Source: Candidatus Woesearchaeota archaeon CG10_big_fil_rev_8_21_14_0_10_32_9 (GTDB lineage Archaea > Nanobdellota > Nanobdellia > Woesearchaeales > 21-14-0-10-32-9). Taken from it: DNA of 39,941 nucleotides. The notes below the pieces were generated by a model. It had not been told where the DNA came from. It made no database searches and saw nothing but the letters and a program-made list of their open reading frames with translations. The stretch lies in contig PCYF01000029.1 of the NCBI GenBank assembly GCA_002762915.1, forward strand, positions 1 to 39,941, written 5' to 3'. Positions within the stretch are counted from its first letter, which is position 1, and every line of letters begins with the position of its first letter. The position numbers and the translations under genes were made by a program. Shown here piece after piece: positions 1 to 39,941 of this stretch.

Positions 1-1
1 T

Positions 2-646
2 GAGCAAGAGTATTTTGGTTGTCCTACTTGTGCAAATGCAAATGAAGATCCTGATAAAGACAGATATACAAATGCAGAAGAATGTAAAAGCGGAACTGAT
101 CCTCTTGATAAAAATAGCGTCCCTACTTTCGAAAAATTAAATATGGTTGCAATAATTTTATTAGCATTAGGCGGACTCTTATTTTTAGGAGGAATTGGAA
201 TTTTGATCTACTCTTACTTGAAAGATAAAGATTTTTCTCAAGTATTTTCTGGAAGTAATAGTTCATCAAAAGAATCTAAAGATTTGGAAGATTTTGCAAT
301 AGATGAAACTATGCCTAGACCAGAATCGATAGTAAATATACGAAAAAATCTAACTCCAGAAGAATTACAAATTAGAGAACAGAAAATGCAATCATCATCC
401 AAATCCAAGAAAATAGATAGAAAAAAATTATTTGAAGAGTTTGGTAACTCAACATCTTATAAATCTCCTGTGAAAGAAGCTCCAAGAGAAGTTAAAATAC
501 AAAAAGAAGCTACAAAAGAAAAACCAGATCCTATCATAAAAAAAGAATATGTTGAAGTAAACGCCGTCGGCAAAAATAAACCTGAAGAAGATATATTCAA
601 AAAATTAGCAAAGGTAAATAAAGCCAAATCTAAGTCTAAAAAGTAA
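2..646 (+). CDS. 5'-truncated surface protein with a TSP3-like Ca-binding repeat, a C-proximal TM helix and a charged cytoplasmic tail
   Basis: The frame of the 143..646 ORF is open back to base 2 (EQEYFGCPTCANANEDPDKDRYTNAEECKSGTDPLD...). D-x-D-x-D-x-x-T-N-x-E-E...GTDP is a bacterial TSP3-type repeat; hydrophobic helix IILLALGGLLFLGGIGILIY follows. Confidence 0.75.
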   Translation, partial: EQEYFGCPTCANANEDPDKDRYTNAEECKSGTDPLDKNSVPTFEKLNMVAIILLALGGLLFLGGIGILIYSYLKDKDFSQVFSGSNSSSKESKDLEDFAIDETMPRPESIVNIRKNLTPEELQIREQKMQSSSKSKKIDRKKLFEEFGNSTSYKSPVKEAPREVKIQKEATKEKPDPIIKKEYVEVNAVGKNKPEEDIFKKLAKVNKAKSKSKK

Positions 647-747
647 ACTTACAAAATAATATATATTATAAATTATGTGTGACTATATTACAAAAATTAA
701 CTATCTATGATGCATAAATTCGATAGATGAACTAACAAGATGATAAA

Positions 748-1221
748 ATGAAAAAAGCACAAACTCAACAAGTATTCATATACATAATGGTAATTTTAGT
801 TGTTGGAGCAATATTATTATTGGGCTACAAATCTATAAACGATATAATGAACAAGTCTTGCGCTGTGGATGAAGCAACATTCAAAAATGATTTTAGTCAA
901 TTATTAGAAAGAAATTCTGGCTATGGCGATATATATAGAACTCCGTTGGGAGTGCCTTGTGATGTTGACGCAATATGTTTTGTGAATAAAACAGTTACAA
1001 ATCCGGAAACAAAAATTACAAATCCTTTAATACTACAGTCATATCAAGCAGGAGCAAAAGACAACGTTTTTGTAGTAAAAGGGACAACAATAAAACCCTT
1101 ATTGACTAAAGATAATTTGGAAGTAAAAGATCAATTCTTTTGTGTAAATAATACTGCGGGTAAATTTAGCATAGTCTTAGAAGGAATTGGAAAAGGAATA
1201 GTTCAAGTAAGTAAATCTTGA
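748..1221 (+). CDS. Class III signal peptide (type IV pilin-like) protein
   Basis: MKKA|QTQQVFIYIMVILVVGAILLLG: basic leader, A|Q cleavage site, hydrophobic helix; four Cys in the head. Confidence 0.85.
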   Translation: MKKAQTQQVFIYIMVILVVGAILLLGYKSINDIMNKSCAVDEATFKNDFSQLLERNSGYGDIYRTPLGVPCDVDAICFVNKTVTNPETKITNPLILQSYQAGAKDNVFVVKGTTIKPLLTKDNLEVKDQFFCVNNTAGKFSIVLEGIGKGIVQVSKS

Positions 1222-1268
1222 ATTGAATTTATAAAAAGATAATAAGATAACAATTATAGGCAAAAAAG

Positions 1269-2321
1269 ATGCGCCCAAAAAAACAAGATAACAAAGGTCA
1301 ACTCCAAATAAGTTTCAATTGGATATTTGTCCTCATTGTGGGCGCAATAATATTATTATTCTTTATAACTTCTTTAACAAAAGAAACTGACTCTTCTAAA
1401 ACTCAACTTGCGCAAAAAGCGAGTGCAAGATTAGACGCAGTTTTCGCAGTAATACAACAAAATCCAGATTCAGTACAAATTCACGACGCACCAAATTATG
1501 AACTAGATTTTTACTGCACCGAAGAAGGACATTACTACGCTCTTAAAGACAGTTCAACAAAAAACTACCTAGAAAACGAACACATCTTCGCACCAGAAAC
1601 GATAGGCAAAGCAAAATTAGTAAGTTGGACGAAAACTTTTTCAGCACCATTTCCAGTATCTTCCATACTATATCTTTCTGATGAAAAAAATCAGTATGTT
1701 TTCATAACTGCAGATCCAAAAATTGAAAAACTCTATGAAGATTTTCCAGATAAATTTTCCAAAAAAAATGTAACGTCCAGCCAGGACATAATTGATGAAG
1801 GGTTTAGAAAATATATTATAATAACTGATGCATTGCCTGTAGCATCAAACATAAACAATGAAGTTAGAAAAAAAACTCAAGCAATAATAGTTGTATCTAG
1901 TGAGACTGCTTCTGATGTGTATGGATATGGAAACTTAAAATATTATGAGGAAGGATCATCTACATCAATAAATAAACCATATGTAGGTCAAGAACTTTTA
2001 TTTGCAGGAATCGTTTCCGGAAATTCAGAATTATATTCGTGCGGACTAAGTAAAGTTCTGGAAAAGACAAAAATAGTTGCGCAAACTAACTTACTAAGAA
2101 CACAAGCATTGAAAGACCAATACGATTTAACATACACCGGAAGATGTTCAACGTTCTACGGTTTAGTGACCCAAGGATATATTCAAAATCTCACAGAATC
2201 AGCAAGCAACTTTGAGACTTCAGATACAACTAAGAACTACAAGAAATTTTACGATTCAATGACTGATTTACAAAGAGTAAACGAAAATATATTGAGAAGT
2301 GATTGTACATTATTATACTGA
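1269..2321 (+). CDS. Class III signal peptide protein (minor pilin-like)
   Basis: NKG|QLQISFNWIFVLIVGAIILLFF; 350-aa ORF. Confidence 0.8.
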   Translation: MRPKKQDNKGQLQISFNWIFVLIVGAIILLFFITSLTKETDSSKTQLAQKASARLDAVFAVIQQNPDSVQIHDAPNYELDFYCTEEGHYYALKDSSTKNYLENEHIFAPETIGKAKLVSWTKTFSAPFPVSSILYLSDEKNQYVFITADPKIEKLYEDFPDKFSKKNVTSSQDIIDEGFRKYIIITDALPVASNINNEVRKKTQAIIVVSSETASDVYGYGNLKYYEEGSSTSINKPYVGQELLFAGIVSGNSELYSCGLSKVLEKTKIVAQTNLLRTQALKDQYDLTYTGRCSTFYGLVTQGYIQNLTESASNFETSDTTKNYKKFYDSMTDLQRVNENILRSDCTLLY

Positions 2322-2350
2322 ATCAGATTAAATAATATTTGAATAAATAA

Positions 2351-2863
2351 TTGAGATTGATTAAATTGAATATAAGTAAAAAAGGACAAATACAAAGCGG
2401 AGAAACCGTAACAGTAGTTATAATTCTAATAATTTTAATAGTGCTCGGAATAGTTTACGCAGCGAATTCAAAGATAGCGGGATTACAAAAAGACAACGAA
2501 AAACAAAAAGAAATAGATGGAATGAAAATCGCAGTACTTGCTGCAGGAATGGACGAATTAAAATGCTCAGTATATTCTGCTAAAGTAAGTACTTGTCTAG
2601 ATTTGTACAGACTTTCCGCATTCAGTGAAACTGTGAGTCAGAATTTATATTCCTCAAAAGAATATTATTTCAACACATTTAGAAACTCGAAGATAGAAGT
2701 AAACATAATAGTAAACGATACGTATGTAGAGAACATAGTGTTATACGACTTTAATAATTCTGAAAATAAATCCTCTTCTCCAATATTTTTCCCATTAACA
2801 GTATCGGATCCAGTTTCAAAGATAAATTATTTTTCAATAATGGAAGTAAGAACATACAACTAA
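2351..2863 (+). CDS. Class III signal peptide protein (minor pilin-like)
   Basis: KKG|QIQSGETVTVVIILIILIVLGIV; non-ATG (TTG) start, exact start uncertain. Confidence 0.8.
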   Translation: MRLIKLNISKKGQIQSGETVTVVIILIILIVLGIVYAANSKIAGLQKDNEKQKEIDGMKIAVLAAGMDELKCSVYSAKVSTCLDLYRLSAFSETVSQNLYSSKEYYFNTFRNSKIEVNIIVNDTYVENIVLYDFNNSENKSSSPIFFPLTVSDPVSKINYFSIMEVRTYN

Positions 2864-2880
2864 AATAACTAAAAACAAAA

Positions 2881-3378
2881 ATGAACGAAAAACAAATAAG
2901 AAAAAAAGGACAAATAGAAATAATGGGATTGCTTGTAATAGTAATACTCATAAGTTTAGTTATTTTCTTTTCTCTTTCATTTAACTTAAAAAATTCTGTA
3001 AATGAAGCACCAGTAAAACAAGATTTCAAAGATGCACAAACCACAGGAAATTTCGGAACTACTCTTTTGGAAACAACAACAAATTGTTCAAGATCTATCA
3101 GAGACCTTTTGAGCGACTGTGCATTTACACAAGAAGTAAATTGTGCAGGCCAAACTTCTTGCCAGCTTGCAAATAATTCAATAAACCGAATTTTAGAAGA
3201 GACGCTAGATAAGTGGAACTACAACTATACCTTACAAATCTCAAGTGATTCTGAACTTGTAACAGATTTTAACAAAACTGGCTGTGACCCTGCTAAAACT
3301 AAAAGTGTAACTACAGATATAACTCCCTTTGGAACAACCTTTAGTTCAATGAAATTGACTCTAAAAATCTGTAGATAA
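2881..3378 (+). CDS. Class III signal peptide protein (minor pilin-like)
   Basis: RKKG|QIEIMGLLVIVILISLVIFF; six Cys in the head. Confidence 0.85.
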   Translation: MNEKQIRKKGQIEIMGLLVIVILISLVIFFSLSFNLKNSVNEAPVKQDFKDAQTTGNFGTTLLETTTNCSRSIRDLLSDCAFTQEVNCAGQTSCQLANNSINRILEETLDKWNYNYTLQISSDSELVTDFNKTGCDPAKTKSVTTDITPFGTTFSSMKLTLKICR

Positions 3379-3393
3379 ATCCTTAAATTCTTA

Positions 3394-3407
3394 GAAAGAT
3401 TTATATA
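3394..3407 (+). promoter_or_regulatory. BRE/TATA promoter for the small Cys-rich pilins
   Basis: gaaaga-tttatata in the intergenic gap, followed by SD GAGGTG (3440-3445) and ATG 3452. Confidence 0.6.
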
Positions 3408-3451
3408 GGCCTTTCGATGATATAAGAAAATACTCTTAAGAGGTGTTACTG

Positions 3452-3712
3452 ATGAAAAAAGGAGAATTAAGCGTTAACATAATAATCGTGGCCGCAATAG
3501 CACTTATTATACTAGTTATTTTAGCAGTATTATTATTTAAAACAGGAAATGACCTGAGATTGGGAACTTCTTGTCAAGGATTACAAGGAATTTGTCAACC
3601 ACAAGAACTAGGATGCTCAGATTTAAATGATCCTGATGGCGGAATAACTTATATACAACACATGACTGCAAAATGTACATCAAATTCAGATGTTTGTTGT
3701 ATTAAACAATAA
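3452..3712 (+). CDS. Small pilin-like protein with six-Cys (C..C..C..C..CC) head
   Basis: MKKG|ELSVNIIIVAAIALIILVILAVLL; start moved to ATG 3452 because the GTG at 3443 lies inside the SD GAGGTG. Confidence 0.85.
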   Translation: MKKGELSVNIIIVAAIALIILVILAVLLFKTGNDLRLGTSCQGLQGICQPQELGCSDLNDPDGGITYIQHMTAKCTSNSDVCCIKQ

Positions 3713-3730
3713 ATTTAGAGGTGTAAACTC

Positions 3731-3982
3731 ATGAAGAAAGGAGAATTAAGCGTTAACATACTGATTGTAGCGGCTTTAGCCCTTTTAATTTTAATAATAC
3801 TTGTAGTGTTATTAGGAAAGAGCACAAAGAACCTAGATACAGGACTTGATTGTGTACAAAAAGGCGGAAAATGTGTTCCAAGTTTGACTTGTCCAGTAGG
3901 ACAAAATATTCCTGAAGGGGTATGTGCACAAAGCTCATCTGCAACATACGAGTGTTGTAAACTTCTAGCAACAGGAGAATAA
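3731..3982 (+). CDS. Small pilin-like protein with six-Cys head, tandem paralogue of 3452..3712
   Basis: MKKG|ELSVNILIVAALALL; first 30 nt differ from the 3452 gene at one base; SD GAGGTG at 3718-3723. Confidence 0.85.
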   Translation: MKKGELSVNILIVAALALLILIILVVLLGKSTKNLDTGLDCVQKGGKCVPSLTCPVGQNIPEGVCAQSSSATYECCKLLATGE

Positions 3983-3985
3983 ATA

Positions 3986-4738
3986 ATGAATAGAAGGGGA
4001 ATGGGTTGGGAAACAATACTTTCTATAACTATTTTAATTGCAATTATAGTAATAACATTCGGAATTCTTACGAATACTTATGCTGGTTGGAAACTAGTAA
4101 AAGACGACTGTAAAGGCACTTGTAGAATCTCTACTACTTGTGAAGTCGGAGAAACAAAAATGAGCGAAACTTGTTACAAGGCCGGAAAAAAACAGGATGG
4201 AATTTGCTGTTTATCTTTGGACGATCTTCAGAACAAGAATTCTTCAAATTCTACAAACTCTGCATCTAATAGTAATTCTAACGGCAATTCAAATAGCAAC
4301 TCTAATGGCAACTCAAATGGTGCCTCTAATTCTGGAGGAACAACTACGACTGGTCAAGGAACTCCAATTATAGAAATTAGAAAAGGTCAAGATGATGTAA
4401 CCAAAATACTTGGAGGAACAACTCAAACTTTAACAGCGGGTCAAACATACAATTACAGAGTATGGGCAGCTCAACAAGATCATCTGTATTGCACAATAAA
4501 AATGCTAAATTCTTCAAATTCTGAATTAACTCAAGTACAAGGAATGAGTCTTCAAATGATAGATGCACCATGTTCAGATGCTGCAAATTCAAATTCTAAA
4601 CAACAACAAATAGCTTTAACTCCTCAATTTATTTCTGGAGATCAAAACGTCTACAAAATGACTGTTGTTGTTCATAACTTGACTGGCGGAACTGTCGCTT
4701 CAACATCAGTTAACTTCCTGGTGCAACAAACCTCTTAA
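3986..4738 (+). CDS. Pilin-like protein: six-Cys domain, Asn/Ser/Gly linker and beta-rich C-terminal domain
   Basis: MNRRG|MGWETILSITILIAIIVITFG; CKGTC...C...C...GICC; NSNSNGNSNSNSNGNSNG linker. Confidence 0.8.
   Translation: MNRRGMGWETILSITILIAIIVITFGILTNTYAGWKLVKDDCKGTCRISTTCEVGETKMSETCYKAGKKQDGICCLSLDDLQNKNSSNSTNSASNSNSNGNSNSNSNGNSNGASNSGGTTTTGQGTPIIEIRKGQDDVTKILGGTTQTLTAGQTYNYRVWAAQQDHLYCTIKMLNSSNSELTQVQGMSLQMIDAPCSDAANSNSKQQQIALTPQFISGDQNVYKMTVVVHNLTGGTVASTSVNFLVQQTS
4237..4334 (+). repeat. Low-complexity Asn/Ser/Gly coding repeat (flexible linker)
   Basis: Encodes NSSNSTNSASNSNSNGNSNSNSNGNSNGASNS with varied synonymous codons. Confidence 0.7.
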
Positions 4739-4793
4739 ATTTCTTGAAATTGTATCCTGCTCTAATAAACCCAAGTTATTCTCAGAAGTTTAC

Positions 4794-4807
4794 AAAACTT
4801 TTATATA
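4794..4807 (+). promoter_or_regulatory. TATA promoter starting the second sub-operon of the pilin cluster
   Basis: aaaac-ttttatata about 30 nt before GAGGA + ATG 4839. Confidence 0.55.
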
Positions 4808-4838
4808 CTCGTGAAGACAAGAGGAACATAGAGGACAA

Positions 4839-4937
4839 ATGAGCATATCTTTAAAAGTACTGTCGGGATTGATCATAGCAGGAATTCTGATAACTTTACT
4901 TGTGCTAATAACTCTTAAGATGGTGGGAAATGTCTAA
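4839..4937 (+). CDS. Unannotated 32-aa single-TM micro-protein
   Basis: MSISLKVLSGLIIAGILITLLVLITLKMVGNV*; GAGGA SD-like at 4831; its stop overlaps the start of the 4930 gene. Confidence 0.6.
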   Translation: MSISLKVLSGLIIAGILITLLVLITLKMVGNV

Positions 4938-6378
4938 ATCTATTAATAAAAAAGGGGAATCAGCGTCTGCACCTGAAGTTCCTGTGGAATTACTACTTTG
5001 GATTGCAGGATTTCTAATAATCTTATCTGTAATATATATAATAATAAACTCAGGCTCTACCGCGGCTCAAGAATCAGTGTGTAGAGATAGTGTAATAATA
5101 AAAGGAAAAGCAAATCTGGTAATAAATAACATAGAAGTCTTTTCTAAAGCCACGCCTCTGATTTGCGAACCAATAGATAAAGGAAATCTTGATTCAGACA
5201 GAGAAACAATAAAAAGACAAATAGCTGACATGGCTGCTCAATGTTGGTGGATGTATGCTGAAGGAGGAATAACTGATCTTTTTGACAGTACTCAAAATCA
5301 AAAAGGATGCGGGGTATGTTATTTTTTCTCAATAAGAGATAATTTGGATGAAGGTCAAAAAAATAAAACATTCTTTCAAGAACCTGCGCGAAGTCCAAAG
5401 TTTATTTCTTCTCAAGAACTATACAACTACATGATGGGAAATAATTACAATGCAAAACTATTGTCAGGGGGAGGAACCATAAATTATGTAGGAGATATTT
5501 ATGAATTTGAACATGAAATTGTTTTGCCTCCATCTGTTCAAGAAGTAAGATTAAGTCAAATTCAATATATTTCTGGAGACTACTTAGAAGATTTTTCAGG
5601 AGTAATATCTCAAGAAACAAAAAACAAAGTAAGAGAAATAGGAAATCATTTACTGGAGAAAGATGCAGGAAGTCTTCTTGTTCTAGTTGCGGACAAATTT
5701 GATTCGCTTGACAAATCGAGAGCAAGAAGATTCATAGAAAACATAGGCCTTAACACGGAAAAAGACAAATATGATGCGCTTCTTGTTTTAATAGATTTAG
5801 ATTCAAGCAAAATACGAATACAAATGGGTGCGGACTTAGAAAAATATGTTAATGAATACGACCTAAGTAATATGATGAGCCAAGCATTTGCAGGAGAAAT
5901 AGTTTCAAATGAAGATCTAAATAATAGAATAGTAGAATTACTTAAAAAAATAGAGGATAAATTGGCTGGTGAATATGATTATTTAGCACATCTAGGTATT
6001 GACAGCAGATCATACTATGCATACATTTCAAATAGAGGAACAACTTTTTCAATTGTTGATCACATAGTTTCAGAGAAAAAATATGTTGTTGCATATATGA
6101 GTAGTAGCAGTCAAACAACTTGGTTAGACGGTATATTAGCAAATCCCGGATCAACTGCGGCGGCCACAGGAGTTGCAGCATTAAGTGCTGCAATAATTTA
6201 TTTTACGGGCGGAACAACGACAAAGTTTGTTCTAGCTGCGGATGTAATTGCATTTGGAAGTTCAGAAACTCTGGGAGATGGTTTAAATGCAATATTAGGA
6301 AATGTTAAAACAGATAGACCAAATTATATACTAGTAACAAGAGCATCAGAAGTATCAAGTAACTGCAAAGTTGATTAG
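4930..6378 (+). CDS. Class III signal peptide protein with internal TPM (DUF477) domain and C-terminal small-residue hydrophobic hairpin
   Basis: NKKG|ESASAPEVPVELLLWIAGFLII; DYLEDFSGVISQETK...LLVLVAD...DALLVLIDLDSSKIRIQMGADLE follows the TPM pattern. Confidence 0.75.
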   Translation: MSKSINKKGESASAPEVPVELLLWIAGFLIILSVIYIIINSGSTAAQESVCRDSVIIKGKANLVINNIEVFSKATPLICEPIDKGNLDSDRETIKRQIADMAAQCWWMYAEGGITDLFDSTQNQKGCGVCYFFSIRDNLDEGQKNKTFFQEPARSPKFISSQELYNYMMGNNYNAKLLSGGGTINYVGDIYEFEHEIVLPPSVQEVRLSQIQYISGDYLEDFSGVISQETKNKVREIGNHLLEKDAGSLLVLVADKFDSLDKSRARRFIENIGLNTEKDKYDALLVLIDLDSSKIRIQMGADLEKYVNEYDLSNMMSQAFAGEIVSNEDLNNRIVELLKKIEDKLAGEYDYLAHLGIDSRSYYAYISNRGTTFSIVDHIVSEKKYVVAYMSSSSQTTWLDGILANPGSTAAATGVAALSAAIIYFTGGTTTKFVLAADVIAFGSSETLGDGLNAILGNVKTDRPNYILVTRASEVSSNCKVD

Positions 6379-6444
6379 TTAACGACTCGCTGCGCATTTA
6401 AATTAAATTAAATAAAAAATAAAAGAAATGAATGAGGACAAAAA

Positions 6445-6567
6445 ATGGACGTACCAATGCTTGCAATTTGGATAATAATTATAGCAATAGTTTTGGTAAT
6501 AATGTTTGGATTCATATTTCCAAACATTGTGAAAGAAATGACAGGATACCTAGGCGTATTATTTTGA
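6445..6567 (+). CDS. Unannotated 40-aa single-TM micro-protein
   Basis: MDVPMLAIWIIIIAIVLVIMFGFIFPNIVKEMTGYLGVLF*; preceded by GAGGACAAA; ends 2 nt before ATG 6570. Confidence 0.65.
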   Translation: MDVPMLAIWIIIIAIVLVIMFGFIFPNIVKEMTGYLGVLF

Positions 6568-6569
6568 AA

Positions 6570-7475
6570 ATGAACAAAAAAGGAATATTCGGTTTAGTCT
6601 TAAGTGTAGTTGGAGCACTATTAGTTTTTTTTCTAATATATGCTGCATTTTTACGACCTGAAATATATACTGATATGTGGGATTCAATATCTAACACATT
6701 CTCTCTACCCGAACAAGATCCATATCCTTGGGAAATAAACATAAATGCACAACGAGCACAAGCTATGGAATCATTTCAAGATATTGTAAAACAATTCAAC
6801 AGAACTGCGGAAAATCGCGCAGCATATGTTCCAGAAGATATACCTATTAGTGATACGAAAGGAAATTGTTTCGGAGGCTTTTCAGCTCTGCCCACATCAT
6901 TTTTTGATAATAAATTTTCAATAAGAATAAGAAAAGAGTCTACTGGGATGTCTTTACAACTAATGGAAACAAGAGAACTTGCTGATCAAGATCCAACAAA
7001 AAATAAAGTTGTAACAAGATTGCCTGCGAGCTCAAAGTATTACATCTCAAATTATTCTCCGTGCGTAATATATGATGCGAGTGCAGAAATATTACTAGAC
7101 CGGGCAGTAGTCAATTCAGATCTAGAAGGAATAATAGATAAATTTGGATTTCAACAAAATGTTGAAGGAATAAATCTTTATGAACCTGACAAAATAACCT
7201 TTTTTCTCAAACCAGACGGAACTCAAGATTACACAGTTGATTTCAAACCCGGAGAAGATAGATACACTTATTATATTTTCAAAGTACTTGATGATCATGG
7301 AAACTCATTATGTTTAATTCCAACAAGTGATAATTCTGTCTGTAATGTTGAAAACAAAGCAATAACTGAAGGATGCCTTGATAAAGAATCATCTAATGGA
7401 AATTTGTACAGTGCATTAACCGGAGATTTAAAAGGAGCAATATGTAGAGGGTACTCCTCTGCAGATTTGATATGA
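6570..7475 (+). CDS. Class III signal peptide protein (minor pilin-like)
   Basis: MNKKG|IFGLVLSVVGALLVFFLIY; start reassigned from 6432 to 6570 to place the leader at the N-terminus. Confidence 0.8.
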   Translation: MNKKGIFGLVLSVVGALLVFFLIYAAFLRPEIYTDMWDSISNTFSLPEQDPYPWEININAQRAQAMESFQDIVKQFNRTAENRAAYVPEDIPISDTKGNCFGGFSALPTSFFDNKFSIRIRKESTGMSLQLMETRELADQDPTKNKVVTRLPASSKYYISNYSPCVIYDASAEILLDRAVVNSDLEGIIDKFGFQQNVEGINLYEPDKITFFLKPDGTQDYTVDFKPGEDRYTYYIFKVLDDHGNSLCLIPTSDNSVCNVENKAITEGCLDKESSNGNLYSALTGDLKGAICRGYSSADLI

Positions 7476-7543
7476 TCGAAAAGTATATGTGTATTTGTGA
7501 AAAAATAAAAATATGAAAATATGAAACTAATAAAGGTGATAAA

Positions 7544-7927
7544 ATGAATAAAAAAGGCGGAATGTGGAACATAGTGATTGGCGCATTTGCGGCGGTGCTT
7601 ATAATAATAATATATTTTACAATTGTGGGAAAAACAGACACAAACACAATAACTGATGCAAGTAACTCAATAACTGTAAATTCTGATGGAGATGAATTCA
7701 ACAACATGATAGATCCATGTCCGTGCGGTTCTCCTCCAAATCAAAATAATAAAAAAATATCTGTAGATGGTTACTTGTATTGCCAATCAGGATTTAGCGA
7801 AGAACAATGCAATAAAATAATAACTGAACAGAAGTTTGCAGGATTTGAAGTAAAAGAATATCGTGGAGAAAAATTATGCATTTACAAAAAGACGTCCGAA
7901 ATGAATAGTAAATGTCCTACAGTTTAA
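7544..7927 (+). CDS. Class III signal peptide protein, Cys-rich, with one TSP3-like motif
   Basis: MNKKG|GMWNIVIGAFAAVLIIII; NSDGDEFNNMIDPCPC; SD AGGTGA upstream. Confidence 0.8.
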   Translation: MNKKGGMWNIVIGAFAAVLIIIIYFTIVGKTDTNTITDASNSITVNSDGDEFNNMIDPCPCGSPPNQNNKKISVDGYLYCQSGFSEEQCNKIITEQKFAGFEVKEYRGEKLCIYKKTSEMNSKCPTV

Positions 7928-7952
7928 GTGTCAAGAAATTTAGAGAATTACT

Positions 7953-8813
7953 ATGAGTAAAATTAATGAAAGAGGAAGAGTCAAAATAATTGGAAATAAA
8001 AGAGGAGGGTTGTACAATTCTTTAACTTCTCTAATTATATTTGGAATAATGTTGGCGGCAACCATTTTCTTGATAATAAACATATTTTCACAGAACAACA
8101 ACCAAAGCGATGAAAGTTTAAAATTACTAAAAACTACAATAGAAACTGTTTCTGAAACATCACTAAGTGAAAAATTCATAAGTATAGATATAGATAAAGA
8201 AACCGCGCTAATAGGCTTTAATCCTGGAGCTGATGCAAATTTTCAATACACTTTTCAGGGATTTACTCCCGAAGAAAAAAATGTATTCTTCATGAAAGGA
8301 TTCTTTATGGATAAACCTGACAAATGCAACATAGACAAAGCTTGCCTGTGCTTGTGCCGAGGATACAATTATATGACTAAAGCAGATTATCCTCAAATGA
8401 CTGTCCAAGATGCACACATAGTTTGTGAAAAAGAACTAGTATGTACAAGTCTTGAAGATGTGGAATTTAGAGATATGAAAATGCCAGATGTGTTTGATGA
8501 TAATATGGGCAGAACAGCAAATCTTCCTGATGGTGTGACTGAGAGAAAAGATCACTACTGGACAAATGGATTTATTATACTAAGATCTGATAAAATAGAC
8601 AACACTAAATATGAACAGTACATAATATCTACAACTACGAATGGTGGAAGAGGTGGAGGCGTTTCTCAAGTAAAAGTAAGTCATCCTCTTGTTGTTTCAG
8701 GATATATGGACTATTCTCCGTTACGATTCATAGATGCAGTAGTATACTCTGATGCTAACGGAAAAATAGGTGTTTGTTTAAAATCAAATTGTAATATTAC
8801 ATTATTTACATAA
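7953..8813 (+). CDS. Class III signal peptide protein, Cys-rich
   Basis: NKRG|GLYNSLTSLIIFGIMLAATIFLII; PDKC...ACLCLC motif. Confidence 0.75.
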   Translation: MSKINERGRVKIIGNKRGGLYNSLTSLIIFGIMLAATIFLIINIFSQNNNQSDESLKLLKTTIETVSETSLSEKFISIDIDKETALIGFNPGADANFQYTFQGFTPEEKNVFFMKGFFMDKPDKCNIDKACLCLCRGYNYMTKADYPQMTVQDAHIVCEKELVCTSLEDVEFRDMKMPDVFDDNMGRTANLPDGVTERKDHYWTNGFIILRSDKIDNTKYEQYIISTTTNGGRGGGVSQVKVSHPLVVSGYMDYSPLRFIDAVVYSDANGKIGVCLKSNCNITLFT

Positions 8814-8852
8814 GAAATATTCACATAAAAAATAAAAGAAAGTGGGGAAAGT

Positions 8853-9755
8853 ATGCGTTTAAACAAAAAAGGATCTGCAGATGTAGACAACACTTTACAG
8901 AAGAATCTTTTCATATTTGCAGAATTGGCTGTTTCAATGATTATCTTGATTGCTGCAGGATCAGTTGCAATAAATAAAATGCAAGATGCAGAAAATATGG
9001 TTTTAGCTAAAGATGTAGCATTTCTAATAGAGACAATAAGCGCATCACCTTACAAGTTATACTATTCTTATCCTGTTAATTTGGAAACAAAAACAATAAA
9101 TGTGGATGAAGGAAGTGTAACAATCTCCTCGACAAAAAATACGGTGACTGAAAAATTCATGCCCATGAGAGGAGTAAGTGTTCCCAGCTCAAAAATAAGA
9201 AACACTGTATCCGTAATGTTCTTTTTCTACGAAAACATGTTAACAATAGGAGAAGGTGGCGCATCGAGTGATGAAGAATATTGCAATTCACTTCCAATTC
9301 CTAACAAAGAAGATTTAGTTTTTGCAATAACATATTCTAGTGGTTCTACTGAAAAATACTTAGAAAAAATAAAAGAAACAATGGTTCTTTCAAATAAACC
9401 TGAAGATCATTTCTTTATAGGTGAAAAAAATAATGCGGACTTCATAATAAATTTAAAATTTAATGAAAATGCAGAAAATAATAATTTAACCATAAAGTAT
9501 GATGTGACAAAGACAGGATTGTCAAGAATAGTTTGTTATCTTAACTCAGGATTTGAAGGAAATCAAAACTTCAATGAGAAAGAAAAAATTAATGATGCTC
9601 AACAAGATAAAACCCTGGCTATGTTATTTGGATCTTTGGATAAATTAAAAGAACAAATGAATCAATCAGAACCTATAGATCCACAAGTGTACACTGAAAT
9701 GGAAAAATATGGTATAATAATATCTGATGCTCTAAAAAAAGGTGTTAAAAATTGA
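8853..9755 (+). CDS. Class III signal peptide protein; C-terminal half possibly a degenerate Amidase_3-like fold
   Basis: NKKG|SADVDNTLQKNLFIFAELAVSMIILIAAG; the domain call is by eye only. Confidence 0.7.
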   Translation: MRLNKKGSADVDNTLQKNLFIFAELAVSMIILIAAGSVAINKMQDAENMVLAKDVAFLIETISASPYKLYYSYPVNLETKTINVDEGSVTISSTKNTVTEKFMPMRGVSVPSSKIRNTVSVMFFFYENMLTIGEGGASSDEEYCNSLPIPNKEDLVFAITYSSGSTEKYLEKIKETMVLSNKPEDHFFIGEKNNADFIINLKFNENAENNNLTIKYDVTKTGLSRIVCYLNSGFEGNQNFNEKEKINDAQQDKTLAMLFGSLDKLKEQMNQSEPIDPQVYTEMEKYGIIISDALKKGVKN

Positions 9756-10258
9756 ACAGAAAAAACAAATTCAAACACAAACTAAGTAAAAAAGGAGGAG
9801 ATACTGAAACAGATACTCAATTCTTCTGGACGTTCTTTGTAGTTCCAGCAATCATAATATTTTTAGCATTATCTATATATGTAATAAGTCTTCTATTAAC
9901 TAGCAAAGTCACAATTATAGAGGGGGTTAAAGACTCCGCATATGAATCAAGAGTTCTTGGTTCTCCAAATTGTTTTACGTATCAGGATGAAATAAGTGGA
10001 AGAACATACAATGGCTACATTGATTTAAAAAAATTTAATGACGAAAGATTTAGAGAATGTTTTAGTACAAAAGAAACTGGACAAAGAGGAATAATTTTGC
10101 TTTTAAATTATGAAAATGATGAAATAGAGTTGACTACTGATAATATAAAATCAAAAATCAGCTCAACACAAAAAACAACAAAACTTCTACCAGTTCACGT
10201 CGTAGAAAAAAATGGAACAATTGCTCAAGGATTGATAAGTATAATTTATTGGTATTAA
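9752..10258 (+). CDS. Class III signal peptide protein (minor pilin-like)
   Basis: SKKG|GDTETDTQFFWTFFVVPAIIIFLAL; TTG start overlapping the upstream TGA. Confidence 0.75.
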   Translation: MNRKNKFKHKLSKKGGDTETDTQFFWTFFVVPAIIIFLALSIYVISLLLTSKVTIIEGVKDSAYESRVLGSPNCFTYQDEISGRTYNGYIDLKKFNDERFRECFSTKETGQRGIILLLNYENDEIELTTDNIKSKISSTQKTTKLLPVHVVEKNGTIAQGLISIIYWY

Positions 10259-10259
10259 T

Positions 10260-10808
10260 ATGAAACAAGAACTAAAGATTGTTGGAAAAAAAGGAACAAT
10301 GGATGATTTTGGGGAATTATTAGTTGGAGGAATCATGATAACTGTTCTTTTAGTTGTATTAATAATCTTAATAGCAGCTAATACCGATCAAAAGAAAATT
10401 CAAACAGATTTCGATTTGAAAATGCAAGAAACTGTGAAAATTACTAGACTTATGTTGGATCAAGAAACAGAAACCGGAGAAAAAATATTTGAGATAATAA
10501 TCAAACAAGAAGATACTAGAGACTACAAGCCTGCGGGTATTGCACTCAACAAAACACTTGACAAACTTTATGGAGCATCAAAAGGAACTTGGGTCTTAAT
10601 AATAAAGGATCCAAAAATAGAATATTGGGAATACTTAAAGAGTGATCCTTCTGTAAAAATTCCCAATGGTTTAACAAATCTTCCGGGAGTAAGTATTCCT
10701 GATGGAAATGGAGATATAATTAATGTAACAATAAAAAAAATAGACAAAACTGATGATTTTTTGCAGAACGTAAATTGGAATTTAGCGCTAAGCAGAGGAA
10801 TTCAATAA
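10260..10808 (+). CDS. Class III signal peptide protein (minor pilin-like)
   Basis: GKKG|TMDDFGELLVGGIMITVLLVVLII; starts 1 nt after the upstream stop. Confidence 0.75.
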   Translation: MKQELKIVGKKGTMDDFGELLVGGIMITVLLVVLIILIAANTDQKKIQTDFDLKMQETVKITRLMLDQETETGEKIFEIIIKQEDTRDYKPAGIALNKTLDKLYGASKGTWVLIIKDPKIEYWEYLKSDPSVKIPNGLTNLPGVSIPDGNGDIINVTIKKIDKTDDFLQNVNWNLALSRGIQ

Positions 10809-10843
10809 ACTGATAATAAATATTTGGTAGTCAAAACTTGAAA

Positions 10844-13800
10844 ATGAAAAAAATAATAAACGGAAAAAAAGGTGCAATATTCTTCTACTTCTTAGCTTTA
10901 ATACTATTATTTATGATCGGATACTCAATAATATTCATGAATAAAAATGTCTCTAATCTTGATTACGTTGGTTCCTCTCAAAAAAAAATAATTGATGCCT
11001 ATGAGCTAGCAGAAAGATCTATGCTATATTTAGATATAAATGTAAAACTATCTGCGGATAGAGCAATAATAACTTCAAATCAAAAAGGAGGATTTACGGC
11101 CGGACAAGATGAAGATACAAAAAAAGAATATCCTTGCGGAATAATAGTATATCCTCTTATTAATGATGGACAAGAATTAGACAAATGTGCTCCTTCATAT
11201 TATGAATCGCTAAAAGAAGAATTCCTAAATGAATTCAAAAAAGCAACTTACGTATATCCAGAATTGCCTTTGTATTCCTACTCTTATGATGCGCTAGTAA
11301 GCAAAAATTCTGAAGATTTGCAATTAAAAATATTTTCCATATCGCCATTGAAAATTCCAATTTACTCTGAAACTGCGGCATACTATGATCCTCAACAAAT
11401 AGCACAAAAAACAGCATCTAATATACTTCCAGGAACATTTGTGGACACGCCCGAAGGATACAAAAAAACATCAGGATATTCAAGTTTATCTAGAGGATCA
11501 TCAGTTATTGATACGATAGTTATACATTATACTGCAGGATCGACAGTGCAATCCGCACTTGATACACTATCAAGTGCAGGTTTGAGTTATCACTTTATTA
11601 TCGATAAAGATGGAACAATATATCAGTTAGTTGAAGAAGATGAATCCGCACAACATGCAGGTTGTTATAGGAACGGTGTTAAAAAGAAAGGCTGTATAGA
11701 TGGTTACAACTCAAGATCAATAGGAATAAGTTTTGTCAACTTAGGATGGGATACTAAAAATAAAAATGTTCAATGCACTGACATTGCTGAAAAGTGTTGG
11801 GAAGTATATACGGACCAACAAATGAATGCTCTGGCAAAATTACTGATAGAAATACAAGAAAGACAAATTCAAAAAAGAAATAATCTAGAATTAAATGATG
11901 CAACAATAATATATCATTCAGACATAAGTCCGGATAAGCAAGATCCTGGTCCGGCGTTCGATAAACAAAAATTATTGAATTTGATACAAACACTAAAACA
12001 AAACGCAGGACAACCTACTTCTGCACCTAATTTAGCCACAAATACTAATACTCCGCAAACACAATCAACCAATTTTATAAAAGATCAAAAAGTAACAGAA
12101 CAAGAAGCAGCACAATTGCACGCATCAGTTAATTACGAGGACATAAAAAATAAAAAACCAACTTTCTCTGTTGTGCCAACTGTTTATTATACTGCAGTTT
12201 ATGAAGATACACAAAATTGGTGTTCTCCAACAAAAGGAGATTGTTTTACAAGCAAGTCGCAAATAGGCGATTTTTACAAAGACGCTTCCTCAAAACAATC
12301 ATGTTTGGCTGCGGGCGGAGGATTCTGTTGTATTAATAGAGCAGATAGAGGATTTTATGAGGACACACTATGTCAAGGGAGCGGAATATATGCAACCCAA
12401 CTTTACAAATACAATACTATTGAACCAACTCAAACCGCGAGCAAATCAATTAAGGGATACGTTCGTGGCCAAACTTCGTCAGGAACAGATCCTATAAGAC
12501 AATGGACTGTAGCTGTAAACACTGATCCTAAATCAAATTGTTATGTTCCAGAGAATACACTAATGTATGTATACTTTGGAGAAGGAAATTCTTGGAATGG
12601 AGTTTACAGAGCAGAAGATACAGGAGCTGCTTTTACAGGACAATGTAAAATGGATTTCTATGGTGGTGTTGGAGTTACACAATTAAATGATGCCATGAAA
12701 TATGTAGATCCTGCTAAATCTGCCCAAGTATTTTTCCTTGATCAAAATCTAAATTATGTTCCTTCAGGAGCTTTATCATCTAACGGAGTGTCTGCACAAA
12801 CAGGAGAAATAACAGTTCCATATACCTTTACATATTTGTTAAAAGGCGCATCAGAAATATATGATTTAACTCAAAAATTTGTAAAAGATACAATTTCTGA
12901 ATGTTCAAAAAAATCATATGATCAAAAACAAGAATGTCTAGATGATCAAATAAATGCAACTAAAACAACCAACTTAAAGGTTGATAGACTTTGTTTAGAA
13001 CCAGGCTTTTTACCAGCAATAAATTTAACTGATTTAGAAAAAACATATACTTCTTGGAATACAATAATTAAAGTTGCTGGACAAATAGATAGAAAAGATC
13101 CTCAGCAAACAACTACTACAACCTCAACAAGTAAGAAAGAAGGAGCAGTTGAATTTACAACGTCAGGCTATTTATATTTAACACAAATTCCGTCTAATGA
13201 GCCTATAGTTCTGAAATTCTTAGATGAAGATGCGTTGCCAGAAAACTTTAACTGGGCAGAATTTATTGCGCAAGATTACGTAGAATTTTCATATGTAAGA
13301 GTATTAAGTGTAGATAAAACAAAAAATGAAATAACAGTAAAAGCGTTTGATCCTCTAAAAGATAAGGACAAACAAGCAGAAGATATAAAGATAAATCCAG
13401 GGTATTTCCTTCGAGAAATAGTTAAAAGTACAGCTCTTGATCTTGCAGAGTGTTCAACATCAAAACAAGATGAATGTAAATGTAATATAACAATATGGGG
13501 CTTGTTTGAGAATGTGAGTTTTGCTGATGGCAAAATGTCTTTCACAAACATGAGTGAAGGTAATTATGTAGAATTATCCTTAAAGATATATGAACAAAAT
13601 GAAACGATATCAAACAACATTACAAATTCAAGTAATGTGGCGTTCACAAAGAAGCTGAAATATACTGAATTAAGATTTAAGAAAAATAAAGATGGAAGTT
13701 TCACATATATCAACGAAGATTATGAACCAAATCTTGCAACGTGTGTTCCAGAGAATAGATATTATTTGATGTGTATGGCTGAAAATAAAACATCTGCAAA

Positions 13801-13870
13801 GTCTGCAACTGCTCAAGCAGGAGTCGCAGTAATAGACGACGAAGCACTAAGATTTTCAATCAAAATATAA
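10844..13870 (+). CDS. Large prepilin-like protein with N-acetylmuramoyl-L-alanine amidase (Amidase_2) and 3D (MltA-like) domains
   Basis: GKKG|AIFFYFLALILLFMIG. Amidase motifs IDTIVIHYTAG, SYHFIIDKDGTIYQ, AQHAG, NSRSIGI, TDQQMNAL, IIYHSDI, KQDPG (~11480-11990). 3D motifs TVYYT, QTSSGT, TVAVNTDP, YRAEDTGAAFTGQCKMDFYGG (~12160-12740). ATG 10844 preferred over TTG 10838. Confidence 0.9.
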   Translation: MKKIINGKKGAIFFYFLALILLFMIGYSIIFMNKNVSNLDYVGSSQKKIIDAYELAERSMLYLDINVKLSADRAIITSNQKGGFTAGQDEDTKKEYPCGIIVYPLINDGQELDKCAPSYYESLKEEFLNEFKKATYVYPELPLYSYSYDALVSKNSEDLQLKIFSISPLKIPIYSETAAYYDPQQIAQKTASNILPGTFVDTPEGYKKTSGYSSLSRGSSVIDTIVIHYTAGSTVQSALDTLSSAGLSYHFIIDKDGTIYQLVEEDESAQHAGCYRNGVKKKGCIDGYNSRSIGISFVNLGWDTKNKNVQCTDIAEKCWEVYTDQQMNALAKLLIEIQERQIQKRNNLELNDATIIYHSDISPDKQDPGPAFDKQKLLNLIQTLKQNAGQPTSAPNLATNTNTPQTQSTNFIKDQKVTEQEAAQLHASVNYEDIKNKKPTFSVVPTVYYTAVYEDTQNWCSPTKGDCFTSKSQIGDFYKDASSKQSCLAAGGGFCCINRADRGFYEDTLCQGSGIYATQLYKYNTIEPTQTASKSIKGYVRGQTSSGTDPIRQWTVAVNTDPKSNCYVPENTLMYVYFGEGNSWNGVYRAEDTGAAFTGQCKMDFYGGVGVTQLNDAMKYVDPAKSAQVFFLDQNLNYVPSGALSSNGVSAQTGEITVPYTFTYLLKGASEIYDLTQKFVKDTISECSKKSYDQKQECLDDQINATKTTNLKVDRLCLEPGFLPAINLTDLEKTYTSWNTIIKVAGQIDRKDPQQTTTTTSTSKKEGAVEFTTSGYLYLTQIPSNEPIVLKFLDEDALPENFNWAEFIAQDYVEFSYVRVLSVDKTKNEITVKAFDPLKDKDKQAEDIKINPGYFLREIVKSTALDLAECSTSKQDECKCNITIWGLFENVSFADGKMSFTNMSEGNYVELSLKIYEQNETISNNITNSSNVAFTKKLKYTELRFKKNKDGSFTYINEDYEPNLATCVPENRYYLMCMAENKTSAKSATAQAGVAVIDDEALRFSIKI

Positions 13871-13937
13871 ACTAAATTACAGTAAACTATATAAATCAAG
13901 AGTCAGGCCTTAGCCTTTAGGGGGATTAAAAATTAAC

Positions 13938-15080
13938 ATGATAAATGTGCCGCTAGAAGTAATAATAGAAAAAATAACTGAAAAAACAAATCTTTCTAAA
14001 CAAGAAATAGAGGCCAAAATAAAATCAAAGCTTGAACAACTTTCAGGACTTATAAGTAAAGAAGGAGCAGCGCACATAATTGCAAATGAGCTTGGAGTTA
14101 ATTTAGCACAAACTCAAGGAATAATTTCTATTAAAGATTTACTTGCAGGAATGAGAGATTTAGAAATAGCAGGTAAAGTCATAAAAAAATACGAACTTAG
14201 AACATTCGATACAGGAAAAAGAAAAGGACAACTTGCTAAATTCTTATTTGCTGATAAAACCGGAACAACAATAGTTGTGATGTGGAATGATCAAGCAGAA
14301 TTAATAAACACATTCAAGGAAGGAGACATTTTAAAGATTGCGGGAGCCACAGCCAGAAGTAATAATGGTAAGAATGAACTGCATCTATCTGAATCATCTA
14401 CAATAGAGACAAATCCTGCGGGAATAAAAATAGAAACGCAAGAAACTTCTTCAACGTATCAATCAAACTATAATAAACCTGTTTCTAAAAAAATATCAGA
14501 ATTAAATGAACAGGATTCAAATGTTGAAATATTTGCAACAATAGTACAAGTATTTGATCCAAAGTTTTTTAGAGTTGATTCAGAAACCGGAAAAAGAATA
14601 AAAGAAGAAGACTCTAAAGATTCAAGTAAAGAAACTTTCAACTACGTTTTAAATATATTTGTGGACGACGGTTCTGATAATGTAAGAACAGTTTTGTGGA
14701 AAAACCAAATAATAAACTTATTAGGTCAAACAGATCAAGAAATATTGAAATATAAAGATCATCCAGAAGAATTCGAAAAAATAAAAACAGATTTGTTAGG
14801 AATGATGGTTAAATTTATAGGAAGAGTATCAAAAAACGAATTATTTGGAAGATTAGAATTTGTTGCTAATGTTGTAATAAAAGATGTAAAACCAGAAGAC
14901 GAAATAAAAAAATTAGATTCTAGCGCTTCGGAAAAAAAAGAAACAGTAGAAGCTTCAAAACCCGAACAGAAAAAAGAAGTAAAAAAAGAAACGCCTAAAA
15001 AAGAAGAATCCAAAAAAGACGATTTAGATGATGATTTACTTTCTCTCGAGGATATAGAAGATTTAGAAGAAGATCTTTAG
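13938..15080 (+). CDS. rpa: Replication protein A (OB-fold ssDNA-binding protein)
   Basis: N-terminal LSGLISKEGAAHIIANELGV, two OB folds (ADKTGTTIVVMWND; DDGSDNVRTVLW), acidic tail; TATA at 13888 and G-rich SD. Confidence 0.85.
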   Translation: MINVPLEVIIEKITEKTNLSKQEIEAKIKSKLEQLSGLISKEGAAHIIANELGVNLAQTQGIISIKDLLAGMRDLEIAGKVIKKYELRTFDTGKRKGQLAKFLFADKTGTTIVVMWNDQAELINTFKEGDILKIAGATARSNNGKNELHLSESSTIETNPAGIKIETQETSSTYQSNYNKPVSKKISELNEQDSNVEIFATIVQVFDPKFFRVDSETGKRIKEEDSKDSSKETFNYVLNIFVDDGSDNVRTVLWKNQIINLLGQTDQEILKYKDHPEEFEKIKTDLLGMMVKFIGRVSKNELFGRLEFVANVVIKDVKPEDEIKKLDSSASEKKETVEASKPEQKKEVKKETPKKEESKKDDLDDDLLSLEDIEDLEEDL

Positions 15081-15126
15081 AAGGATATTTAATAAGGACG
15101 ACCTTAGTAAGTTAGTAAATTGTTGT

Positions 15127-17100
15127 TTACTTCTGAGTATATTTCTCCAAGAATTTAATTGCACTTATTCTTGACTTTCTTTTTACTTTTCTTGCAAGAT
15201 AAGGTTCTCTTAAATCGTTCTTTAACCAATTAGCGAAAACATTATTTGGTTTTGTAAATGTTTTATAATCTGCATCATCAATATTTCTCAAAGCATCCAA
15301 AAGATCAAGAAGATTTCTAACTACCACATTTTTGCTCTCCAATCTTAAGTATTGTTCTTCAGGAACATTAATTATGGCTAGTCCAGATTTCTTCTTTCCT
15401 CCACCAATTCTGCTTGCCGAATTAATCTTTCTAATAATTATAGTTATTGCAACAAGCACTATTGAAATACCTGCCAGAATAATCATTTCTAAGTAAAGCT
15501 TCTCAAAAGAAGAATTAAACAACATAGCTTTTCTAATTCCTTCAGAGGCAATAACATAAGGATTGTATTTAGCAATACTCTGAATGCCATGAGATAAAGT
15601 TTCTAAAGGTAAAATAAGATTTGAAAGAAAAATCAGAATAGAACCTATTCCTATAGACGTCATAGTCATACCTTCCGAGGTGCTGAAAATATTTCCAATT
15701 AGCATTCCTAAAGCTACAGACATAGTTATTCCCAAGAATAACATTGCTGCACTAATTCCAAGATTCGAAAGTACAGGAACCTTCAAAGCAAAATAAGCTA
15801 ATACTAAAATTGTGATTGTTTGAATTAAGATTATAATTAATGCAGTTAGATATGTTGAAAAAATAAATAATCCATCTCTTGTAGGTGTTGTGAAATTTCT
15901 AAACATAGCTCTTGAATCCTTTTCAATAAAAACAAGGGTACTAGAAAGCATCATTCCAACAAAAAGAATAACTAACATTAACAAATAAGGAAATGCATAA
16001 GTTGTTTTATTATTCTTTGAGGATAAAGTTTCTACTTTTGTGCTAACTGGATTAGAAATACTTCCAGATGTTGTGAAGTTAAATGCATTGATTTTGTTCA
16101 TTACATTTTCTTGTCTGGTTTTAATGTTTGCAAGATTAGTGTGAATAGTATTAAGATTAGAAGACATGGAAGAAACACTTGACAATACTGAAGATTTTAC
16201 ATCACGAGCATCACTTAATTTATCTTGTAAATCTTTTACTCCATCCTCAGCATCTTGTATGGTGCTCAAAAGAGTTGTTAAATTTGAACTAGTGTTAGTA
16301 ACAAGAAGTAATGTTTCATTTAGTGCATCTAATTTGGTTACAAAAGAATCTTTTTCAGCTAGTACAAATCCTTTGGACTCAATCTCGTCAACCAAATTAT
16401 ATCCTTGAGTGAGAGTGGCCTGAGCATCTGCTTTTAAGCTTGTGAAATCATCATCAACAGAATTACCAATATCAGTAACTCCATCAAGATTAAAATCATC
16501 TTCACTCACATCCAAATTATTTAAAGAAGATTTAGAGGAATCAGAAAGACTTTTTGAGGACTCTGCTAACGATTTCGCTTCATCAGCAAGTCTTAAACTT
16601 TCCGAAACTTCAAGTGAAGAAACAGAAACAATCGTAAGAAGATCACTAGTTAATTCATCACTAACTTCCTGACTCTCATTGCCAAGATTTAAAGTCAAAT
16701 CAGCAATTAACTGATAAACAAAATTTGTTCTAGAATTATCAACATAAAATCTAATTTCATTTGTTTTATTATTTTCCAACACAAAATTATCCGGAAAAAC
16801 TATGCAAGTTACAGTCAAACCATCTTTAATAGAATTAATACAAGAATCATTGGTATCGAAATAGATAAGATTATTTTCAGTGGTGTTTAATTGTTCTAAG
16901 TATCTTTGTGTTAAAAGATTAGATTCAGAAACCTTTACACCTATGTTTAGGGTATTTTGAGTATCATCTGTGAAACTTACACCAATTATTAAAACAATTA
17001 AAAGAGGCGCAAATAGTACTACTACTGCAGATCCTTTAGATCTTATTAGCAATTTAAAATTTTTAATTAGTGTTCTGAATAACTTCATCTTTAGCACCAT
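15127..17100 (-). CDS. ABC-2 type exporter permease with long extracellular helical region and C-terminal DUF5752-like domain
   Basis: N-terminal TM, ~300-aa extracellular segment, TM block with FLSNLILPLE...YNPY motif; start may be 17088. Confidence 0.8.
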   Translation of the reverse strand: MVLKMKLFRTLIKNFKLLIRSKGSAVVVLFAPLLIVLIIGVSFTDDTQNTLNIGVKVSESNLLTQRYLEQLNTTENNLIYFDTNDSCINSIKDGLTVTCIVFPDNFVLENNKTNEIRFYVDNSRTNFVYQLIADLTLNLGNESQEVSDELTSDLLTIVSVSSLEVSESLRLADEAKSLAESSKSLSDSSKSSLNNLDVSEDDFNLDGVTDIGNSVDDDFTSLKADAQATLTQGYNLVDEIESKGFVLAEKDSFVTKLDALNETLLLVTNTSSNLTTLLSTIQDAEDGVKDLQDKLSDARDVKSSVLSSVSSMSSNLNTIHTNLANIKTRQENVMNKINAFNFTTSGSISNPVSTKVETLSSKNNKTTYAFPYLLMLVILFVGMMLSSTLVFIEKDSRAMFRNFTTPTRDGLFIFSTYLTALIIILIQTITILVLAYFALKVPVLSNLGISAAMLFLGITMSVALGMLIGNIFSTSEGMTMTSIGIGSILIFLSNLILPLETLSHGIQSIAKYNPYVIASEGIRKAMLFNSSFEKLYLEMIILAGISIVLVAITIIIRKINSASRIGGGKKKSGLAIINVPEEQYLRLESKNVVVRNLLDLLDALRNIDDADYKTFTKPNNVFANWLKNDLREPYLARKVKRKSRISAIKFLEKYTQK

Positions 17101-18202
17101 CTTCTTTTGTGTCTGCTTTGTTTTTCTTATTATCTTCTTCGGGTTCTTTATCTTGCTTTGTTAAATTAGAGGGTTGTGATACGTTTTTCTGTTGATCTTT
17201 TTGTTTTGAATCTGAATTTTTATAATCGTTTTTCTTGTCGTTTAATGAAATAAATAACTGATCTAAACTAGGTTTAACAATTTTAATTTCTAGAACTTTT
17301 TCATTTCTTTTTTCAAGTTTACTCATAACGTTGCTAATTATCTTCTCAGGTTCTTTACACGTTAAAACTAATCGTCCACCAGTAACTTTGTGTTCAAGTA
17401 TATTCTTTTTGAAACATCGTTTCAAATAAGCGCCAGAAGATTCATAATTTGTAGGATACGTTTCAATAACTAATTCTTGATTTTTCAAATACTTACTCTT
17501 AAGTTCTTCAGGAGTCCCCTTATCAAAAACCATGCCGTCCTTAATTATAGCAATTCTAGTACAAAGAGTTTCAAGCTCATTCAAATGATGACTAGATAAT
17601 ATTACCGTAGTTCCTTTTTCATTAATTTGTTTCAACAAATCCCAGATATTATTTCTTAAAATAGGATCAAGATCTGCAGTAGGCTCGTCAAGAATAAGCA
17701 CTTGAGGATTATGAACCATGGCACAAGCAATGTCAAGTCGTCTTTCCATGCCTCCAGATAAATTCTTTCCCAAAATATAAGATGCATTATTAAGATTCAT
17801 TAATCTTAAGAGTGTTTGAACATTAGTTTGAAGAGTATCTAAAGAAAGATCATAAAGAGCTCCAAAATATGTTATGTTCTCTTTTACAGTAAGTTTCTCA
17901 TAAAAACTAGGAACTTGTGCTGCAAATCCGTAAACTCGTTTGAATTTTCTTTGTTGTCTGTAAACAGATTTGTAAATAACTTTATCAGTTCCTACCAATG
18001 CCGGTTCTTTAAACAAAACATCGCCAGAGTCAGACTTAATAAATCCTACAATACTATTAAGCAGAGTGGTCTTACCTGAACCACTGGAACCAATTATTCC
18101 AATTATCTCACCAGGATAAACATCTAACGAAATATCTCTTAGAACTTGCTTTCTACCATAGCTTTTAGAGACAGAATCAATCTTAAGTATAGGTGCTTCC
18201 AT
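17063..18202 (-). CDS. ABC transporter ATP-binding protein (multidrug/CcmA-like)
   Basis: Walker A GSSGSGKT, signature LSGGM, Walker B LILDEPT, H-loop SSHH. Confidence 0.95.
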   Translation of the reverse strand: MEAPILKIDSVSKSYGRKQVLRDISLDVYPGEIIGIIGSSGSGKTTLLNSIVGFIKSDSGDVLFKEPALVGTDKVIYKSVYRQQRKFKRVYGFAAQVPSFYEKLTVKENITYFGALYDLSLDTLQTNVQTLLRLMNLNNASYILGKNLSGGMERRLDIACAMVHNPQVLILDEPTADLDPILRNNIWDLLKQINEKGTTVILSSHHLNELETLCTRIAIIKDGMVFDKGTPEELKSKYLKNQELVIETYPTNYESSGAYLKRCFKKNILEHKVTGGRLVLTCKEPEKIISNVMSKLEKRNEKVLEIKIVKPSLDQLFISLNDKKNDYKNSDSKQKDQQKNVSQPSNLTKQDKEPEEDNKKNKADTKEDGAKDEVIQNTN

Positions 18203-18292
18203 GAAAAAAATAGAAATCTAGGAGTTTTTAAACTTTGTTCTTTGTGCAGCTATAGAAATTCTTTCCGTCAATCTCCTTTAATCACTTCTGAA

Positions 18293-18910
18293 TTATTTCT
18301 TAGGTTTCTTTTTACTTTTCGCAAAATCAAATGCCGACAAAAGAATAAGTAAAAGAAGTCCTCCTAGAAATATCCATAATGCCACATAAGGTTGATGCGT
18401 AACTATTTCTGGGGCTGCGTTTGCAGTTTGTGCTACTGCAGAAGGCCCAGTAAGTTTAGCTTCATATGTTATAACATCAAAAGCTCCGTTCATACTTGTA
18501 GACAAAAAACTTCTAGAAATATACTCATAAATAGCAACTAAACCAGAAAATGCTGTAAAAATAATTGCTACTGGTAAAAAAGATTTAAGTCTGTCTAAAA
18601 CAGACTCATCTTCTTCTTGAGAAATGATTATAAATTTGTTAGCAAGTTTATAGTGAATAACCTCTTTACCTTTTTCAGAGTAATGATACTCATCGCGACT
18701 AACTAATTTACTGTCTGCAAGCTGTTGAATGTTGTAATGAACTGTACTCAAAGGAAGATTAAGATTTTTAGAAATTTCAGTCTCAGTGGCACCGTCTTTT
18801 TTAGATAAATGATCAAGAATCTTTCTACAAGTATCGTTGCTTAGAACTTTAGTTAAATTCTTAGATTTATTATCTTTTAGAGAAACTAATACAAACGATT
18901 TATCAGACAT
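18293..18910 (-). CDS. ArsR-like winged-HTH regulator with two C-terminal TM helices
   Basis: LSNDTCRKILDHL...TETEISKNLNLPLSTVHYNIQQL; ATG 18910 lies ~22 nt below a minus-strand TTTATATA, consistent with a leaderless mRNA. Confidence 0.8.
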   Translation of the reverse strand: MSDKSFVLVSLKDNKSKNLTKVLSNDTCRKILDHLSKKDGATETEISKNLNLPLSTVHYNIQQLADSKLVSRDEYHYSEKGKEVIHYKLANKFIIISQEEDESVLDRLKSFLPVAIIFTAFSGLVAIYEYISRSFLSTSMNGAFDVITYEAKLTGPSAVAQTANAAPEIVTHQPYVALWIFLGGLLLLILLSAFDFAKSKKKPKK

Positions 18911-19066
18911 GCACTCTGAAAATAACAAGAAATATATAAATATTCACAAGACTTTAATACAAATAGAAGTTATGCTTTTTTATTGATTATTCATAGAGAA
19001 GTTATAGAGAATTATTCAAAAGATTTAAAATCTACCCAACAAATCTTATAAGGGGAGTAAACAAGA

Positions 19067-20140
19067 ATGCAAAACTACAAAAAATATCTGGTGTTGATTT
19101 TAATGCTTGTAATACTTCTAAATCTAACTATTATTTCTTATGTTCGTGCAGAAACTACTGATTCTGATCAAGATGGAGTCACAGATAGTCAAGATTCCTG
19201 TCTGAACACGCCTGTTGGAGAAATACTTCCTCTTTCAACAACAAATCCAGAATACATAGGATGTTCTTGTACTCAAATAATTACAAAACTCGGAAATGAA
19301 CAATGCTTTGATATATATTGTGTGGAAGGAAAACCTTTATCAGTTAGCGAAAGAATATATTCCAAAGACAAAATATCTTGTACGCAAGATTATTGTATAG
19401 ATTCGTTATTATATGATTTTCCAGATCCTCAAAATGCTCTTTGCAGAGATGGATTTCCTCAGGAAATACCTTGCGAACCAACAATGAGAAGAAACTCCGC
19501 AGCTTGTGTTTCTGGAGAAATTCCTCAATATGATGATGTTCAAAGACTAAAAGAAGAACAACAGAAAAGTGAACAAACGCAGCAACCAGAAATTAAACAA
19601 ACTGAACTTAAAGATGAAGTGTATTCAATTCTGTTGGAAAATTTGAAACTAAAAACTTCTCTTGGAATAATAAACAGAGAAGATTATCAAAATAAAATAA
19701 TTTCAAATGATATTATTACTAAGCAACAAAAAATAACAGTTATAAGCATTAGTAATTCTTCAAATGCAAGCATAACCGAGAACGCAATAAAAATTAAACC
19801 AAGGCAAGGAACGACACTAAAAGATGTAATAGTTTTAGAAAGACTAAACTTGCAAAATGGTTTGACAAAAGAAGACTTCATATTTCAAGAAAAACCAGAA
19901 ACACTATCTTCAGATCCATGGATAGTTTATTGGAAAATAGATGAAATAAACTCAGAAAAAATAATTAATTATAGAATAAGAGAACAAACACAATTTGAGC
20001 CTGATTTGTTGCTTTTAGCTCAAGTAAAAACTCCTAGTGTTTTCTGGCAAATAATACCAATTGTTCTAATAGTATTTGTAGTAATCTTGATGTACGTTTG
20101 GTTCAAAAGAAACCTCACTCAAAGAAAGATATTCAAATAA
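19067..20140 (+). CDS. Secreted Cys-rich surface protein with TSP3 repeat and C-terminal TM anchor
   Basis: Signal peptide ending VRA|E; DSDQDGVTDSQDSC; C-terminal IIPIVLIVFVVILMYVWF followed by basic tail. Confidence 0.75.
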   Translation: MQNYKKYLVLILMLVILLNLTIISYVRAETTDSDQDGVTDSQDSCLNTPVGEILPLSTTNPEYIGCSCTQIITKLGNEQCFDIYCVEGKPLSVSERIYSKDKISCTQDYCIDSLLYDFPDPQNALCRDGFPQEIPCEPTMRRNSAACVSGEIPQYDDVQRLKEEQQKSEQTQQPEIKQTELKDEVYSILLENLKLKTSLGIINREDYQNKIISNDIITKQQKITVISISNSSNASITENAIKIKPRQGTTLKDVIVLERLNLQNGLTKEDFIFQEKPETLSSDPWIVYWKIDEINSEKIINYRIREQTQFEPDLLLLAQVKTPSVFWQIIPIVLIVFVVILMYVWFKRNLTQRKIFK

Positions 20141-20176
20141 TAAACTATTTAAATTAGGTCTTTTGTAGCTTCTATA

Positions 20177-21787
20177 ATGATTGTTAAGAAGGGTCAGGCT
20201 GCGTTGGAGTTTCTTACGACGTATGGTTGGGCGTTTCTTGTGGTTCTTGTTATGATTGGTGCTTTATCCTCTTTCGGTGTTTTCGGAAATGTCGGTGTTG
20301 ATAAATGTGTTTCTGAACAAGGCTTTACTTGCGAATCTTCTTTGATTACTGATACAACTCAGAAATTTAAGTTTAAGAATACTTTAGGAGAGGATGTTAG
20401 TATTTCTAATGCTACAATGATTGTTAAATCTACTGGAGAAGTCGTTGATTGTAATGTTCCTTCAGAAAGTATTAATGATGGAAATAGTTTCGAAATTAGT
20501 TGTGAAGGAGATGGTCTTAGTATAGGTAAGCGTGAAAACCTAGATGTTAGATTTAATTATTATCCTGCTACAAGTAGTGCTCAGTATTCAAAGTCTGTTT
20601 ATGCTGATATTAGTGATAGTGTTGAAAGTTTAGAAGAGTTTGAGAATGTAGGAGGAGTCTCTGATCTTGGAGGTAGTGGTGAAAGTGCGGGTTCTCAGTC
20701 GGTTTTGGTTTTTGATACGCAGTATGGATCAAGTGTTGATCTAAGCTTAACTGGTAGTGGCGAGTTAGTTGTTGATTGGGGTGATGGTTCTACAAGTAAC
20801 AGAAGCGGTTCCGGCACTTTAAGTCACATTTATTCAGAAGTACAACAATATGTTGTTACAATAAATGGAGACTTATCAGATATGGGCTTCAGAATAACAA
20901 GTGATATTAGTTCGTTGGTTGAGATAAGAGACTGGCCTAGAACTATAACTGATATGTCAAGTATGTTTGTAGCAGGTTCATTTAATTATGCAGACAATCT
21001 TGTAAGTGTTCCAAATTATCTGCCACCAAATGTAACAACCTTAAAAAGAATGTTTTTCGGCGCATCCACGTTTAATCAAGATTTATCAGCCTGGAATACA
21101 AACAAGGTAACAGATATGACTCTCATGTTTTACGATGCTTCTAATTTCAATGGCGATGTTTCTACGTGGGATACAAGTAATGTGAATACTATAGAAGAAA
21201 TGTTTAGATTTGCTTCTAGTTTTAATCAGGATATTTCTAGTTGGAATGTTGGAAATGTAACAAATATGAAAGCAGTATTTCAAGGAGCGTCTAGTTTTAA
21301 TCAGGATATTAGTTCTTGGGATACAAGTAAAGTAACAAATTTTGCAAGTATGTTCGCAGGAACTAGCTTTAATCAAAATATAGGATCATGGAATATAGGT
21401 AGCGCTACATCTATAGGTGCTATGTTTACAGGTAATTCTGTTTTCAATCAAGATATTTCTAATTGGAACACGGAAAATGTGACAATAATGTACTACTTGT
21501 TTGATGGTGCTTCTAGTTTTAATCAGGATATTAGTTCTTGGGATACAAGTAAAGTAACAACACTTTCAGAAATGTTCGATGGTGCTTCTAGTTTTAATCA
21601 GGATATTTCTAGTTGGAATGTTGGAAATGTAACAAATATGGGTGCCATGTTTAGATCAGCGTCTACTTTTAATCAAGACTTGTCCAATTGGTGTGTAATA
21701 AAAATATCAAGCAAACCTAACTATTTTGATACAAGTGCATCTTCATGGACGCTAAGCAGACCAATATGGGGAACATGTTCATCATAA
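20177..21787 (+). CDS. Type IV pilin-like protein with DUF285/BspA-like ~25-aa surface repeats
   Basis: KKG|QAALEFLTTYGWAFLVVLVMIGAL (canonical, E at +5); VDWGDG PKD-like element; repeated MFxxASSFNQDISSWDTSKVT. Confidence 0.9.
   Translation: MIVKKGQAALEFLTTYGWAFLVVLVMIGALSSFGVFGNVGVDKCVSEQGFTCESSLITDTTQKFKFKNTLGEDVSISNATMIVKSTGEVVDCNVPSESINDGNSFEISCEGDGLSIGKRENLDVRFNYYPATSSAQYSKSVYADISDSVESLEEFENVGGVSDLGGSGESAGSQSVLVFDTQYGSSVDLSLTGSGELVVDWGDGSTSNRSGSGTLSHIYSEVQQYVVTINGDLSDMGFRITSDISSLVEIRDWPRTITDMSSMFVAGSFNYADNLVSVPNYLPPNVTTLKRMFFGASTFNQDLSAWNTNKVTDMTLMFYDASNFNGDVSTWDTSNVNTIEEMFRFASSFNQDISSWNVGNVTNMKAVFQGASSFNQDISSWDTSKVTNFASMFAGTSFNQNIGSWNIGSATSIGAMFTGNSVFNQDISNWNTENVTIMYYLFDGASSFNQDISSWDTSKVTTLSEMFDGASSFNQDISSWNVGNVTNMGAMFRSASTFNQDLSNWCVIKISSKPNYFDTSASSWTLSRPIWGTCSS
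21040..21695 (+). repeat. Tandem ~75-nt coding repeats (DUF285-like), about nine units
   Basis: Exact duplicates: 58 nt at 21211-21268 and 21583-21640; 49 nt at 21290-21338 and 21512-21560. Confidence 0.85.
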
Positions 21788-21846
21788 GTAATGTATCTGA
21801 ACTTTTTTAGATAAACAATATAAACACAAAAACAATTCTAACTCTC

Positions 21847-22148
21847 GTAGAGCAGGGAATGACTATCCATAACAGGAGGAAAGTCCGCCCACTACGGTAA
21901 TCACTTGTGTTATGCAAGGTTCAGAAATGGACGGCAACCACTCAGAAAAGAGACCCCCTATATCCGGAATGATAGGCAGAACGTTCGGGTGACCGAATAA
22001 ACTAACTCCTTGACTATGTTTATAGGAATGGATGAAACTGTGAGTCCTGATTTGTGCAACTCCATTTGGAGGCTTAGTAGAATGTCATAATCGGCCCATC
22101 CGACTGAAAAGTTTGGGGCTGACAGAAGGCGGCTTACACCTGCTCTAC
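21847..22148 (+). ncRNA. rnpB: RNase P RNA
   Basis: Terminal helix GTAGAGCAGG/CCTGCTCTAC; conserved GAGGAAAGTCC (21876) and ACAGAAGGCGGCTTA (22122) forming P4; GC-enriched ORF-free island; upstream TATA-like box and downstream T7 tract. Confidence 0.93.
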
Positions 22149-22150
22149 CA

Positions 22151-22157
22151 TTTTTTT
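22151..22157 (+). terminator. Oligo-T terminator of rnpB
   Basis: TTTTTTT begins 3 nt after the P1 3' strand. Confidence 0.6.
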
Positions 22158-22216
22158 CTATAAAAAAGCTACTGTTTTCCGACTGCAGTGAACAGAATTC
22201 TGATTAATCTCGTGTA

Positions 22217-22516
22217 TTAGTTTTTTGATTTACAGTAAGAAACAGTGCCACCACATCCAAATCCGCAAGTATATTCCTCACGAGCAATATAGCAATAATT
22301 AGAATGTTGTAAACAACCAGAACTATCACAGGAACCACAAGAATCAGGACCACATTTAGCGGGGTTCACATTATTTCTTGCTTCAATAACCCAATCAGGT
22401 TCATAAACACGATCAGAAGGAGGAATAAAGGTTTTAACAAATAAAAGCACAACTGCAAATACCACAAGAATGCTGGAAAGCATAATAATCATTTTAGTTA
22501 AATTGAACTCAGTCAT
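22217..22516 (-). CDS. Small membrane-anchored Cys-rich protein
   Basis: N-terminal TM; eight Cys in the last ~45 aa; minus-strand TTTATATA about 25 nt upstream. Confidence 0.7.
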   Translation of the reverse strand: MTEFNLTKMIIMLSSILVVFAVVLLFVKTFIPPSDRVYEPDWVIEARNNVNPAKCGPDSCGSCDSSGCLQHSNYCYIAREEYTCGFGCGGTVSYCKSKN

Positions 22517-22598
22517 AGAAATTTTGTGTTAAAATTTAATATATAAATTTTTTCAAAGTTTAGAAAACTTTTTATACTATAACTGGGGAGTTAGGGTT

Positions 22599-24089
22599 GT
22601 GAATAAAAGAGGACAAGGCGCATTAGAGTTTCTAACCACATATGGTTGGGCGTTTCTCATTGTGCTTGTTATGATTGGAGCTTTGTCCAGTTTTGGAGTG
22701 TTTGGAAATGCAGGTGTAGATAAATGCATTTCCGGCCAGGGATTTACTTGTGATGGATCTATGATTACAGATCAAACACAGAAATTTAAGTTTAAGAACA
22801 CTTTAGGAGAAGATGTTTTTATTACAAATGCTACTGCAACAATTAGGTCTACTGGTGAGCAGGTTAATTGTAGTGTTTCTGGAGGAAGCGTGTTCGAGGG
22901 AGATAGTTTTGAGGTGGTTTGTGGAGGAGAATTAAGCTCCGGTAAACGTGAAAATGTAGATGTTCAATTTAATTATTACTCTGCAGAAAGCACTGTAGCA
23001 TATGCTAAACCTTCTTACGTAGAAGTAAGTGGTAAAGTAGAAAACTATCAAAATGTTGTGGATTCAGGTCAGCAAACAAGTCAAACCTCGCAAGAATGTG
23101 CAACATTAAGTGTTCCAAACACAAGATACGAATTAAGTTCGGATCTTCACACTACTGGAAATTGTTTTACTATAACTGCGGATGATGTAACTTTAGATTG
23201 TGCAGGACATACAATAACTGGAAGTATAACTTTAGATTATTTTTATAATAGACTAAGTGATGCAATCACTATTCAAGGTGCGGATAGAGCAACTATTACT
23301 AACTGCATGTTACAGAACTTTTCTCAAGGAGTATATGTTATAGATTCATTAGATTCAATAATTACAAATAATCAGATAAAGGATTCTTTTCATGGAGTTC
23401 ACACGTTGAACGGTGAAAGAATAATTGTTAAGGAAAATGTGTTCTATAATGTAACCAAATATAATATTATATTTGAACTAGGTCAAGAGCACAAAGCATA
23501 TTCAAATAGTTTTGATGCGCCTGTTCTTCAAGGAAATTCTAGAGGTGTGGCCTTGACATCTACTAATACTGAAGTTTATAATAATGACATAAATAAAATG
23601 GGTTATGCGCTCTGGACATGTTGCGGCCTTGCCCAAAATGATTATTTTCATGATAATAATATAGTTTCTACAACATTTGGAATACTTGCCGCTGGAGGAA
23701 TCAATAACAGATTTGAAAATAACAACATACAAGATGCAAAGTATGGATTATATGTGTGGGACATGGATGATAGCAATTTTACCAATAATAATCTGCAAAT
23801 AAAGTCAGGCACAACATATGGAATATATTTCAGACCAGATGCTAATCAAAATGATAATAGATTTACAAATACTGTAATTACAGGAACACCAAAATACGGG
23901 GTTTACATAAATCAGAATCCTAATATGGGTGTTTTCTCTAAAAACAATTTATTCCTAGGAACATCAGTAACTGGTGCAACAACATACAAAGAATACATAA
24001 AACAATATGACGTTTCTCAGAGTGCATGGTACACAATAAGTTCGAACGAATTCGTGAACGACGTTGTGTATAATAATACCTTTCAATAA
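22599..24089 (+). CDS. Type IV pilin-like protein with right-handed beta-helix (NosD/CASH, pectin lyase-like) head
   Basis: KRG|QGALEFLTTYGWAFL; CFTITADDVTLDCAGHTITG and repeated G-[IV]-x...N-x-I-x-N-N-x-I units; GTG start. Confidence 0.88.
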   Translation: MNKRGQGALEFLTTYGWAFLIVLVMIGALSSFGVFGNAGVDKCISGQGFTCDGSMITDQTQKFKFKNTLGEDVFITNATATIRSTGEQVNCSVSGGSVFEGDSFEVVCGGELSSGKRENVDVQFNYYSAESTVAYAKPSYVEVSGKVENYQNVVDSGQQTSQTSQECATLSVPNTRYELSSDLHTTGNCFTITADDVTLDCAGHTITGSITLDYFYNRLSDAITIQGADRATITNCMLQNFSQGVYVIDSLDSIITNNQIKDSFHGVHTLNGERIIVKENVFYNVTKYNIIFELGQEHKAYSNSFDAPVLQGNSRGVALTSTNTEVYNNDINKMGYALWTCCGLAQNDYFHDNNIVSTTFGILAAGGINNRFENNNIQDAKYGLYVWDMDDSNFTNNNLQIKSGTTYGIYFRPDANQNDNRFTNTVITGTPKYGVYINQNPNMGVFSKNNLFLGTSVTGATTYKEYIKQYDVSQSAWYTISSNEFVNDVVYNNTFQ

Positions 24090-24166
24090 ATAAAGTAGTA
24101 AATAAGATTGTTTGCGCATCTAATAATTTCAAAACATATATAAAAAGAACAATCTTTCTTTAACAA

Positions 24167-24322
24167 ATGGCAAAAGACAATAGAATAAATTTACCATCTT
24201 CTGGAGCAGGAATAACAAGGTATTTCGATAGCGAAAAATCAAAAATAATGATTCCTCCGCAGATAGCAATATTTGCAATTTTAGCGATGGTAGTAGTAAT
24301 TCTGCTTTTAACAGGTGTTTAA
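24167..24322 (+). CDS. secG: Preprotein translocase subunit Sec61-beta (missing from ORF track)
   Basis: MAKDNRINLPSSGAGITRYFDSEKSKIMIPPQIAIFAILAMVVVILLLTGV*; the SGAGITRYF motif plus one TM is characteristic. Confidence 0.9.
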   Translation: MAKDNRINLPSSGAGITRYFDSEKSKIMIPPQIAIFAILAMVVVILLLTGV

Positions 24323-24346
24323 ACAAAAGTACTAGAGGTGTAAACT

Positions 24347-24688
24347 TTGTTCCCAGGTATTAATCCAAAACAGATGAAACAAGCAATGAAACAGCTTGGA
24401 ATAAAACAAGAAGATTTAGATGTAAAAGAAGTTATAATAAAACTTCAAGATCGAGAACTAGTTTTTTCTGAACCATCCGTACAAAAAGTAAACATGCAAG
24501 GACAGGTAACTTTTCAACTGGCGGGAGAATTTGAAGAAAGAAGTCTAGGTTCTACTCCTGAAATAACAACAGAAGATATAGAGACGGTTGTCGCTCAAGT
24601 TGGTTGTACTAAGGAAGAAGCAGAAGAAGCACTAGATTCTACTGATGGAAATCTTGCAGAAGCAATACTTTTGTTAAAAAAAGATTGA
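24347..24688 (+). CDS. nac: Nascent polypeptide-associated complex protein
   Basis: NPKQMKQAMKQLGI...EVII; C-terminal UBA-like EDIETVVAQ...GNLAEAI; SD GAGGTG, TTG start. Confidence 0.93.
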   Translation: MFPGINPKQMKQAMKQLGIKQEDLDVKEVIIKLQDRELVFSEPSVQKVNMQGQVTFQLAGEFEERSLGSTPEITTEDIETVVAQVGCTKEEAEEALDSTDGNLAEAILLLKKD

Positions 24689-24769
24689 ATAATTTTGTAT
24701 TATGCAAATTATTTTAGTTGTGAATTTTTATAGGTAGATTTATATATTTCTTTTCCATATCTATTTTGG

Positions 24770-25255
24770 ATGGAACAGTATCAAGAACTAAGAGAAAAAG
24801 CACGAAGGAACGTTCAAGTTGCGGATCACATGTTAACAATGAGTTATCCGATGCTTAAAGATCCGAAAATTCTTGTTTCGGTCGCAACAAATTTATTGCA
24901 AGCTTCTGAAAATGCAATCACCGCAATATTAGAATACGAAAGACTTTTCAAAAGAATTCCCGCTTATCATGATACATTTCAAGGAAAAATAGATGTGTTT
25001 AGAGACAAAGTCATGAAGTCGTACGGTTTTGATTCAAAAGGACTAAGACTTGCGACAGATTTGAAAGAAATAATTGGGGCACACAAAGAAAGTCCGGTAG
25101 AATTCGCGAGAAAAGATAAATTTGTAATCGCAAGTGATAATTATGAAATTAGAACATTATCTGTTTCTGATTTAAAAAAATACATTGAAGAAACTAAAAC
25201 ATTTATCGATCAAATATATAGGGTGACTCAAAAAAATGATGGAATCTTTAGATGA
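24770..25255 (+). CDS. Hypothetical helical protein (possible HEPN-like fold)
   Basis: Clean ORF with upstream TATA; all-alpha pattern. Confidence 0.6.
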   Translation: MEQYQELREKARRNVQVADHMLTMSYPMLKDPKILVSVATNLLQASENAITAILEYERLFKRIPAYHDTFQGKIDVFRDKVMKSYGFDSKGLRLATDLKEIIGAHKESPVEFARKDKFVIASDNYEIRTLSVSDLKKYIEETKTFIDQIYRVTQKNDGIFR

Positions 25256-25697
25256 TGCAAAAGAAGAGCTTAAGCGAGTAGATCATTTAATTTATGTGAG
25301 CTTAAAGTATACCAGAACAATTGATGTATTTTTAAACGCGATAAACAGAATGATTGATGCATATGATGCAATGTTCACAGCGTTGCTAAAACAAGCTGTG
25401 GAAAATAAAAAATTAGAAGAAGTTCCAAAATCTCCGATAGAAAGAGGCAATCAATTAAAAGAATTATATGCTGAGGATCAACAAGTAATAGACAACGTGG
25501 AACTATTTTTTTTACTACGAAAATTACATAGGGCATCAGGTCAAACCAGGGAACAAGAATACAGAAGACACGTAACTATGCGAACTATAATTGACGGAAA
25601 AGAAGAAATAGTCAACATAGATATAATGACGAGTTATTACCACTTCCAAATGGAATTCTTCAAAAAAGTAAAGAAAATAATCCTCGGAGAAGAATAA
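25236..25697 (+). CDS. Hypothetical helical protein, probable distant paralogue of the upstream gene
   Basis: AKEELKRVDHLIYVSLKY vs ARRNVQVADHMLTMSYP; overlapping genes. Confidence 0.6.
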   Translation: MMESLDDAKEELKRVDHLIYVSLKYTRTIDVFLNAINRMIDAYDAMFTALLKQAVENKKLEEVPKSPIERGNQLKELYAEDQQVIDNVELFFLLRKLHRASGQTREQEYRRHVTMRTIIDGKEEIVNIDIMTSYYHFQMEFFKKVKKIILGEE

Positions 25698-25760
25698 TTT
25701 TAAATACTAATAAACAAAAAATTAGTTTAATTAAATAATTAGTGAGTGATTTAGCATAAA

Positions 25761-26471
25761 ATGACCAAATTTATAACGATTTTAAGCGGAAAAGGCGGTG
25801 TTGGAAAAACAACTACTGCAATAAATCTAGGATTAGCGTTACATCAACTAGGCGTAGATGTTGTGGTTATGGATGGAAATTTAAGCTCGCCTAATTTGTC
25901 TGTTCATTTGGGAACATCTCGGTTTCCAATAACAATACACGATGTTATGTGTAGAAATGAACCAGTACAAAAAGCAATTTATATTCATCCAGAAACAGGA
26001 TTAAAAATAATTCCTGCAGATCTAGCAATATCAAGTATGAAATTAATAGACTTCGACTTATTAAAGAGAAACGTACAAGATTTACATTTAATGTCTGATT
26101 ACGTTATAGTTGATGGATCTCCTGGTTTGGGAAGAGAGACAGAAAAACTAATGAACTTGTCTGACGAAGTAATTGTTGTAACAAATCCAGATAGAGCTTC
26201 AATAATGGACGCAAAAAGATTAATAGAATTCACGAAATATTTTAACAAAACAATAGCAGGATTACTCGTTTCTAAGTTTGAAAAGAAAGACCACAAATTA
26301 TCTATTGAAGAGATAGAAAAATACCTTAATATGCCGGTTACTACTATAATTCCACAAGATGAAAGATTTGAAAAATCAGTACATGAAAAGAAACCATATT
26401 TACACATGTATCCAAATAGACAAGCCGCGAAGAATTATTTAGATATGGCTAGAAAAATAGCAAATAAATAA
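25761..26471 (+). CDS. minD: MinD/ParA-family ATPase
   Basis: Deviant Walker A SGKGGVGKTT, VVVMDGN, VIVDGSPG. Confidence 0.85.
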   Translation: MTKFITILSGKGGVGKTTTAINLGLALHQLGVDVVVMDGNLSSPNLSVHLGTSRFPITIHDVMCRNEPVQKAIYIHPETGLKIIPADLAISSMKLIDFDLLKRNVQDLHLMSDYVIVDGSPGLGRETEKLMNLSDEVIVVTNPDRASIMDAKRLIEFTKYFNKTIAGLLVSKFEKKDHKLSIEEIEKYLNMPVTTIIPQDERFEKSVHEKKPYLHMYPNRQAAKNYLDMARKIANK

Positions 26472-26511
26472 TAATAATTGTATCATAAGGATTACTCAGG
26501 AGAACTAAACA

Positions 26512-26784
26512 GTGGATATAGGAAATTATGTTGACAAATACTTTATACTTGTTCCAGAAGAAAAAATTCTTAGCGAATTGCCAAAATTAAACCATAACTC
26601 TGCTAATCAAAGTTATGACGTTCTTCTGAATTTAGCTAAAGTTGAACAAATAACTACAAGTAGTCTTATACAAATTATGAAATATAAAGAGCAAGGAAAA
26701 GTGTTTGTTTTTAATGTTAATGCAGCAATTCATGCCAAACTAGAACTAACAAGAATGTATCGTTTATTAGATTATGTACAATAG
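26512..26784 (+). CDS. STAS-domain-like protein
   Basis: VLLNLAKVEQITTSSL...VFVFNVNAAIHAKLELTRMYRLL resembles the STAS consensus (LDLSxVxFIDSSGL...VxxVLELTGL); GTG start, SD AGGAG. Confidence 0.6.
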   Translation: MDIGNYVDKYFILVPEEKILSELPKLNHNSANQSYDVLLNLAKVEQITTSSLIQIMKYKEQGKVFVFNVNAAIHAKLELTRMYRLLDYVQ

Positions 26785-26847
26785 TTATTAAAAAGACGAT
26801 TAGCTTTGTTAGATAAATTTTATAAGTCTGATTAATGTTTCTTAAGT

Positions 26848-27252
26848 ATGATAATAAAAAATCCTAGACCTGGAAGTGCAGTAATAGTAGTTCATGAAGG
26901 AAAAATTCTTCTTGGAAAAAGAAATAAAGTAAATGCTAATAACAAATGGGTGCTGCCCGGGGGAGGAATAGATTGGGGAGAAACCTCAAAAGATGCAGCA
27001 AAACGAGAAGCTCTTGAAGAAACAGGTTTAGAAGTAGAACTAGAAAAACTAGTATGTATTAAAGAAATTATAGCTATACATGCAGATTATCACGCAATAG
27101 TCTTCTTTTACCTTGCAAAACCCAAAAACACAGATATAACTGTAAGCGATGATCTCTCAGAAGCTAAATTCTTCACAATAGACGAAATAAAGGCTTTAGA
27201 CTGTGTTACGAGCGTGGAAGAGGTTCTAAAAGAGGCAAAACTCTGGTCTTAA
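26848..27252 (+). CDS. NUDIX hydrolase
   Basis: Nudix box GGGIDWGETSKDAAKREALEETGL. Confidence 0.93.
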   Translation: MIIKNPRPGSAVIVVHEGKILLGKRNKVNANNKWVLPGGGIDWGETSKDAAKREALEETGLEVELEKLVCIKEIIAIHADYHAIVFFYLAKPKNTDITVSDDLSEAKFFTIDEIKALDCVTSVEEVLKEAKLWS

Positions 27253-27319
27253 ACAAAAGGTTTATATAGTAATAATGCCTTTTTTTTAACATTAATAACT
27301 ATGTGAAGGTGGTGTTTAA

Positions 27320-27586
27320 ATGCTTAAAATGAAAAGAATAGGAGAAACCTACGATATGAGAGTATTCACAGACACAGGAGAGTACTTCGGTGATGTTGAA
27401 GAAGTTATAGTAACAAATACAAAAATATTCGGCTGGAAAGTAAGAGCAACTAAGAATTCATTCTTAATAAAAGTCCTAGGCTCTGCAAAAGGCGTTATAG
27501 TTCCTCATCAATTGGTTAAGAACATAGGGGATATAATGATAATCAGCAAATCAGCAGTACCTAGTTACAACGCTGACGAAGAGTAA
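27320..27586 (+). CDS. PRC-barrel domain protein (CdpB-like, probably cell-division associated)
   Basis: MRVFTDTGEYFGDVEEV...GVIVPHQLVKNIGDIMII; TATA and GGTGGTG SD. Confidence 0.85.
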   Translation: MLKMKRIGETYDMRVFTDTGEYFGDVEEVIVTNTKIFGWKVRATKNSFLIKVLGSAKGVIVPHQLVKNIGDIMIISKSAVPSYNADEE

Positions 27587-27642
27587 TTTTTCACTTTTTT
27601 CCATTATCTTTTTAAAATCTTCTTCTTTACGGCTTCTAACAC

Positions 27643-29148
27643 ATGAAGTCAACTTCGAAAATATGGTTAATAGTAATATTTTTGCTCATTTTTGGAACAA
27701 GAATATTTCTAGCAATGCAAATACCTTCTTTAGATTATGAAGCTTACTCAGTTGTAAGACAAGTAGAAAATATAAAACACACAGGCTTACCTTTATTTGA
27801 AGATGATATCAGCTATTCTGGAAGAACACACATATTTAGTCCCGTGTATCATTATTTCTTAGCCATATTCAGTTTTATTATGCCTTTAGAATTAGTTGCA
27901 AAAATAATTCCGAATCTTTTAGCTGCACTGACTCTTGTAGTTGTATTTTTTATAGTAAAGAGTTTGACTGAAGATGAAACAATAGCACTACTAACTGCAG
28001 GAATATCGGGAATAATTCCAATTTTCTTTAATAACACAATCAATAATGCATCAGTATATTCGGCAGTAGTTCCATTGTTTTTTCTAACAATATACTATTT
28101 CATAAACACGTTAAAAGATGAAACCAATGTAATTAAATTGTTAATAACTATGATTCTTATAACTGTGATACATCCTGCTTCATTTATACTTGTGTTAAGC
28201 TTATTGTTGTATATATTGCTTGTGAAAATACAAGGATTTAGAGAAAGTAGACGTGCGACAGAATTAGTTCTTTTCTTTTTGTTCTTTGTATTTTGGGTAA
28301 ACATGATAATATACAAAAATGCATTCTTATTTCACAAAGAATCAATAATATGGCAAAACATGCCTACATTGTTATTGAGTCAATCATTTGCAGAAGTAAC
28401 TTTCTTGGAAAGCATATTGAGTATTGGCGCAATTCCTCTGATATTCGGTTTAATAAGCATTTATTTGACATTGTTTACAACAAAAAGAAAAACACTTACA
28501 TTGCTATTGAGCGTTTGTGCAGCAATTTTCCTATTAATTTGGTTACAATATTTGGACTTATTTACAGGATTAACTTTTTTGGGAGTTGCATTGTGTATAA
28601 TGTCTGCAGAAGCCTTCAAAAGACTTTACGATTCTTCCAAAATATTAAAATTAAAACATGCTTCCAAATATTTTTTAATAATAATAAGTGTGCTTGCACT
28701 AGTTGCATTTATACCAAATATAAATTACTTTTTAACAAATACTGATGTGAGGCCGTCACAAGAAGATATTCAAGCATTTGTTTGGTTGGGACAAAACATT
28801 CCAAAAAATTCAACTGTATTAGCATATCCTAATGAGGGTGGAGTAATGAGTTTTTTCTCACAAAGAAAAAATGTTATAGATGAGGATTTCTTGCTTATTC
28901 CGAATATAAATACAAGATATAAAGATACAACCGATATCTATAAGCAAAGATTCTTAACAAGCGCACTTGAAACTCTAAATTACTATGGTGTCGATTATAT
29001 CATTTTGACAACTCAGATTCAAAATAGATTAAATCTTACTGACTTAATGTTTGTTGATCAAACTTGTTTCACAAAGCTTTATCCTAAAAATAATCAAACT
29101 CAAGAACCAATAATTTACAAAGTAAATTGTGTGTTGAACTCGGTATAA
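27643..29148 (+). CDS. Polytopic membrane protein, GT-C/STT3-like glycosyltransferase architecture
   Basis: Many TMs, first loop DYEAY...PVYHY, C-terminal soluble domain AFVWLGQNIPKNSTVLA...YGVDYII. Confidence 0.65.
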   Translation: MKSTSKIWLIVIFLLIFGTRIFLAMQIPSLDYEAYSVVRQVENIKHTGLPLFEDDISYSGRTHIFSPVYHYFLAIFSFIMPLELVAKIIPNLLAALTLVVVFFIVKSLTEDETIALLTAGISGIIPIFFNNTINNASVYSAVVPLFFLTIYYFINTLKDETNVIKLLITMILITVIHPASFILVLSLLLYILLVKIQGFRESRRATELVLFFLFFVFWVNMIIYKNAFLFHKESIIWQNMPTLLLSQSFAEVTFLESILSIGAIPLIFGLISIYLTLFTTKRKTLTLLLSVCAAIFLLIWLQYLDLFTGLTFLGVALCIMSAEAFKRLYDSSKILKLKHASKYFLIIISVLALVAFIPNINYFLTNTDVRPSQEDIQAFVWLGQNIPKNSTVLAYPNEGGVMSFFSQRKNVIDEDFLLIPNINTRYKDTTDIYKQRFLTSALETLNYYGVDYIILTTQIQNRLNLTDLMFVDQTCFTKLYPKNNQTQEPIIYKVNCVLNSV

Positions 29149-29150
29149 AC

Positions 29151-30572
29151 ATGAAAAAAACTCAAACTAAAAATAAGTATAATTTGTTACTCATTTTAGT
29201 AATATTAGTTCTGATAAGTGTTCCAATTCTAATTAAAACAACTACTTCACAGAAGACTTATCTCTCAGAAGAAACTTATTACCATGAGCGAATCATTCAA
29301 CAAATAAGAGACACAGGAAAATTAACCACGGATCTTGTACAAGAACAACGAATTCCTACAAACTTATTTTATGTTCTATTTGCGTATACATATATTCCTA
29401 CAAATATTCTAATAGTTATAATTCCAATAATTTTTGCAGCATTATCTCTTTTTATGCTCTTTAAAATATTAAAGGAATTGAAAATCAATGAAGAAGTTAT
29501 AAGATATGGGGTGATTGTTGCGGTAATTTCACCAGCAATATTGTATGTCTTTACTGTGTTTTCTCCAAAAGATCTCATTTATTTTTTGATATTAACAACA
29601 ATATTCTTAGCGCTAAAAAATAATAAACTTACTGTTCTTACTCTAATATTATTGACCTGGTCAAATGCTATAATAGGAGGAATAACTCTTTTATTACTAG
29701 TTGTGGGGGCTCTGTTAAATTATATGAAAGATAGAAAACAAATGTATAGCAACATAGTTGCATACGTTTTAACATTAATCTTATTATTTGTATTTTCTAG
29801 AGTAAATTTAATTCTAGATTTTACTCCAACGATACTAGGGTTTGGAGAACTATTCAGTGAATTCGGTTCGTTGCAAGGATACACAATAATGATTCTAGGT
29901 TTAGCAATAATCGGAATAGCTTCTTGGTGGATAAAAACTACAGAGAGAACGACAATGATCCTAACAATAAGCGCATTATTTGTTATATCCATCATATATC
30001 CGACTATTAAACTTATGACTTTGACTTTGTTTGCAATATATGCTGGATTTGCAATTGATTATTTAATAACAAGAGTATGGAGATTAGAAATTCTAAAAAA
30101 TATAACTTTATTGCTCATAATATGTAGTTTAATATTTTCAATGGTTGTATTTAATACTACAATTCTAAAAACTGTTAGTTATGATAAAGTTATTGGTGCA
30201 GCACAATTAACTGCGACAGATAAGGGAGACATTATTTTAAGTTCGGAAAAAAACGGATTCATTATACAAAATCTTGCGGGCAGAAAAACATATCTTGATG
30301 GGGTATCATATAAATATAATGAATACTCAAACAAAAGCACTTTATCTGAGCAGATTTATTATTCAAAAAATCTAGAGACTCTTGAAAAAGATTTACAAAA
30401 CAACTCAATAAGATATATATTTATTGATTCAGAAATGAAACAAAATATTTGGAATAATAAAGAAGAAGGATTAATGTTCTTTCTCATTAATGCAAAAGAG
30501 TTCGTAAAAGTGTATGAAAATAATGAAATAGAGATATATAGATATTTAGGCGAGATTCATAATGAAAATTAA
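29151..30572 (+). CDS. Polytopic membrane protein, GT-C-like paralogue of the upstream gene
   Basis: EETYYHERII loop; C-terminal LQNNSIRYIFID...FVKVYENNEIEIY; ATG 29151 preferred (2 nt after upstream stop). Confidence 0.65.
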   Translation: MKKTQTKNKYNLLLILVILVLISVPILIKTTTSQKTYLSEETYYHERIIQQIRDTGKLTTDLVQEQRIPTNLFYVLFAYTYIPTNILIVIIPIIFAALSLFMLFKILKELKINEEVIRYGVIVAVISPAILYVFTVFSPKDLIYFLILTTIFLALKNNKLTVLTLILLTWSNAIIGGITLLLLVVGALLNYMKDRKQMYSNIVAYVLTLILLFVFSRVNLILDFTPTILGFGELFSEFGSLQGYTIMILGLAIIGIASWWIKTTERTTMILTISALFVISIIYPTIKLMTLTLFAIYAGFAIDYLITRVWRLEILKNITLLLIICSLIFSMVVFNTTILKTVSYDKVIGAAQLTATDKGDIILSSEKNGFIIQNLAGRKTYLDGVSYKYNEYSNKSTLSEQIYYSKNLETLEKDLQNNSIRYIFIDSEMKQNIWNNKEEGLMFFLINAKEFVKVYENNEIEIYRYLGEIHNEN

Positions 30573-30601
30573 CGTGAATATAGCGTTAGAGTATAAATAA
30601 A

Positions 30602-31870
30602 ATGTTGGGACCGATAGAAATAATACAAAGTGTAATATATTTTGTTTCATTGTATTATGTAGTTTTCTGGTTACTGGTTTTATTTGATGCCCCTGAAAAA
30701 GATGAAAAAAGAAAAAACAAAGAATGGCCTGAAATAAGTATCTTGGTTCCGGCTTATAATGAGGAAAGAAATATAGTTGCCACATTGAAAGCAACGCATG
30801 ATTTGGATTATCCAAGAGATAAAGTAAAATTATTTTTTATAGACGATGGTTCTAGTGACAAAACTCTTGAAAAAGGAACAAAATATCTGAATACATTAAT
30901 AGAAAAAAAAGAATATTCTGATATAAGAATAATAACTCAAAAAAATGGCGGAAAATATTCTGCATTAAATAATGCGTTGAAATACGTTGATACTGAACTC
31001 TTTGCAACATTAGATGCTGATTCTATGCCTGAAACTGATGCTTTAAAAAAAATTGTTGAAAAATTTGATGATCCCGAGATTGGCGCAGTTTCTCCGGTGC
31101 TGAAAGTATACAATCCTAAAAATTATTTACAAAAAATACAATGGTTTGAATATGCTGTAAATCATTTCTATAAGAGCATTATTTGCAAATTAAATGCAAT
31201 ACATGTTACTCCAGGACCATTATCAACATACAGAACAAAAGTTGTTAGACGAATTGGTTACTTCAGAGAAGCACATAAAACTGAAGATATGGAGATGGCG
31301 ATGAGAATACAAAAGGCGCATTATAGGATAATACAAGCGAATGATGCATTTGTTTATACAAAAGCACCAAACACAATAAAAGCACTATACAAACAAAGAC
31401 ATAGATGGAATTTAGGCACCTTCAAGAATCTAATAGATTATAGAAAAATGATGTTTAACAGAAAATATGGAGATTTCGGTTTATTCCAACTTCCGGTAAT
31501 ACTTATATCAGGATTATTAGGGGTTGTTGTAATATCTTTAGTTGTAAATGAGCTGTGGAAATCACTTAGACACACTTATAATATGTTGAAATTATTCAAT
31601 TTTAATATTTTAGACTATATGCGTACTCTGAAGTTTGATATAATGTTATACGATGTTGATTTAAGAACTACTGCAACATTTGTAATATTTTTAGCATTAA
31701 GCATACTTGTAATTTGGTTATCTTTGAAAGTATATAGAGAAAGATTCTTGATAAAAAGGATTATTTCTTTTGTATTGTATTTCTTCTTGTACTATTTATT
31801 TTTAGGAATAGTTTGGCTAGGAGTATTCAAAGATGTCATGCTTGGGAGAGGAAGCGACTGGAAAAAATAA
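30602..31870 (+). CDS. GT2 processive glycosyltransferase (cellulose synthase/PgaC-like)
   Basis: PAYNEE, DDGSSD, DAD, TED and QRHRW (QxxRW) motifs with flanking TMs. Confidence 0.92.
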   Translation: MLGPIEIIQSVIYFVSLYYVVFWLLVLFDAPEKDEKRKNKEWPEISILVPAYNEERNIVATLKATHDLDYPRDKVKLFFIDDGSSDKTLEKGTKYLNTLIEKKEYSDIRIITQKNGGKYSALNNALKYVDTELFATLDADSMPETDALKKIVEKFDDPEIGAVSPVLKVYNPKNYLQKIQWFEYAVNHFYKSIICKLNAIHVTPGPLSTYRTKVVRRIGYFREAHKTEDMEMAMRIQKAHYRIIQANDAFVYTKAPNTIKALYKQRHRWNLGTFKNLIDYRKMMFNRKYGDFGLFQLPVILISGLLGVVVISLVVNELWKSLRHTYNMLKLFNFNILDYMRTLKFDIMLYDVDLRTTATFVIFLALSILVIWLSLKVYRERFLIKRIISFVLYFFLYYLFLGIVWLGVFKDVMLGRGSDWKK

Positions 31871-31905
31871 GAAACCTTATAAATTAAAAAACGGTACTAA
31901 TAAAA

Positions 31906-32610
31906 ATGAGAAAGTTTGAGAAAAGAAAATATGTTATAGCTTTTATAATTACTTTAGCAATATTTTTACTAGGATTCTTTTTAGGATTTGTAATGGACTT
32001 ACAAAGAGTGAATTACTTTCAAGAAATAACCGATAAACAAAAATTGGACTTAACCAGTTTGCAATTACAATATGAATTGGCTCAAGAAGAACCATTCTCA
32101 GAAAGTTGTGGCGCATTTGAAGTTTTATTTCAAAGATTTATGATCGATTTGGAAGACAATAGAATAAGAATAGATAATTATTATGAACAGGCCGATGTGA
32201 AGAAAGAAGATTTTCAAAATCTAAAAAGAGAGTATATGATATCTCAGATTAAGTTTTGGCAAATATCAAGAAACTTAAAAAAATTCTGTCCACAAAATTA
32301 TGACTTCGTGACTGTAATTTATTTCTACTCGGACGATTCATCTTGTGCAGATTGCTCTTCACAAGCAAATGTATTAGATTATTATAAACGAGTTCTAAAA
32401 GATAACATATTGATATTTTCTATTGATGAAACTTTTAAGGATAGAGAACCAATCATAGAGTTGTTCAAAGCAACATATAATATTACACAATATCCCACTT
32501 TAATAATTAATGACAAAGCATACAGTCCTCTAATGGACAAAACTCAATTAAAAGAAATACTTTGCCGAGAATATTCATCCCCTGATGTAAAACAACAACT
32601 GTGTGAATAG
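31906..32610 (+). CDS. Membrane-anchored protein with C-terminal thioredoxin-like fold
   Basis: N-terminal TM; YFYSDDSSCADC (CxxC) and YNITQYPTLIIN cis-Pro-type motif. Confidence 0.7.
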   Translation: MRKFEKRKYVIAFIITLAIFLLGFFLGFVMDLQRVNYFQEITDKQKLDLTSLQLQYELAQEEPFSESCGAFEVLFQRFMIDLEDNRIRIDNYYEQADVKKEDFQNLKREYMISQIKFWQISRNLKKFCPQNYDFVTVIYFYSDDSSCADCSSQANVLDYYKRVLKDNILIFSIDETFKDREPIIELFKATYNITQYPTLIINDKAYSPLMDKTQLKEILCREYSSPDVKQQLCE

Positions 32611-32628
32611 TTTTATTCTAGTTTATAC

Positions 32629-34050
32629 TTATTTGTATGAGTAAATGTATATTGTGTATATGTTTTTTAAGAAAGTAAATCTTTCATTTTCTTCCAACCA
32701 TTCTAATGGCGGCTCTTCCGATCGCTCTTTGTAATAAATAAATAGGCCCGGGTCTGTCATGTAATTTTCGTAAAAAGTGTAAAAATCAGAATTTCTAGCA
32801 TATATTGGAGAAACTTTTAATCCTGTGTAGTATGCGAGGACTGGAAATTCGCTGTTGCTGTAAATTAAATTAGCGGTGTTGTTAGAAGATTTAATGAATT
32901 CAGCAATAGTTATTTCTAGCGTAGGATGTGTGTTAATTAAAGGTTGATTTATCCTGACAAAAGATGCTTGAAAAGAATATATTGAAATTAATAAAATTAA
33001 AACTACAAGTGAATATTTTCCAAACTGTTTGAAAAATACATTTCTTTTATTTATGTGTCTATGTTGTTTATTTTTTGAAGAAAATAGGTTTCTTAACAAA
33101 TTTCTTAGTTCATAACTTGTCAGAATAATTAAAGGAGGCAACAGAGGAAGCATGTATCTTACCTCTTTGTGCGGAGTCAAAGTTATGTAGAGTAAATATA
33201 TAAAAAACCAAACGATTAGAAATTTCTCAATTAATGAGTATTTGGGTTTTTTGAAACTCTTGTAGATTATTAAAAGTAACCCTGCGATTAATAGAGGAGG
33301 AAAATAAGTGAATAATGATATAAAATAAAAAAAGAAAGGTTCATTGTAATCAGAAACTACAACATTTGCACGAATGATTGTGAATAGAAAAAAATTGTAT
33401 TTAACCTGGACCCAAATCAAATAAGGTGCAAGCACCGCCAGAATGTAAACTCCCCAAATAAGAAGTCTCTCTTTAATAAACTTAAAAGTCCTATTGTTCA
33501 TTAAAGCATATAAAACAAAAATCCCTGCAATAATAATTGAAGTAAATCTCATTAAAATTGCTAATCCTATGAACAACGCGGAGAGAAATAAATTGTAATT
33601 ATTTCTGAAATCAGATTTAATAAAAAAATATATTCCTCCAATTAAAAGACTTAGGGCTGGAGCCTCAGTCATAATCCAATGACCTGATTCAACAAGAACG
33701 GGGGAAAAACTGTATATTGCTGCTGCAATTAATGCAACATCTTCATCATAAATACGCTTACTTAGTAAATATATGAAAAAAATTCCAAGACTTCCTAAAA
33801 GTGCAGTTAAAATTCCTGCAGAAAAAGTATTATGATAAAAAATAAACATGCCTGCAATTAATAAAGATAGCAAAGGAGGTCTTATTTGGAATTCATCATA
33901 ATTAGAACTACCTGAGAAGATTACTTCTGCATTTTGCAAATAAGAAGTTTCATCCCACCAGTGTGCAACTTGAATAGGCCAAAGTCTCAGAATAATTCCT
34001 AGTAAAATAATAAGTACTAACAATAAAATCGTGTAATTGCGCGAGTTCAT
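32629..34050 (-). CDS. GT39/PMT_2 (ArnT-like) membrane glycosyltransferase
   Basis: WWDETSY, RPPL, first-loop acidic motif, many TMs, KEVRYMLPLLP. Confidence 0.85.
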   Translation of the reverse strand: MNSRNYTILLLVLIILLGIILRLWPIQVAHWWDETSYLQNAEVIFSGSSNYDEFQIRPPLLSLLIAGMFIFYHNTFSAGILTALLGSLGIFFIYLLSKRIYDEDVALIAAAIYSFSPVLVESGHWIMTEAPALSLLIGGIYFFIKSDFRNNYNLFLSALFIGLAILMRFTSIIIAGIFVLYALMNNRTFKFIKERLLIWGVYILAVLAPYLIWVQVKYNFFLFTIIRANVVVSDYNEPFFFYFISLFTYFPPLLIAGLLLIIYKSFKKPKYSLIEKFLIVWFFIYLLYITLTPHKEVRYMLPLLPPLIILTSYELRNLLRNLFSSKNKQHRHINKRNVFFKQFGKYSLVVLILLISIYSFQASFVRINQPLINTHPTLEITIAEFIKSSNNTANLIYSNSEFPVLAYYTGLKVSPIYARNSDFYTFYENYMTDPGLFIYYKERSEEPPLEWLEENERFTFLKNIYTIYIYSYK

Positions 34051-34511
34051 TTTTTCTTGAATTTTATTAAATCTCCAATTGTTAAAGGTCCGCGAGTAGT
34101 TTCAGTAGAAGATTCAGCAATAACAGGCTCTCTGTAAACTTCAATTAATTTTATTTTGAGTTGTTTTTCTATTTTTTCAGCTAGAACTATGCTAGGCTCC
34201 AGTTTTCCAGATTCAAGATGTTGAATGGCAGATTCCTTCTCTTGAAGAAGCTTAGCAAATTCATCTTGCTTGAGACCTCTTTTTTCTCTTGACTTTTTAA
34301 TCAAAGAAGCATAATTACTAACAATAATATTAACAGGTTTGGATTCTTCCTCCTTTTTTTTAGTCTCAACATACTTGGAAACATACTTCTCTTCGGCATG
34401 TTTTCTAAGAACTGTTCCAAATTTAGTACAAGATGTACAAACCACTAAAACACTACCTTCTACGTCTGCGTCAAATAATTGTCCTTCTCTACCACACATG
34501 TCACAATTCAA
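34047..34511 (-). CDS. mbf1: Archaeal multiprotein bridging factor aMBF1 (Zn ribbon + HTH)
   Basis: CDMCG...VCTSCTKFG; REKRGLKQDEFA HTH; C-terminal LTIGD; TTG start. Confidence 0.9.
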   Translation of the reverse strand: MNCDMCGREGQLFDADVEGSVLVVCTSCTKFGTVLRKHAEEKYVSKYVETKKKEEESKPVNIIVSNYASLIKKSREKRGLKQDEFAKLLQEKESAIQHLESGKLEPSIVLAEKIEKQLKIKLIEVYREPVIAESSTETTRGPLTIGDLIKFKKK

Positions 34512-34538
34512 GTAAATCCCCTCCGTAATGCTATTCTA

Positions 34539-35708
34539 TTACTTTTTACTTGGGTTATTTAACTTTTTTGCTTGTTTCCTTTCAAATAGACAGAAATAGA
34601 AATTTTGTTTACCTTGCCAAACTTCACTTTTCTTAGTTAGACTAAAACCAAATCCTTCACTAAGTTCCACAAAAAAATCAGGATTTCTAAAAATAAATGC
34701 CATTCGTCCTTTTTTATTAAGAATTTCATCAGTATTTCTCAACAAATGAGTATATACGGATTTACAAACGTGATCAGGCACACTTTTTGAAGGCTCGATT
34801 ATTTTCGACGCAATTAAATCAACATCTTTCTCAAAAAACTTCAAATCAAGATCTTCAACGTTTTTTCTTGAAAATGAGATAAATTTCTCAACACCACCTA
34901 TCTTAGCATTCTTTTTTTGAGCAGAAGTATTATTAAAAGAAGAATCTGAACTGAAAATAGTTGGAGAAGAGGTGGTTATTGCTTTGGAGTCAAGTTTTTT
35001 TAGAATATCAGAAAAATCTTTTTCAAATATGTCTTTAGAAAATGCAAAATTCTTTGTGTAATAATTTAAAGGAAGACTAGATGTGAAATTTGCCGCCTCA
35101 ATACAAATAGTTCCTGCTAGAGAGAAAGGATCTAATAAAACATCTTTCTTTGTGTAATCTGCAAATAACAGAAGATCAAACGCCAAAGTTCCCTTTATGT
35201 TGTTTGGATTATTAAATAAAAGATACTGTCTTTTGCTTAAATCTCTGCCGCCAAAGTCAATTCCGAAAATAAACGACTCATCTAACACTTGAATAAAAAA
35301 AGAGGCATCAGGATTTGCAAGATTTACTTCAGCGTTAGTTTTATCTTTCAATAATCTGCTTAATTCTTGCTCAACGTTCACGCTATTAAACTCGTGTTCT
35401 CCTATTCTTTCACATTCAACTCTAAATGAAGAGAATTTAATAAAATCTAATGAAAAATTTTCTAAGTCTGAGAACACTTTTTCTAGTAATGTTTCAAATT
35501 CTTCGAAACTACCTGATGAAATCTTGAGTAGAACACGTTTGATGCTTTGGGCCGAATAACAAATTTCTACAGCTTTTTCCAATTCTGCTTTAAATGTCAC
35601 AAATCCTTTTTCGATTTTGGACTTGGTTGAAAATCTAGCGCTTAGTTCCTTTGAAGAAAACTCTTCACAACCTCTTTCTTGAGTTATGCAAAATTCATAA
35701 TTAACCAT
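34539..35708 (-). CDS. THUMP-domain RNA methyltransferase homologue (Trm14/RlmL-like), motifs degenerate
   Basis: SFRVECERIGEHEFNS, VNLANPD, GIDFGGRDLSKRQY, LLDPFSLAGTICIEAA. Confidence 0.8.
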   Translation of the reverse strand: MVNYEFCITQERGCEEFSSKELSARFSTKSKIEKGFVTFKAELEKAVEICYSAQSIKRVLLKISSGSFEEFETLLEKVFSDLENFSLDFIKFSSFRVECERIGEHEFNSVNVEQELSRLLKDKTNAEVNLANPDASFFIQVLDESFIFGIDFGGRDLSKRQYLLFNNPNNIKGTLAFDLLLFADYTKKDVLLDPFSLAGTICIEAANFTSSLPLNYYTKNFAFSKDIFEKDFSDILKKLDSKAITTSSPTIFSSDSSFNNTSAQKKNAKIGGVEKFISFSRKNVEDLDLKFFEKDVDLIASKIIEPSKSVPDHVCKSVYTHLLRNTDEILNKKGRMAFIFRNPDFFVELSEGFGFSLTKKSEVWQGKQNFYFCLFERKQAKKLNNPSKK

Positions 35709-35820
35709 ACTTGAAGAAAACAGCCATTATTTATAAGATTGATTGAAGAAACTAGCCAAAAAATTTAAATACTCAATTCAATAAAAAGTTCATATAAATC
35801 ACATTTAAAGAAGAGGTGTT

Positions 35821-36084
35821 ATGAAAATGGGATTGGAAACGGTAATACTTGCAATAATAATAGGAACATTATTCGCAATAGTCTACAGCTTAAGAGTTCT
35901 AGTATTAATGGAAAGAAGAATAGCAAGAATAGATGTTCACATCGAAGCTCTAGTTCACAGAGTAATTTCTGAGGAACATAGAATAGAAACAGAAGAAAAA
36001 GATATAGAAAGAATGTTTTCTTCAAGAAAAAAAGCTACAAAAACAGTAGCAAAGAAAAAAGCAAGAAAAGTTAAAAGAAAATAA
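35821..36084 (+). CDS. Small membrane protein with coiled coil and Lys/Arg-rich tail
   Basis: SD GAGGTG; TM VILAIIIGTLFAIVYSL; tail KKATKTVAKKKARKVKRK. Confidence 0.75.
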   Translation: MKMGLETVILAIIIGTLFAIVYSLRVLVLMERRIARIDVHIEALVHRVISEEHRIETEEKDIERMFSSRKKATKTVAKKKARKVKRK

Positions 36085-36120
36085 GTACTTTTTTATACTA
36101 TTTCTTTTCACTATTTTTTT

Positions 36121-36729
36121 ATGATTCTTAATACTTCTTTAATGCATGGCGCACAGTATCACTTTAGATTGCATAAAGAGAAGCTTACTGATCTGTGTTC
36201 TGATGGATTTCAGCAATTAGAGGATTATCTTTTGGTTGTTATGAAAAATTGTCCTTCAATATATTTTCAAGAAGGGCCGAGAAGTTCAGTTCTAAAATTT
36301 TCAGTTGGTGAAGATTTGGAAGAATTAGAACACGAAGTTAGTTTACTTGCAAGAATGGGACTAGAAAGCAATTACTATGATAATGCGCACATGAACGTGC
36401 AAATGTTTATGCTTTCTTATGACAATAAAACAATTGGAATAGAAATTCCTATATGGTTGCACAAAGAAGAATTCGCGAATTTTGAAAATTTGTTGAAATC
36501 TGAATTGCCATTATCCGGACACATAGATCTTGTGCGAATAGAGAATGGAAAAATTTGGATCTGGGATTACAAACCAAATGCGCATAGAGAAAAACATGCT
36601 GCAACACAAACATATTTCTATGCAATAATGCTCTCAAAAAGAACAGGAATACCTCTAGAAAATTTTAGATGCGGATACTTTGACGATAAACATAGCTATG
36701 TTTTTGATCCGAATGCAATTAAAATATGA
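36121..36729 (+). CDS. PD-(D/E)XK nuclease superfamily protein
   Basis: IEIPI...GHIDLV...IWDYKP...QTYFYA (RecB-like D, DYK and QxxxY motifs); start uncertain. Confidence 0.8.
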   Translation: MILNTSLMHGAQYHFRLHKEKLTDLCSDGFQQLEDYLLVVMKNCPSIYFQEGPRSSVLKFSVGEDLEELEHEVSLLARMGLESNYYDNAHMNVQMFMLSYDNKTIGIEIPIWLHKEEFANFENLLKSELPLSGHIDLVRIENGKIWIWDYKPNAHREKHAATQTYFYAIMLSKRTGIPLENFRCGYFDDKHSYVFDPNAIKI

Positions 36730-36730
36730 T

Positions 36731-37609
36731 TCATTTTTTATAAGTTATATCTCGTCTAATTAGAGCGCCTGATGTTAAATGCTCAGGTTTTGTGATTTTT
36801 ATGTCAAAAGGATAGTATGAATTTACATGTATGTCTTTTGCACTATACTCGTCTGTTGCTGCGAAAACTGTTCTGTTTGGGCCGGCCCACTTTTTAATGC
36901 TGTCTGCAAAAGAATATTTTCCGCCACTACAGGCATCTAGAAATATTGTTGCGTTAGGGTTTAATAATTCTAGATATTTTTTAGTTTCTGAGTTTTTTTG
37001 TGATAAATATATTTCATCTAATTCTGTGTCTATTTTTTTCTTAAGTTGATTTATTTTTGCATTACGTATTGAATCTTCCCTAAATCCTTCTTTTCTAATT
37101 ATCGGATCATTATTGAGGATCTTTTCTAAATTTTTGTTGAAACTATAATTTGTGAATATATCATTTAATTCAGAAAATTGTTTTAGTGGAAATGTTCCAA
37201 ATGTGGCGCTAAATCCGTCTCCATGCCCTCCTATGCCTAATAAATCTATATTGGGAGTATTTAATATGGCATCATAAAGTTCACGTCTTCTACTGATTAT
37301 TTTTATTTTTGTATCATAATTCTTTTTTAGATTATTGTAGAATTCAATTGATTCTTTGGAAGTATATGCTCCAAGGTCATCTTCTTTAGGAATAAGATAT
37401 AAAGCGTTAGGTTTATCTGTATCAACAAAGTCATCCGCGTATTTTTTTATGATGTTGATTTTTGCTTCAGTTGTCATCTGAACCGTTTCTTTTTTTCTAA
37501 TTGAATCTTTTAGTGGTTCATCTATTTTTTTGCAACTTGTAACGCCTAGAGTGAAGCCTATGCTTGACGCAACAATAAGTGTTGAGTAGAGTATTTTTTT
37601 AAGATTCAT
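36731..37609 (-). CDS. Exported protein/lipoprotein with caspase-fold (clan CD-like) His-Cys dyad
   Basis: Signal GFTLGVTS|CKK; LLGIGGHG and IFLDACSGG motifs. Confidence 0.6.
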   Translation of the reverse strand: MNLKKILYSTLIVASSIGFTLGVTSCKKIDEPLKDSIRKKETVQMTTEAKINIIKKYADDFVDTDKPNALYLIPKEDDLGAYTSKESIEFYNNLKKNYDTKIKIISRRRELYDAILNTPNIDLLGIGGHGDGFSATFGTFPLKQFSELNDIFTNYSFNKNLEKILNNDPIIRKEGFREDSIRNAKINQLKKKIDTELDEIYLSQKNSETKKYLELLNPNATIFLDACSGGKYSFADSIKKWAGPNRTVFAATDEYSAKDIHVNSYYPFDIKITKPEHLTSGALIRRDITYKK

Positions 37610-37680
37610 AAGGTGTATGTTGAAGATTTAGTATTTAAATGTTTCGAATTATTACTACTCGGCAGTACTAAATTTAAGAT

Positions 37681-38688
37681 CTAATTAATATTTTTATATA
37701 TTAAAAATGGCTTGTTTTCTCTTATTAAATGTAGAGTTTCTTTAATTGTGTCTGCTTTCATTTGAAGAGAACAATCATACGTTTTAATGTAAGAATCTTT
37801 AATTATTTCAAATGCTTGTATAAACTTTTCTGCAACTATTTTGTCAGAATATACTGATAGTAATTTAGGATGAATTGTTAAAATATTATTCTTTAATATT
37901 TTTTGTACTTCAAGTAGTGCTACATTAGGATCTCCGCTTTTGAGCGAGGCATTATATATTGCTTGTTGCGCAGGACCAATAGATTTAATCATAGTTGAAA
38001 TTAAATCTTGATTTATTTGTTCATATGTAAGAGCTTTTTTCATGACTAATTCAGGCAAAGGATTTTCTTCTATGAAATCTTCGGCGTGTCTTTGCTCATC
38101 TACATCATTGCCCATATTTCTTAATTCATCCAGAAAATCATCCGGAATTAAAGGAAATAACACAGGTATTGTAAGATCAGTGAATTTAGTTGGCATTTTC
38201 TGATCAATCCAAGAAGCATATTTTTTTGTTATCCAATCTTTTCCAACTGCTGCAAATTCAAGTTTACTTGCAAAATAGTGATTTCCCAAAGATAATTGTT
38301 CTCCTCGTTCGTGTAGTGCGACATATTGTTCGAATTCAGTTGGAATCATATCTGTAACTACAAAAAGAGTCCAATCTCCTCGTTGTATTCCATCAAACAT
38401 GTTATATTGACAGTGTGCAAATCCTGGACCTGTAACATCAACAATGTGTTTTACTTCAGCATATTTTACTGCGGCATAAGTGAATTTGAAATCGTGTTTG
38501 TTAAAGTTCTTCCAACTATTTCTATTATTTACTTTTCTTATAAGTCCCTTCATGAAATCCTCTACCTCAAGATACAATTCAAGACTAACTTTTTGACTTA
38601 GTTTTTGATTTAATTCTACTTTTTGCTCTATTTTTTGTTCAAGTTTTTGTTGTTGAGATAATTCTTGACGCAGTTGTAAGGATAACAT
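37681..38688 (-). CDS. Hypothetical protein with Gln/Leu-rich N-terminus and HExxE...H motif
   Basis: 335-aa ORF, SD AGGTGA on minus strand; YVALHERGEQLSLGNH. Confidence 0.65.
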   Translation of the reverse strand: MLSLQLRQELSQQQKLEQKIEQKVELNQKLSQKVSLELYLEVEDFMKGLIRKVNNRNSWKNFNKHDFKFTYAAVKYAEVKHIVDVTGPGFAHCQYNMFDGIQRGDWTLFVVTDMIPTEFEQYVALHERGEQLSLGNHYFASKLEFAAVGKDWITKKYASWIDQKMPTKFTDLTIPVLFPLIPDDFLDELRNMGNDVDEQRHAEDFIEENPLPELVMKKALTYEQINQDLISTMIKSIGPAQQAIYNASLKSGDPNVALLEVQKILKNNILTIHPKLLSVYSDKIVAEKFIQAFEIIKDSYIKTYDCSLQMKADTIKETLHLIRENKPFLIYKNIN

Positions 38689-38766
38689 TTATTTCACCTG
38701 AGAGCTTGAAGAACACTCTCGAATTTATAAATATTTCTAGAAGTTACTACTTGGAAGTGAATGTGA

Positions 38767-39156
38767 TCAGGATTTGATTAGTTCTTCGAAAGAAAAACCT
38801 CTTCTTTCTACTACTTCTTGTGTGGCGCAAAAACTACCTTTACTCTGAACAAGATCTTCAATGGGAAGAAATTTCCAAGGTTTTCTAAAGAAACGAATAG
38901 CAACCCAAGGTTCAGCACCAAATTTCTCAGAGAAGTCTTTTAATTCAAGTATTTCTTTAGCTGTAAAATACTTTCTAGATTCAGTTGTGATCTTCGCCTC
39001 AATGGCGAGCTTTCTAAGATTATTTCCTGCAATTAAGTCCGGAGAAGGAAAACTAGTGGATCCTGAGCCTGCAGCACGAAAACAAGCCCATCCAACTTCC
39101 CAGAACTTGTGAACGAGATCACGTTCGGCATTGGTTCCTCTACTCTTTAAAGACAT
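38767..39156 (-). CDS. hjc: Holliday junction resolvase Hjc
   Basis: KSRGTNAERDL...RAAGSG...PDLIAG...AIEAK. Confidence 0.95.
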   Translation of the reverse strand: MSLKSRGTNAERDLVHKFWEVGWACFRAAGSGSTSFPSPDLIAGNNLRKLAIEAKITTESRKYFTAKEILELKDFSEKFGAEPWVAIRFFRKPWKFLPIEDLVQSKGSFCATQEVVERRGFSFEELIKS

Positions 39157-39255
39157 GCTAAAAACAACTCTTGCTCCTTTTTATAGTTTCTTAAATTTGC
39201 CAAAAAAACCCTGATTTTAAATTAAAGGCCGAAATAGGTTTCGTTTTTCATAATA

Positions 39256-39263
39256 TTTATAAA
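39256..39263 (+). promoter_or_regulatory. TATA box of histone gene
   Basis: TTTATAAA followed by GGAGGGGG SD (39286-39293) and ATG 39300. Confidence 0.6.
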
Positions 39264-39299
39264 TTAGGATTCTTTCGTAATATTTGGAGGGGGAATGAT

Positions 39300-39521
39300 A
39301 TGGCTAACAAAAAAGGAATACCTTTAGCTGCAATGGAAAGATTACTTAAAGATGCAGGAGCATATAGGGTTGCTGAACAAGCAAAAGTTGCACTAAAAGA
39401 AGCTTTAGAAACATACGCACTAAAAATAGGAGAAAGTGCAGTAAAATATTCAAATCATGCAGGAAGAAAAACAATAAAATCAGAAGACATAAAACTTGCA
39501 ACAAAGGTACAAGGTGATTAA
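39300..39521 (+). CDS. Archaeal histone (HMf family)
   Basis: [18 protein letters not shown]...[15 protein letters not shown] histone-fold motifs. Confidence 0.95.
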
Positions 39522-39523
39522 AA

Positions 39524-39941
39524 ATGATTGAATGGATAATATTAGGGGTTGTGGTGTTAGTAGCATTATTGATTATAATCTTATACAATTCATTAATTGG
39601 ACTAAGAAATCAAGTAGAAAATGCTTGGGCACAAATAGATGTACAATTAAAAAGAAGAAACGATTTGATTCCAAATTTAATTGAAACTGTAAAAGGATAC
39701 GCAAAACATGAAAAAAGTGTATTCACTGATGTAACCAAAGCAAGAACTGCTGTAATGAATGCTGGAACAAAAGAAGGAAAAGCAAAAGCATCAGGAGCAT
39801 TAACAGAAACCTTGAAAAGTTTATTTGCTGTCGCTGAAAATTATCCTCAACTAAAAGCAAATGAAAATTTCTTACAATTACAAGAAGAACTATCAGGAAC
39901 AGAAAACAAAATTGCTTACTCAAGACAATTTTACAATGACA
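39524..39941 (+). CDS. lemA: LemA family protein, 3'-truncated by the window (missing from ORF track)
   Basis: MIEWIILG...[43 protein letters not shown]...[22 protein letters not shown]. Confidence 0.93.

What the first reader, a model, noticed from the sequence alone, without database searches (positions are those of the whole stretch)
748..13870. Candidate archaeal murein-breaching pilus: 15 tandem prepilin-like genes ending in a peptidoglycan hydrolase
Seen: 15 consecutive co-oriented ORFs all begin with a basic leader ending K/R-G/A and then a hydrophobic helix; several are translationally coupled; the last and largest carries amidase and 3D domains. Known: class III signal peptides are cleaved by prepilin peptidases (PibD/FlaK/EppA type) and commit subunits to type IV filaments; minor pilins and a large adhesin often form tip complexes; archaea lack murein. 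Inference: the cluster builds a multi-subunit pilus/pseudopilus tip that delivers cell-wall lytic activity on contact, letting a small DPANN-like archaeon attach to, parasitise or prey on bacteria. Peptidoglycan hydrolases have been noted in archaea before; the coupling to a dedicated pilin array is the novel-looking part. No assembly ATPase, TadC-like platform or peptidase is in this window.
Basis: partly seen in the sequence, partly recalled or inferred. Interest (0 to 1): 0.93.

Follow-up and report, generated by a model that had tools for sequence, protein, structure and literature searches.

The report
Archaeal pilin-like operon ending in murein hydrolase
A tiny Woesearchaeota-type archaeon carries a widely conserved row of 15 pilin-like surface-protein genes whose last member is fused to an enzyme that cuts bacterial cell walls, which suggests these uncultured archaea physically attack or feed on bacteria.

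Summary
Window 748-13870 has 15 co-oriented ORFs. Each starts with a basic leader ending K/R-G/A, followed by a hydrophobic helix. Chance P is about 1e-19.

The motif is kept in 128 of 137 orthologues. Gene order is kept in Woesearchaeota/Nanoarchaeota MAGs.

The last protein has an intact-looking Amidase_2 domain (E 2.6e-26; H230/H360/D369). Its 3D match is below cut-off here but above it in orthologues.

In relatives, the conserved N-terminal domain of this last protein is fused to other hydrolases: SLT, M23, M15/VanY, NlpC/P60, C39-like, lysozyme-like or glucosaminidase. Apart from fn3, an SGNH/GDSL esterase in two relatives is the only non-murein family found.

The genome has no Mur ligase or PBP. 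It does have an A24 prepilin peptidase and two T4F-type ATPase loci, none near the array.

A g03 model shows a pilin-like 55-residue N-terminal helix plus a beta-sheet. A complex model supports g13-g14-hydrolase docking (0.79 versus 0.00 in controls).

No curated pilin family or solved pilin matches, and no filament is shown.

Verdict: a new hydrolase-bearing variant of type-IV-filament-like systems. I found no published description.

The parts
2..646 (+). C-terminal end of a large surface protein ('up') with a C-terminal membrane anchor. It is the conserved upstream neighbour of the array and is 1000-3100 aa in relatives.
   Evidence: Homologues sit directly upstream of g01 in most loci. The three scanned (L019, L021, L027) match the TSP3_bac repeat at E 9.5e-5 to 8.4e-10; L019's score (22.6 bits) is below the 25-bit cut-off.
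748..1221 (+). g01, 157 aa, leader MKKA|QTQQ + helix
   Evidence: Orthologues at E 1e-22 to 1e-49. No Pfam or NCBIfam family.
1269..2321 (+). g02, 350 aa, leader ..NKG|QLQISFNW + helix. The most widely traceable member.
   Evidence: Profile A1 matches 55 of 61 relatives and 270 of 301 genomes sampled across the class/phylum. 239 of 311 candidate stretches in genome contigs encode a relative.
2351..2863 (+). g03, 170 aa, leader ..KKG|QIQSGE. Modelled as one 55-residue N-terminal helix plus a 4-stranded sheet.
   Evidence: AF2 on 52 sequences gives pLDDT 90.7, with H11-65 and strands 113-168. Q13 is invariant and E18 nearly so. Foldseek against PDB gives 0 hits at E<=0.001.
2881..3378 (+). g04, 165 aa, leader ..KKG|QIEIMG
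   Evidence: Q11, E13 and G16 are invariant in 46 sequences.
3443..3712 (+). g05, 89 aa. Short pilin-like protein (KKG|ELSVN + about 25-residue helix + small Cys-rich domain). Candidate major subunit.
   Evidence: Present in 1-6 tandem copies in relatives.
3731..3982 (+). g06, 83 aa, paralogue of g05
3986..4738 (+). g07, 250 aa, leader MNRRG|MGWE
4930..6378 (+). g08, 482 aa, leader ..KKG with an 11-residue spacer. Carries a TPM domain.
   Evidence: TPM_phosphatase E 4.9e-10, residues 220-324. Orthologues at E 1e-38 to 1e-83.
6570..7475 (+). g09, about 301 aa, from the ATG giving MNKKG|IFGL
   Evidence: The longest ORF starts at 6432, but the motif and the orthologues fit the internal start.
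7544..7927 (+). g10, 127 aa, MNKKG|GMWN
7953..8813 (+). g11, 286 aa, ..NKRG|GLYN
8853..9755 (+). g12, 300 aa, MRLNKKG with a 17-residue polar spacer before the helix
9752..10258 (+). g13, 168 aa. Overlaps g12 by 4 nt. Conserved across the order.
   Evidence: In the complex model, residues 56-66, 82 and 87 touch the hydrolase N-domain.
10260..10808 (+). g14, 182 aa, starts 1 nt after g13. Predicted docking partner of the hydrolase N-domain.
   Evidence: Interface residues 49-81 and 140-153. Replacing g14 drops the score to 0.00.
10838..13870 (+). g15, 1010 aa: leader + helix, conserved N-domain, Amidase_2, 3D-like region, C-terminal region
10838..11452 (+). g15 N-domain (aa 1-205): membrane helix + helical/beta domain. 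This is the constant part to which different hydrolases are fused in relatives.
   Evidence: AF2 pLDDT 81.8. 2193 representative proteins match at E<=0.001 in 1.84 billion. No fold match in PDB.
11504..11953 (+). Amidase_2 domain (aa 223-372)
   Evidence: E 2.6e-26. Aligns to AmpDh2 (4bj4, E 2.9e-12) and AmiD (2bh7, 1.2e-6). H230, H360, D369 and K367 are present.
12542..12676 (+). 3D-like (MltA-type) stretch (aa 569-613)
   Evidence: E 0.01, below cut-off. The homologous region is above cut-off in 5 orthologues.

Best explanation
The region is a vertically inherited operon of a Woesearchaeota-type (Nanoarchaeota/DPANN) archaeon. It encodes about 15 proteins with class-III-signal-like, type-IV-pilin-like N-termini.

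I propose they are subunits of one type-IV-filament-related surface assembly, either a short pilus/pseudopilus or a membrane-rooted stalk.

- g01-g04 are a conserved core set.
- g05/g06 are the small repeated subunit.
- g13-g14-g15 form a subcomplex.
- g15 is an enzyme-bearing pilin-like subunit. A constant N-terminal anchor/assembly domain carries exchangeable murein hydrolase modules, here an N-acetylmuramoyl-L-alanine amidase plus a 3D/MltA-like region.

The archaeon has no murein of its own, so the substrate would be the wall of bacteria it touches. The likely purpose is attachment, access to a host, or feeding.

Shown: the motif and its conservation, the synteny, the hydrolase domains and their swapping, the absence of Mur ligase and PBP matches, and the presence of the peptidase and ATPases.

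Inferred: leader cleavage by the A24 peptidase on C19, assembly by the ATPase/platform loci on C52 or C65, physical incorporation of g15, and action on living bacteria.
For: - Motif: all 15 ORFs carry K/R-G/A plus a helix; 13 of 15 are found by the regex, chance P 1.3e-19. It is kept in 128 of 137 orthologues. Q is invariant at +1 and an acidic residue is conserved at +3/+6 in g03 and g04.
- Synteny: gene order g01..g15 followed by RPA is kept in 15 loci of close relatives, 14 of 16 loci from other families of the order, and across 80 named MAG loci.
- Terminal proteins with the N-domain: 20 of 38 have an above-cut-off hydrolase domain. These are Amidase_2 9, SLT 5 (one protein has both), M23 3, M15/VanY 3, C39_2 1. 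Five have only below-cut-off hits and 13 have none.
- Unbiased sample: I scanned 118 of the best 150 of 2193 library proteins with the N-domain. The families matched at E<=1e-4 were M23 11, VanY 9, M15 9, SLT 9, Amidase_2 7, NlpC/P60 2, M15_4 2, 3D 2, Lysozyme_like 2, Phage_lysozyme2 2, M15_3 1, C39_2 1, Glucosaminidase 1 and fn3 5. Every enzymatic family is a cell-wall hydrolase.
- Zn-ligand positions are intact in the window's amidase.
- No Mur_ligase_M or PBP transpeptidase match in the genome, which is 86% complete.
- A24 peptidase, two T2SSE ATPases and two T2SSF platforms are present in the genome.
- The g03 model has one 55-residue N-terminal helix plus a 4-stranded sheet, pLDDT 90.7.
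- Complex model of g13+g14+g15 N-domain: score 0.79 (runs 0.75, 0.81, 0.79), best of 3 controls 0.00. That mark was reached by 58 of 80 solved complexes and 2 of 110 mismatched pairs. The runs agree in at least 64% of contacts and partner pLDDT is at least 59. I used my own alignments and three chains, so the calibration holds only roughly. The interface lies in the extracellular helices, not the membrane helices.
Against: - No array protein matches a curated pilin or class-III-signal model. Pfam was run at E<=0.1 for g01-g09 and g15, and at E<=0.01 for g10-g14. NCBIfam was run at E<=1 for 9 of the 15.
- Foldseek finds no solved pilin for the g03 or g15-N models: 0 hits at E<=0.001 each.
- PDB profile searches for g02, g03, g04 and g05/06 give no pilin.
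- g08, g12 and g13 have 11-17 polar residues between the G and the helix, which is unusual for class III signals.
- No ATPase, platform or peptidase homologue lies in any of 112 array loci, 1.68 Mb in total.
- Array and motor genes are both near-universal in the group, so co-occurrence tests nothing.
- 13 of 38 terminal proteins have no recognisable domain.
- In three same-genus relatives (L019, L021, L022) at least one Zn-ligand position of the amidase is lost.
- In the one genome of another order that I examined (G154), only g01-g04 were found at the locus.
- There is no expression, processing or microscopy evidence.
Confidence: 0.58

Rival explanations
1. A surface-anchored enzyme complex with no filament. 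The K/R-G/A + helix N-termini act as signal anchors, cleaved or not. They tether a multi-protein ectoenzyme complex to the archaeal membrane, comparable to the Sulfolobus bindosome idea. The hydrolases digest free murein debris for amino sugars and peptides rather than breaching live cells.
For: - No curated pilin model and no solved pilin matches.
- No motor genes near any of 112 loci.
- Long polar spacers in g08, g12 and g13.
- The predicted g13-g14-g15N contacts are between ectodomains and do not need a filament.
- Class III signals on non-structural proteins are known in archaea (passages of PMC13705601).
Against: - g03 has the long continuous N-terminal helix typical of pilins.
- The small g05/06 subunits are repeated in tandem like major pilins.
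- Strict conservation of G/A at -1 and Q/E at +1 would be unnecessary for a plain anchor.
Confidence: 0.25
2. A secretion pseudopilus. The array forms a type-II-secretion-like piston that pushes the hydrolase, and perhaps the large upstream surface protein, through the S-layer. The hydrolase then acts as a freely secreted bacteriolytic enzyme.
For: - Many pilin-like genes with one small repeated subunit resemble pseudopilin sets. That resemblance is recalled, not tested.
- Archaeal secreted murein hydrolases that kill bacteria are documented (abstract and passages of PMC12352652).
Against: - The hydrolase itself carries the same leader and helix as the other subunits, plus a conserved N-domain predicted to dock on g14. 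This argues that it stays attached rather than being cargo.
- No secretin-like or other conduit gene was seen in the array.
Confidence: 0.1
3. Remodelling of the organism's own wall polymer, or a phage/mobile lysis cassette.
For: Murein hydrolases usually serve autolysis or phage lysis in bacteria (general knowledge).
Against: - No Mur ligase or PBP match in the genome (the genome is 86% complete, so absence is not proven).
- The array sits at a fixed chromosomal place next to RPA in many families and in closed genomes, so it is not mobile.
- GC is even across the window.
Confidence: 0.04

Closest known systems
Archaeal type IV filament pilin clusters, such as the Methanococcus Epd pilus 11-gene cluster with minor pilins (passages of PMC13705601)
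   Same: - A long co-oriented cluster of proteins with class-III-like leaders.
- A dedicated A24-type peptidase and ATPase/platform in the genome.
- Q at +1 in several members. That Q+1 is typical of EppA-type substrates is recalled, not tested.
   Different: - No sequence match to known archaeal pilin families.
- Motor genes are unlinked.
- The last subunit carries murein hydrolase domains.
- That survey has no occurrence of 'peptidoglycan', 'amidase' or 'hydrolase', and it reports T4F as scarce in DPANN (its supplement S10 on DPANN loci could not be seen).
Sulfolobus bindosome and other 'functionalised' T4F (class III signal peptides on substrate-binding proteins; PMC13705601 passages)
   Same: A functional, non-structural protein carries a pilin-like N-terminus, presumably to be mounted on a T4F-type scaffold.
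   Different: The cargo is a cell-wall-lytic enzyme rather than a solute-binding protein. No linked uptake transporter of that type is present. The lineage is different.
Bacterial minor-pilin/PilY1 tip complexes and T2SS pseudopilus tips (recalled; cited within PMC13705601)
   Same: A conserved set of four adjacent small or large pilin-like proteins (g01-g04), plus a large terminal functional protein.
   Different: In bacteria PilY1 is not itself a pilin and is an adhesin, not a hydrolase. Homology to GspH-K or FimU/PilVWX was not detected.
Myxococcus xanthus Kil Tad-like apparatus (PMC8460266, passages read)
   Same: A type IV filament relative is required for contact-dependent prey killing, with local peptidoglycan degradation at the contact site. 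Its pilin genes sit apart from the motor genes.
   Different: It is bacterial, and the hydrolase there is unidentified and not known to be a pilin. Here the hydrolase is itself pilin-like, but no killing has been shown.
Large SLT/GH23 'murein-like lytic transglycosylase' proteins noted in Woesearchaeota and Pacearchaeota (PMC8204110 abstract and passages; PMC9723730 passages)
   Same: Same lineages, and the same inference that these archaea bind or degrade bacterial walls.
   Different: Those reports describe single large proteins found by domain or CAZy search. The words 'pili' and 'pilin' occur 0 times in both papers. They describe no array, no conserved N-domain and no cassette swapping.
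AmpD/AmiD/AmpDh2-type Amidase_2 enzymes
   Same: Domain match and conserved metal-ligand positions.
   Different: This one is fused behind a pilin-like anchor domain and followed by a 3D-like region in an archaeon. The position aligned to the Glu of 'GIEI' in AmpDh2 is Ser here. That this Glu is catalytic in the AmpD type, and that T7-lysozyme/PGRP types lack it, is recalled.

Membership tests
Type IV pilin-like / class III signal peptide proteins | Short basic leader ending in G or A, with K/R at -2 | tested here: met
   15 of 15 in the window. 128 of 137 orthologues. 134 of 150 library relatives of g15, using a looser pattern.
Type IV pilin-like / class III signal peptide proteins | Hydrophobic helix directly after the cleavage site | tested here: inconclusive
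   The spacer is 0-7 residues in 12 of 15 genes, but 11-17 in g08, g12 and g13.
Type IV pilin-like / class III signal peptide proteins | Match to a curated pilin N-terminal model (Pfam, NCBIfam) | tested here: not met
   No such family for any array protein. NCBIfam was run on 9 of the 15 array proteins.
Type IV pilin-like / class III signal peptide proteins | Pilin fold: about 50-residue N-terminal helix packed on an antiparallel sheet | tested here: inconclusive
   The g03 model has H11-65 plus 4 strands, pLDDT 90.7. Foldseek gives no pilin: 0 hits at E<=0.001. The g15 N-domain model has a broken helix (H10-40, H46-82) and no PDB match. Only 2 of 15 proteins were modelled.
Type IV pilin-like / class III signal peptide proteins | Cleavage by an A24 prepilin peptidase, and assembly by a T2SSE ATPase with a T2SSF platform | not testable with these tools
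   The genes exist elsewhere in the genome (C19, C52, C65). They are in none of 112 array loci.
Amidase_2 (N-acetylmuramoyl-L-alanine amidase) | Domain score above the curated cut-off | tested here: met
   92.9 bits against a cut-off of 26, E 2.6e-26.
Amidase_2 (N-acetylmuramoyl-L-alanine amidase) | Zn-binding His, His, Asp/Cys (identity of the ligands is recalled) | tested here: met
   H230, H360 and D369 align with the corresponding residues of AmpDh2. At least one ligand position is lost in the relatives L019, L021 and L022.
Amidase_2 (N-acetylmuramoyl-L-alanine amidase) | Hydrolysis of the MurNAc-L-Ala bond | not testable with these tools
   Needs an enzyme assay on sacculi.
3D domain (MltA-like lytic transglycosylase fold) | Domain score above the curated cut-off | tested here: not met
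   The window protein scores 16.5 bits against 23.8. The homologous region of 5 orthologues is above cut-off, so the region is probably a diverged 3D domain.
Archaeal bindosome-type functionalised T4F | A functional protein with a class III leader, encoded with small pilin-like proteins and a dedicated ATPase/membrane pair | tested here: inconclusive
   The first two features are met. A dedicated adjacent ATPase/membrane pair is not found.

The most novel reading that the evidence does not exclude
The array builds a contact-dependent, murein-breaching type-IV-filament machine. Its tip or stalk subunit is a pilin-hydrolase fusion with exchangeable warheads matched to the host's wall chemistry.

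The array with its terminal hydrolase is conserved across Woesearchaeales, and its g01-g04 core reaches other orders of the class. This would mean that much of this very abundant, uncultured DPANN lineage lives as cross-domain episymbionts or predators of bacteria, and that the warhead type predicts the host type.
Probability: 0.35. Interest if true: 0.95.

Novelty: new variant of a known kind. Interest (0 to 1): 0.82.

Why it matters
Woesearchaeota-type archaea are among the most common uncultured archaea, and neither their hosts nor their way of life is known.

A conserved surface apparatus whose enzyme subunit is always a murein hydrolase gives a concrete, testable mechanism for archaeon-bacterium contact. 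Between them, the hydrolases recovered cover the glycan, amide and peptide bonds of murein.

It also offers:
- a marker locus for host prediction, using warhead type against the wall chemistry of co-occurring bacteria;
- a set of unannotated protein families (g01-g14 and the N-domain, which has 2193 representative clusters) that can now be given a working role;
- a natural scaffold-plus-cassette design for lytic enzymes.

It would also be the first pilin-like murein hydrolase that my searches turned up.

Tried and rejected
Own-wall remodelling was rejected as unlikely. No Mur_ligase_M or PBP transpeptidase match was found. The genome is 86% complete, so this is 'not found', not 'absent'.

A chimeric contig was rejected. 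GC is even, and the same neighbours (RPA, ABC-2 permease) appear in relatives, including closed genomes.

The motor co-occurrence test led nowhere.
- g02 was found in 55 of 61 genomes and T2SSF in 54 of 61.
- Five genomes with the array but weak or no T2SSF match all have an A24 peptidase. All five also match T2SSE: four with a roughly 760-aa ATPase above the cut-off, and G044 only with a 528-aa frame at 23.7 bits, below the cut-off.
- The roughly 750-aa membrane protein downstream of that ATPase is in 299 of 301 genomes, so nothing covaries.
- Whether that 750-aa protein is a diverged TadC stays open. It has no Pfam hit, and hhalign against the C52 TadC pair gives probability 15.6%, E 0.0017.

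Searches that gave no useful match:
- The Protein Atlas gave only unnamed Nanobdellota clusters.
- PDB profile searches gave no pilin.
- NCBIfam gave nothing for 9 array proteins.

Expression: the look-up of sequencing runs (rna) listed no RNA holder.

Other orders: in G154 only g01-g04 were found at the locus. I do not claim the hydrolase coupling beyond the order.

Rows dropped from the 38-protein tally:
- separate C-part genes (L024, L018, L020);
- a g11-like GDSL protein (L043:5189-6505);
- two non-array amidase proteins (L046, L047);
- a non-terminal weak hit (L099:1204-2829).

Supplementary files of the cited papers could not be seen. S10 Fig and the tables of PMC13705601, and the family tables of PMC8204110 (module 98, fam00969), may already list some of these families.

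Full report
**What is there.**
The window is contig C20 of a 773,833-base, 66-contig genome estimated 86% complete. GC is 0.28-0.35 throughout.

Between 748 and 13870 lie 15 ORFs on the + strand. Each begins with a short basic leader ending K/R-G/A, followed by a hydrophobic run of at least 12 residues. Gene 9 fits only from the ATG at 6570. The leader-to-helix gap is 0-7 residues in 12 genes but 11-17 in g08, g12 and g13.

A regex for such N-termini hits 55 of 1711 ORFs genome-wide, 13 of them in this array. The chance of 13 or more in 15 is 1.3e-19. Three junctions are tight: a 4-nt overlap, a 1-nt gap and a 3-nt gap. The others are 17-191 nt.

At least 13 other proteins in the genome carry a different, more canonical leader (KKGQAALEFLTTYGWAFL-like). 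Two are in the window, at 20177-21787 (DUF285/PARCEL repeats) and 22599-24089 (beta-helix).

**Domains.**
- The last protein (1010 aa) has Amidase_2 at residues 223-372 (E 2.6e-26) and a sub-threshold 3D match at 569-613.
- It aligns with AmpDh2 and AmiD.
- It keeps H230, H360, D369 and K367 at the positions I recall as the metal ligands and catalytic lysine.
- g08 has a TPM domain.
- The other 13 proteins match no Pfam family above its cut-off. The nine tested match no NCBIfam family.
- Downstream lie an archaeal RPA-like gene (OB fold, DUF2240, Rep_fac-A_C) and an ABC-2 exporter.

**Relatives and synteny.**
- The g15 protein has matches in 33 of 61 related genomes, including 14 of 17 in its own family.
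- In 15 loci from close relatives, the order g01..g15 is kept, often followed by RPA. In many of them g15 is split into an N-part (leader, N-domain, amidase) and a C-part (3D-like).
- In 16 loci from other families of the order, 14 show the same array. The other two (L046, L047) are unrelated amidase proteins.
- A profile of g02 finds 239 relatives among 311 candidate stretches in one-genome-per-species contigs. The 80 loci kept are titled Candidatus Woesearchaeota, Nanoarchaeota or Nanoarchaeia MAGs. Many automated bins are labelled otherwise.
- These 80 loci show the same order: up, g01, g02, g03, g04, (g05/06)n, g08..., g11, g12, g13, (g14), g15, RPA.
- g02 is found in 55 of 61 relatives. 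It is also found in 270 of 301 sampled genomes of the phylum sample, all of them rows of the same order or class. Two of these genomes are unpublished and are only counted.
- In the one genome of another order examined (G154), only g01-g04 were at the locus.
- The K/R-G/A motif is kept in 128 of 137 orthologues. Q at +1 is invariant in g03 and g04.

**The terminal protein is a cassette.**
Its first roughly 200 residues are conserved. What follows varies.

Of 38 terminal proteins with this N-domain scanned one by one:
- 20 have an above-cut-off domain: Amidase_2 9, SLT 5 (one protein has both), M23 3, M15/VanY 3, Peptidase_C39_2 1. 3D (3 proteins) and GDSL/SGNH (1 above cut-off, L007; a weaker match in L019) occur in addition.
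- 5 have only sub-threshold hits (VanY, NlpC/P60, 3D).
- 13 have none, and two of those are truncated.

A profile of the N-domain finds 2193 representative proteins at E<=0.001 in 1.84 billion. In all 150 listed, the match starts at the N-terminus.

I scanned the first 118 of those 150; 77 of them are at least 300 aa. The families matched at E<=1e-4 were:

| Family | Members |
|---|---|
| Peptidase_M23 | 11 |
| VanY | 9 |
| Peptidase_M15 | 9 |
| SLT | 9 |
| Amidase_2 | 7 |
| fn3 | 5 |
| NlpC/P60 | 2 |
| Peptidase_M15_4 | 2 |
| 3D | 2 |
| Lysozyme_like | 2 |
| Phage_lysozyme2 | 2 |
| Peptidase_M15_3 | 1 |
| Peptidase_C39_2 | 1 |
| Glucosaminidase | 1 |

The counts overlap. Every enzymatic family recovered is a cell-wall hydrolase. 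Together they address the glycan, amide and peptide bonds of murein.

The genome itself shows no Mur ligase or PBP match.

**Is it a pilus?**

For:
- The motif and its conservation.
- An A24 peptidase on C19.
- A 485-aa T2SSE ATPase with two T2SSF genes on C52.
- A second, 770-aa T2SSE ATPase on C65.
- An AF2 model of g03 (52 sequences, pLDDT 90.7) with one continuous helix 11-65, followed by two short helices and a four-stranded antiparallel sheet. This is the classical pilin architecture.
- A small subunit (g05/06: about 25-residue helix plus Cys-rich mini-domain) that is repeated 1-6 times.
- A complex model of g13, g14 and the g15 N-domain:
  - It scores 0.79 (runs 0.75, 0.81, 0.79) against 0.00 for the best of three controls.
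  - That mark was reached by 58 of 80 solved complexes and 2 of 110 mismatched pairs.
  - The runs agree in at least 64% of contacts, and partner pLDDT is at least 59.
  - I used my own alignments and three chains, so the calibration holds only roughly.
  - Contacts lie in the post-membrane helices (g15 45-75, 132-142, 179-186; g14 49-81, 140-153; g13 56-66). Replacing g14 abolishes the score.

Against:
- No curated pilin family matches.
- No solved pilin is found by fold or profile.
- The g15 N-domain model (pLDDT 81.8) has a broken helix and no known fold.
- No motor or peptidase homologue lies in any of 112 array loci, 1.68 Mb in total.

Co-occurrence is uninformative because everything is near-universal. 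Five genomes with the array but weak or no T2SSF match all have the A24 peptidase. Four of them also have the roughly 760-aa ATPase above cut-off; G044 has only a sub-threshold 528-aa T2SSE match. In the three checked (G042, G045, G048), that ATPase is followed by a conserved roughly 750-aa membrane protein of no known family. Its relation to TadC is unresolved.

**Comparison with print.**
- Large SLT/GH23 proteins in Woesearchaeota and Pacearchaeota, and the idea that these archaea bind or degrade bacterial walls, are published. See PMC8204110 (abstract and passages) and PMC9723730 (passages). Both have zero occurrences of pili or pilin.
- A survey of archaeal murein hydrolases considered Sec/Tat signals (PMC12352652, passages).
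- A 2026 survey of archaeal T4F has no occurrence of peptidoglycan, amidase or hydrolase. It calls T4F scarce in DPANN, but it describes 'functionalised' T4F carrying binding proteins (PMC13705601, passages).
- The Myxococcus Kil Tad-like apparatus is the nearest functional analogue. Its hydrolase is unidentified (PMC8460266, passages).
- Omnitrophota giant predation genes sit beside T2SS/T4P-like genes and small class-III-signal genes (bioRxiv 10.1101/2023.11.21.568195, passages).
- Six literature searches found no description of a pilin-like array ending in a pilin-like murein hydrolase.

**Verdict.**
The coupling of a conserved pilin-like array to an exchangeable murein hydrolase is real and widespread in this order. 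The pilus itself and the attack on bacteria remain inference.

I rate it a new variant of a known kind: a type-IV-filament-like system functionalised with lytic enzymes. Interest is 0.82.

Noticed in passing
window 3443-3712 and 3731-3982 (g05, g06); alignment A8: The Cys-rich C-terminal mini-domain of the small subunits gives weak profile hits to beta-defensin-like folds: tick carboxypeptidase inhibitor E 0.011, gallinacin-11 E 0.1, defensin-like peptides E 0.2-0.5. These are not significant and may reflect only the cysteine pattern.
   Followed up: partly
G000 C65:458-2770 (-) and the homologous loci L134, L135, L136: A roughly 765-aa T2SSE-type ATPase is followed by a roughly 750-aa polytopic membrane protein of no Pfam family. 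Three small 2-3-TM proteins and two small soluble proteins flank them. The 750-aa protein is in 299 of 301 sampled genomes. This is a near-universal, undescribed-looking T4F-like pair in this class.
   Followed up: partly
window 20177-21787 and 22599-24089; also C7, C14, C17, C33, C49, C51, C61, C62 of the genome: At least 13 proteins carry a second, highly uniform leader (KKGQAALEFLTTYGWAFL-like). It is fused to large adhesin-like domains (DUF285/PARCEL repeats, beta-helix). This is a separate pilin-like family in the same genome.
   Followed up: partly
L019, L021, L022 (same-genus relatives G002, G001, G005): The Amidase_2 domain of the terminal protein has lost at least one of the His positions that align with the Zn ligands, while 3D-domain matches remain (L022's is below cut-off). 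It may be a binding-only module there.
   Followed up: partly
L007 (G004) terminal protein, L019, and L043:5189-6505: GDSL/SGNH esterase domains are appended to the terminal protein or to a g11-like array protein (E 9e-16, 3e-4, 2e-15). This could be an O-acetyl-peptidoglycan esterase role, which is an inference only.
   Followed up: no
G000 C33:11990-13171: A 393-aa ORF with an SLT match (E 1.9e-5, 23.6 bits) lies a few kb downstream of two canonical-leader pilin-like proteins, which sit at C33:4920-8586.
   Followed up: no
window 2-646 and the upstream genes of relatives (L019:16583-19930, L021:15539-18844, L027:14863-18123): The conserved upstream neighbour is a 1000-3100-aa surface protein with a bacterial TSP3 repeat and a C-terminal membrane anchor. 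It could be an S-layer or adhesin component of the same apparatus.
   Followed up: partly
L139 (G154, another order of the class): g01-g02 and g03-g04 are kept but separated by a 1019-aa secreted-looking protein. The rest of the array is not at this locus. The four-gene core therefore appears older than the hydrolase end.
   Followed up: partly
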